64,000 nucleotides of DNA from NCBI GenBank assembly GCA_025594325.1, contig JANHCV010000004.1, positions 558,001 through 622,000 of the forward strand, read 5' to 3'. Within the stretch, counting starts at the first letter, position 1. The number at the start of each line of letters is the position of its first letter. Of the stretch, positions 1-64,000 are shown one piece after another. Made by a program: the position numbers and the translations under genes. Below the pieces are notes generated by a model. The model was given only the letters and a program-made list of their open reading frames with translations. It ran no database searches and was not told the DNA's origin. The DNA comes from Blastocladiella emersonii ATCC 22665 (taxonomy: Eukaryota; Fungi; Blastocladiomycota).

Positions 1-1062
1 CGCCGCCACAATCGCTTGCCGCGTCCCGTTCCCGAGCGCGCGGCTGAGGGCCGAGGGCATAATCGCTGCCGTCTCGCGCTGACGGAAGCTACATCCGCGC
101 GATCCGTGGTAAGAAAAGTCTTCTCAGCAGGCGCAACGGCGGCTGCCACCACGTCCCCGAGCACCTGGCTGCCCTGCGGCGGCGGGTCCACGATCTCGCG
201 CGCGTGGTAGGACGTCGGCGGGAGCCATGTTGTGCCGGCGACTCGATGCAACTGTGTGGAATAGACATCAGGGACCTGCGTCGCTGCCGAGGTGAGGCGG
301 CGATCAGGGTGGTCGGGATGTGCTCGAGCCACGGCCCGCGTCGGTCTCGCGAACGCGCCCGTGCGAGCACCGCGAGTACCCGGCGTCAGCGCCACGGGAG
401 AGGGTCGGGCACGCTCTCGCCGCAACAGTGCCGAGTGCATGTACCGATGGTGGGGCAGCGTTCGCCGGCGACGTCAGCCGCGAAACAATCTCGCGCATGC
501 GCGTTGGCTCCCCACCGCGCAGCGACGAGCGTCGGCGCGACTCACGACGAGCGCCGCAAAGCCGGGCTGCTGCTCCGCGGTCATGAAAGAGCGTCGACTG
601 CACGCTTCGCGACCGAGCGGGGTGGTCGGGCGCGTCACGTCGCGACCCTGATCGCGTTCGTGATGGACTCAAGCGACACGACCTGCGACAAGGCCCGCGA
701 GGGCTCGGCGTGCATGCCCATGGTGCCTGCGGTAGCTTGCATGAAGATACATTGCACTTTGTGTGTGTGGCAACCGGCGTTAGTGAGAGGGTCGGTTGTC
801 CCGGGGAGCGGCGGCGGGGATGAGCCACACGTCGAGTGACGCGATCCTCTCGCCCACCGCGGCTCGGCTGGCGCTGCCACCTCGTCGCGTTTCCCCTTCT
901 CGCTCAACCGCCCAATCGATATTGAAAATAAATGACGTATAATCGAGTGTATATTTCATCTGTCCTTCGCTGCGTTCCACTTCTCGTCTGCATGTCCGGT
1001 ACGGCAACTGTGCCGTGCTCGGCGGGAAGCAGCATCTCACAGTGAAAAAGGTTTGACTATAT

Positions 1063-1262
1063 CACTTAGGGGCGGTTGCTAAGTCTCGGCGCAAAGGGTC
1101 GCAAAGTGGCTTAGGGCGGCCAAAGGGTCGCTGAGGGTCGCTAAGGGAGGGGAGACTTTGCGCCGCGGGACCAAGGTACTTTGAGCGGCGAGCGGACTTT
1201 GGGGCATCGCACAGTGGCTTAGCGTGCCCGCGACAAAGTCGCTTAGTCTCACTTTGCTGAGG
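1063..1262 (+). mobile_element. CACTA/CMC-like transposon terminus with subterminal repeats
   Basis: Begins CACTTAGGGGCGGTTGCTAAG at 1063, followed by clustered short repeats (AAAGGGTCGC, AAAGTGGCTTAG, GGGTCGCTAAG, ACAGTGGCTTAG, AAAGTCGCTTAG). A CACT end plus a subterminal repeat cluster is the established layout of CMC/EnSpm ends. Confidence 0.55.
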
Positions 1263-1349
1263 GCCGGCGGCGGTCGCGGCCACTCGGTCCCGTTGTGCTG
1301 CTCATAGTCCGTTGAGCGTGGTGTAGAAACCGTCATGTACTACGATCCA

Positions 1350-2597
1350 TCACTCGATCATCTCAATCATCACCATCACCACCGTCGTCGCTCTCCTCCT
1401 CGCCACGTTACCGCGGCCGTGGCCGCCGCTGCGGCCCGTTGTGCCGGCCCCACGCTCGTCAAGCGGCTCCATGTTCGGGTCGCCTGCGCCGGCCGTGTCG
1501 AGCTCGCCGTGCTGCGGGATCGGGACGAGCGACACGATCCAGACAATCTCGTTCGGAGCGGGTGCCCTGTCGGCCGCCGGCGGTGGCCGCTGCTCGTCAG
1601 GGCACACGCACACGCGGTCGCGAAGAGCGCGGACCGGTACGACGATCGGCTGCGCGACGGGGACGTAGCACGCGCGGCCGAGGCCCGCCGTCTCCGCTCG
1701 CGCCTTGTCCTGCGCGCTGAGCCGGCGGTGGTTCACCGGGTACACGGCGATCGGCCACAGCGCAGCGAACACGACGCCGCCGAGCTCGAAAAAGTCGGAG
1801 ATGTAGCCGAAAATCGACGACATGGCCGGGTCCGCGCCCGCGTTGGGCACCACGAAGCGCGCGGAGCTCGGCAGCGCGGGGAACGCGCCGGGAACTGCAA
1901 ACACCGCGTTGGCCACCGTCATCGGGATCACGACGCGGACGACGGCGTCCTTGCTGCACTGCAGTGGAACGCCGGACCGCGTCGCCGAGTGGAACACGGA
2001 CGCGGCGGTCGCGGAAGGGCTGCGGTTGAGCACCATGCCGTCAAGTCGCAGCATGCGGATGAACCACGAGTACCCGGCCGAGGAGGTCGTAGCGGCCGAT
2101 CCATCGGGCTCGCGGAGCACCGCGCGCGCAAACGCCTTGAACGCCATGGCGAGGTGGTTGGGGAGCAGGCGCGCGCGCGTGCTCCGGTGCTCGACGAGGG
2201 CGTCGCCCGAGTCGGACCCCCGTCGACCGGGCAGCAGCGTGGCGACGCGCGACTCGGCGGCCACGGCGGCGCGGATCGTCTGGTCGAGCCGCTGCATGCG
2301 GCCGAAGCTTGACGGCTTCCAGATCCGGCATGTCGCGGCCGCCCGGCAGGCGGGACTTGATACCGCACACGGGCCACGGAGCGCCCTCGACGGATCCTCG
2401 GAGTAGAGGATCGTGACGCAGAGCTTGACTTTATTCGCGTCCTCAACCGTGTACGGCGTCCAGCAGGCGCGGCACTGCGGCAGCTTGCCGATGCATAGGC
2501 TCATGGCCGCGCGACGGCGGAAGAATGGGCGACGGTCGCGCGTCGGAAGGCGGAGCGCGGCGAGAGCCGGATGGCCGCTGGCATCGTCGCGGGTCAA
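1350..2597 (-). pseudogene. Degenerate CMC/EnSpm (Tnp2-like) transposase, C-terminal part
   Basis: 415-aa ORF with host-like GC3 bias. Motif order WTPY..LC..ILYSED..RGP / WFIRMLRLDG / SKDAVVRV / IFGYISDFF / PIVVPVRALRDRV / VWIV resembles the C-terminal region of fungal CMC transposases as I recall them. It reads toward the CACT terminus. No DDE core is recognisable. Confidence 0.45.
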
Positions 2598-3501
2598 ACG
2601 GGGCCCTGCGCTTCCCGATGCCCTGGGCGTTGTTCATGATGTCGATGCATAGTTTGCAGCAAGTGGTGGCGCATTCGGTCGACAAGTGTGTCGGCGGCGG
2701 GGGCTCGGTGGGGAGAAGCGGCTGGCCGGCGAGGTGAGCGGCGCGTCGCGTTTCGGGGCAGGGGGGTGGAGGTCGCGTCACGGGATAGTGAAGCGGGTAA
2801 ACGGCCGGCCGCGGGACTGATCAGCAACGTGTTGCGCCACTCTGTCACACGCGCCGATCTCCTCGCTGAAGCCGAACTTGCTGCCCTCCCCCTCCGCGCG
2901 CTTCTCTAAAGCGAGCACCCACTCCCATGGAACTGATTTTAACTCATTGAAATGGATTCTATTGCATCTGCCCCGCCGCTGGCGTCGTTCGCGGACGGCG
3001 GCGAGCCGGGCATGCTTACCGAGGGCCAGCCGCTTCTCCGTCGAGTTCTCATCGACCACCGACCGACATCGCCCGCGTACTACTATGTTGGTCGACTCGC
3101 CACCTGGCTTGACAATATCAAGATTCCAGACCTTCCTCTCGCTCCAAACGAAGGTGGTCCTCTTCCCGTGCATTGTACGGATACGAACGCGCCGGGCAGG
3201 GTTTACACGCGCGATCTCATCGCTCGTGTAGTTGAGAAGCGTGTCCGTACACGACGCAGCCGATCGACTAATGCAGCTCAAGTCGAGCTGTGCGATTGCG
3301 TCCTTGACTGGCTTGGCCAACCGCGCGACTTGCCGCCGCCTTCGCGCCGTGGAACTCGGACTCAGCCCACGAATGCTAGGCCGCCGATTGCAGCTCCGCT
3401 TGTGTCAGCTTCCGCGCTTCACGCTCCTCCGCCGACACCCGTTGCACCCCAATTCTCAGCTTCCTGCCCCGCTGCCGCCCCCGCCACCTCAGCTCGCGAA
3501 C

Positions 3502-5752
3502 ATGGCGCAGTTTGTCTTCGACTATTCACACGCTGGTTCCGACATGCCTTCTTCATCTTCCTTGCAAGCGCATCTGCCCGAACCACAGCTTGCGCCTCAG
3601 CCGACGCCAGGTCCGCGTATTTCGAGTTCGCACGCACCAAACTCGAGCCTCACCTACGATAAACTTCTTCAAAAGGTGGGCGAGCTCCGTCGCGAACTAG
3701 ACATGGCCAAGCGCGATCTCTCCCGGCTTCGGACCGGTGAGGCTCAGGACAAGGCAGAAATCGCATCCCTTCGTCGCGAACTTGAAGAGGCCTCTCCCAC
3801 TGGTCTCTCGCAGAAGGCAGTTGATCTTGCACGGAACTTTGACCAAATTAGCGACGAGCTTGGGATGCCACTCGCACGTCGAATTGTCGCCGTTCTGTGC
3901 AACCCCAAGCTGCTGCCGCGTGACGGCGTGCGCTTCTTGCACATCTCGAACCAGGTCGATGGGGAACTCGGGCATCAACCCAAGTTCGACGCGTCCACCC
4001 TCAACTTTTGGTCGTGCGTTGCGACCCACTGTGGGTACCGCGTTATTCGTTTCTTGCGGGGCCCTGGCAAGGGCGGTACTTTCGAAGACACCGACGGTGC
4101 AGTTCCGAACGTGCACGGGAATCTCCAGCGCATGAACCTCTTTATCCCCTCTCAGGACACTCTCCAGCGCTTGGCCAGCTGCGAACGAGTGCCTCCGTGA
4201 GGCGGCCGACCCTGCTGGTCAGCTTCCACCATCGTACGAGATCGCAGCCATCCTTGAATCGTTTACGCGTGCTTGCAACCTGGCTGTCGAAGCGGATCGC
4301 CTTGCGGGCGGGCGCCGCGTGCATGAGCCAATTCCAGGCTTGAACTCTCTCGTGTTGCTTCAGGAGTATCTCCTCTCGATTCACCACGCGTTTCACTTTG
4401 TCTTCGAGCAGCTTGAATCTCTTGTCCGCCAGATCGAGCTTGATCTGGTGGCGAAGAAGGACAAACATTCTGCCCAGAGCGAACGCGGGTGCAAGGCTGG
4501 CGAGTCTCTTGCGAATCACATTGCCTCTGAGCACCAGCAGTTGATGGCCAAGCGCTGTACAGCTCTGGAGTACGTCGTGACGGCTGATAAGTGGTACAAT
4601 GCTCGCAACTAGTCCGACCCGGATGTATTGTAGGCATCGCCGCTTTCTCGTCCGCGCCTCGACCATTCTCACTGGCTTTCACGATAGTCGAGCGCAGCTC
4701 CCGTTGAGTGCTCTTGGCCTTCGTCAGCTCGCTCTTGACGTTACAGAGTGGGTACTCGAGAACCGCGATGCTTTTGAGTCGGCCTTGGCTTTCATCACTC
4801 CCGCGGCGGGCAAACTGCTTGTCTTCATGGTCACTGACTCAAACAATACTTTCTCAAAGCCCGTCGGCTGCGTCTACGTCGCGAGCGAGGAGAAGTACAT
4901 CATCATGGCCATCTTGCGCTACCTTCGGTCTGTGTTCAAGGGCTGGGCTCCGGCTCGGGCACAACGCCCGCACCCGCGCCGGCGTACGGTCTCCACGCGC
5001 CCATCGACCTCGCCTGCGCCACGCACGGCCTCAACGCGCCCGTCCACCTGCCCGCTGCGGCTCCCGGGTTCCACACGCACGCCGCTCAACCTGCCGTCGC
5101 GGTCGGGTTCGGTGTCCCGCTCGCCCAACTCGGGCCTCTCGCCGCTCGCCCAACTCGGGCCGCTCGCCGCTGCCGGCGCCCATCAACAGGATCAGTTCCT
5201 GTAAGCTCAAGCTCAACTTCGAGATCCGCATGGCTTCGCTGTCGTGCAAGCAGCAGCCGCTGTCGCGCTCGTTCTCGAACTTGACCTCCCATCATTGTCC
5301 ATTGCCTGCATGATTTCCTCCCTGGCATATACTCAGATCTATTCACCGTCCAATCCTTCACTCCCTTGTTCGCGCTGATGGCGATTGTGATGAATCACTT
5401 GTGATGAAACGCGACGCGCCTCGCGTCGCACGTCGGCGCTTCTCACGAGCGACGATACGCGTAACCCTACCATGAATTCGCGACCACGCGTTCAAGCGCG
5501 CCGCGATCCACTTCAGCGAGAGCTCCATTGAGGGCAAGACGGACCACACGCTGATCGACAAGATCATCAAGCTGTTCCCCGAGGTGCTCGGCCCAAAGTG
5601 GAAGAAACGCGATCGACAAAACGTTCCCGAGGCGCTAAGGCTGTTCTCAATGGAGTGCATCGACAAGGTGCGCGAGCACCTGCTGCGCGACGTGCCCGCG
5701 ACGCCCCACGCGGAAGCGCGCATCTCGAGCGCGACCAAGATCGTCACGACCT
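3502..5752 (+). pseudogene. Fragmented P-element-superfamily (THAP9-like) transposase
   Basis: Pieces in different frames: coiled coil then RFLRGP..NLFIPSQDTLQR (cf. P-type LP..TL.R); AGKLLVFMVTDSNNTFSKPVGCVY (cf. A...LVFM.....W.QP.AY); DRQNVPEALRLFSMECI (cf. D.M.V..A..LFS). Interrupted by stops, frameshifts and unrelated sequence at about 4945-5460. Confidence 0.6.
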
Positions 5753-5760
5753 AAACCTAA

Positions 5761-6345
5761 ACCTCGAACAGCTCGGGCTCGCGTGGATCCACCTCGGGCT
5801 CGCGTTCATGAAGCTCGCGGTACCAACGTCGCCGCTCGACCCGGCCACGCGCTTCTCGCTCGTCCACCAATACACGCGCCAGCTGCAGGGCAACCTCGAG
5901 CTCGAGCTGCAGGTGCACCTCGCGCTGCAGATCCGCGACAAAGGCATGGCCACGAACCCGACCATCGAGTGGCTCCGCGCGCGGCTCGCGGCCGTCCGCC
6001 GCGGCGTCGAGGACTTGGCCTACCAGCTGTACCTCCGCCCGCCCAACGCTGCCGACCTGATCAAACAGCTCCATGGCGAGTTCCAGTTGATCCTCGTCTT
6101 GGCCTCGAACCCGGAGACATTCCTCGCGCAACTGCTCGACACTCACGGCCACAACGCCACGATCCACCAGCGCACCGCGGCCATGGACATGGTCAACTCA
6201 TCGCCCACCATGTTCGTCGCGCGCACGACCAAAAAGTTCCCGCCGTTCATGGACGTGCTCGAGCCCGTTTACTCGGGAAGCTACGACGTGCTGTACGAGC
6301 TCTCGCTCATCGCGATGTCGCAGGCCGAGGTCGCGCACGAGCAGG
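5761..6345 (+). pseudogene. MDN1: Isolated internal fragment of midasin (Rea1/MDN1 linker region)
   Basis: LGLAWIHLGL..KLAVP..PLDPA...NPTIEWLRARL...YLRP...L..EF...FVARTTKKFPPFMDVLEP matches the G..W..LGL...P...DPA / P.v..LR.R / RP / F..R....Y..Y.D...P pattern of midasin. About 195 codons only; no flanking midasin sequence. Confidence 0.75.
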
Positions 6346-6502
6346 TCGCTCAGCGCTGCCCGCGCTGCGCCACAAGTCGCTTGATTCCGTCGCGGTTAGT
6401 AAAACACGTGTATAATAATTGGCGACTGATAGCGTTAGGAACTGCTCCCCTCCGTGCTGGGCTTTCAACCCCACCCCTCCCCCATCCTACCCCTCACCCA
6501 GC

Positions 6503-6612
6503 CCAACTCAACCTCAACTCAACTCAACCTCAACTCAACCTCAACTCAACCTCAACTCAACCTCAACTCAACCTTAACCTGAACCCCAACTCCACCTCAA
6601 CTCCACCCAACC
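6503..6612 (+). repeat. Degenerate CTCAA/CTCAAC microsatellite
   Basis: caactcaacctcaactcaactcaacctcaac... directly visible; strongly C/A-skewed on the + strand. Confidence 0.9.
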
Positions 6613-7674
6613 CTTTGGCGCGTTGATGAAAAATTTATGAGCTGCGGTGTCGTGGATTATGCGTCGCGTACAAGAAACCGCGCGATCAGAGAGAGATCAG
6701 AGAAGCGATCAAATCAAGTAAGTAGAGTGAGTATGACGCGCGAGGCGCGTCGGTTCAGCGGAGCGTCGTGACGCGGCAGCGAGACGTGGCGGCGAGGAGG
6801 ACAAGCTCGCGAATCCTGAACGAGTTGCGGGGGTCGCGCGTGCGCGGCAAAAGCTCCCGAGCGACGTGAAGGGATTAGCGAGGATGGCGTGGAAGGAGCC
6901 CGACTCGGCCACGTTCACAGGGATCGACGCGGCCGCGACAGCCTGCTCGTTGTTCCAATGCAGGAAGTGGGAGCGGAGGACCGCGCCGCGCCCGCCGTAG
7001 TTGACCTCAAAGTTCCCGCGCGACTGCGCGAGTGCAACGGCGATGATCTCGAGCGACGTTGCGTCGTCACCCAGGGCGAGCCCGATGCGAACACCGTCCA
7101 CGATCGCGACCATGGGCGGTTTCTGCGCCGAGTTGGGTGATGCTCAAGCGCCTTCGCGGCCTTCTTTGAGGGAAGCGAGCGCCTTCTTCGAGATGGCGAC
7201 GGCGGACACTCGGTGGTCGATGAGAACTCGACGGAGAAGCGGCTGGCCCTCGGTAAGCATGCCCGGCTCGCCGCCGTCCGCGAACGACGCCAGCGGCGGG
7301 GCAGATGCAATAGAATCCATTTCAATGAGTTAAAATCAGTTCCATGGGAGTGGGTGCTCGCTTTAGAGAAGCGCGCGGAGGGGGAGGGCAGCAAGTTCGG
7401 CTTCAGCGAGGAGATCGGCGCGTGTGACAGAGTGGCGCAACACGTTGCTGATCAGTCCCGCGGCCGGCCGTTTACCCGCTTCACTATCCCGTGACGCGAC
7501 CTCCACCCCCCTGCCCCGAAACGCGACGCGCCGCTCACCTCGCCGGCCAGCCGCTTCTCCCCACCGAGCCCCCGCCGCCGACACACTTGTCGACCGAATG
7601 CGCCACCACTTGCTGCAAACTATGCATCGACATCATGAACAACGCCCAGGGCATCGGGAAGCGCAGGGCCCCGT

Positions 7675-8922
7675 TTGACCCGCGACGATGCCAGCGGCCA
7701 TCCGGCTCTCGCCGCGCTCCGCCTTCCGACGCGCGACCGTCGCCCATTCTTCCGCCGTCGCGCGGCCATGAGCCTATGCATCGGCAAGCTGCCGCAGTGC
7801 CGCGCCTGCTGGACGCCGTACACGGTTGAGGACGCGAATAAAGTCAAGCTCTGCGTCACGATCCTCTACTCCGAGGATCCGTCGAGGGCGCTCCGTGGCC
7901 CGTGTGCGGTATCAAGTCCCGCCTGCCGGGCGGCCGCGACATGCCGGATCTGGAAGCCGTCAAGCTTCGGCCGCATGCAGCGGCTCGACCAGACGATCCG
8001 CGCCGCCGTGGCCGCCGAGTCGCGCGTCGCCACGCTGCTGCCCGGTCGACGGGGGTCCGACTCGGGCGACGCCCTCGTCGAGCACCGGAGCACGCGCGCG
8101 CGCCTGCTCCCCAACCACCTCGCCATGGCGTTCAAGGCGTTTGCGCGCGCGGTGCTCCGCGAGCCCGATGGATCGGCCGCTACGACCTCCTCGGCCGGGT
8201 ACTCGTGGTTCATCCGCATGCTGCGACTTGACGGCATGGTGCTCAACCGCAGCCCTTCCGCGACCGCCGCGTCCGTGTTCCACTCGGCGACGCGGTCCGG
8301 CGTTCCACTGCAGTGCAGCAAGGACGCCGTCGTCCGCGTCGTGATCCCGATGACGGTGGCCAACGCGGTGTTTGCAGTTCCCGGCGCGTTCCCCGCGCTG
8401 CCGAGCTCCGCGCGCTTCGTGGTGCCCAACGCGGGCGCGGACCCGGCCATGTCGTCGATTTTCGGCTACATCTCCGACTTTTTCGAGCTCGGCGGCGTCG
8501 TGTTCGCTGCGCTGTGGCCGATCGCCGTGTACCCGGTGAACCACCGCCGGCTCAGCGCGCAGGACAAGGCGCGAGCGGAGACGGCGGGCCTCGGCCGCGC
8601 GTGCTACGTCCCCGTCGCGCAGCCGATCGTCGTACCGGTCCGCGCTCTTCGCGACCGCGTGTGCGTGTGCCCTGACGAGCAGCGGCCACCGCCGGCGGCC
8701 GACAGGGCACCCGCTCCGAACGAGATTGTCTGGATCGTGTCGCTCGTCCCGATCCCGCAGCACGGCGAGCTCGACACGGCCGGCGCAGGCGACCCGAACA
8801 TGGAGCCGCTTGACGAGCGTGGGGCCGGCACAACGGGCCGCAGCGGCGGCCACGGCCGCGGTAACGTGGCGAGGAGGAGAGCGACGACGGTGGTGATGGT
8901 GATGATTGAGATGATCGAGTGA
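7675..8922 (+). pseudogene. Identical mirror copy of the CMC-like transposase fragment
   Basis: Same 415-aa translation as 1350..2597(-). Confidence 0.45.
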
Positions 8923-9009
8923 TGGATCGTAGTACATGACGGTTTCTACACCACGCTCAACGGACTATGAGCAGCACAACGGGACCGAGTGGCCGCGACC
9001 GCCGCCGGC

Positions 9010-9209
9010 CCTCAGCAAAGTGAGACTAAGCGACTTTGTCGCGGGCACGCTAAGCCACTGTGCGATGCCCCAAAGTCCGCTCGCCGCTCAAAGTACCTTG
9101 GTCCCGCGGCGCAAAGTCTCCCCTCCCTTAGCGACCCTCAGCGACCCTTTGGCCGCCCTAAGCCACTTTGCGACCCTTTGCGCCGAGACTTAGCAACCGC
9201 CCCTAAGTG
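9010..9209 (-). mobile_element. Mirror copy of the CACTA/CMC-like terminus (ends ...CCCCTAAGTG at 9209)
   Basis: Reverse complement of 1063-1262. Confidence 0.55.
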
Positions 9210-11931
9210 ATATAGTCAAACCTTTTTCACTGTGAGATGCTGCTTCCCGCCGAGCACGGCACAGTTGCCGTACCGGACATGCAGACGAGAAGTGGAACGC
9301 AGCGAAGGACAGATGAAATATACACTCGATTATACGTCATTTATTTTCAATATCGATTGGGCGGTTGAGCGAGAAGGGGAAACGCGACGAGGTGGCAGCG
9401 CCAGCCGAGCCGCGGTGGGCGAGAGGATCGCGTCACTCGACGTGTGGCTCATCCCCGCCGCCGCTCCCCGGGACAACCGACCCTCTCACTAACGCCGGTT
9501 GCCACACACACAAAGTGCAATGTATCTTCATGCAAGCTACCGCAGGCACCATGGGCATGCACGCCGAGCCCTCGCGGGCCTTGTCGCAGGTCGTGTCGCT
9601 TGAGTCCATCACGAACGCGATCAGGGTCGCGACGTGACGCGCCCGACCACCCCGCTCGGTCGCGAAGCGTGCAGTCGACGCTCTTTCATGACCGCGGAGC
9701 AGCAGCCCGGCTTTGCGGCGCTCGTCGTGAGTCGCGCCGACGCTCGTCGCTGCGCGGTGGGGAGCCAACGCGCATGCGCGAGATTGTTTCGCGGCTGACG
9801 TCGCCGGCGAACGCTGCCCCACCATCGGTACATGCACTCGGCACTGTTGCGGCGAGAGCGTGCCCGACCCTCTCCCGTGGCGCTGACGCCGGGTACTCGC
9901 GGTGCTCGCACGGGCGCGTTCGCGAGACCGACGCGGGCCGTGGCTCGAGCACATCCCGACCACCCTGATCGCCGCCTCACCTCGGCAGCGACGCAGGTCC
10001 CTGATGTCTATTCCACACAGTTGCATCGAGTCGCCGGCACAACATGGCTCCCGCCGACGTCCTACCACGCGCGCGAGATCGTGGACCCGCCGCCGCAGGG
10101 CAGCCAGGTGCTCGGGGACGTGGTGGCAGCCGCCGTTGCGCCTGCTGAGAAGACTTTTCTTACCACGGATCGCGCGGATGTAGCTTCCGTCAGCGCGAGA
10201 CGGCAGCGATTATGCCCTCGGCCCTCAGCCGCGCGCTCGGGAACGGGACGCGGCAAGCGATTGTGGCGGCGCCACGCGGTCCCACGCGCCACCCCGAGCC
10301 ACGGGGCATGTGCAACGCGTCGACGCGTTGCTGCTGCCGGGGCGATCGGCAAGCACCCGCTCGTCCTTCACCCACTGATCCGCTGCCCCGAAACCATGTA
10401 GCCCGGCTCGACTTGATGAAATCACCACGGACCAACACCGGCGGCGTTCCCCGATCCGCCACCACCTCGTCGCCGTCGCTCGGGCCCGCGCCCTGCTCCA
10501 CCTGCAAACCCTGCCACCTCCGCGATGCCTCGGGCCTCTCTTGCCGCTTCCTCTCTTCGAAAGCCCCTCCTGCAACCTCCCCGAGACCTCCCGCCGCTTT
10601 CACAGGACCCGAACTCGCTCGCACTCGTCTGATCCTGCACCACTACCTCGTCACCGTCCCCAGAAACACTCCGCGCTCCACGCATGCCCTAGTCCTTGCG
10701 ACGCCTCGGGTGCCCTCCCACGGTTCCTCTCCCCTCGAGACTTCTCTCAACCTCGCCCAAGCCTTCTCCCCCGCGACCTCCCACGAACCCGCTCCCCCTC
10801 GACCTCCCGCAACCTCCCGCAGCCTCCCCGATGACCCATATATGATTTCGCCCGCGACCGTGCTCTTCCCTTGATCGTGCACCCCCGGACTCGTACCCGT
10901 CGGCCACCTCTCAAACGTCAGGGGAGCGCTCAATGCCCGCTCAGTTTTGGAGTATCGCCGCGCGAGCAACACAATGGTCCGCTCGCCCGTTTTCATCTCT
11001 GGTGCGAGACCGGGTTCCGAGGAAACCGGATCGCGCTCGTCGACTGAGCGAACGGCGGCTTCTTCGCGCCGCCACGGTACGCTGAAGTAGACTCGGCGGG
11101 TTCGGCGGGTTCGGCGGGTTTTGGGCCACCTCATGGTCATGAACCTTGCCGAGCTGCTCCGGCTGTGTACGTTGCAGCAGGTTCGAAGCTGTTTGTGCGG
11201 CTGTGTCGTGATGAATTCCGTGATTCGTCGCGGCGACCAGTTCGGTTCGCAGCGACCGGTCAGGTGGCCGGTGCGAGACACGCGGCGAGCTCTGATATTC
11301 GCGCCTCGTTCACTTCGGATCATCGTCGTACGCCAGTCAGTCCGCTGCCTCCCACCCTAACCAAATGCCGCTCGATGTCCATGCAACGGTCTCGCATGGC
11401 GAGCGGCCGGGCTACAAAAACCCCCCGCCACCTTCCCCTTCCCCCTCCCCCCTCGCTCACTCGACCCTTACTCTCTTTCGGATCGAACTCACCGAAGTAT
11501 CATACCTGACGGAACCTCTCCACGACCGACTTCTCGATCGTCCTCAAGACCCGCAAGCAGACCTCGGCATCGATCCGCTCCACCCCTCACCCGCTGTGCT
11601 CCCCGCGTCGACGACCGGGCCTTCCCCTCGCACCGCCACGAGAGCCACTTGCACACGCATCTGTGCCGTCGCCCTCATCTGCCTGCTCGCCTGCACCCGC
11701 CCGAGCGCCTCGACCCTGCACGGCTCGACCTGATCGGATCCAGACCCGCGCCGACGACCCTCATCGTCGCCGCCACCAAGTTCGACCGGCCTTCCTCTCG
11801 GCCAGTCTACTACTACTGTACGCTCTCCGATCGGATCTCTGTGATCCGCGTCCACGCTCACCAAGTTCCTCGTGTAGCGTTCGACTCGACGTTCTCGCGC
11901 GCCCACCTTTTCGTTCCGCGCCATCGTCACC

Positions 11932-14743
11932 ATGACCATCAACGAGATTCCCTCCGGCCTCGTCGGCCGCGCGTGCGAGACCTTCGAGTCGCTGTCGACC
12001 CCGCGCTACTCGGCCGAGATCGAGGACCTCATCACGGCCTTCGCGGCCATGTCGCCCCACCTGACGACGCCCTCGGTCGCTCCCGCCCCGACCGTCTCGG
12101 GCACCATCACCAAGCCCGCCGTCGTCACCGACACCATCAAGACCGCCGTCGTCGCGGCCGACACCAAGACCGCCGTCCTCACGGGCGACACCAAGACCGC
12201 CGTCCTCACGGGCGACACCAAGACCGCCGTCCTCACGGGCGACGCCAAGACCGCCGTCCTCACGGGCGACGCCAAGCCCGCCGTCCTCACGGGCGACGCC
12301 AAGCCCGCCGTCCTCACGGGCGACACCACGGCCGCCGTCGTCACCGACGCCCCCAAGCCCGCCGTCCTCGCGGGCGACGCCAAGACCGCCGTCCTCACGG
12401 GCGACGCTGACGCCCCCAAGCCCGCCGTCCTCACGGCCGACGCCCCCAAGCCTGCCGCCCTGACGGCCAAGACCACGGCCGCCGACTCCTCGGCCAATAC
12501 CACGACCATTCCGTCGACGGTTGCCACCTCGACCGAGCCCGCCTCGCCGGCTACCAGTCCCGCCACCATCTCGGCGACTACCCCCGCGCCCGCCTCGCTT
12601 CCGCCCGCCGCCGCGGCCCAGATTTTCGAGGAGCCGTACCACCGCCTGGATGCCGACCACGTCGACAACGGGCCGGACGTGCCTCTCGTTCTGGCGCACG
12701 CGGCGGCGGCGGGACCGACTGCCGGTACGGGCACGGCCCCGCTGCGCGACACCGACCAGTTTGCGCCCGCGAAGCCGGCGTTGGCCTCGATGTCGTTCGG
12801 GCCCGGTACTTCGGCCGTTTCGGGGTCGTCATCGGCCGGTTCGCGACTCGGCGAGCACAAGGTACGCTTTCGGTTCCTGTGGGCCGTGTCTCGACCACGT
12901 ACTGACCTCGATTTGTGTAGGCCCTCGACCGCATCGAGGTCCTCATCCCGTCGCCAACCCTGGCGATCTCGTGCCTGTCGCCTCATGTTCTCGGCGACCA
13001 TGTTCTCGAGGTACGCTCCGCCGAATCCGCTCACCCGGCCTTGCTGGCTAGGCGTCATGTAGCCCCTCGAGAAGCACCTGCCGCCAACCTCTCCATTCTC
13101 CCCGTCACTCGACTCAGCGGTCCTCTTTTCTACTCCTCGGGGGTCGACAGTCGAGGTACGCTTGCTGGACTCTGCGCACGAGTCTCGAGAGGGCAAACAC
13201 TGACCCTTTACGGTTAGATCGAGCAGAACCCCACGGTCGCCTGCCCTTCCTCGCCATCGGATACTCCACTCCTGCACCTCGCCCCCCTCGAGGTACGTCT
13301 TCTTGCTTTGAGGTGGTCTCGAGCGGAAGCTGACTATCGTTTCGCGCCTCGTAGGCATCCACCGCGTCTGGCACGGTGCCCGAGCAGCAGCACCAGATCC
13401 AGGCGCCGCTCGCGGCCGTCGAGCCCGAGGCCGTGACCTCGACGCTCATCAAGCCCATCGAGACCAAGGCCGTGACCTCGGCCCTGGTCCAGCCCGCCGC
13501 GCCCACCGCCGTGACCTCGGTCCTCGTCGAGACCAACGAGATCGAGGCCGTGCCCTCGGCCGTCATCCAGCCCATTGCGCACGCGGCCGTGACCTCGGTC
13601 CTCGTCCCGCCCGCCGCGCCCGAGGCTGTGACCTCGGTCCCTGTGCAGCCCGTCGAGCAGCCCGTCGAGCAGCCCGTCGAGCTCCCGGCCAAGAAGTCGC
13701 CGGTCGGTACCCGCACGCGCACGTCGGCGGCCACCCGCCGCGCCACGGCCGCGGTGCGCGAGGTCGCGCAGTCGGCGAAGCAGGTGTTCCGCAACACGGT
13801 CGGGTCCATCAAGGGCGCCGCGCGACGCGTGGTCAAGAAGGCCAAGCCGTCCGTCTCGCAGCACGGGCATGACGGCGCCGCTCATGCCGCAGCCCTCGAG
13901 CCGCAGCACGGCCAAGGTGTCGTCGGCGCCGAGCAGGAGCAGCAGCAGGTCGACGGCGACCAAGCTCACGATGATGACGACTCCGCGTCGATCAACTCCG
14001 ATTCGGACGAGCCCAAGTCCGTGCCCCACGTGCTCGCGTACGTGGGCAAGCGGGGCGACGTGCTCGCGCGGCCGGGCCGACGCGGCCCCGTGGTCGCGCG
14101 CGACGCCGAGCTTGACCAGGCCGAGGCCAACGGCCAGCTCGGTCCAGGTCGCGCCCTCGCCTACAACCACCTGGAGTACTACAAGACCCTCGTGCGCGTC
14201 AAGCACGACGTGCCGTCGAGCGAGCTCGACCTCATCGGGATGTACTTCGAAGGGCGGAACTACAAGACCGCGCCGCCCATGTCGCACGAGGGCGTGGCGC
14301 GCCTCGCCGCCCTCGTCAGCAAGCACCGCGTCACGCCCGGCGTGATCGAGCTCATGCAGCTCATGTTCAACCCGGCCGCCAGCGTGTCGGACAAGATCGA
14401 GGTGCGCGCTCTGTACGAGGAGCGGTACGCCGAGGACATGGCCACGGGCGCGGCCTCGTTCAAGGCGGCGCTGGACGCCGTCTTCGCGGAGCTGTTCGAC
14501 ACACCGGCGGTGCACACCGACGTGGTCGCGTACCTCCGGTACCTGGCGCGGCTCGAGGACGTGCTGGTCGCCAAGGCCGCGGAACGGCACGAGGACCCCG
14601 ACGTGCCGTCGCGCCAGCTCGCGGCCACGGCGCTGATGCACCTGACGACGAACGAGGTCGTCGTCGCCGACGAGCAGCGCCGCGAGGCGCTCATGGGGAT
14701 GTACTCCATGATCAAGTTCATCGGCCGCGCGCCCCGGAAGTAG
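11932..14743 (+). CDS. Multi-exon hypothetical protein with 9-aa and about 13-aa Thr/Ala/Val-rich repeats and a helical C-terminal domain
   Basis: ORFs 11932..13062 and 13376..14743 have strong GC3 bias. GT-AG introns are seen at 12862-12920 and ending at 13354; the exons between 12921 and 13354 are uncertain. No family recognised. Confidence 0.6.
12105..12475 (+). repeat. 27-bp coding minisatellite (ACCAAGACCGCCGTCCTCACGGGCGAC-like) encoding [TA]K[TP]AVLTGD repeats
   Basis: Head-to-tail 27-nt units are directly visible, about 10 or more copies, decaying at both ends. Confidence 0.92.
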
Positions 14744-15226
14744 CGGTGTGCGGGCCGTCTGTAAATAGTTTTCTGTCTGTTTGGTTGTACATATACGTCT
14801 GGTTTGCTCACCCGATCCTTGGACCTCGTTTTCTTCACGACGCAAGCAATTTGAACGTCACAATCACGGTCCTTTCGCTCGATCACGTTCATGACCGCCA
14901 AGATCGCTGAGCTCGCGGGCCAGGTCTTCACGCGCTCGTACATCTCGCCGTGTCGCGGTCGCTCGTGGTCGCGCTCGGCGATACCGCGCCTGTCGATTCG
15001 GCCGGCAAAACGGCCGCCACGCACCTGGCCATGGTCGCGCGGAAGAAGGTTGAGAGCCATGTTACGTGTAACGTCGCATACTTCGCCCACGCGCGCCATG
15101 CAGTCCTCGCGCGGGTGTAGGAGCAGCTGCGCGCTTCATGCTGAGGCTCGCGGGCTCACTCGCAGCAGTCAACCGACGTGAGGGGTACAGGAAATGATCA
15201 AATTTACACTACGCCCGCTTGCAGCA

Positions 15227-16878
15227 TTACAGGGCCGTTCCCGACCGGTTGGCCGGGTCAATCGGCTTGGCGGGCTGCGGCAGCCACCAGAAGAAGGTCT
15301 CGCGGACCGCCGAGCGGAAGCGCACGTCCATGGTGAGCAGGATCACCGGGTCGGCGATCTCGGTGATGAACTTGGAGATCATCCAGTCTAGACAGCGCTC
15401 ACACCGAGTCAGCAGTTTCTCAAGACCAACCACACCTTGCACGTGCATGCGTCGTAGAGTCCGGTGGTCCGTTCGCCTGTCGCGACAAGCTGGCCGACGA
15501 GCGCCGTCGTTGGGACCGACGTGAAGAGCGACGCGACGAGCGACGCGATCCCGCGGAGCAGGATGCGCTTCTCGATCTCGGCGTTGCGCGCCGCCTTGCT
15601 CGCCGCGTGGCTGCTGGTGATTTTGGTGCGGCCGTTGCCCGACGTCTCGGCGACCGTCGAGGAAGCCGCGGGGAGAAGGCTGCCGGACATGTTCGGGTTG
15701 TCGGCCGTGCCCGAGGCGGCGCGAAGAAGCCCGCCCGCGGAAGCGCTGTCGGCCGTGGCCGAGGCGGCGCGGAGCAGGCCGCTCATCTCTACACGTCGCA
15801 AATGTCAGTGTTCGTCGTGGTCCGAGGGGGTACCATGAGGCCGTACGCGTCTCCATACGCTCCGCGGCGGCCGTCCCCTTGTTGTTGCCGAGCCCGGGCG
15901 TGACGGGCGTGGTCGGCGAGAGCATCTGCTTGGTCGAGGCGGTGGGATCGCTCGCACTGGTTGCCTGCGTCTGAGTCGTCGTCGACTGGTTGCCGACGCT
16001 CTGCCCGGGCGCCGACTTGTCGATCTTGCGCGAAGCCTTGCGCAGAGTACGCAGGATGAGGAGGTAGACAACTGTACGAAGCGAGAGTCAGCGGGGGGAC
16101 GGACACGAGCGATACAGACCGTGCGTACTTGCGATCGTGATTGATTGAGAGCTGAGGAGGATCATGTCGACGGTGCCGAGCGCGAGGCCCATCGACGACG
16201 GGTAGCAGGTGATTCTAGCGGGAGAAAATGCACTAGTCAGCCCACGCCGAGCGCCGTAGGACCCATCGTAGAACAACGTACCCACTCCGCGAGATGACCG
16301 GGCGGTGGCCGAGCGTGTGCACGAGCATGTCGACGAGGGCGAGGAACTGCGCGCCCATGGACATGCGCGTGGCCTGCTTCCGGGTGAGCGCCTTGAAGCG
16401 GATGATCGACATGTACCGCTCGACGGCCATGTTCGTGACTAGATTTCGGCGAGTAGTGAGTGCCGACGGTCTCACGTGTCCACCGAGGCCACGTACTCGC
16501 AAAGATGGTGAGCGCGATAAAGTTGACATGGCTCATCTCAGCAAACCGACACAGGCCCTCAGACCACGCAAAGTCAGCGACGAGGGCGAGCCGGATCCCG
16601 ACGGTGCACAGGCCGTAACAGAGGTAGCCAATCGAGAGGTTCACGGACAGCTGGTTGGACGCGTTGACGAGGATCTTGTGGCGGCAGCGGTACGACGCGA
16701 TGATGATCATGGCGTTGAGGATGACGACGCCGATCGCTTGGATCAGGAGGAAGATGTTGAGCTCGCGGAACGGCATCGAGTGGTCCCAGTCGAGGGGGTC
16801 CCACGGGTCCCGCAAGTCGAACTCACGCACGTTCATGATCGTGGTCACGTTCGCGTATCGGTTGGTTGCATTTATCAT
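15227..16878 (-). CDS. Rhodopsin-like (class A) 7TM GPCR, paralog 1
   Basis: Spliced product has TM1 ILNAM, TM3 LC...AVERYMSII, ECL2 SG..CYP, TM5 VYLLILRTLRK, TM6 EIEKRILLRG...TSVP, TM7 SKFITEIADPVILLTMDVRFR (DPxxL plus helix 8). Confidence 0.85.
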
Positions 16879-17296
16879 TTTCGTTCGTCAGGGATGCATC
16901 GATGGTTCGTGGTGCAATGTGGGGCGGATGTTATCCAGTTCGTTCAGCGTTTGCATAGAGTGATGAGTGTTTTCCGAATAGTGCGGAGCGGCAATCGACA
17001 GGATGCGAGCCGAATCACCGGCGGGCTGCGCCAGTGATCCGAAGCGGAATTCGCGTTGGAGGCAGGGCGGGAGATTCCTCGCTGGCGCCATATCTCCCAC
17101 CCGTCTATTCTCATGCGTACACTTGGATTGTGATCCGTTTTCGTCGGCCGCCGCGTCCAAGTCGAGGTGCGAGACATCGGCCTCGACGCGTCGATTAATC
17201 ACGTGATGTGGGAGACACGTCCAAAGCGAAGCTCGTTTGCGCGCTCTCCGCTCACGATGTAAATAAGACGCACGAGGAGCAAAAATAGAGATCACA

Positions 17297-20200
17297 TTAC
17301 TCGCCACGAATGAACGAAAGGAACGACGACGAGGTCGACTTCTTGAGCTTTGCCACCTTCTGCTGCGGCTCGACCGTCAGGGTGCGTAGCGACGCGGGCT
17401 TCTGCGACTGGACTCGAGCAATGCCGTCGGCCGAGATGCGGTTGCGCTTCAGCGACAGCTCGACCAGCGTCCCTGGAACCGCGTCCATGAGCGCGAGCGC
17501 GCCGCCGTCCGACACGTTGTTGTTGGCGAGGTGCAGCTTGACGAGCGCGCGCGGAAGATGCGCCGCGACCGCCTGGACGCCCACGTCGCTGATGCTGTTC
17601 GCAAACAGCCCGAGCGAGGTGAGCGAGTTCGGGAGCATATCCGCGATCTTCTCGGCCCCCGCGTCGCTGAGCGCGTTGCAGCTGAGGTCGAGCGAGATGA
17701 GCGCGGGCGTCATGCCCGCTGCGAGCGCGGCCGCGCCGGCGGGACCAATCTCGTTGTACGACAGGTACAGCTTGAGGAGCGAGCGCGGCAGCGCGGGCGC
17801 CAGCTTGACCATACCGCCGGTCCCGATCTGGTTCGTCGTGAGGCCGAGCAGCTGCAGGTTCGGCGGCATGTTGTCCGCGAGCGCCCGCGCGCCGTTGTTG
17901 CCGATACGGTTTTGCCCGAGGTCGAGCTCCAGCAGCGACGCGGGGAGGGCCTTGGCGAGTGCCTGCATGCCGGCGAACCCGATGCCGTTCGTGAAGAGAT
18001 CGAGCGACCGCAGCGAACGCGGGAGTCCTTGGGCGAGAGCCACGGCGCCGTTGTCACCAAGCGCGTTTCGGCCAAGCGAGAGCCGATGAAGCGAGTCGGG
18101 AAGCGCAGCGCTCAACGCGATCGCGCCCTCGGGGCCGCCCTCGTTGTAACTGAGGTCGAGGACGAGCAACGTCGGCGGCAGTTTGGCGGCGATCGCGTGC
18201 ATGCCGTGCGGACCGAGCTTGTTGTTGCTCAGGTACAGCTCCTGGAGGCACTCGCCGAGCTTGGTCGCCGAAACGCGGATCCCGTTTCCCGTAATCTGGT
18301 TGTACGACAAGTCGAGGATCGTGAGCAGCGGCGGCAGCTTGGCCGCGATGGCCTCGGCTCCACCATCGCCAAGTTCGTTTGCGCGGAGCCGGAGCTCGCA
18401 CAGCTGCGGCGGGAAGCGGGCAGCGAAAGCGAGAGCACCGGCGTCACCGATCGCGTTCTTGCTGGCATCGAGGATCTGGAGCGTGTCGGGAAGAAGCCGC
18501 GAGAGCACCATGGCGCCGTCCTGGCCGAGACCGCAGTTGGCGATCTTCAGCTCAGTGACGAACTGAAGCGGGTGCGAGAATGCCCGCCCGAGAACGGCAA
18601 GTCCAGCTTTCGTGACGGTCAGACCGGTGAGGTCGAGGGACTGCATCGAGCCGTTGGCCAGCTCGAGGCGGGCGTCCCACACGCGTCGATCGCCCTCGAC
18701 ATCCCACAAAGCCGCGAGATCCTACGCGCACGCCAGGTGTGAGAAACCAACGAGGTCAGCGCGCAAGGGAACCAAGAACGCACCGCGAAGAAGTGCTCCG
18801 TGGCCAGGTCAGAGGAAGGAGCAGCATCAGGTGAATCCACGGACGCGGCAGGAGAGAAGGGCAAGACTGGCGGCGGCGGAAGCATGGTGGCCGCGTCCAC
18901 GGGGAAAGCCGATCCAATCGGCTGACTAGTGCCGGGTGTTGGCATCCGATCGACGGCTGGATACGGTGCATCGGGCTGTGCTGGATGGCGTTAGTGAGGG
19001 AGTGCATGTACAAGAAGTAAATTGTCGTACGCTGATGGTCATCGAGCCGAGGTGATGGTCGAGTTGATCACCCGCGCCGCCAAGCGGAACCGGGGAAGCG
19101 GACACGCTCGAAGAATCACGATTGACAAGTACAGCAAGCTCGCCAGCGATTTCAGTAAACTTGGGCCGCGCAAAAGGCCGGTCAGCCCAGCACCGTTCGA
19201 CAAGCGCCCAGAGCTCGCCCGAAAAGCTCGGCGCGTCCACTGGCGCCGCGGGCCGGCGGCCCTCGCGGATCCAGCCCATGATGATCAAGGCCTCGACCTT
19301 CTCGCCGTCAAAGGGAATCTTACCCGCGACGACCTCGTAGCAGACCATAGCGTACGCGAACACGTCCGGCGTGAGGTGCCAAGTGGAGCCCGGGATCGTG
19401 CGCTCGGGGGCGAGCCAGCGCGTGTTCCCGACCTTGCCCTCCTCGAACGTCTCCAATCGGCCGGTCCCGTTGGCGCCGATCGTGCGCGCGAGGCCAAAGT
19501 CGGCGACGACCGCGATCCCAGACCGGTGGACAAGCACGTTCACCCCGCGCAGATCCCCGTGCGCAATGTTCATGCTGTGGAGGTGCGCCATGCCGCGCGC
19601 CGTGTCGAGGAGGAGCCGGAGGTGCTCGCTCGGCCGGCCGATCGCGTACGTGGCGAGGTCGCCGCCCTCCATGAGCGGCATGACAAGGAACGGCGCGTCC
19701 GAGTTGAGCGAGTAGCCGAGCAGGTCGACGACGTTGGGGTGGCGCAGGCCGCCCAGGATATGGGCTTCGGCGCGGACCGCGGTGATGAAGTCTTTCGCGG
19801 CGAGCGACGCGTGCGCGCCCGCGAGCGGGTCGAGGTACTTGACGGCGACGTCGGTGCTCGAACTGCGCAGGGTCGCCTTGACGACCTTGCCGAACGAGCC
19901 TTTGCCGAGAAGCTGAGTGGAGATTTCGAGGTCGTCGGGCGAGAACTCGCGCAGGCCGACCACGAGCGGGCCCGAGGCTTGAGCTGTCGCGGCGACGTGA
20001 GCCGCGGGAGGCTGCTGGGCGGTTTGCTGCTGCTGCGCAAGAAGCCGAGTAAGCGCAGCGTTCAAGTTGGCACAGGCGGGAGCAAGTCGAGTCTTGACGA
20101 CGTCCAGCTCCTGCGCGAGCTGGGAGCTCAGCGCGACCGGAGCTTCGTGCAAGGAAGCAAGAAGCTGAGTCGTCAGCCGCATGGCCTGGCCGGTGTGCCG

Positions 20201-20428
20201 ACAAGCCAGTCGGACATGTTGCGCAAGTTCCGGGTGAAGAGTAGCGCCGTCAGCCGAAGCTGGCGCGCGAGAAAGCGAGTCCAAGAGCGACTGAGCGGTG
20301 TCAAGCGCTGCGCGGGCCGGACCCTCGACCTGCTCGCGAACCGCGTCTGGCGCCCGGTCGAGAAGCTCGCCAAGCTGGTCGGCAAATTGCCGCAAGTTAG
20401 CGGTTGGGCCTTCTGCCATGGCGTTCAT
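17297..20428 (-). CDS. Cytosolic protein: N-terminal helical domain, TKL-type protein kinase, RNI-like leucine-rich repeats
   Basis: Kinase motifs GKGSFG, VAVK, HGDLRGVN, DFG, APE. About 14 28-aa LRRs (L..LDL..N.IG..G). Joined in frame by two phase-0 GT-AG introns (...MTIS|PDAPY...HFFA|DLAALW...). Confidence 0.85.
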
Positions 20429-20804
20429 TAGCTTGCATTCGAGTCCGTGGTTGAGAGAGCGAGGACCGAGGCGCATGGGCAGCTTCCCTTGCGGTGCCAA
20501 GTGTTCCAGCGAGCCGCTCGCACATCCACCGCACATCCACCGCAGCGCCGAACGTGGCAGCGAGCATCCCCTCTGGCGTCGTCCCGCCGTCGCCGTGACC
20601 GCCCGGTCGTCCCAAGGGGGGCAGCGAGCGCGAGGGCCAAGGCGAGGGACGCGACGTTCAATCAGGTGATGGTCGGCATGATCGCCACCAGCGCGAGCTC
20701 GCCGCCTTCGATGTTCCTCTCTCTCGTCCCATCACCCCATGCAAATCTGGTCACCTCTGACTACATACAACCTCATGAACAAACCTTCTCCGATGCGACT
20801 TTAT

Positions 20805-23800
20805 TCATCCCTCCGGCCGGTGCGCCAGCGCCGCGGTCCTGACCTGGAAGTACCGCCGGCTCGCGGACGCAAAGTAAATGGACAGGACGAGGCTGACGAG
20901 GGCCGTCGAGAGCACGACGATGCTCTTACCCATCGTCTCGACCGTGGCACCGCTAGCGACGAGTGTCGCGTACGCGAGGTGGATCAGGAGAACGAACGCG
21001 ACGAGGACCGCCGCGTGGGCGCGGGGCCGCAGCCGGAGCGCCGTGATCCCGAGCACGGTAGCGAGCACTTGGTGGCTCGCCGACTGCACCAGCACGTGGT
21101 TGTGCGTGAGCACGCGGACCTCCATGTCCAGCAGGACGACGGCCGCGACGAAGACGACCGAGTGCGCGACGCCGTACCGCTCGAGCCGCGCGCCGGTGAA
21201 CCGCGGCGACTTGGACCGCGCGACGGCGAGCTGGACCGTGTAGAAGGCGAGGTGCTGCGCGTACGGGAACCACCACTCGAGGATGAACGGGCGGACGCGG
21301 TGGAGCCACGCCGCGAGCGAGGACGCGGTCTCCTCGCTTTGGTCGCGCTCCGCGTCGTTGACGGCCATGCGCCCGCTCTTGGACGCGATCATGAACACGG
21401 CCGTGGCGAGCTGCATCGCGATCCCGGCGATCCCCGTGATCAGCATCCGCGACTTGAGCTTCTCGTAGTAGTACGCGAGGTACTGCGCCTCCTCGCCCGC
21501 GTCCGGGAACGCGTAGAAAAACTCGTGGCGCAGCCGGTGCAGCGCGCGCCGCAGTCGGCGGTACCACGGCCGCCGCCGCCGGGACGCGTCGCCGCCGCCC
21601 GTCGTCGTCGTCGAGAGCGCGGCGGTGCTGCTGTTGATCCGCGTCGTCGACGTCGCGCCCGTGTTGGTCCGGCAGAGCGCCGCCGTGTCCATGGTCGGGA
21701 TCGCCAGCGACCCGCGGCTCGCGAGCTCGAGGCTGTCGCGGACGCCCGCGACGCGCGGGGTCGCGTGCAGCGAATGGCGCGACTGCACCGCCGCACGCGT
21801 CGGCATGAGGTGGGACTGCTCTGCGGCGGCGGGGTTCGTGCCGCACGCGGCGAGGTCGGCGTGCGAGGACGTGGAACTGAGCGACGCGGACGACCCGGTC
21901 GACCACGTTGACGTTCCCGTGCTTGCGCAGGCTGATGGCGATGCATCATTCACCACTGTGCCGTTCGTTGCCGCCGCCGCCGTTGTGTCCTCGACAACGA
22001 GCCGCGGCGCGTCGAGCGACGCCGACAACGACGACTGCCGCGGCTCCGTCTTGTGCGCCCCCGCGCCGCTGCCACCGAGCGACAGCGTGGACGAGTGCAC
22101 GATGCGCGGGAGCGTGAGGAGGTTCCCGATCTCGAGGTGCGAGTCGTGCACCGCGCCCGAGGAAGTCGGCGTATCCGTCACGCAACCCTTGGGCAGGACG
22201 CGCTGGAACGTGGTGGCGGCCGCGAGCGCCTCGTCCTCACTCGGGAGCCGGGAGAAGTGGATGCGGGACTGCTGCGACGGAGCCGGCGGCGGCGGTGGTG
22301 GCCGTGGGATGGTCGCGGTCCCCAGCTCCGGCGCCGCGGACGACGGCGAACTCGTTGCGAGGGAGTGCCGGCGGCGCCCGAACGCTGGCGGCGGGGGTGC
22401 GGAAGGGCCCGCGGCGACGACCGTGTTGTCGCTGCTCGTCGCGGACGGCTCGCGGCGGACGGCGTGCACGTAGTGGAGGATGACCGACTTGGTCGGCCGC
22501 GAGGAAGACGACGAGGACGGCTGCTCTTGTAGCTGGACCACGCTGATCGGGAACGACGACGCGCTACTCCGTGTGCCGCCGCTCGTCGCGACCGAGGTGG
22601 CCGAGTGCCGCTCGCTCGCGGACGGCGAAGGCGGCGTCCTGCTCGTCGCGATCGAGGTAGCCGAGCCCGACCGCGCGCCCGATTCCTCGGCCCGCGACCC
22701 GTGCGCGTGCGCCGAAGACCCACGGCGACCCGTCGTCCGCGCGGCGGCGGCGGCGGCGGCCGCGGCCTGGCGCACGTTGTGGTAGAAGGTAGCGCGCGAC
22801 AGCAGCTCGCGCTCGTAGAGCCCGACGAGCGACTTGACGGCGTCGTCGGCGAGGTTAAAGACGAGGAGCCACGCCCACGACGTCGGGCTGGCGTCGATGC
22901 TGAGTCCGACGGCCAGGGCGGCGGCGATCACCGCGGCGGCGGTCCCGAGCGCGGTGCGGAATGTGAGGGCGGACGCGGCGACGAGGACGTAGCACGAGAC
23001 GCTGAGCTCGGCCGTCCAGAACTGGACGAGCGTGTCGAGGTTCTTGGCCGACGGCGCGTCCGGGCACTCCTCGCCGAAATCGTTGTGCCCGCTGAACAGC
23101 GCCTGGCGGTCTTTCGTGCGGCAGTAGCCCGGGCAGGTGATGGCCAGGAGTTCGACGAGGAGGCACGTGGCGGCGATGGCGACGAACGCGCTGCGTTGGA
23201 AGAGCCGGGTCTCGGTGCCCTTGGCGAGCGCGACGGCCATCATGAGCACGGATAGTGCGACGAGGACAAGGTACGCGGTAGTCACGGTGCCCTGGCACGC
23301 CGTGCAGGTGCCCTGGATCGAGGGACACGCCGCTACGACCTCCGAGTACTTTTGTGCAGTGTACGCCGAGAGCCCGGCGCGGGCGCAGAAGAGCGGCAGC
23401 AGTCCGATCTACACACGTTCGAGGATAGTCAGTTACTGACCCACGGCCGCCGACGCGGGCGACGTACACTCAGGATCGTGATGGGCGCCGACTTGGTGCG
23501 CAGGTTGTGTGCGGCAAACTTGGCCTCGAGCGCCTTACTGGTGAACCGCAGCGTCTTGAGCGAGAGAATCTTGGCCGACCGGTTCGTGAGGATCTCGGTC
23601 TCGGACCCGAACGCGGCGCGGAGGAGGAAGTTGGGCTCGACCTCCAGCCGCGCGCTGCGCAGCACGTTTGGAAGAGTCGGAGTTACGGGCACGAGCTGCT
23701 TCGCGTCCGGTGACGGCGGCGGCGAGGCGGCTTCGGAGACATGCGCATTGCCGTCGTCGTGCACGTCGGGAGGGTCCGGCTGAGTCGAGTGGACAATCGA

Positions 23801-24193
23801 AGGCACGCTGCGCGGCAGGTCGGCGTCGAGCGCGGGCGCCGAGCCGCCGAGCGACGCGTTCGCGCCAAAGATATCGGACCGGACACACGCGAGCTCCGAG
23901 GAGCAAGATCGCGACGCTGCGTGCTCGCCGAACGCCGAGCGGTTCGCTGGGTCAGCGACGGCAGTCCTGGCGAGCGCGGTTTCGAGGGACTCTGCCCGTT
24001 CGCAGTCCGGAGACTCGGGAAGCTGTGGTGGGCGAGTTGATGACGGTGCGGGAAGCGTTTGAGCGCGCGAGTCGGCCGCCCACGCAGCCGCGGCCATAGC
24101 CGACGCGGTCGAAGGCCGCCTAGACCTGTCGCCGCTGATCGTCGGTGCGTCCGTTGCCTCGAGTGCATCTAGTCCTGATTGCAATGAATCCAT
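20805..24193 (-). CDS. Polytopic membrane protein with two adenylyl-cyclase-like multi-TM clusters but no cyclase domain
   Basis: TLRFTSKALEAKF precedes TM cluster 1, which ends in ERELLSRATF. AFPDAGEEAQYLAYY precedes cluster 2, which ends in SRRYFQ. Ser/Ala/Pro-rich linker between them. One intron at about 23408-23466. Confidence 0.65.
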
Positions 24194-24842
24194 CGTTTAC
24201 ATGCTCATCGTCATGCCCAACAATAGCACAGCAAGCTCGGCCCTGGTTACGCGCGCGGGCTGGGCTGGTCCGTGTGCGCGGGTCCGATCGATCCATGAGA
24301 TGGTGCGTTACGCTACTTGCCGCAACCAGTCGAGTGCATGCGCGCCGGTGCCGGGAGGCATGACCGAGGCCGCGTCAGGATGACCTGAGTGCGAGCGCGC
24401 GAGCGCGAGCGCGTGCGAGACGCAGTGGCTTGGCGACGCGTATCGATATCACGTGTGCCGCGCGAGACGCGCCGCGCCACAGGAGTTGGCGTCCGGGCCG
24501 GTGCCACGCTGCAAAGAAAGTTGAGAGGCTTAAGGGCTGCGGAGCTTTGACCATCCTCGACGACGCTCGCAGATGTCGAAGGGAGTGAGTGCATGGCCAC
24601 GGGGCCATGGCCGTGGTCGAACTGGGCCCCGCATCGTGGCCATGCCACCGCGGCGCGGTCGCGCCGAGAGCAACGAGAGGGCGCGCGACTGAGCCGAGAA
24701 CGAACGAGGTTTTGTAACGGTATAGTGTATGTCAGGGATCACGCACAATTGAAGGAAGGGAGAGGGAGAAGCGATGCGATTCACGCGCAAGAAGCGAACA
24801 CAGAGAGGTCTTGTGCAGGACACAACAACAAAAACGATGAGC

Positions 24843-27016
24843 TCAAATGTAGTTGGCGTAGGGCTGGTCGCGCTTGCGGCGGCGCATGCAGCACCCCTCG
24901 GCGAACCAGGTGCGCCACTCGTAGAGGATCGACATGCGTGCGCCGAAGATGATGAAGAGGACGATGCCGGGGGTGGACACGACGAGGTCCGAGAAGACCA
25001 TGAGCGGGAACGAGGGCACATCGGGGGAGATGCGGTTGGCGCACTCGTCCTGGCCGTTGTTGGCGGAGATGCACGAGACCCACGACTTGAACCAGGCCTC
25101 GGTGCCGTTGATCTTGAGCTTCTTCATCTCGAAGAAGTAGAAGACCCAGAAGATCATGAACGAGACGATCAGCTGCATGGCGAGCAGCAGCGCGCGCCAC
25201 TGCACCTTGACGGCCTTGACCACGTGCTTGCCCTTGGCCGCGCCCGACGACCCGCCCGACTGCTGCGGGCCCGACGCCATGGACTGGCTGTACGTCTGCC
25301 CGTTGGACGAGTACCCGTAGTACGGGTCCTTGCCCGACCGGCTACCCGTCTGCGAGTTGACCTGCGACGTCTCGACCGACACGGACTCGCGGATCGAGGC
25401 CCGCGCGATCGAGTAGAAGGTGACGAGGTGGATGACGAAGGCGGGGCCGACGATGGCGAGCAGCGGGTAGAAGAAGAGGGCGTTGGACCAGTCGGCCGAC
25501 ACGAGGCAGGTGGCGCCGCTGTTGAACTCGACGGCGCCCGCGAGGTACGCCCAGATGGTGAAGACGAGCGGCCAGACCCAGCACACGAGCGAGGTGACGT
25601 GGAAGTGGCGCTCGAGGAAGTTGGACCGCCACACGGCCGACAGGTGCAGGTTCATGACGAGGTAGCAGGCCCAGATGATGGCGAGGTGCGCAAAGAACAT
25701 GATGAAGGTGCCCTGGACCGCGCACAGCACGTTGTTGTTCATCTTGGCCTGGATGATCGGGCTCGACACGGCCGTGGCCGCGTCCCACGCGCACTGGACG
25801 CGCTTGGGCGCGGGGAACCCGAACCAGATGTTGGCCATCCAGAAGGTCTGGGCGAGCGAGAAGAAGAGCACGATGATGGCCGGGTGCTTGCGCTTGTTGG
25901 GGAGGAACAGGTACGAGAGCAGCACGAAGAGGGCGAGCACCGACGACACGCCGCGCACGTAGACGGCGCCCATGTTGAGGGCGTCGATCTTGCCCTTGGG
26001 GTAGAAGGCGTTGATGGCGGGGCACGGGATGCAGCACTGGCCGAAACACGTGCCGCCCGTCGCGGTACCGCGGTTCGTCTCCGGGTTGAGCTCGCCGCGC
26101 GGGTGCGGGAGCAGCGGCTCGGGGCACGCGCGGTTCTCGACGAGCGACCCGAGCGGCGCGGCCGGCCGCACGCACTTGTCGGTGCGGTCCGTGGCGGCGC
26201 GCACCGTGGGGGTGTCGCACTGCGGGATCATGTTGGTGCGGTTGGCGAGGAAGAAGGGCGTGGTGCAGTAGGCCGTCACATCCGTGCACACGCTGACGCA
26301 GGGCCGCGACTGCGTGACCGAGGACCCGGTGCCCTCGCACTTGAAGTAGCGCGACGTGCACGCCCACCGCTGGAAGGCGTCGGCGCACTTGGGGTAGAAG
26401 CGCAGCAGCGCGTTCATCTCCGGCTCGGGCAGCGCCGCCGCCGCGAAGGCCTTCTCGATGGCCTCGATGGGCAGCGACGAGCTGATGGTGTAGTTGACGA
26501 ACTTGCTGCACGCGATGCCCTTGTACGGGATGCATTCTACGATGCCGTGGGTGGTTCGAGGGTGAGTACGTTGACGATGATCGAGGACGTGATGCATGGC
26601 GGCTGGGTCCGCATGGGTCCTCCCCCGCACTCGGCACGCCGTGAATTCGACACGCGCGAGCCGATGACCAAGTGCGGGGAAGTCGCCGCCGAGTGGGGCC
26701 GCGCGACCCCAGCGCCTCCTCGCACACAGCGTTGCAAACGCAGAGTGCGAACGTCATGCAGGGCGAGGTCCGCAGGTGGGGCCACCGCCACGGCGCACAC
26801 CACTCGAGCGAGGGCAAGCGACGAAAGAAACGTACGGCCAGCGGGCGCAGTCGTCGTATTACTCGCCGAGCCGGCACCGGGTGCTGGCGCAGGGGCGGGT
26901 GTTGGCGCGGGTGTCGTCTGGGCGACGACGGGCGACGAGGTCGCGGCGAGGAGCAGGGCCACGAGCGCGAGCGCAAGGGCGAGGGCGAGTGCCCGTGGTG
27001 CCGGGATGGAGGGCAT
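24843..27016 (-). CDS. Frizzled/Smoothened-like (class F) GPCR
   Basis: Signal peptide; Cys-rich Fz domain (CIPYKGIAC..C..AFQRWAC..C..RPC..VC..C); CP..L...C..C..PCP linker; 7 TM segments including LSYLFLP..RKHP and CAVQG.F. One intron at 26537-26835. Confidence 0.9.
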
Positions 27017-28544
27017 GGTTGGTTGTTGGGCTGGCTGGCTGTTGTTGAGGTTGAGGTATCACCACCGTATCACCACCGAGCGGAGACGTCGGCGAAGGCG
27101 GGCGGCAGATGATGCGGTGCGGGAGAGCGATAGAGAGTGCACACGTCAGCCAGCTGAAACGTGAACAACGCCGAGGTGATGGTGGTGAAGATGTCGAGCG
27201 ACGAGATGGTTTGGGGTAGGGGGGAGAGAGGAAGGCGAGCGGGCGTGCAACAGGAGGGAGAGCAACGCACCTCTGACGAACGAGGCTTGACGACGAGCGG
27301 GCACACAGCCGGGCGAACGAACGCTGGTCGATGTGGCGGTGGCGAAGCCGGAGAGCCCTGCGCAGGCAGCAGACAAGCGCGCGAGAGGAAGAGGGCAAGC
27401 CGTCGCCGTGGAAGTGACGGCTATGAACTCGGCGGGGCGCGCGGAATGAGCGCGGCAGTCGCGGCCGAGCGAGGGGGTGGCTGGTGGGCGGGGCGCAATC
27501 GATGCCCGCGAGATGAGCAGCGCGCGCGGACAAGGTCGGCGTAGTCGGCGGCGGCGAGAGTAGAGGCGAGGTGTGCGCAGCGGGGCCGCGCGGGCGGAGA
27601 TGCGATCTAGGGCGGCGGAGATACGGGTGTGCAGTGCGTGCGCCGGCGCTCTCTAGTCTATGTGGATCTCGGTATTGTGATTTACAAGGTCGGGCGGCGG
27701 GGGGAGAGAGAGCGCGGAGGGGGAGCGGGCGGTGAAGAAACCCCCGACCCGGCACTCGGCCCGCCGACCGCCGACGCCGCCCACGTTCGTTCGACGCCCA
27801 AGTCCGGGGCCTCTGCTGCCGCCCACCCGCGCTGCGTCCTTCACACGAGCTTGCGGAGCTGAAACGAAAACAACAGCCGTGACGTGATCGCCGCCATGAC
27901 ACCTCCGACTCGTTCTCCGCGCTCGCGGCGACGGCGGCCAGCAAGTGAGGCGCAACTCGCCACCGTGGCGACCCACGCGGGCCACCGCCACCACCGAGGC
28001 CCCAGGACCCGGGACCCAGGTCGCCGGCCCCGTCTTCTCCTCCTCGGGAAGCTTGAAGTCTCTCCCGTTTGCCGATCACGACGCCCCGCGTCCGCATATT
28101 TAGTCGCTCCCGGCCGGCTTCTCCGGGCCCGGCGACGGCTGTCGCTGACAAGAGCGGATCCGCTCCACCATGACCATAGTGACCCCACTCATCTCGCTCG
28201 TGCCGTCATGACCTCGCGCTGCTGGTCGCGCGCGAGCACGCGACTCTTGGTGGCCACCGGCAGAGCGGCGGCGGCGGCGCTTTTCCAGACGTTTCAGCCG
28301 CTGCTGCCGAGGTTGCCGAGCCGTCCTTCGCTGCGCGGACTTCGCGTCATTCATTTAATCGATGCTGAGCCTCACGGGCCGCGTTGCACCGTCGCATCCC
28401 AGCGCGCGGGCCGCGTCGCGACTTCATTTCGGCATCGTACATGTAGTGCAGCGCAGCGCGAGAATGAAGGTGATGGCTGCCGTGATCGTCACCTTCATCG
28501 TGGGCAATAAATACGCTCTGCTCCAATTTCACTCTGTGTGTCCA

Positions 28545-31377
28545 TCAAACCTCGGCGTCCGAGTCAATCACGGCGAGGTCCGCGTCGAGATCCATCATCA
28601 GATCCGAGTCGTCGTCGTCGTCGCTGTCCGCGGCGGCCGCGCCGTCCTCATCCTCGTCGGCCACGGACTCGCGCGACCGGAGCTTCTTGAACACGGCGTC
28701 GACCTCGCGGTCCTCCTCCTCCTCCTCCTCGCCCTCGCTGCCGCGTCGCCGCTTGACCGGGACCCGCAGCTCCTCAGCCGCCGTATCCTCGTCGACAACA
28801 TGCACCGCGCTGACCTCGTCGTCGCCGTCGCTGTCGCTGCCGGGGACCACGCCGCCGGCGCCGTTGGCCGCTCCGGTGCGCAGCATCTCGTCGTACTCTT
28901 CGGGCGACATGAGCTCGCGGAGTTCCGCCAGCAGGTCCTCGTCGAGCTGCTGCGCGGGGAGCGCCGAGGGGAGCGCCGAGGATGCCGTGGTGTCGGTGGC
29001 GGAGACGTCGTCGCCGTCGGCGGCGAGCGCCTTGGGAACCCACCCGTCGTCGGCGAGGATCCCGTCCAGCATCGTCAGCTCGCGCTCCAGCGCGGCTTCG
29101 TCGTCTTCGTCGGCGTCGGCTTGTTGAGCGGCGGTGGTGAGCGGGTCGGTCGCGTCAGCGGGCGGGTCGATCTCGGGCGTCGTGGACCGCGGCTTGACGC
29201 TGCTGCCCGGCTCGTCTTCATCCTCCTCGTCCTCTTCCTCCTCGCCATCACCCGCCTTGTCGTCGCCGTTGACCTTGAGCGTGACCTCCGAGTCAGTCGG
29301 CGACTCGGGCCGGCCCTCCGCCGCCGCCGCCCCCGCCGCTCCCGCCGTCCCCATCCCAGACGCGCGGAGCGACGACCCGAGATCGCCGGCGCGGTCGGCC
29401 TCGTCCTCGGCGGCGACGACGTGGTCGGGGATGCGCAGCGGGAACCGGTCGTTGGGCTGGCGCTGCCACAGGGCGATGGAGGTGAGCAGCCACTTTTCGG
29501 TGACGAGGGCGACGCCCTGGGCGCGCGCACGGCGCGTTTTGGTGGTGCCCCACTACGGTACAAGGATGTGAGTGGGGAGAGGGTAGGGGTAGGGGGTAGG
29601 AGCGTACCTCGCGCGCAACGACGTGCGTCGTGGTCGGCGTCAGGTCGCGCGAGCACTTGGCGCCGAAGCTCATGGACAGTTTCCAGGTATCGGAGCTACA
29701 CACACATTCACAAAAGTCAGCCCTGAGCCCACTCCCCCTTAAAACGCAACGCAACGTACTGCTCCTCGCGAATCTGCTTCGGGATCACGCCCGTGAACAC
29801 GAGCTCGCACCCGCGCAGGACCTGGCGCTTCATGGCGGGCAGCAGCAGCCGCACGTCGGCCGCCGCGTAGCTGTAAAAGTCGCCGTGCAGCTCCTCGAGC
29901 TTGCCCTGCAGGATCGCCAGCTCGCGGTCGCCGTCCGGGTGGATCACGGGGGCCGGGAGGTGCGGCGGCGCGGGGGTCGCGGTCGGTGCGGCGGCAGTCG
30001 CGGTTGAGGAGGAGGAAGAGGAGGTGCTGGGGCGCGACTTGGGCGGGCCCATGGACTCGGCCTTGGCGGGGGCGGCGGGCGGAGCGGGGGCCGGGGCGGG
30101 TGCCGGGGCGGGGGCGTCGCCGCCGGGTGGTGGCGGGCGCGGGGTGGCGCCGGGCGGGGCGTTGATGTCGCCGGTGCGCAAAAAGTAGTGGTCTACGTAC
30201 AAGTCAGAGCGTCAGTAAGCTGCATCACCCACACCACGCGCCGCAGAAAGACCGTACATGGGTGCACACGGATCAAGTTATCCGCCCATCCCCAAACATC
30301 GCCGCGGTCGTCGATCGCAACGACCATGGACTGGTCGCACGGGAACAGGCGCTGGAGCGACTTGCGGTCGGCGCTGCCGGATTCGTCGCGCGACAGGATA
30401 CGCGTCCCAAAGTAGCGGCGGTCCGGGTCGATGATGGCGGCCACCATGTTGGCGTACGGGCGCGACCCGGCCGTGTACACGTGCATCTCGTAGTATTTCG
30501 CTGCGATCCGCAGAAAATCGCGCAGGAACGGGCGCAGGCGCAAGAAATACTCCTTGTGCTCACCCGGAAGCCGGAACCGGTACACGTCGCGCACGTTGGT
30601 CGTGCCCGGGATCGTATCGTGCGGCTCGGCCGGCGCGGGCTGCGCGTCGAGCCACGCGCCCACGGCGTCGCGGTCGGTCGCGTGGATCAGCGTCTGATCG
30701 AGGTCCAGCACCAGCGACAGCTTGTGCTCGTCGCGCAGCCGCTTCGCGTTGGCGTGCGCCTGCGCCTGCGCCAGGTCCGCCGAGACCGTCAGCCCGACCA
30801 CGTCGTGCGCGACCGTGACGTGGCCCGCGGCGGGTTTCGGCACCGGCGCTTTCGTTGGGCGCCTCCTCCGCAGCGAGGACGGCGACGGCGCGGCAGCGGC
30901 GGCCGGGAGCGCGGCGCCGTCAGCCGCAACGTACACGAGCGCCGTGTCGTGCATGGTCTCGAGGACGGACGCGGCGGCGGCCGACACCTGGGCGACGTTG
31001 GCGCCACACACGGCGCACAGGCCGTAGAACTGCATCTCGTGGGCGCAGTCGGCGACGGTCGCGAACAGCGGGGCGCCGCGGGTCAGTACCTGGTCGGCGG
31101 CGACGTGGACCACGAGCTTGCCCGCGCCGCGCGCGTGCACCGTGTCGCGCACGAGCGCCATGGGTGGGGCCGAGTCGGGCACGGCCGCGGCCGTCGGGTA
31201 GGCGCGGCGCAGCGACTCGGTGTCGGGCGCGAGCCACTGCAGCCGCAGGACGGCGGCGCCCGGCTCGATCGGGGCGGACGAGTCGGCGAGGACCGCGTGC
31301 ACCTGCGCCTGCTCGAGCGCCAGGCACACGGTGACCGGCGGCGCGCCGCCACCGGGGGCGGCGGGTTCGGGGTTCAT
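28545..31377 (-). CDS. FCP1: RNA polymerase II CTD phosphatase Fcp1
   Basis: CAH...GLCAVCG, LSLVLDLDQTLIH (DxDxT), LRPFLRDFL, YEMHVYTAG, ILSRDE, IDDRGDVW, HYF..TGDIN, a BRCT domain (LVFTGVIP..THVVA..VTEKWL) and an acidic tail; several introns. Confidence 0.93.
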
Positions 31378-31645
31378 GGGGTGGTACGTTGCAAGAAGTG
31401 CGGGGGGTATCGCGTGCGCTTGAGCAAGTGCAACGGCGGCGGCAGCGGAGAGAAGGGCAGGGGTGTTCGCAACCACGAGCGAGCGAACGTCACGTTGCCC
31501 GGCCGGCGCGCCGCCGCTCACGCGTGCGCGATCGTCCCGCCGGACTTGTCGCTTCTCGCCCCTCCGCCTCTCCTCCGTCGTCAGCCCGCTCTCCACGAAG
31601 CAACGAAGCAACGAATCAACAACACGCAATCTAGTCTCAGCAACC

Positions 31646-32538
31646 ATGGCACCGCTCCGCTGGGTCTTCCAGCCGCTGCAGGGCTTCCTCGCCGCCGCGG
31701 GCGTCGGGTTCCTGCTCGGCACCACGCAGAACGTGTACGAGGCGCTGGCCTTCATGGTGTTTGCCCACTACGGCCTGACCCTCTTGTTCGCCGCCGTCTT
31801 TGTGCGTGCTCCCTTCTCGCGCGCGTGGGGAGAAGACCTTGTCGCTGACCGGCGCAGCGGTAGAAACACTCGCTGCGAGACTTGCACCGCGACCTGGCTA
31901 TCGGCACCGCGACCGCCGCCCTCACCATCGTCATGTTCGGTGCGCCGCTCTCTCGGTACGCACCCTACGCTCTCAGCGGTCCAGCACCGAGCCCCGCTCA
32001 CCACGACCCCCGCATCGCTAGCCACCACACGGAGACGCTATACCTGAGCGTCTTCATCTCGATCCGGATCCTTGCCCCCGCGATCCGGTCCATGATCGCG
32101 GCGCGGCCCGAGGACGAGCCGCGCGCGCCCGTCGCGCTTGCAGACGATGCGGACCCCGTCGAGGCCCTGCGCGCCGAGTTCCCCGCCCGCAGCTGGTGGG
32201 TGCGCATCCGCATGCCCGCCAAGGTCGCCGTCGCTGCCACGCTCCTCGCCTCCACCGCCTACACGCTCGACTGGGACCGCTGGTGGCAGCAGTACCCGTT
32301 CCCGACCCTCGTCGGGTGCGAGGTCGGCGTGCTCCTGGGGGTTGCGGTCCAGGTCGGTATGACGACGGCCGGGATTGAGGATGAGGACTGGCTCGAGGCC
32401 CAGGAGACGAGCGAGGCGGCCAAGCAGGGGAAGACTCGTGAGGTGGCGGCGCCCGCGGCTCGCGCGCTGGCGAGTTCCGCCGTGGCTATTGCGAGTGCGG
32501 GCGGGGACTCGGCCAAGCAGCGCAAGAAGCGCGCGTGA
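31646..32538 (+). CDS. PIGF: GPI ethanolamine-phosphate transferase subunit PIG-F/Gpi11
   Basis: Small polytopic protein with MFGAPL, T.YLSVFIS, LDWDRWWQQYP...G..VG and a C-terminal KKRA ER-retrieval motif; two introns. Confidence 0.78.
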
Positions 32539-33068
32539 ATATACACTTGAACATCGACTGGGACGTGGTGGAAGGCCCATGACGCGTGGCAACGAGCGAC
32601 GACGCGACGCGAGGCAAGCCCTGCGACCGCGACAACCGCCAGCGCGAGCAAGGAACCCACTCAACAGCGCAAGAAGCGCGCGTAAATATACGCCTAGGCT
32701 ACATGTTTGCACGGACCAAGACGCAGCGACTGCGCCACGACGCGTGGGGTGAAAGTGTCTCGCACGCTCACGTGAGGGGAGACGCGTCGCGTCGCGCAAG
32801 CGAGATTCAGGTCTCTCCCCGATGGTCCCCACGGCTTCCCCCACCCCGTCGCCGTTAACCGCGGGTTCGGGACCACAGTGTCTGCACTCTCCGTGCACTT
32901 GTGTATTCTGGGCATCTGCGATCGCGTACCCGCTCGCCCCCTGCATGGAACACACGAAGCCACCGACCACGACTTGACGCATCGACGCCGGCGACCTCGA
33001 CCGCATCGGATTACTTCATCTGTTCACCAACTACACGATCGGTCGTCGTCATCGTCATCGGTAACAAC

Positions 33069-35177
33069 ATGGAAACGTGGGCTAACGCCACGATGTCCGA
33101 CGGGGCAGCGCCCGTGGGCGAGCTGCTCGCGTGGCAGGAACGAGCCGAGTGGAACCCGCTCGACTTCACCCCGGGCTACCTCGGCGTCAACAGCTTTCTC
33201 ATCTTCCACTCGATCCTCGTCATCATCCTCAATGGCATGGTCGTCTCGACCTCGCTCCGCAACGCTTCGATCATGAATAACGCCGCCAACGCGCTGTTCG
33301 TCGTCCTCTGGTACGTCGGTTTCACGGCCGCGGTCAGCTCCTGGTCCGGCTGACTCGTCCACTGCCGCCTCTCGGCTCTCGACTCTCGTAGCATCACGGA
33401 CACGGCGTACGGCGTCATTGTCTTCTTCACACGCATCATCCTCGCTGCGGAGCTGCAGTGGTCGAGGGTACAGCGACCGCCGTCGCATCAACATGGGCCC
33501 GCTCCTGACTGCTGCATCGTGTAGGCTCTCTGTGAGTTCAACTCGGGCTGCAACACCTTCTTCGTCACGGCCATCGTCGCGCACCTGCTGTGTATCAGCG
33601 GGGAACGCTTCCTTTCGGTCGTACTGTTCAAGCCCATGTCGCGCGAGCTCGTCTACCTTGCCATCGGCGGCGCCTACTCGATTGGCATCGCCAACCTGAT
33701 CCTGCACAGCGTTGGCGGGAGCAAGTCGGTCATCAGCACGAGCGGGCTATACTGCTACCCATCGTACGGTCTCCCTCCCCGTCTACAATCGTGCGAGAGT
33801 CCACTCTAACAAATCCGGAACGACGCGCGGACAGTGCCTTCAGGACCTGGTTGTCACTTTTTGATGTATCCGTGTTGCTGGCCAACTTCGGCCTCATGAT
33901 CCGTACGTGCCAGCATTCCTGCCCATCCTTGCTCGCCGCGCCGCGCCCGCTCATCCCCGACCCGCCCGCCCGCCCGTGTAGAGGTGTACGCGCTGATCAT
34001 CCACAAGCTGCGCGCCTCGTACAAGGCCATCCAGGGCTCGCCGCGGTCCGAGTCCTCGGCCGACCACACGTCCTCGCGCCGGGACGACTCTGTGTCGCAG
34101 GTCTCGCAGCTCCGCCACGCGCCCAGCACCGAGCTCGCACGCTGTACGTCCACGCTCGCTTGTCCGCACTCGTTCGCTCAGCGAAACTGACACCACGGCA
34201 GCCCCCGGCAACCAGATCGTCTCGTCCTCCGGACCCACGCCCAACGTCTCACAGGGCGTTACCAGCGTGTACGTCCAACTCCTTCGCGACTTGAATTGGG
34301 ACCCGCCAACTCACTCGTCGCCACGACGTGTAGCACCAGCACCGGCGGCGGCAGCGGCGGCGGCGCGCGGAGTCCGTCACCTCTCCTGATCACCGGGACC
34401 GCCGTGATCCCGAACGGGTCGGCCACGTCGCTGCCGAGCATGAACACCGAGACCGCGTCGATCGCCACGACCGCGACCACTCAGGCCGGCCCGTCCAAGC
34501 CGCAGATGAAGCAGAGCCGCAAGACGCGCGCGCGCGAGAACCAGATCCAGCGCAAGATCGCGATGCGCGGCGTCATGACGCTGTTCAGCTTCAGGTACGC
34601 GTCGCTGGTCGCGCTGCGGTTCCCTTTCTCCGGCGACTAACACTGCGCTCCTTCTAGCTTCACGCTCATCCCGTTCGTCATCGGCTTGGTCCGGTACTAC
34701 ATCACGGGTAACCGGACTGATCCCGTCTTTGACGTCAGTACGTGGTCACTTCTCATTTCTTGCTCGCCGCGATCATGATCACTCACCGCCGTCCCGACTC
34801 GCGCGCGGTTAGTCTTCGTCACCAGCAAGTTCTTCTCCGAGACCATCGACCCGCTGATCATCCTGACCATGGACCCGCGCATCCGCAAGGCCGTGTTCGA
34901 CGTGTTCATGCCGTGGCTGAACCGGTTCAACGAGCGCCGCGCGCGCCGCCGCCTCGCCAAGAAGAAGCAGGACAACCCGTCGGCCGCGAGCAGCATGGTC
35001 TCGACAACACCCTCGACGCGCACCAACCTCGTCGGCGCCGCGGCGCTCACCAAGAAACCACCACCCGCGATCCAGACGACCCGGCTCACGTCCGGCATCA
35101 ACGCGGCCATGGCGCCGAACCCGGTCGCGCCTTCCGCGCCGCAGTCGCCGACCGCGCCGGATCCGAACCGCGTGTGA
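33069..35177 (+). CDS. Rhodopsin-like (class A) 7TM GPCR, paralog 2 (most divergent, extra introns)
   Basis: WNPLDF N-terminus, IILNGM, LCEFNSG...ISGERFLSVV, SGLYCYP, VYALIIHKLR, QIQRKIAMRG, TSKFFSETIDPLIILTMDPRIR. Confidence 0.85.
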
Positions 35178-35459
35178 GAGCGCGGCGGGTGTGTGACTTT
35201 TACTACTACAATGTATCTGTTTCTTAGCCGTTTGCGCTCGGTCGATCGAGGCAGGCGGAGACGCGTGCCATCACGTCGCCGATCAAAACGTATCAGCCAC
35301 GGCGTGACGCACTGAGCCACCTGCGGCGCCCAGCGAGGCTTGCTCGCCCCCGTGGCGAGTGCCTGTGCAAACCTTCAGGCCACTTCGAGCAGGTCGGGTC
35401 CGCGGATTCTCTCCCCTCCGCGAACCGACGGCCTGCAACGTATCACCACCACCACCATC

Positions 35460-36777
35460 ATGAACGACGAACCCGCGACGACCATGGGCACCCCGCAGCT
35501 GGCTGCGGTGGGCACGCTAACGTCAACCATGTCCAGTGCCTCGGGCGCGCAGCCGCAGGTCATCGCGACCATCTCGATGACCGAGATCCTCGAGGCCCAG
35601 GAGGCGTACAAGGAGGTGATGAAGGCGTCGCTCGCGTACCGCAAGTACATGCGCGGCATGACCAAGCACGCGCGGGCGTTCGCCGACTCGCTCATGCAGT
35701 TTGCCAAGGCGACCGAGGGATCCGCCGACGAGGAGAGCGTGTTCGCTATCCGCCAGTACGCCGCGATGCAGCTCCTGTTTGCCGCGGGCAACGAGGCTAT
35801 GGTACGTCGGCGAGTATCCACCGCACATCACCGCAGGCCGGCTGACGCTGACGCTGCTTTTTCGCTCCGTTGCGTAGACGGACCTCGTCGACTCGCAGTT
35901 CGACGCGCCGCTCAAGGCCAACTACGCCAACCACAAGTCGAACGTCAAGTTCAACGCCGAAAAGTACAAGCGCGCCAAGGAGCAGCACGCGCGGCAGATG
36001 AAAGTCCTCGAGCGCGAAGAGGCCCGCGCGACCAAGAACGTGCGCTCGGACCTCAACGCGTTCCAGGACACCCTGCGCGAGCTGTCGCGCATGGCCACTT
36101 CCATTGAGATCGTCAAGAACGATCACTTTGACAGCGTCGTCGACGAGGAGCGCCGCAACGCCGCCTTCGTCGCCGAGCGGTGCGCCGACTGGATCGGCCT
36201 CGAGTGCAACGTGCTCTTCTCCAAGGTCTTCAAGCACGGCGAGGAGGCGCTCGCCGTCCTCGACGGCCAGGTGCCCGTCCCGCTGCCCGGGTCGCAGGAC
36301 GCCGTCACCTGGACCCTGGCCCGCGGCGAGGCTGGGTCCGCGGCCAACCAGCAGCAGCAGCAGCAGCAGCAGTCGTCATCCGCGGGCGCTAGCGCGGCCA
36401 GCCGCCGTGTCTCGGCCCCGCTCCCCGTCACGGCGCTCCGCGACACGCCCACGATGCGCCCGCTCTCGACGCTGACACGGCCACAGGCGCATACCGCGAC
36501 GCGCGTCCTCTCGGGTCGCCCGGACGGCGCCACGGAGACGTCGACGGGCTCACTCGGTCGCCGCGCGGCCACCGGCATGCTCAACACGGCGGGGCTGAGA
36601 GGCTCGTCAGCCTCGCTCACGGCCGGGAACAAGTTCGGGTCGCTCCGCCGCGCGCTCGCGCCGATGCTGGACGACGCGGAGGCGGAGGCGGGTGAGGACG
36701 AGGCGATTGCTGCGGCGGCAGCCGAGGCGGGTGGCAGCCGGCCCGGACGGCCGGACACGCTGGCCGGGGTCCAGTGA
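35460..36777 (+). CDS. Ivy1-like I-BAR/IMD domain protein
   Basis: ISMTEILEAQEAYKEVMKASLAYRK...AFADSL...DLNAFQDTLRELSR..IE..K..H helical pattern resembles fungal Ivy1; low-complexity tail; one intron. Confidence 0.62.
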
Positions 36778-37204
36778 CAGGAGACAAGTCCAGGGATCCG
36801 GGCCGCACTGAATACGTTGTCGTAAACCGTAATAAACCCCTAGCTATGTCACAGCCATTCTCCCACGTTAGTAGCCCGCGGACAGTCGCGAACAGAAACA
36901 AGGTGCGAACACCGCGCGCCGCTCACGTGATTGTTCGTCGCGTCTCGCACGCGCGTCCCGCAGTCCGCGCAACCTAAATTCGGGTCGCGCGTTACCTTCT
37001 TGAGTACCTGCGGCCCGGATATCCGAAACGGGACACAGTCTCCCACGTTTATTCGCTACATCAAGCGCCCGCCAGCAATGCGTAACTCTAGTGGATGATT
37101 CCAGGCCCCAGACGCCAACTCAACATCTCCGACTATATGCAATCGAATGTCATTCGAGCTCTTGACTGAAACTTCTTGCTACTGCTGATCAAGCCCTCCT
37201 CGCC

Positions 37205-38843
37205 ATGGTCGATCCGTCGCGGATACCCGAAAACGCGACCTACATCCAGAGCCTCAAAGAATGGAGCTTGCGCACATGGAATCCGTACGACTTTGACTGG
37301 AACTTCCCGTCAAAGCCGCTCAACGGTTTCTTGCTCTTCCAAGCGGTCGTGGGCGTGATCCTAAACGGGATGATCCTGACTGCCGCGTACCGCTGCCGGC
37401 ACAAGGTCTTGACCAACGCGTCGAGTCGCCTTTCCGTCAACCTCTGCATGGGCTACCTCGTCTACGGCTCCTGCGTGACCGTGATGCGCATCGTCCTGGC
37501 GGCTGAGCTCGCGTGGCCCGAGTTGCTGTGCTACTTCTCGATGTGCACCAACGTGTGGGCGCTCGCGACCGGGTGCTTCACAAGTGCGATCACTTTCCCT
37601 GGCTTACGTTGCGCGTGGGTCACTGACGCGTAAGCGTGTAGTCACGAACGCTGCCATTGAGCGCTACGCCTCGATCGTGCTGCAAAAGTCCTTGACGAAG
37701 CGGCAGGCCAACCTCATGTCGCTTGTGGCGCAGATTCTCGCCTTTGGGTTTGTTTGTATCCATGCTGTCGGGCAACATCCGGTCATCTCCAACAGCGGGT
37801 GCGCTTCAGTCACCTTCGAGTTTCTGCGTGCATCTCGCTGACAGTCGATGGACGCGCGTCGCGTAGTGTCTACTGCTACCCCGCGTCCATGGGCCTGTTT
37901 CTCGGGACCATCGACAACGTGCTTCTCTCCATGCAGTCTGTTTCGATTGCGAGTACGTGCTCCACCGAGGTGCTACCAGGTCTTGCTTCTCACTCGCCTC
38001 GCTTGTTAGTCGTCTACGCGCTCGTGGTGCGCACCCTGCGCAAGGCTTCGCGCAAGATCAACAAGACCTCGACCAACAAGAGCGTCGAGAGCCTGCCGAC
38101 CATGGTCGCGAGCGGCAGCAAGCCAAGCGCATTATCTCCAGCTGCTTCGGTGCCAGCCGCCGAGCCCAAGTCGCTGGCGGTTACCGACCGCGCCGAGACG
38201 CGTACGTTCCACCGGCTACTATGTGATCGATTGTCTCTTACACAGCTCATGTAGTGTCGAGTGTGCTCACGACGGCCGCGGAGCTCCCAAACTCCTCGGC
38301 CCTCCAGCTCACGGATACGCGGACTTCAGCTCAGGCGCTCAACGGGTCCTCCCTCATGATCGCGGACCCGCGGGCCTCGGCCCAGGCGCTCAACTCTTCG
38401 CAGTCGGCCATCGGCGAGACCTCGAGCTCGGGGGCCGCGCAGCGCAAGCAGCAGCGGAAGCAAAAGGACGCGGCGCGGTCGCGCAACGCCGAGATCGAGC
38501 GGCGCATCGCGATTCGCGGGATCTGGTCGCTCATCGCGTCGCTGTTCACGTCCGTGCCGACGATCGCGTTCGTCGGACTGATGCTGAGTACGGGGAACCG
38601 CAACAGCGCCGCGTTCGACGCCTGTACGTGAGCTCGGATCCGTCGCGGGGTCGCGTCTCACTCACTCTTGCCTCTCGTGTAGACTACATGGTGAGCAAGC
38701 TTATCACCGAGATCGCCGACCCGGTCATCCTCTTGACCATGGACATTCGCTTCCGCAGCGCCGTCATCGAGACGTTTTTCTGGTGGCTCCCTCAAAAGGC
38801 CAGGTCGACAGATAACTTGAATCGGTCAAATGCGGCTCTGTGA
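37205..38843 (+). CDS. Rhodopsin-like (class A) 7TM GPCR, paralog 3
   Basis: Six exons: WNPYDF, VILNGM, LLCYF, AAIERYASIV, SGVYCYP, VYALVVRTLRK, EIERRIAIRG..TSVP, VSKLITEIADPVILLTMDIRFR. Confidence 0.88.
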
Positions 38844-39272
38844 ATCCGATTTGCTCGGCAACCCTTTCTGCCTCAGGTGTATATATCTATTTTCCCTTCG
38901 ATAAAGCGATTTGCATGCGTTGACCATGGTTGAGCGCCAGTGTCTCGCATGTCTCGCGTGTCTCGCACAGTCACATGATTTCGCAACGCGTCCTCGCTGG
39001 TTTCCCGCTCCCCGTCTCGCGGTTCCCGGTATGTGGTCAGTCCGTTAACTGGGCGCGAAAAGCTTACCCGGTGCAACGAGATCACACGCTCCCCGTCTCC
39101 CATGGTACTTGAGAGGGCCGCCTGGCGCTGATCGGTGCTTGGCCTTGGGTGCCCGCCGCCAGCACAAGGGGGCGCTTGCGCTCGTGATCGTGCCTTGCGC
39201 TCCGTCAATGGAACTGCCCGACTCTTTTTGCAACTGAAGCTCGCCTTGTTGTAACTCTAAAAACCAGAAACC

Positions 39273-40834
39273 ATGCAGCCAAATCTAAGCATCATCAATC
39301 TCTCCGAATGGGATGTGGGCGGACGACTGTGGAACTCGCTGGATTTCGATAGCGGCTTCCCCTACGCGCCGCTCAACGCGTACTTGCTGATCCAAGCGAT
39401 CGCGGGCGTCACGCTCAACTCAATGATCTTGTTCGCCGCGATCCGGTGCCGTCAAAAGGTCTTGACGAACGCTTCGAGTCTGCTGTCGCTCAACCTCTGC
39501 GCCGGCCATCTGCTCTATGGGGCTTGTATCATCGCGATCCGAATCTCGCTCGTCATCGACTACAGCTGGCCCGAGCCGCTGTGCTACTTCAACCAGGCCG
39601 TGACCGTGTACTTTGTCGGGACGACGTGTTTCACGAGTACGGCTTCGCGATCGCCGCTGCGCTGACGGTGCTGACCGAAAGTGTCCATCGCGTAGTCCTC
39701 AACGTGGCGCTCGAGCGCGTCATGTCCATCATCCGGCTCAAGAGCCTGACCATGAAGCAGACCGCAATCTTGTGCATCATCGCCCAGGGGTTGTCGCTCG
39801 CGTTCATGCTTCTCCACTCGCTCGGCCATCGCCCGGTCATTGGCGTCAGCGGGTCTGTACTACTTGTGTCGGCTGGCTACGTTTTCCCGGCTAACGCCCG
39901 ACGAGTAGAATCCTCTGCTACCCAGCCGCGATGGGCGAGGCGCTCGGTGCAGTCGACATTGTCATTCTCGCACTGCAGACGATCTTGATCCCGAGTACGT
40001 TACCCGCTTCCTCGTGTCCCACCGTCGCTGACCTCGTCCCATCGCCCCAAGTCGTGTACTACGCCATCGTCAAGACGCTGCGCAAGGCGTCCAAGAAGCT
40101 TGACTCGTCCGGCGCTTCGCAGAGCAACAACCCGTCGTCGGTCACCGGGTCCATGACCAAGTCCGCCTCGGTATCAGTGACGCCGGAGCCCAAGTCGCTC
40201 TCCGTTGCGGGTCGCACTGATACACGTACGTGACCTTCATCGGTTGTACTGGAGGACGGCCGTACTGACACCGCATCTTGTAGAAACGAGCGGCCTCGCG
40301 CGCGCCTCCTCGGCCCTCGCCGACGTGCCGAGCTCCTCGGCCCTTGTACTCGCACAAAGTCCGTCGACAGCAAGTGACACCCCGACGACCACAATCACGA
40401 CTGCGACTGCGACAGTGACGGTGACTGCTTCTGCACCTGCGAGCTCGCCGCGCAAGCCCCGCGGCACCCAGTCCATGTCCAGGTCGCGCAACGCCGCGAT
40501 GGAGCGTAAGATCGTGCTCCGCGGCATCTTCTCGCTGATCGCGTCGCTTTTCACGACGATGCCGACCATGATGTTTGTCGGGCTACTCGTATCGTCCGGC
40601 AAGCGGACCAGCGGCGCGTTCGATGCGTGTACGTTTTCCTGCGTGTGCTCCGCCCTCTAATCTCGTTTCGCTAACTCGAACCCGCTCGTAGACTACATGA
40701 TCAGCAAGCTCATCACGGAGATTGCCGACCCGGTGATCCTGCTCACCATGGACCCGCGGTTCCGCAACGCTATGGTCGAGACTTACTTTTGGCGCCTCCC
40801 ACAGTCATGGCTGCCCAGCTCGACCAGCCGGTAG
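39273..40834 (+). CDS. Rhodopsin-like (class A) 7TM GPCR, paralog 4 (tandem with paralog 3)
   Basis: WNSLDF, VTLNSM, PLCYF, VALERVMSII, SG.LCYP, VYYAIVKTLRK, MERKIVLRG..TTMP, ISKLITEIADPVILLTMDPRFR; same intron positions as paralog 3. Confidence 0.88.
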
Positions 40835-41064
40835 TGACGTAGTCGAAATAGCCTTGGTTTATTTGTATACAATCGTTCTTGCACATCAAAAAATGTGCCC
40901 GTCGTCTCCCCGCCAAATTTGACACCCAAGCGCGCGGCGCGGCGCGACGCGTCTCGCGTCCACGTCTCGCATCGCCACGTGATATTGCGACGCGTCCCGA
41001 TTCCAGCCCAGCCCCGTTTACTCCGCGCGCGGGCTCTTCAACCCTCTGAGCTCTCCTGGAACGC

Positions 41065-41902
41065 ATGACGACTGCAAGCGTAACTATGTCAATGCAGCTG
41101 CCACCACGCTACACCTCGTCGCTGCGCCGCGCCGACTCGGTGCTCGACCAGTCGAGCCTCGTGCAGCAGCTGGCCATCCAGCACCACCACCACCACCACC
41201 TCGCGCCCGCGCCTCTGCCACCACCGACGCTGCCCGGCCACCTCCTCGTCGCGGCGTACGCCAAGCTCGAGTCAGCACACCCCGAGAGGTACCCGAGCTA
41301 CTTCCTGCGCACGCTGCACGCGAGCGTCGGGCAGCGCGGGACGGCCGAGATCGCGCTCCCGGGCGCCGAGATCCAGCCGCGCCACGCGACCATCGCCTAC
41401 AACTTCTGCCTGCAGCGGTTCGAGCTCACGGTCCTCGCGCACGCCGGCGCCGTGGTTAACGGCGCGCGGGTCGACCGCAACGTCGCGGCTGAGCTGCAGC
41501 ACTTGTACGCCGCATCACGCGCTGCGCGACGGGAAACTGACGTAGCGGTTGTGTAGCTCGCGCATCACCATCGGCACCTGCTCGTTCCACTTCCTGCTGC
41601 CGCGCGCGCACGACCCGGACGTCGTGTTCCGGTCGTACCTGACGTCGCCGAGCGACGCGCCCGCGTTCCCGTACCCGCACGTCCGCGCGCCCGCGTCGCC
41701 CGCGGGACCCGTTGGGCCGCTCATGTCCGGGCTTGCACAACCCGTTGTCGAGCACCACCACCATCACCACCGTGGCGGGCTGCCGTCGTGCCGCAGCGTG
41801 GCCAAGAAGGCGTTCGAGGAGGATGTCGAGGACGGCGAGGCGCGGCCGCGGAAGAAGCTGCGCGCGATCGTGAGCGGCGGCGGCGGGATGGGCGCTCTGT
41901 GA
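41065..41902 (+). CDS. Stand-alone FHA-domain protein (Fhl1/Fkh1-type FHA)
   Basis: AYAKLE...Y.L....VG...RHATIAYNF..RFELTVL..GAVVNG...|SRITIG..F.FLLP; one intron; no forkhead domain follows. Confidence 0.75.
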
Positions 41903-41972
41903 GGGCGCGGTCAGGTGGGCGTGGATTAGACTAGGATAGACTCTCGTGTATACTCCGCTGCTGCTGCTGCTG

Positions 41973-43121
41973 CTACTCGTCGTCGTCGTCGTCATCGTCG
42001 CTGCTCGCGTACGCGACTAGACCCGGCTTCGCTGCTGGGGGTCTCGTCGGCCGTGGTGGTTGATCCACAACGACGGCTGGCGCCTGATCCTCCTGTTCCA
42101 GCGACGCGTCCGCGACGGCCGGCGCCGGCGCGACCGCGTTACTCTGCACCAAGGCGCGGAACGACGTGTACATCGGGTGCCACGGGTTGAGGAACGCGAA
42201 CCGCGGATCCCTTCCTTGCCGCTCGCGCAGCCGCGCCTCGAGCCCCGGACCCGCGCGGGCGACGGCGCGCGCGGTCGCCTTGATGGCGCTCATGTCGATG
42301 GTTGGGCCCTGCGCTCGCGGCTGCGGCTGCGGCACAGGTTCCGGTTCGGCCTCAGGCGCCGGTTCGGGCGCAGGCTCGACCCACGTCCCGTCGAGCATCG
42401 CAGCGACGACCTTGCGAAAGTACCCGTGGCCAGGTCCCGCGGCGCGGAGGAACGCGAACCGCGGGTCCGTCGCCTGTTTCCCCGCGATGGTGGTCTCGGC
42501 GAGCCGCGGGTCGGGCTGCCGCGCGATCACGGCGGCCGTCTTGTGCAGGATGGCGACGAGTTGCGGGTCCGAGGGCTAGTGGGAGTACTGTGAGTGGGGG
42601 TCGCGTGAGGGTGGGATGGGAGAGGGCACCTTGACGTCCGGGTCGAGCAGCGAGTAGTCAAAGTGGATCTCGTTGTGCGGGGCGTTGGGCTCACGGTCCC
42701 GACGTTGCCGCTTCGACGGCGGGCGCAACACCTCGGCATCGTCGCCGTCGCCGTTCTCTGAGTCAGCTCGCGCGCGCGAAGTTGGCGACACGTCGGGCTC
42801 GCCGTCCCCGTCGTCGGCAGCCAGGTCGCGATACCGCTCGTCATCGAGCTCCTCGTCACTCACATCCGCATCCTCCTCCTCGACACCCGCACCACGGCCC
42901 CCGACCTCGTGCGGCCCGTTCAGGAGATGCCGCACGTCGTAGCGGTCGACGCGCTCGCCATGCCACTCGGTCAGCTCCTCCTCGTCGCCTACGGCGTCAC
43001 CGTCGCCGATCAAGGCGCGAGACCGCTCACTGACCTCGCGGATCGGCACGCGGGTCCCGGAGACGCTCAGTCGCGCGTCCGACAGTTCATTGCATTGAGT
43101 TAGGCGGTTCATGGGTTTCAT
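41973..43121 (-). CDS. SFSWAP/suppressor-of-white-apricot-like splicing factor (DRY_EERY plus two SURP motifs)
   Basis: LTEWHGERVDRYDVRHLL; DPRFAFL...HGYFR and IKATARAVAR.G..LE..L...DPRFAFLNPWHP.Y..F. The start codon is uncertain. Confidence 0.75.
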
Positions 43122-43290
43122 TCAACTGATGGTACAGCGCGAGTCGGGATGCGAGTCGGGACGCGAGTCGCTCTCGGAGTCCGAGGCCGAGCTCGAGGGT
43201 GGGGACCGCGAGGCGCGGCGACGAGGCTACTACGCAAGGACAACGGGGGATTATTAACACACACGCAGACGGAAGACGAGTGGCGGGGTA

Positions 43291-43950
43291 TCATACCTGG
43301 CCGCCGTTGCGCTTCTCGTGCTCCATGAGCTGGCGCAGCATCGAGAGGTTGATGGGCAGGCGCGGGCCGAGCCAGAGCGCGTAGCCGTCGTGGTTGGCGA
43401 CGTGGTCGGCTACACGCAGGCGGAGGAGAGGTCAGGCACGGGTAGACGGGGATGGTTGCAGAGGTGGGAGGGCGTACGCGTCTGCGGGTGGATGAGGACC
43501 GAGAGCGAGCCGTGGTTGAGCGCCAGCCAAGGGACGAAGACTGCAAAGTCCTTCGCCTCGATCACGTCGACCTCGAACATGGGCATCGGGTGCGGGCCGA
43601 TGGCGCGGTCGTGCATGGGCGACATAGGGAACATGGGGAACTTGGCGAAAACGACTCGTCAGCACTCGAGGAGGTACTCGCCGTCAGAGCGAGCGACTAC
43701 GACGCACCAGGCGCGCAATCTTCTCCTTGAGCGCGGCAGCCTCGGCGCGCTGCTCGTAGCTGGTGGGCAGGTAGTAGACGTGCACGTCGTAGCGCTCAAT
43801 GGGCGCGGGCCAGGCAATAGACATGGTGATGGCGTTGCGGGGAGTCGGGTCGGTGAAGAACAGACTCTGGGCGACGGCGGGCGCGGCCGGGATTAAGAGG
43901 AGCACGGCTGCCACTAGCGCGGCGAGCACGCTCAGCAAGGTGGGATACAT
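43291..43950 (-). CDS. DOPA 4,5-dioxygenase family protein with a predicted signal peptide
   Basis: YDVHVYY, IGPHPMPMFEV, WLALNHGSLSVLIHP, DH...ALWLG..LP.NLS.L; hydrophobic N-terminus ending AVA-Q; two introns. Confidence 0.88.
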
Positions 43951-44330
43951 GGCAGTGCGGGGGACCGCAGCGGGGCGAGGCGTGGGGCGCGCGGCGGTTA
44001 TGTGAGCGGCGCGCCACCGCGCACGGCGAACCCGCCGGCACCGCCGTCAGCGTCGCGTTGCGCCATGACGCCTGCTGCGTCAGCATCGTTGCTTCATGGG
44101 ACAAAAATAGGCGTGCGCTTCTCGAGAGCGAGGGGGACGGTGAGACGAGGCGAGACAGCAGGGCCGCACGCGTCGGTCATGCCGTGCCAGGTGACGCTCG
44201 CCCGAGAGTGCTGGCCGACGCGTCGCGCCGTTCGCCGCCGCATCTTTCTTTCTTCCGCGCTCCTCCCCTCAGGGCATCCGATCGGCCGCATCGCAACCAG
44301 CCGCAGACCACTTGCCGCACGCCACGCACC

Positions 44331-45560
44331 ATGAAGTCCATGCATCCGCGCTCGCGCCGCCCCGCGCGCGCCGCCGCCGCCGCCCTCGCGGTCACCGCCA
44401 CGCTCGCCGTGCTGCTGCTCGCGGCCGCACCCTCGGTCGATGCTGCCTCGTCTGGTGCGTCTCGCGCGGATCCAGCTAGAAGGTCTCGCTAACGGCCTCA
44501 CACACGTCTAGACGCCGCCGTGTACCTCAACATGGGCCGCGCCGACGGCACCGTGCTCCGCGCATCGGACCACGCCTCCACCGCCACCACCGGCGACGTG
44601 ACGCTGTCGCGCTCGGACGCGGCCGACGTGGTCTCGTACCTCGCCGGCAGCTCGCGGCACGCCGACCTCGCGCGGTGGGCCAACGCGCCCAAGGTGGTCG
44701 CGTCCGGGTACCGCCCGGCCTCGCTGCTGTTCGGGTCCGAGCCGCGCCACGTCATGGTCGAGGCTGTCGGGCTCGACGCGTCGGACCTGGCCGCCGAGCC
44801 GAGCTTCCGCGTGCAGGACGCCGCCGCCGACGAGGGGACCGTCCCCGCCGCGCCGCTCGCCGCCCACGTCGCGTCGCGCGTCCACGCCGAGTACGGCGCC
44901 GAGTCCTCGGCCGCCGACGAGCTCAACATCTCGGTCGACGAGATCGACGTCGCCCTGCGCAAGCTCGAGCAGTGGGCCGCCACCACCGCGCGCCCGCCCA
45001 AGTTTGCCGCGATCCGCGTCAGCGGCATCGACGCCGCGTCCGCCGAGTACCGCGCCCAGGTCGCCAAGGTCAAGCACCTCCTGCGCGAGGTCGCCGCGCT
45101 CCCCGACGGCGTGTCCACGTCGCTCGTCGTGTCGCCCGCCGGTTCCCCCTACGTCTCGGCCCGCGCGTTCGCTGCCGCCGCGGCCGCCGCCGCGCCCTCG
45201 CTGCCCGCGGGCGACATCGCCAGCACGGTCGGCACCAGCCGGTCGAACGCGTCGGTCACGCTGCCCGTGTGCTTCACGTCCGAGGCCGCGTGCACCGCCA
45301 ACACCCAGTCGTGCAGCGGGCGCGCCAAGTGCGCGCAGTACTCGCTCAACGGCAACGCCAAGTGCTGGAAGTGCGCGTGCCCGACGTCCGGGATCCGCCG
45401 GTACGCGGGCGCCGCGTGCCAGTACGAGGACATTTCGACCGAACTGGTCCTGACGGTCGGCGTGTCGCTGGTCCTCGCCGTGGTCGTGGTCGCGGGTGTT
45501 GGCATGCTCGCGAGCGCGGCCCCCGCTGCCGGCGGCGGCGCTGGCACGCGGTCCGACTGA
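44331..45560 (+). CDS. Vps3844/DUF3844-family type I membrane protein
   Basis: Signal peptide; C-terminal CFTSEAAC..NTQSCSGRAKC...CWKCAC...YAGAACQYEDIS followed by a TM helix; one intron. Confidence 0.8.
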
Positions 45561-46422
45561 ATCGCGGACCGGCTGGGGATCGGGTTCGAGTTGCTGTCGG
45601 CCGGCATGGCCGACGTCGAGTTTGCCCTGCCCCAGCCGGGCGAGTACCTGGAGATGCAGCGGTTGAAAACGGCCTGACCACCGCCGTCTGTGTGGTGGCC
45701 AAGGGTGGGGTGTGAGGTGGAGAGCGAGGGCGTGGCAAGTGGTGCTGTACCTCGCGGGCGGCGCCGTGCTCGTTCTCCTTCCCCTCCCCATCCTCGGCCG
45801 CGGTCGGGCCCAACTCGGACAACCGCTGCGCTGTGCCCCCCTCCCTTCCTCTTTGTCCATGATCAAACTCCTCGTCTCGCCGCTCCCGCTGTCACACACT
45901 CCTCGCTCTCCTCTCCCTGTCTTGTCTGTTCATCTGTCCCCCCCCCCTCGTCGATACCTCTCTCCCTCGAACCGTGTTTTCTCATTCGCAGATTGCTGGT
46001 TCAGATCATCCCCGCTCCCCTGCGCATGTGTTGCGTGGGCAGCCAGCCCCTCGACGTCGACGACGTACGTGCTTCTCGTTCCACTCGCTGTGTGCGCCGC
46101 GCTTACTCGACCGTACTTCAGAGATAGACGAGAGCGACTGCGTGTGAGGCGATCGGGGGCGACGATAGCGACGAGGAGTCGGGCACAGCCCAGTACTCGC
46201 CAGCTCGGACCTCTTGCGCGCACTTTCCGCGTCTTTCTTTCTTCTCTCTTCCCTTTGCGTTTCCCTTCCCTGTTGTTTGATAATTGATCCTCTCGTTTTC
46301 ACACTCCGTCGTCGTTCGTGCCGAGAATCCCGAAGACGCGTTGCGCCACACCGATCTCCCGCGGCTTTGAAAACCGAGGACCGCCCCCGCCCACCGCACT
46401 CGCTCTCTCCGCCCGCCGACTC

Positions 46423-47382
46423 ATGAATCAATCTATGCATCCCGCCCCACCGCCGCCTTCGCCCTCTCAAGGCCTAGACGTCCTGCTCCTCGGCTGGGCC
46501 GACGGCTCGCTCGCGCACCTGGCCAAGTACAAGGCGCTGTACCCTCCCGAGGGCGACGGGCCCAAGGACACGGCGTTCCACCTCGAGACGTCGCGCACCG
46601 CGGACGTGCGCACCGAGCCGCTCGATCTCGGCCGCGCGCGCCGCGCGAAGCTGCACGCGTTTCTGCGCGAGCGCGGGCACATTGTCAAGGACGGCGAGAT
46701 CCCGACCGGGGGAAAGCGGCGCCGCCCGCTCGTCGTGCACGTCTTCTCGAACGGCGGCGTACAGACACTCAGCTCGGTCCTCGCGCTCGCCGAGTCGCGC
46801 GGCGAGCGGGTCCTCCCCGCGTCGCTCCTGATCGTCGACTCGGCGCCGACCACGACCGCGGGCAAGTCGCTTTGGGCGGGCGCCGACCTGTTCGCGCTTC
46901 CGCTCGGTTTAGGGGGAGCGGGGCACGCCGTTGTGCGCGGCGCGCTGTACCTCGCTCTCGTCGCCCACCACACGCTGTTCGCGCGGGTGCTGGGGTACCG
47001 TCCCCTCATGAACCGGAACCGCGATATGCTCCAGTACCACCCGGCGCTGGTGGGTGCGAGCAAGCTGTTCCTGTACTCGGCGACGGACCGGTTTATCAAT
47101 GCCGAGCATCTCGAGTGGCTGCTCGACCGGATGCGCAGGCAGGTCCAGGCGGACGCCGGTGGGGACGCGTTTGCCACGGTCACGGAGCACTCGGCCGCGC
47201 AGACGGTTTCGGTGAGTCGGCCCGCGCTCGACAAGGGCCCGGCGGTGGTGCCCGAGAAGAAGGAGGAGGTCGGGCGCATCGTCGCCGTCAAGTTCCCGCT
47301 CGGGTCGGCGCACGTCGCGCACTTTCGCCAGTACCCGCGCGAGTACGCGGCCGCGGTGCACGGGATGCTGGCCAAGCTGTGA
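46423..47382 (+). CDS. DUF829/TMEM53-family alpha/beta-hydrolase-fold protein
   Basis: LLGWADG..HL.KY..LY, VHVFSNGG, IVDSAP, LFLYS.TD..I, F..SAHVAH.R.YP.EY..AV. Confidence 0.88.
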   Translation: MNQSMHPAPPPPSPSQGLDVLLLGWADGSLAHLAKYKALYPPEGDGPKDTAFHLETSRTADVRTEPLDLGRARRAKLHAFLRERGHIVKDGEIPTGGKRRRPLVVHVFSNGGVQTLSSVLALAESRGERVLPASLLIVDSAPTTTAGKSLWAGADLFALPLGLGGAGHAVVRGALYLALVAHHTLFARVLGYRPLMNRNRDMLQYHPALVGASKLFLYSATDRFINAEHLEWLLDRMRRQVQADAGGDAFATVTEHSAAQTVSVSRPALDKGPAVVPEKKEEVGRIVAVKFPLGSAHVAHFRQYPREYAAAVHGMLAKL

Positions 47383-47409
47383 TACATGTATATGTAACTC
47401 TTGCCCTCT

Positions 47410-49341
47410 TCACACGGCATCGTGAAACTCGTGGCCCTCCTCTTCATCGACCTCCATCCCGTCCTCGTCGCGGTGCGTGAAATCGTACTCGACGACGGCC
47501 GACGCAAAGTCGCTCGCGACCAGCGACGTGCCGTCGAACCGCAGCGAGTGCAGGCCGCCCGCGTGGTGCTCGCTCAGCGTGTACAGCGCCTGCCGCGCCG
47601 ACGTCAGGTCCCACACTTTGATCGTCTTGTCGACGCTGCCCGAGATGATCTACACACCGCATGGTTAGAGATCGGCCCAGGGGTTCGCTGCTCGGTTGAC
47701 AGCGTACCTTGTGCTGGTCGACCTGCAGACACACGACGGCGGCGGTATGCCCCTCGAGCGTGCGCAGCAGCTTCCCGTCGCCCGCCCGCCACACCTTGAT
47801 GCTGCAGTCGCCCGACCCGCTGACAACCACCCCATCCCCATCACCCCCCGATGCGAGCGCAAGACTGAACACCTCCCCACGATGCCCGCGCATCACCACC
47901 GGCGGCGCCCTCGCATCCCGGACCCGCCACACCCGCACGCCGCCGTCCGCCGCGCCCGCCACGAGCACGTCGCGCACGCGGTCCATGGCGAGACTGCACA
48001 CGGCCGCGCCGCCGGTATGCACGACGCGCACGACCGCGCCCGTCGCGAGATCCCACACGACCACGCCGCCGGCCTCGTCGCCCGCCGCGACCCATGTGTC
48101 GTCGCACGCTACGACGCCGACCTCGCGCGCGTCTGGGACGACGAGGCGGCGGACGAGATGATGGGGAGAGGTTTTGGGCCACACCGAGACGGAGCCGTCG
48201 GCAGAGCCCGTCACGATGTACAGGCGGGAGAACTTGACCGTGGTCGTCGCTGCCGCCGGCTGTCCAGCTCCGCCGTTCGGCGCGGGTGGCGTCGGGAGCG
48301 CCGGGTCCGAAAGACTCCACACGCGGCTCCCCTCGTGCGGCGAGAACGACGCAACGAGCCGTTCGGCGAGGTCAAAGTCGCCGTGCAGACACCCCGGACG
48401 GCGGACCACCGTAGCGACGCGGTGCCGGCCGTGCTTCCAGTTCAGGTGCGTCAGGTACCCGCGCCGGAACTCGGCCTGCCACGCGCCCGGGCGCACGGAC
48501 GGTGGGATCCGCGACGACGGGGAGGTGGCGGAGCGCGAGAGGTGGTCTTTGGCGACGGCCGACATGGCGGCGTGGTGGTGGTGGTGCGAGGTCGGTGCGG
48601 ACAGGGACAGCGGCGAGGTGCGCGACGAGATTCCCGAGTCGTGCCGCGCCACGGCCGGCGGCTTGGTCGGAGAGTGGACAACGTGCCGCGTCAGCGGCCC
48701 GAACCCCGTCGCGCGGTGCCGCTCGACGAGGTGCCGCCACAGGACGTTGTCGCGGACCATGTGCGCGAACCGGATGTTGACGCGCGCGGCGGCCGCGAGC
48801 GACGGCGCGTCGAGCCGCGCGAGCACCTTGAGCAAGATCTCTTGCGGCAGGTCTTCGAGCACCGGGCGCGGGTTCGGGATTGCTGTCTTGCAGGTGCAAG
48901 TGCACGCGCAGGAGGAAGTCGGTGGAGCGGCTAGAGCGATCGGAACGGTGAGAACCTGGCTTGAACGTGTTCAGTAACACCCGTACCGAGCGGCGACACC
49001 CCGATACCATCATCCTCGTCGAGATCCATGGCAAACACGCCGTCGGGACTCGCCGCCCGCGGCGAAGTTGCACGACGCTTTCCGTCCGAGATCTGCCGCG
49101 CGAGCTGGATCTCGGCCTCGGACAGGTGCGGCATGAGCGCCGCGAGCAGCTCGACGCGGCGCTCGAGCGACAGGTGCGCGAGGACCTGCGGCAGCGAGTG
49201 CGGGAGGTGCTCGTCGCCGCCGCCGCCGCCGTGGTCCGCGCTGCTCACATGGCCCGAGTCGGGCGTCCCGCGCTTCTCAGAGCGCGCCGGGATCGCGATG
49301 TGCGGCGTGGCCGCGGGCAGGGCACGGCGGGGGTGGTCCAT
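47410..49341 (-). CDS. F-box/WD40-repeat protein (Cdc4/Met30/beta-TrCP-like)
   Basis: LEDLPQEILLKVLARLD..L...V...F..MV.DN.LWR F-box; repeated GH..V..L...VVSGS.D..IKVW WD40 units; introns. Confidence 0.87.
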
Positions 49342-49609
49342 TGCAGTGTGTGTGTGTGTGTGAGGAGAGCGCGGGTTGTGATCGTAGCGGTAGAGGGCTT
49401 ATCGCACGGGCGGGTATCGCGTCACGATGCCGCCGCAGTGGGGGCACGCGAGGCTCACTTCACGTGACGGCCGGGATACATTGTCTCCCGGTCAGTCGGT
49501 CCCCGCTCGCTCGCGCCCTCGAATAAACCGCGATCAAAAACACTCCCTCTGCGCTCTCTCCGCCCTCGAGTTAGACAACTCGAAGAACACCGACCACACG
49601 CATACTCGA

Positions 49610-52075
49610 ATGGACCTGACCCGAACCGCCTCGCCGACCGCCGCCGCGGTGCACCACCCGGCCGCGGCCGAGGACACGCCCAAGCTGCGCCGCCGCACCA
49701 CCTCGTCGTCGCGCAGCGCCAGTCCGCGCGCCCGCTCGATCAAGTTCTCGGACGCCCCGAGCGATGCCGCGGCCGCCGCCCCGGCGCCCGCGGGCGTGCC
49801 CGACAGCGGCCTGATCCACGCCACGGTCCGCCGCACGCTGCTAGAGAAGCCGGCCGACCAGCCCACGCCGCAGCAGCAGCAGACCCTCGAGGAGCCGCTC
49901 GCGTCCGCGATCCTCAGCGACCTGGCCTCGATCCGCGTCTCGCACAAGGCCAAGGCGCGTAACCGCAACGACCCGTATGCCGAGTACTCGTCGTCCTCGT
50001 CGTCGTCGTCTTCCGAGTCCGACGACGAGAACGACGACTCACGCGGCAACGGCGGCTACGCCGCGCCCTCCCTCGGCCTTAAGATCGACACGGCGCACAT
50101 CCCGCAGTACCCCCCGGCGCGGCACCACCCGTCGGCCGCGCGTCCCGCCTCGGGTCCCGTGCCCGCACCGCAACAGGTCCGCGTGCACTCGGGCTCGGTC
50201 GCGGTGCCCGTCCAGGTGCACGTCGCGCAGACCCCGCCGCTCGCCGCCCCCGAACACGCGATCCTGTACTCGGACGAGGGCGACGAGGAGGACGATAACA
50301 TGCCGCTGTCGCAGCTCCGCAACCCCGTCAACGTCGGGCCGCCGCGCGGGCCGCCGCGCAGTCCGACCGCGCAGGCGCAGGCGCAGGGCGGGACGGTCCC
50401 GCGCAGTGGCGCCGGCACGATCCAGCGCGCGGTCCCGCCGGCCCCGCAGCAGGCGCAGGAGGTGATGATGCCCAACTACGCGCTCGACTCGCCGGACGTC
50501 CCGCTGATCCACCAGATCGCCGCGAACCGCGCTGCCGCCGCCTCCGGCACCTCGAAGCCCGTCCAGCCTTCCTCCGTCAAGACCGCGACCACGTCCTCTC
50601 CCTCCGCCACCTCGACCAAGTCGTCAGGCGCGCCCGAGGTCCCGCCCGACACCCCCGTGCACGGGACCCTCCTGTCGCCGTCGCGGTACAAGACCGAGGT
50701 CAAGGCGCAGCAGAAAATGTACTCGCTCCCGCTCGGCCCGCCGTCGCCCGTGTCGCCCGGGCTCAACGCCGTCGAGGCCGAGATCGCGTCGGCCAACCAG
50801 GTCGATACCCCCGCGTCCGATAACGTTCCGCTCAGTATGGTTCCGGGCGGCCACGGCCACGGTCCCGCGGGTGCGGCGGCGGCCGCGATGGCCGCCCAGA
50901 TGGCGGCGATGGGGATGGCTGGGATGGCCGGCATGTACGGCGGCGGGATGAACCCGGCGGCCGCGCAGATGATGATGATGGGCCAGCTCATGGGCATGGG
51001 CATGGGTGGGATGGGCGGCGGCGGCGGCGTCCCGCCCCACATGGCCGCCATGTACGCCATGAACCCGTACCTCGCGGCCATGCACGGCGCCGCCGCGAAC
51101 CCGATGATGATGGGCGGCGGGCAGGGCATGTACGGCGCGCCCATGGGGTTCCCGCCGCAGATGCAGCATCAGCAGGCCGCGCAGGGCGAGGACAAGAAGA
51201 AGAAGTCCTCGTCGTCCAAGAAGTCCAAGTCGTCCTCGTCATCCAAGAAGTCGGCGTCGAAGAAACGCTCCTCGTCCAAGCACCGCGACGCCGACTCCGC
51301 TTCTTCCTCCTCGAGCGCCGCGTCGAGCGACCACGGCTCAGCCTCCGAGTCCGACTCGGACGACGAGCGCTCGTCGTCCAAGCACCACCGCCGCAGCAAG
51401 CGCGGGTCGAGCAAGGACCGCAGCCGTACCCGTCGCAGCCGTCACCGCGACCGCCGCGGTTCCTCCTCCTCGTCGGACGACTCGCGCTCGGGCTCGGCGT
51501 CGGGCTCGGACAGCGCGAGCGACAGCGGGTCGGACCGCCGTGGCCGGAGCACCAGCCGCAGCCGCTCTCGCTCGCGGTCGCGCGAGGCCGAGGGCGCATT
51601 CAAGTCCAAGTCGAAGTCCCGCTCGCGCGACGGCAGCAGCTCGCGGCGCCGGTCGAGCTCCGCGGCCTCGGGCCCCGCCGACCGCAACGTGCGTGACTCG
51701 GACCCCGGCGCGCTGGCCGACGACGAGCGCAAGCCGGCTTTGGCTTCGCGCACGGCATCCCCCGCGCCGCATAGCCGGACGCGCACCGTTTCTCCCGCGA
51801 CGCCGAGCGGCAAGACGACGAGCACGCCGCAGTCGGGCCGCCCCGGGGTGCCGCACGCGGGCGACGGGTGGGGCAAGGCGCTGGGGTCGCCCGGGTCGGT
51901 GCGCGCGTCGCCCGACTCGCTGACACGCATGGCGATGAAGTTCCCGCGGGGGAAGGGCAAGGGCGGCGACGAGCAGCCCAAGTCGCCGGTCCGCGCGAGT
52001 CTCAGCGGGAGTGAGCTCGTCAAGAGCCGGATCTCCTCGATTGATGAGTTCCACGCGGCCAAGAAGCACGATTGA
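49610..52075 (+). CDS. Intrinsically disordered Pro/Ser/Met/Gly/Arg-rich protein
   Basis: Long single ORF with GC3 bias; Met-Gly-rich and RS-rich blocks; three D.[VM]PL motifs. No folded domain recognised. Confidence 0.7.
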   Translation: MDLTRTASPTAAAVHHPAAAEDTPKLRRRTTSSSRSASPRARSIKFSDAPSDAAAAAPAPAGVPDSGLIHATVRRTLLEKPADQPTPQQQQTLEEPLASAILSDLASIRVSHKAKARNRNDPYAEYSSSSSSSSSESDDENDDSRGNGGYAAPSLGLKIDTAHIPQYPPARHHPSAARPASGPVPAPQQVRVHSGSVAVPVQVHVAQTPPLAAPEHAILYSDEGDEEDDNMPLSQLRNPVNVGPPRGPPRSPTAQAQAQGGTVPRSGAGTIQRAVPPAPQQAQEVMMPNYALDSPDVPLIHQIAANRAAAASGTSKPVQPSSVKTATTSSPSATSTKSSGAPEVPPDTPVHGTLLSPSRYKTEVKAQQKMYSLPLGPPSPVSPGLNAVEAEIASANQVDTPASDNVPLSMVPGGHGHGPAGAAAAAMAAQMAAMGMAGMAGMYGGGMNPAAAQMMMMGQLMGMGMGGMGGGGGVPPHMAAMYAMNPYLAAMHGAAANPMMMGGGQGMYGAPMGFPPQMQHQQAAQGEDKKKKSSSSKKSKSSSSSKKSASKKRSSSKHRDADSASSSSSAASSDHGSASESDSDDERSSSKHHRRSKRGSSKDRSRTRRSRHRDRRGSSSSSDDSRSGSASGSDSASDSGSDRRGRSTSRSRSRSRSREAEGAFKSKSKSRSRDGSSSRRRSSSAASGPADRNVRDSDPGALADDERKPALASRTASPAPHSRTRTVSPATPSGKTTSTPQSGRPGVPHAGDGWGKALGSPGSVRASPDSLTRMAMKFPRGKGKGGDEQPKSPVRASLSGSELVKSRISSIDEFHAAKKHD

Positions 52076-52189
52076 GGGGGCAATGGTGATGTGGTCGATG
52101 ATGTTGTTGCGGAAGTAAGCAGTGCGAGGTCAAAAACAGGATTCAGTATCAAAAAACGAAAGGACCGACAGACTCTCTCTCTCCCGCAA

Positions 52190-54560
52190 TCACCACAGCG
52201 TGCACCGCGGGTGTGTCGCGGTGCGCGGGCACGCCAGGCGGGTGTGGAACTCGGGCGAGTTCTGCAGCGACCCGTTGATGCGCCACTTGCTGGGCGCGTG
52301 GACGGCCTTGAGCAGGCTGGCCTTCTCGGCGGCCGCGTCAAAGTGCACGCACCACACGGTCGCCAGGTACGTGAAGAAGACCTGGCCCGGGTCGAGCGGC
52401 GACCCGGGCTCGCGCGGGTCCTCGACGGGGATCGTCGGCAGGTAGTCCTTGCTGCTCGCCAGCGACGTGACCAGGCGCACCGCGATGTTGTCGGCAATGT
52501 TCTCGGCCCTACAACCTCGAGAAGTGAGTGGTGGCCAAGGCGGGATGGGGTTGGTGGAGAGCGCACTTGGTCAGCTTCGGGTTCATCGGCAGGCCGTGGA
52601 CCGTGTACTGCGCGTACTGGTCCTCGTAGCACTTGCTGCGCTTCGAGAAGGTGGCGCAGTCGGCGGGCTCCCACCAGTCCTTGAGGTTGCCGTTCCAGTC
52701 GTAGTGGCGGCCGCGCGAGTCGAGCGCGTGCGTCTACGTGATCGTCGATGGCCATGGTCAGTCGATGGCTATGAACACGCGGCCCATGCAAACGTACGAA
52801 TTCGTGGGCAATGATCATGCCGATCCCCGCGAGCTTGATCGGGAACGGGTAGTCGACGTGGTAGACGGGCGGGTGCAGAATGCCGAACGGGATCGAAATG
52901 CGGTTGTTGGACTGCGAGTAGAAGGCGTTGACGATCATGGGCGATTGCCTACATCCCGCCCATCCGCGTCAGTTCCCGCCACCAACCTCTCGTCGGAAAG
53001 AAAACGTACGTGAACTGGCGGTCGTTGGGCCGGCCGAGCTTGCGGTCGAGCTTTCCGAGATTAAGCTTGCGGAACTGCCAGAGCGTCTCCTCCCAGGTCG
53101 GCTGGACCTCGTACCCGCGGTAGTACCGCATGACCTTGGCCTCGCTCAAGATCCACGCCTCGGCGCCGATCATGTGGCGGACGCTCCGCATCTTGCGCGT
53201 GGTGCGGGCGATCATGGTGCGCGACATCCACTTGTTCCGCGCGAGCAGGCGCAGGTACGCGTTCTGGATGCGCAGGACGAGCAGGCGCACGTCGCGCTGG
53301 ACGCGGCGCATCTCGGCGACCGTCGGGTAGTGGTCGCGCAGCTGGACGTGCGCGGCGAGGTACGGGACCAGGTTGTTGATGCTGGTCATGCAGTAGTCGT
53401 CGCGCGGCGGCCGCCGGATGTGTAGGGCCGCGTCGCGGAACGTGTGCACGGGGGAGTACTCGAACGCCGGCAGGATCGCCTGCAGCTGCGCGGTCAAAAA
53501 GTAGGCGCGCAGGACGCGCGTCGGCGTCGCGCGCAGCAGCGCGGGCAGCGCGCGGAAGTATGGCGGCGCGTTGAGGATCACCGGGTACTTGTTCGGGAAC
53601 GGGAACAGCGCCGACCGGCCGTGGTACCGCGCGGGCAGGTCCGGGTTGCGCAGCGTGATCGGGTCGAGGCTGATGCGCGCGAGCGCCTCCTCGAAGGCCA
53701 CGATCTCCTCGGCGATCGCGCCGTCGATCTCAAAGTCGGCAATGAGCGACCGCAGGAGCGCCAGCAGGTGCGCGCGCTGCTCGGCGACCGCATACGACTT
53801 CTTGTTGGCGAGCGACAGCCCGCCCTGGACGATCCACCGGACCATCTCGGACGACTTCTGGTTGTTGGCGTCGACGGTCGTCGCGTACAGGAAGTGCGCG
53901 CCGAGGAACGTGCTCTCGCGGACGGCCTGCGCGAGCCCGCGCGGCGTGTCGAGGCGCAGCCGCTTCCACCGCGCAACGTGCGACCACAGGAACGGCGACC
54001 GCGGGCTCGGGTGCGCGCCCGACCGGCACTGCCGGTACATGTCGTGCACGAGCGCGAGCGACGGCGACGGCGCGTCCCCCGCGCGGAACGACTCGCGCGG
54101 CGACTGTAGCAGCGACAGGAACGCGTCGCGGTGCATGTCGCGCATCCACGCCAGCACGCCGAACCGGGTCACTACATGCGGTCGCTCGTTAGCGCACGCG
54201 CGGGAAGGCATACAGCGAGGGCGAGCGCGTACGGTGGTCGGGCTTCTTGACCAGCTCGCGCCACCCGCGGCACACGGACTCGTGGAAGTCGCCGCAGACG
54301 GTGGGCCGGTGCGCCGACACGTTGGACGCGGCGAGGATCTTGGACACGAGCTCGCCGGCCTCGAGGCTGCCGCGGTTCGCGCGCAGCAGCTGCGGGTCGG
54401 CGCGCGCCATGGCCACGAGCGACTTGCGCGGCGTCCACAGCGAGTCGGTGCTGCTGCTGCCATGCGCGGTGACGACGAGGGCCAGGAGCAGCAGGAGGAG
54501 CGCGAGGCCGGCGGCGGCAGCGCGGGCGCGGAGGGGCCGGCAGCGCGGCGGTGGCGCCAT
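52190..54560 (-). CDS. M13 (neprilysin/ECE-like) zinc metalloendopeptidase
   Basis: N-terminal hydrophobic anchor; VCGDFHESVC.GW; VNAFY; IGMIIAHEF|THALD (HExxH across an intron); ENIADN; HAPSKWRINGSLQNSPEF...CP. Confidence 0.92.
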
Positions 54561-54816
54561 TACGGAAGTCGGGTCCGGGTTCGAGGAGCGGGACTGAGTG
54601 CGCCCCCGGAGTGTTGCATGGACCGAGGGGGAGGGAGGGTGGGGCGAAAAGCGAGGAGCGGCGAGGCGAGGGCGGCGGATCGGCGCGGTGGGAAACGGGG
54701 GAACGCGTCTCGCATCTGACGCGTCTCTCACCGCGCGCCCCACGTGCGGGTGAACATCGCGCAAATTCATTCAAGTGAAATCTATAATATCGTGTACAAA
54801 AATACCCTCCAACCCC

Positions 54817-57800
54817 TCAAGCCATGTGGAACACGTACAGCGACGGGAGCACGCCCTTGAGGAACGCGTCGCGGATCTTGCTGCGCTGCTTCTCGAGCAG
54901 CCGCGACTTGGCGAGCATGCCGTGCTCAAGGAAAACGATCGTGTCAACGACCAGCGCGTGGTGCGCGTACACGGTGAGGCAGATCACGGGGATCGCACTG
55001 AGCACCGCGCGCGACGCCATGGCCAGCGTGTCGACCTCGACCACCACCACGAGCGCGGGGTCGCCGCCCTGCTTCGCGGGAGGCACCACGAACGCCGCCG
55101 CCGACTCGGCGCCCAGCAGCGGGTGTGCCGCCTCGACCGTCGCCTCGATGTCCGCCGCAAAGTACAGCTGCGCGCCCACGCGGAACGTGTCGGCGACGCG
55201 GCCCAAAGGGTACACGGCGCCGCGGTGCAGGAACCCGTACTCGCCCGTGCGGTAGAACGGCGCCGCGTACCCCGGCAGCATCGCCAGGACATGCGTATGC
55301 TCGCCCGTCGTCGACAACCCGGACAGGTTCGGGTTCACGATCCCCTCGACGTTCATGGGCCCGTGCACCCACAGCTCGCCGAGCTGGTTGCCCGCGACGG
55401 GGCGGCCCGCGACCGGGTCGACGACGACCACCGTCGTGCCCGGCAGCGGGTACCCCGCGGGCACCACCGACACGTGCTGCCCGAGCACCGGCTTGCCGCT
55501 CGCCAGCTTCTTGGAGCGGACCACCTCGATGAACCCGGACCGCAGCGCTGGCAGGGACAGCGTCACGGGGCTCGGCGCCTCCTTGGCCGCGGCGACCGCC
55601 GCGCCCTCGTCCGCCGCGGCCGCGTGCTTGGACGACCCGTTCGTCCCCGTGATCATGGCGTTCCCCGGCCGGCCGAGCGTGGGCGTGAGCGCGGGCACGC
55701 GGACGGGCCACGCGGACATGCGCTCCTGGGCGACGACGAGGTGGCGCGCGGACGCGAGGTGCTGGGCCACCGCCTCAGGCGCGAGCCCGGCCTGGTCCAT
55801 GGCGTACTCGAGCATCGGCCACGTCAAGAACGTGTCGCGGACGCCGTGGAGCGCGATCACGTCGAACAGCAGGCGCGGGTGCTCGGAGAAGAGCTGCGGG
55901 GCGAGGAGCAGCGTCGGCGCGCCCGTGAACACGCCGCACGCGACCGTGAACAGGAACCCGAGCCCGTTGTAGGTGCGGACGCTGGCGAGCAGCGGCGCGC
56001 TGCCCGACAGCCGCAGGTGGTGCGCGACGAGCTGGCAGTGCTCGAGCAGCCGCGCGTGCGACACCTTGACGACGGTCCGGTGCATGTCCGGGTCAAAGTG
56101 CGCGTGCAGGATCGCGGGCACGTCGCGGTTCGTGATGTACACGTCGTCGAGCCGCAGGCCGTCGGCGCCCAGCACTTTGGTCGATTTCGGGATCTTGCTC
56201 GTGTTGTGCAGCGACGGCAGGCCGTAGGCCGCGGCGGCCGCGTCGTCGCCCCCCGGGTGCGCGAGCTGCTGCTGCGCGCGCTTGACGGCGGCCTGGAACG
56301 GCTTGCTGCGCAGCATGTCCTCGGCGGGCCCGTTGCACAGGATCGCCTGGGTGTTGAAGTCGGCGCACAGCGACAGCAGCGCCGGCACGTCCTCCTGCAG
56401 CCGGTACGCGTCCGGGATCGGGACCGGGATCGCCACGATCCCCGAGTAGATGCACGCGTGGCACGCCACCACGTAGTCGAGCGAGTGCGAGTACATGAGC
56501 ACGACGTGGTCGCCCGCGCGCACGCCCTTCTTCGACAGGATCGACGCCAGCGCCGACACCTTGTTGGCGAGCTTGCGCCACGAGTACGTCTTGGCCTCCC
56601 CACCCGCCGCGTCCACGACCACGTACGCGTCCTTGTCGCCCGTCTTGTCGGCGCGGAACAGCAGCATGTCCGACAGACTGCGGTACTTGAGCTCCGGCAT
56701 CCCGTGCGCGCGCGGCGTCGTCAGCACGTGCGCGTCGGCCACGGGCTGGTACACGGTCGCCGCCGTTTCCGGGGAGGCCGGCGCCGGCAGCGCGTGCGTG
56801 TGCACCGACACCCACGCGGGCGCGAGGTGCGGGATCGCCTTGAGCAGGAGCGCGGGGACGAGCCGCGCGTCGGGCCGCGTGCGCGGCAGCGCGCCGGGCG
56901 GGTAGCACAGCACCGTGAAGCACCGCAGGTGGTGGATCTCCTGCGCGAGCGTGAGCGCGGACGTCGCGACCGACGACAGCTCCTGCTCGGGGCGCGCCGT
57001 CTCGAGAACGAGAACGGGGAGGCACAGGCCGGCGTCGTTGGGCGCCGCGAGCACCGCGCACGCGTCGATGCCCTTGATCAGCGCCTGCACCGACCCGGCC
57101 ACGTCCATTGGGTAGTGCGCGAGCCCCGTGGTCGGGTCCTCGACCACGTCGGCCACGCGGCCCAGGACTACCAGCACGTTGCCGTCGACGAGGCACCCGA
57201 GGTACCCCGTGCGCACGAACGTGTTGGCCGACTGGCTCATGGTCTCGTCGTCGTTGATGATCAGCGGGCGCTGGTGGAACGTGTTCTGCGTGGCGCTCGG
57301 CGCGCTCAGGAAGCTCGACCCGGCGGCGACGGCCGCCGTTGCCACGTAGATCTCGCCCGGCGTGTTGGGCGGCATGAGGACGCGCGGGGCGGTGCGCGAC
57401 ACGATGGCGATGGACGCGGTCGGGCACGGCAACCCCGAACTGCACACGGGGATGGCGCCGGGCGGGCACCCGACGGCGCCCGGCTTGCCCTCGATCAGCA
57501 CGACGCGGCCCTGGTGCAGGCTGGCGCGGTCCATGAGCATCTCGGCGACCTCGGACTCCTCAATGACGGCCGAGTCGGCGAGGCAGTCGCGGAACGCGAG
57601 CACCAGGCCGCCGAGCTCGGGCAGCGCGGCGGTCGGCGAGAACACGGTGCGCGCCTGGTGCGGCGTGAGGTGCGGGCCGATCTTGGCGCGCGCCGCCAGC
57701 AGCGTCGCGGGCCGCAGCACGGGCTCGTCGATCAGGACCAGCCGCAGGCGCGCAAGCTCGCTCGGGTTCGGCGGGCCCGCGGCCGCGGTGCCCTGGATGC

Positions 57801-59492
57801 TCAGCCGCGCGATGCACGACGCGGTGAGCGACGTCAGCGACACCTGGTACCGCGCGAGCAGGTTGAGCCACAGGGCGCCGACCTCCATGAGCACGGGGCC
57901 GGGCGCGACGATCGTGGTGAACCCCGAGTAAACGCTGGCGAGCAGCAGGTGCAGGCCGAGCCCGGCGCGCGCCTCGAGGTGCGTGAACGCGATATCGGCG
58001 GGGCCCAGCACGCCGCCGAGCTTGAGCGCGTACTGCTGCGCGAGCAGGCCCGCGTGGCCGACGGCGAGCCCGCGCAGCTCGCCCGCGGCCGACCACGCAA
58101 ACTCGACGTACGCGGTGTCCCCCGCGGGCTCGCTCGTGCACAGCGGGCCTGGGGTTGTGCCGGCAGGGATCGACGCGGGCAGCGCAAACGTATCCCACCA
58201 CGCGCCCGCGGGCGCCGGCGGCCACGCAATCCCGCGCGCGCCCGCCTCGGCCGACAGCAAGCGCATCGTGGCGTCCGTCGACAGGACGAGCGGGCACGCC
58301 GCGGTGCGCAGGATGAACTCGATCTCGAGCACGTCGTCGTCCCCCAGCGCGCCGGCGGGGACCGCCACGGGGACCGCCACGCGGCCGGCGAGCCACACGG
58401 CGACCATGCCGACGACCAGCTCGATGATCTCGGGGCGGCGGTACACGAGCGCGACGTGCGGCGCGGCGTCGGCCGAGGGCAGGGCCGGCGAGGACAGGAT
58501 CAGCGCGGCCTCGTGCTCGGCCTTTTGCTGCAGCTGCGCCCACGAAATGTTGCCGACCTCGGCGCCAGCGGCATCGAGCACCCGGTACGCTACGCCGTTC
58601 GGGGTCGCGGCGGCGCGCGCGGCGACGAGCGCGGCGAGCGTGCGGACCGACGGAAGGGAGACCTGCGTTGTCTCGTCGGCGAGCGGCGCCGTCGGCTCGC
58701 GGGCGACTGTCGGCGGCTGCTGCTGCCCGACGAGCGGGCGGAGCGCCGTCGAGAAGGACACGTCGGACGGCGGCGGCGGGGTGGCTGTGTTTGGGACGGG
58801 GTGTGAGACGTGGTTGCATCGACTTCAGGGTTACGACAGTGCGTACCATCAGTGAGCGACTCCTGGTCAAACAGCGAGCGGCGCTTGACGGGCGCGTTCG
58901 GTTCGGCGGGCGCCTGGAGCAGCTCGAGCGACTGGCGGACGGCCGTGGGCGGCGACGTCGGGACGGGCGGGGCGCCAGCGGCATCCGCGGGGGGAGCGCC
59001 CGAGTTGGACCCGTCGTAGTCGACGACCCAGGTACGGCGCCGGCCGGCCTTGGCGCTGACGACCTCGGCCTGGTGGTGGTGCTGGGCCGCGTCATCGGGG
59101 TTGAGATCGCCGCCCGTGACGGCATCCGAGTCGGTGGGCGAGGCGGTGACGGCGTTGGCGAGCCCCGACGGCGCGGGCGCGGCCCCCGCGGAACGCGCGG
59201 CGGCAGCACGGGCACCGAGACTATCCCCGCGCGCACGGTGGGCGGCAGGCGGGATGTGCTGCAGCACGGCGCGGCGCTCGCTCAGGTACACGTCGCGGCG
59301 CAGCGGGGCCGGGTCGGCGTCGAGGACCAGCAGGTCGAGGCGGATCAGGTCGTCCTGCGTCGCGATGGGAAGGTCGCTGAACCGTTTTCCTGGCGGCAGC
59401 GGGAGCGCCTCGCTGGCGGGAGTCAGCCCGGGCGGCGCGGAGGAAGGCACAGGCGCGCGCGACGGCGAGTCGGCGCCCGAGGTCGATGACAT
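54817..59492 (-). CDS. DIP2: DIP2/Cmr2-like protein (DMAP-binding-like N-terminus plus two acyl-CoA-ligase-like domains)
   Basis: L..LDL.....D...R..Y...R..VL N-terminal motif; two AMP-binding folds (AYVEF, RTGYLG; YRTGEYGF, DIEATVE); C-terminal LAKSRLLEKQRSKIRDAF; one intron near 58770-58850. Confidence 0.85.
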
Positions 59493-60802
59493 GGGTGGTG
59501 GCGTCGGAAGGGTGGGTGGGCTACGGGTCGGTGCTGTGCGGCAGCAGTTGCATGGGGACGGAGCGCGCTCCTTGCTGGCACTCTTTCAAGAGAGAGGAGG
59601 GGGAAGAGAGAGAGAGTGGGGTTGTGGGCGGCGGCGAGGCGGCATCGGCGGTGGCGACCCGACCAAGGCGGCGAGGCGGCGGCCTGGGTGGCGCTCGCAA
59701 GGCGCCTGACCGAGCCCCCCGCCTCCCTCGTCCCACTTCCGCTCTCCCCCGCGAGATGATTCATCTGGGTCCTCCGGCAGTGGGCCCGACTGCTCGAACT
59801 TGGTTGAAGGAGAGTGTTGCCACCCGAGGTGCCACCCCCGCATCCTCGTTGGCGGCCGACCGCCGCGAGGACTGACGCAAGCTTGAGGGCCTCGACCGCT
59901 GTCGCGCGCGACCCGTCAAGCTCAGGGCAAGCTGATTGTCTCGCGCGACGGCGCGACGGCGCGACGGCGCGACGGCTGGTATCTCACGTATCTGTGGTCC
60001 TGCACCCGATCCTCGCTGCGCCTCTAGTCTCGAGCGGTGTGCCCATCTTCAGGGCACACAGTCGTCCGTCGCACAAGCCGCAGGGCGGCGTGATGAACCT
60101 GATGCAGTCCATGCGCGCTCTGACCACTACATCGAGTGGTTAAGCCGCTGGCGATGGCTCAACTGATGGCAGGCCCGATCCTCACAACAGCTGGGCGGCG
60201 AGCGGGTTGTCCTCGAGCAGTGCTTTGATCGGTGAGCGGGCGTGCTCAAGAGCTTGCGCGCCCTCAGTAACAGAGACACAGGTGGTGGCAGCCGGCTGCA
60301 ACGAGACTGCAAAGGGTCAACCACGCTGTCGTCGTTGGCGGGCGACAGCCTCACCGATGATCGCCGGCCGTGCCCACTCGAGCCAAACCAGCTGGTGATA
60401 CGATGCTTGCCGTGTGAATCAGTGCGCAGATTCGAAAGGCCATTCCACCCTATATCCAACGCGAGGGACGGGTCCGCACTAGGAAATGTCGCAAGCGCCA
60501 CACACGCGGGTGTGGCGCAACGCGTCGTGGTTGCGCAGCCGCGTCGGCGACCGGGCTGCACGCGAGGAATCAAGGTGCAACCGTTCGACGAAACGATCAG
60601 AATCAAGCTTTGCTTGCGTGCCTTCCTCTTAGAATCAGTCGCGAGCACCGTCGGCCGATTGGTGGCACGGTCGCGCGGTGACACTGATCGGACCTCGCTG
60701 GACCCCCTCAGCGAGCCGCTGCCACCATAGCACTAAGCCCGTTGATGGAGCATGGTGAACAGACCAAATGTAACGATAAACTCGATGCGACTAAACCAAA
60801 TC

Positions 60803-61657
60803 TCAGCCCTCGTCCTCGTTCACAACCTCAATCGCCGGTCCATTGGGACCGCAAGCCCAGGTGCCAACGCGCTCGAAGTCAAAGGCCACCGATTGCGAAC
60901 CGCGGTCCGCCTTTGAGGCAAGACGTCCGAATACGTGACGGCCGGACGGTGAACGCAAGTTTCGTGAGTGCGACCCAGGCGCCGTTGACGCTGCCAAAGT
61001 CTTGGAAGGAAGTGGACCAACACGGCACTCACTTATGGCTACTCGGAACAGGTGCTTGGATCGAGCAAGACTTTTGAGGGAAGCTGGGCCCAGCGTGACC
61101 CAGGTATCGCCACCAATCAATGAACGCAGCGTGGTAGCCGAGTCGTAGCTATCGATTGTGAGGGAACGAAGACTGGTCGCGCGGCGAAACAGGCTGTGCA
61201 GGGCAGGCACGTCAGAAAGGCGCGCGAAATCTCGAGGTACGCCGGGAACTGAAGCTATATCAAGTACTTGTACGAGTGCAGCGTTCAGAGGAAACCCGAT
61301 CGAGCCAGGCGGCCCGTTGACGTAAAGCCCGCTGGATGAGAGTGTGAACTTGTCGGTGGATAACACACGCTCGTCGGTTATGGCGAACTTCTTCAGTCGG
61401 ATGCGCTCAGTGAACTCGACCATGGCAACTTCGAACAGCTCGCAATTGACGCGGGCGAGTGCATCGACTGAAGCGAAGTCCGTGGGGTCCATCTCAGGGA
61501 AACCAACACGCTGAACAATGGTGCGCAAGACCTTTGCGGGCAGGTTGCATGGATTTTTTGCATTGGATTCATCCATGGTGGCGATGAGTGTGAGGGAGGG
61601 ATCACCGAGCGGCCAAGCTTCGAAACGAGAGAAGCGAAAGCGTGGGAGCGGCGCCAT
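60803..61657 (-). CDS. Divergent F-box-like/LRR-like protein or pseudogene
   Basis: NLPAKVLRTIVQRV...VDALARVNCELF resembles an F-box start; LRSLTI-type segments follow; codon usage is more A/T-rich than neighbouring genes. Confidence 0.35.
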   Translation of the reverse strand: MAPLPRFRFSRFEAWPLGDPSLTLIATMDESNAKNPCNLPAKVLRTIVQRVGFPEMDPTDFASVDALARVNCELFEVAMVEFTERIRLKKFAITDERVLSTDKFTLSSSGLYVNGPPGSIGFPLNAALVQVLDIASVPGVPRDFARLSDVPALHSLFRRATSLRSLTIDSYDSATTLRSLIGGDTWVTLGPASLKSLARSKHLFRVAISECRVGPLPSKTLAASTAPGSHSRNLRSPSGRHVFGRLASKADRGSQSVAFDFERVGTWACGPNGPAIEVVNEDEG

Positions 61658-62730
61658 CACGTGCAGATGAGCATCGCTAGCGCGCCGGGGCAGCCTGTCA
61701 ACCGACGCGTGTGGCAACCAGCCACCTGGTCGCATGTGACCGACCGCGCACCTGTTCCTGAGCCGCCTGCTGCCCGCGGCGGCGCTCCCTGCATTCGCAT
61801 CCACTCTCCCCTCACCCCGCCTTGGGTTCGGGGCCGGAGGCAGGAATACACATTCCTGACTAGCTCGTGTCCCCCTCCTCGCCACGCCATACACAGCCCT
61901 CACGCGCCTATTACCCTGGCGCCGGGCACTTCGCTAACCTAGCCAACTGCGCTGTCCCGAAGGCAACTTCAAAGTCGTGAGCTGTGACAAGATGTGCTCA
62001 GGTCCATCAATTCCAACGGTGGAAGACCAAGCATTGAGCTCCTTGAGTCTCGCCATACTATCGGGGATTACGAGGCACGGCGCCTTGTCGTGCACCGCGC
62101 GCGCTAGGCTGTCCCAAAGCCAAATTGGCCAAACGAGTTGAAGAACCGGCCACGGACTTAAAAAGTAACCTGCTGACGCTAAGCGTGTGCAAATTGGGCA
62201 AAGCTGACTGCGAATTGTCGCAAGTTGGCATCGATGTCGAGAGCGGCGGGAAGATAGGCGTAAGCGTGTCGCACGGCTTCCGCAGCCACGAGGGACGCGT
62301 CGTTCACACCAGCCCGGCCCACGTGGTGCGGCCTTCGATTTCGCCGCACCGGCCATCGACGAAGCGCGTGGCGCCGCCGCTCGCCGTCCCTGGCGCACCC
62401 TCCCCCTCCTGCTCGCCTCAGGACGCTCATGAGAGACTTGATGCATTTGCCACCGTGCGCCCGATTCTCGCTCCTGCCACCGTGAGCGACGACGCGCTCA
62501 CTGTTGCAGCGAGTCGCGGTGCAAGGGCCGGCCCAACAGCACACACGCCAAGTCTCGCGAGACGAGGCACCGCATTTATCGCCAATGCGGTGCACAGCGA
62601 CCCACCCGCTGCGTCTCTCTTCTCTGCTCCGCACCCACCATAAAGGGACCGGCGACCGCCTTCCCTCTGCGGGCTAGGCTTGTCCCTCGTGCTCCTTCCT
62701 GCAAGCGACCTGCTGCAGTCGACGCGCGCC

Positions 62731-64000
62731 ATGGATCCCTCGCCGCGCCAGGACCCGCAGCGGGCCCCCGTGCTGCGCCGCTACCAGACCGCCTACCGCT
62801 CCCACTCCGACGACATTGCGCCCGCGACCGACGGTGTCGCCCCGCCGCCGCGCGCCAACCACCATCTGCTCGGCGACGGGAACTACAGCGTCCTCGGCAG
62901 CCCCGACTCGGCGCACTTCCCCGCCTCCGCCGCCGCGACTGCCCGCAATGTGCCGCCCGCTCGCACCCCGTCCTACGGCGCCGCTACTCGGCGCGGGGCG
63001 GCAACCCGCGCCAGCTCGCGCGGCGACGACGACCGCGACGTGTGCATCGACGTCGCTCTCGACTCGGTCCTCGCGGACCCGCACCGCCTCAAGCGCGCAC
63101 ACTCGGGCGCGCGGCTGCTCGAGCGCTTCTTCGGCACGCGCCCGCGCTACGAGTCGTACAACGGGGCGCGTCTCGCGTACGAGGACGCGCGCCGCGCTGC
63201 CCGCCGCGACCACAAGTGGTCGTCGGGTTCCGGTACCGCGCCGTCGACGGAGCAGCCGGCCGACCGCGGGTGGACCTCGCTCGGCGAGCGCATTACGCTC
63301 CGCCGGTCGCCCGTCGCGGCGTTCATCGACTTTGTCGGGAGCCCGCAGTTCCGCGTGCCCGTCGTGACGGCCGCCTTCTTTGTCGACCTGTGTCTCGTGT
63401 GCCTCTACGTCGCCGAGATGATCTACGTCGAGGCGCTGTCGCCCGAGTCCAAGGCGCGCGCCTTTAACGGTGTCGATCTCACCCCGCACTGGCTGTGGAC
63501 GCCGCGGCCCGCGACCATCTACTGGGCTGCTGTCGGTACGGTCTCGACCTACTCGCGCCGAGTCAGCGCGTCACTCACACTCGCACACGCAACGACCTCT
63601 AGCGCTCGAAATGTTCAACCTCGTCTACGCCGTTATCACGCTGGCGATTACGCTGAGCGTCAACGCGCTCTTCTCGCGCGGGTACTCGCCGCTCGACCTG
63701 CTCACGTCGTTCCCGTTCTTCGTCTCGCTGTTCCTGCCGCACGGCCAGTTCCTGTACATCCCGTACTTCCTACGGTCGATCCGCCTGATCCCGCGCATGC
63801 GCCGGCTCATCTTCATCCGCGACGAGGTGGACGGCGGCGCCGACGTGGCCGTGTCGGTGCCCGCGCACATGTACCAGACGCAGCTGACGCTGCTGCTGCT
63901 GTCGCTCGCCGACATCGTGTTCGTGACGACGTGCGCCGTGCACTACACGGAGCTCGCGTTCGGCGAGACGCCCATCAGCCTGTTCGAGGCGCTGTACATG
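62731..64000 (+). CDS. Slo/BK-type (calcium-activated) potassium channel, 5' part, truncated by the window end
   Basis: Spliced frame gives TM S1-S5 with DLLTSFPF, FLYIPYFLRSIRL (S4-like), then FVTTCAVHYTE...ISLFEALYM leading into the pore helix. The selectivity filter lies outside the window. Confidence 0.72.
   Translation, partial: MDPSPRQDPQRAPVLRRYQTAYRSHSDDIAPATDGVAPPPRANHHLLGDGNYSVLGSPDSAHFPASAAATARNVPPARTPSYGAATRRGAATRASSRGDDDRDVCIDVALDSVLADPHRLKRAHSGARLLERFFGTRPRYESYNGARLAYEDARRAARRDHKWSSGSGTAPSTEQPADRGWTSLGERITLRRSPVAAFIDFVGSPQFRVPVVTAAFFVDLCLVCLYVAEMIYVEALSPESKARAFNGVDLTPHWLWTPRPATIYWAAVGTVSTYSRRVSASLTLAHATTSSARNVQPRLRRYHAGDYAERQRALLARVLAARPAHVVPVLRLAVPAARPVPVHPVLPTVDPPDPAHAPAHLHPRRGGRRRRRGRVGARAHVPDAADAAAAVARRHRVRDDVRRALHGARVRRDAHQPVRGAVH

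Follow-up and report, generated by a model that had tools for sequence, protein, structure and literature searches.

A 35.8-kb palindrome in the Blastocladiella emersonii genome is probably a young inverted duplication of host genes

Introduction

How did a large palindrome with almost identical arms come to lie within a contig of the blastocladiomycete fungus Blastocladiella emersonii: by transposition, by duplication, by long-standing exchange between its arms, or only in the course of assembly? The question is raised by a stretch of 64,000 nt (the window; negative positions lie upstream of its first letter), which opens inside such a structure.

Geometry of the palindrome

The original prediction described a palindrome of at least 10.3 kb with identical arms at 1-3062 and 7210-10271. 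These two segments are 100% complementary across 3,062 nt and lie 4,147 nt apart, and the sharp inner boundary and the spacer at 3063-7209 are exactly as it described. The length given holds but was an understatement: identical arms reach 12,765 bases upstream of the window start. Each arm measures 15,827 bp and the whole palindrome 35,801 bp (Table 1). When the arms were compared in mirror orientation without gaps and with the upstream DNA added, we counted two single mismatches and no indels, which corresponds to 99.987% identity; outside the arms, identity in the same ungapped comparison falls abruptly to ~25%. Arms of this kind are too alike to have arisen by chance. A genome-wide search for full-length copies of the inner 3,062 bp of the arm returned only the two at this locus, and no third copy was found there.

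Table 1. Positions of the palindrome's parts, the genes and repeats in them, and the two arm differences. C16 and C20 are contigs of the assembly.
Feature	Position in window	Strand	Details
Left arm	-12764..3062		C16:545236-561062; 15,827 bp, of which 1..3062 visible in window; mirror identity to 7210-23036
Dispersed element D, left-arm copy	1037..2759		mirror of 7513-9235
Single-copy spacer	3063..7209		4,147 bp; transposon and gene debris
Old, diverged family-A-type relic	3063..4982	+	includes ORF 3232-4200
Younger family A fragment, internally deleted	4934..5676	+	pieces 4934-5373 and 5479-5676
Midasin gene fragment	5670..6392	+	87.5% identical to C20:839450-840186
Family C mobile element	6418..7209	-	true terminus kept at 6418; cut mid-body at 7209
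Right arm	7210..23036		C16:565210-581036; 15,827 bp; sharp outer end at 23036/23037
Dispersed element D, right-arm copy	7513..9235		
Two ORFs with Thr/Ala/Val-rich tandem repeats	11932..14743	+	27-nt and 39-nt units
Arm difference 1	13505		left position C16:554767; right arm ACC (Thr), left arm GCC (Ala)
Multi-exon membrane protein gene, GPCR-like paralogue	15227..16878	-	
Arm difference 2	17105		left position C16:551167; A/G, between ORFs
Leucine-rich-repeat protein gene, LRR_6 type	17297..18709	-	PF13516, E 1.8e-57; duplicated
Protein kinase gene, tyrosine-kinase-like class	18926..20536	-	PF07714, E 2e-44; duplicated in left arm
826-codon multi-pass membrane protein gene	20805..23285	-	spans right outer boundary; first 83 codons outside arm

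Since an inverted copy can be created by an assembler, we considered whether the second arm might be absent from the cell. The genome was assembled from ~186x PacBio HiFi data with a mean read of 10.5 kb, a length exceeded by the 15.8-kb arms, and purging cut the assembly from 247 to 21 contigs (PMC9730499). In addition, the arm difference at 13505 falls among tandem repeats, a setting in which short-read polishing may introduce errors. However, the palindrome is interstitial, 545 kb inside a 2.5-Mb contig, and meets unique DNA at four distinct junctions. The 4.1-kb spacer is genomic and can be spanned by single reads (both of its junctions fit inside one read of mean length), whereas the palindromic reads that result from a missing adapter have no such spacer. 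At this coverage lone chimeric reads should not persist into the assembly, and several independent palindromes with different spacers occur in the same genome (see below). Altogether, we regard an assembly artefact as quite unlikely.

The arms carry host genes and the right one ends inside a gene

The cargo of the arms consists of host genes, namely those for a kinase, a leucine-rich-repeat protein, a GPCR-like paralogue, repeat proteins and a membrane protein. The GPCR-like gene has paralogues, 67-70% alike in DNA, both at window 37-41 kb and in the left flank, the latter being a gene that weakly resembles 7tm_1 (27.9 bits against PF00001, below the cut-off). For the 826-residue membrane protein we found no Pfam family and no relatives in word searches, and the Atlas leads for it are unnamed or weak.

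The gene for this last protein is informative about the boundary. Its GC3 is 0.90 outside the right arm and 0.92-0.95 inside, showing that the boundary falls within the coding region. The left-arm copy lacks the first 83 codons and has an in-frame TAG at the left outer junction; beyond it, the GC3 of the left flank in the membrane-protein frame is flat (0.60/0.58/0.58), and the flank is non-coding in that frame. Because the gene runs across the boundary on the right, the right arm appears to retain the ancestral outer context. The net effect of the duplication would be ~six signalling/membrane genes at doubled dosage plus one 5'-truncated copy.

The spacer is single-copy debris and the junctions lack homology

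The spacer occurs as one full-length copy in the genome, and a gapped word-7 search revealed no inverted self-homology inside it. Its mosaic nature had been predicted and is evident: genome-unique DNA at 3063-4933 is followed by pieces of at least four dispersed sequences. The old, diverged family-A-type relic shows three collinear protein blocks (~3063-3221, 3628-4176 and 4719-4982) that are 30-39% identical to family-A reading frames, and it contains no Pfam domain. The younger family A fragment is 84-99% identical to copies on contigs C5, C8, C16 and C17, and the midasin fragment has its counterpart on C20, where the frame matches yeast midasin structures with E ~1e-41. Finally, full copies of family C are ~1.75 kb long, with true ends common to at least four loci, and they extend ~1 kb past the point that matches the end of the window copy.

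Each of the four palindrome junctions could be placed at single-base resolution, and homology is absent from all of them. The inner junction 7209/7210 coincides exactly with the mid-body cut of family C, and microhomology there is 0 bp, as the arm and intact family C copies differ from the first base on. No seed homology was found near this spacer/inversion junction: the best imperfect match was 9/11, which is equalled by 37% of random pairs. Across the other inner junction, 3062/3063, a transposon-protein alignment gives 34.3 bits when the real arm is used and 33.1 bits when the flank is joined on in silico instead, a difference too small to favour either inner junction as the ancestral one. 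Beyond either outer boundary, a gapped word-7 search found no decayed inverted homology, and neither tRNA genes nor Rfam RNAs are present at the junctions. We also asked if the left flank is the rest of the cut family C element and rejected this, as the two have no homology; the missing continuation of family C would fit a loss of sequence on the distal side of the initiating break. The final 1.9 kb of the left flank is unique in the genome. All transposon pieces in the palindrome region are truncated, so that the family C cut could in principle predate the duplication.

The palindrome lacks the features of a foldback transposon

Foldback transposons, such as Drosophila FB and Galileo of the P superfamily, have long inverted arms around a middle segment. 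These arms are element-specific and repetitive, measure ~1 kb, exist in many copies and are flanked by target-site duplications; Galileo encloses a P-type transposase. The palindrome resembles such elements in its long inverted arms and middle segment but lacks their hallmarks. A Galileo-like origin was among the readings of the original prediction. We considered it with the arms as giant terminal inverted repeats, or with the element D pair mobilising the DNA that it encloses, and with a P-type transposase encoded in the spacer. In line with this proposal, element D forms an inverted pair near the palindrome centre. Language-model leads of 0.82-0.86 connect ORF 3232-4200 to clusters with P-element transposase domains, although these leads are weak and even 0.86 is under the Atlas reliability level. 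The genome's own P-like transposase, which as a whole protein scores 22.5 bits against a Pfam cut-off of 24.6 bits, gives a marginal tblastn match at 5578-5733 (E 0.004, 54 residues).

Every feature of this proposal that can be tested nevertheless fails. The arms are made of host genes: arm identity continues 13 kb past element D through them and ends inside a gene. A target-site duplication is missing, since no direct repeat is common to the sequences flanking the palindrome on its two sides. Full-length copies of the inner 3 kb of the arm occur nowhere else in the genome. The arm copies of element D are themselves 3'-truncated relative to copies of 96-98% identity on C15, C20 and C5. As for the enzyme, the spacer yielded no detectable P-type transposase and none of 20 ORFs gave a Pfam match; a profile search of the genome found PF12017 absent, and PF21787 matches on other contigs. 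A foldback or composite transposon is thus largely refuted and, as an explanation of this locus, very improbable.

A young inverted segmental duplication is favoured

Among the readings offered in the original prediction, the evidence favours a very recent inverted duplication over the others. We think it probable that host DNA here underwent a recent inverted segmental duplication during break repair, by fold-back or template switch, and that the palindrome is not a mobile element. Its youth is suggested by the arms, whose near-identity (2 differences/15,827) may reflect mainly a short time since copying. A 15.8-kb gene block would have been copied in reverse orientation beside the original, and the 4.1 kb of single-copy transposon debris between the copies would represent the fold-back loop or the jump of a template switch. 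With the right arm in what seems to be its ancestral outer context, the left outer junction and the inner junction 7209/7210 would be the new ones; both are blunt, which suggests that they were joined by end-joining or by homology-free template switching. Since the site is interstitial, a history of plain fold-back and breakage-fusion-bridge would require a second rejoining.

Alternatively, the palindrome could be older, its arms being kept near-identical by recurrent arm-to-arm gene conversion in the style of mammalian sex chromosomes, in which case 99.987% identity would be uninformative on age. The palindromes of the human Y (P1-P8) and the primate X likewise have arms of >10 kb with >99.9% identity, a unique spacer and genes in the arms, and the arm identity and the arm and spacer sizes seen here fit that class (PMC3723533, PMC8327919). 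Moreover, another inverted pair in the B. emersonii genome, 6.2 kb at 99.9% identity abutting 1.25 kb at 89%, looks partly homogenised, so conversion probably operates in this genome. On the other hand, there is no diverged homology past either boundary or in the spacer, no indel and no one-arm transposon insertion in 15.8 kb of arm comparison, and the two arm differences lie mid-arm rather than at the edges. The sex-chromosome palindromes are also old, conserved across species and demonstrably maintained by conversion, whereas this one is known from one assembly, has an ordinary chromosome context and carries signalling genes. We see nothing that calls for long-term maintenance by conversion and consider it improbable, while granting it a real chance.

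For a young duplication too, arm-to-arm conversion and spacer flipping would be expected consequences of the structure. It is conceivable that such flipping is programmed, i.e. that recombination between the arms inverts the spacer as a switch that alters expression. Recombination between such long, identical inverted arms is bound to occur and to flip the intervening DNA, and at both inner junctions ORFs that begin in the arm run into the spacer. However, nothing but transposon and gene debris was found in the spacer, none of it with a recognisable domain, and we saw no recombinase, regulatory feature, tRNA or Rfam RNA. A programmed switch is hardly credible.

Comparison with known inverted duplications

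In yeast, origin-dependent inverted-repeat amplification generates an interstitial inverted copy by a replication-based template switch. Its product is an inverted triplication, in the order direct-inverted-direct, with short inverted repeats at its limits, whereas the present locus has only two copies and its junctions lack short repeats.

Closer parallels exist with human constitutional fold-back inverted duplications, in which single-copy spacers range from 766 to 70,466 bp with a median of 3,428 bp (PMC3907307). Like the present palindrome, whose spacer of 4,147 bp is within that range, they consist of two inverted copies around a non-duplicated spacer of a few kb, their breakpoints are often in interspersed repeats, and they have a second junction, at which the inverted copy is closed off at its far end. 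They differ in that most of their sequenced junctions have 2-8 bp of microhomology, against 0 bp at the spacer/inversion junction here. Furthermore, the B. emersonii duplication is small (15.8 kb), interstitial, not beside a terminal deletion, telomere or translocation, and fixed in a fungal reference genome. Among fungi, long inverted repeats and breakage-fusion-bridge events in Candida albicans similarly show that inverted repeats and fold-back events alter gene dosage (PMC7371428). There, amplification is transient and stepwise, depends on existing repeats and takes place under drug selection; here we see a single stable two-copy palindrome in a reference assembly, with no pre-existing repeat at its junctions.

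Other palindromes in the genome

Five further inverted pairs, all 99.90-100% identical, came to light incidentally in the B. emersonii genome. Two of them are at least 17.3 kb and at least 11.2 kb long, with gaps of 2.2 kb and 17 kb, respectively; the other three measure 7.4 kb, at least 9.5 kb and 6.2 kb. Their presence indicates that the process forming palindromes recurs. Neither palindromes nor inverted repeats are mentioned in the paper describing this genome (PMC9730499). Palindrome formation seems unusually frequent in this early-diverging fungus. Going further, and only tentatively, an ongoing genome-wide process might generate, on ordinary chromosomes, large gene-bearing palindromes of 6-65 kb with near-identical arms, perhaps homogenise them, and be a main expansion route for sensory/signalling gene families; the resulting palindromes would be comparable in form to those of mammalian sex chromosomes. 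While we doubt that so broad a reading holds, if the abundance were true B. emersonii would offer a natural system for the origin and persistence of palindromes and for their part in gene-family growth outside sex chromosomes. Taken alone, the palindrome described here is an ordinary kind of rearrangement, and its main value is as a cleanly resolved example. For users of the assembly, long identical inverted arms bring ambiguity of spacer orientation, multi-mapping reads and inflated gene counts. Finally, we asked if a loss of hairpin-opening nucleases could be the cause of the many palindromes, and rejected this: the genome has both Mre11 (150 bits) and a Sae2/CtIP motif, whose 25 bits exceed the cut-off.

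A 35.8-kb palindrome of ordinary host genes

A repeat search found arms 1-3062 and 7210-10271 to be 100% complementary and 4,147 nt apart, as the original prediction had described them. The left arm is incomplete here because the window edge cuts it, so 18 kb of upstream DNA was added and an ungapped mirror comparison of the arms was run outward. Mirror identity continues for 12,765 bases further and then drops immediately to random level; with the outer ends thus found, a palindrome put at no less than 10.3 kb extends to 35,801 bp. Arm against arm, there are two mismatches and zero indels over 15,827 bp: a Thr/Ala change at 13505, within a 13-residue repeat (39-nt array), and an A/G difference at 17105, between ORFs. 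The structure is an inverted segmental duplication, that is, a palindrome, and belongs to an already known kind.

That it is an artefact of assembly we consider improbable. The published assembly was built from about 186x PacBio HiFi reads (mean 10.5 kb) with La Jolla Assembler, purge_dups and Pilon, and comprises 21 contigs with an AAACCT telomere motif; palindromes or inverted repeats are nowhere mentioned in the genome paper (PMC9730499). The genome that we searched has 32.65 Mb in 21 contigs, with AAACCT arrays at the starts of C2 and C11.

The arm cargo consists of ordinary host genes, together with a truncated copy of element D, a dispersed sequence of which three other contigs have copies at 96-98%. 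Searches for tRNAs and Rfam RNAs found none. The multi-exon membrane-protein gene has paralogues, weakly 7tm_1-like, in the left flank and at window 37-41 kb. On the minus strand of 17297-23285, the genes for the 826-codon membrane protein, the kinase and the LRR_6 protein are arranged head to tail with gaps of only 216-268 bp and may form a functional cluster or be one mis-split gene; the membrane part has an Atlas lead of 0.91 to adenylyl-cyclase N-terminal regions. Just beyond the right arm, a 595-residue receptor-like protein (24843-26630, minus strand) weakly matches the Fz domain and Dictyostelium cAMP receptors, in neither case reaching the Pfam cut-off.

Coordinates of the features (window positions unless a contig, C1-C21, or a locus fetched for comparison, L012-L040, is named; C16 is the window's contig, with the window at C16:558001-622000, and negative positions lie upstream of the window)
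Feature	Position	Strand	Details
Left arm	-12764 to 3062 (C16:545236-561062)		15,827 bp; mirror comparison
Right arm	7210-23036		15,827 bp; mirror comparison
Family A fragment, internally deleted	4934-5373 and 5479-5676		spacer
Part of midasin gene	5670-6392		0.72 kb; 87.5% to C20 (L017, C20:838000-842000)
Short piece also on C8	right 2.3 kb of spacer
Family C	6418-7209		792 bp; end kept at 6418, cut mid-body at 7209
Two neighbouring Thr/Ala/Val-repeat ORFs	tandem arrays 12056-12484 and 13371-13682		in-frame 27-nt and 39-nt units
Membrane-protein gene, multi-exon	about 15.2-16.9 kb		right arm
LRR_6 protein	17297-18709	minus	right arm
Protein kinase, tyrosine-kinase-like	18926-20536	minus	right arm
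Multi-pass membrane protein	20805-23285	minus	826 codons; crosses right outer boundary
Inverted pair, C3	C3:76001-112884		arm at least 17.3 kb; 99.98%; gap 2.2 kb
Inverted pair, C1	C1:335493-375000		arm at least 11.2 kb; 99.97%; gap 17 kb
Inverted pair, C18	C18:983943-991364 with 1050908-1058329		arm 7.4 kb; 100%; gap about 60 kb
Inverted pair, C5	C5:1122364-1128546 with 1248640-1254822		arm 6.2 kb; 99.9%; gap about 120 kb
Second inverted pair, C3	C3:448458-458000 with 514456-524000		arm at least 9.5 kb; 99.96%; gap at most 56 kb
Family A loci	L012-L015 (C5, C8, C16, C17); 3063-5676
Family C copies	L016 1044-2795 (C15), L023, L024, L026; 6418-7209

Junctions and origin

The right outer boundary (23036/23037) falls within the 826-codon gene. 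GC3 is 0.90 in the 83 codons beyond the arm and 0.92-0.95 in the remainder of the gene, while the left flank shows no codon-position bias and has a TAG stop in frame right at the junction (-12765/-12764). The outer context of the right arm is therefore the ancestral one, and the left outer junction is a breakpoint of the rearrangement, at which the gene copy has lost its 5' end. The left flank's final 1.9 kb occurs nowhere else in the genome.

The spacer, predicted to be a unique mosaic, does occur only once as a whole, its right 2.3 kb being made of dispersed pieces. Its left 1.9 kb is unique DNA that carries a relic of family A reading frames (30-39% identical, in three collinear blocks). 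The family C copy stops at 7209, precisely where the right arm begins; intact copies run about 1 kb further, and since their first further base already differs from the arm's, microhomology at 7209/7210 is 0 bp. Fragment boundaries occur about once per 500 bp in this debris-rich region, and even so a base-exact match with an older truncation has a small chance, so we regard 7209/7210 as new too, like the left outer junction. In favour of 3062/3063 as the ancestral inner junction, protein homology across it gains just 1.2 bits over a sequence in which left flank and spacer were joined in silico. As for a candidate 9/11 inverted match beside the inner junctions, 37% of random pairs do as well.

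A foldback (Galileo-like) element with a P-type transposase had also been proposed. The arms carry host genes and end inside one; over the inner 3 kb, the two arms are the only full-length copies in the genome; and a target-site duplication is absent, no direct repeat being common to the outer flanks. Nor was a transposase domain found, and the only signs of a P-type relic are one marginal tblastn match and a language-model lead below threshold. A transposon or a switch, taken together, retains almost no credence. A composite transposon from two inverted D copies was rejected, the D pair being part of the larger mirror symmetry.

Of the origins first considered, we favour a very recent inverted duplication: the palindrome is probably a young product of break repair. 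A break, and after it either a fold-back or two template switches, would have produced two inverted copies around a single-copy spacer. As the event is small and interstitial, a second join is required; this one, to the left flank, would also have been blunt, and the remainder of family C was probably lost in the process along with the sequence behind it. Human inverted duplications formed after a break likewise have inverted copies, a spacer of a few kb (766-70,466 bp, median 3.4 kb; PMC3907307) and breakpoints in repeats. Unlike them, the event here is small and interstitial, and in place of the 2-8 bp seen at most human junctions it has a blunt one. A lack of palindrome-suppressing nucleases is unsupported: the genome has Mre11 as well as a Sae2/CtIP motif.

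Other inverted pairs in the genome

Transposon matches of the first two query sequences fell into symmetric pairs elsewhere in the genome, and five of these pairs, once fetched (L027-L040), proved to be further near-identical inverted duplications. Several extend past the ends of what was fetched and must be larger than listed; as the pairs were chosen for equal scores, their high identity is biased and uninformative on the overall age distribution. In the C5 pair, an inverted stretch of 1.25 kb at 89% (C5:1128793-1130000 with 1247130-1248377; L037, L038) directly adjoins the 6.2 kb at 99.9%, as if gene conversion had homogenised the pair only in part. Conversion thus seems active in this genome, and might have homogenised an older palindrome at this locus; but a gapped word-7 search, run on the two outer flanks and inside the spacer, came up with no inverted homology, and we regard such an older structure as unlikely. 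A young inverted duplication, as a single palindrome, is of moderate-to-low interest, and of more if genome-wide abundance proves real.

Dispersed families at the palindrome

At about 1.75 kb, family C is a genuine mobile element, and its copies in at least four different flanks share both ends. It has a subterminal inverted repeat of 17-19 nt and an ORF of 279 codons in which no Pfam domain was found; on either side of the L023 copy stands a direct repeat of roughly 20 bp. The several reading frames of family A gave no Pfam match. They include a coiled-coil region with a conserved block behind it, for which a language model points weakly to P-element transposase helix-turn-helix clusters, and the family may be a very divergent P-like one.

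An isolated 35-bp stretch of the arms (2776-2810 and 7462-7496), 17 bp past the truncated end of element D, is 97% identical to a C8 site (L018 1713-1747), where it lies 152 bp from a 133-bp piece also found in the spacer (6287-6419). On C20, the frame corresponding to the midasin fragment matches yeast midasin structures (E about 1e-41). Shorter 72-74% copies of part of this fragment lie 7-9 kb from the ends of C2, C6, C21 and C3, and another lies 37 kb from the start of C17; given these positions near contig ends, the fragment belongs to a subtelomeric repeat.
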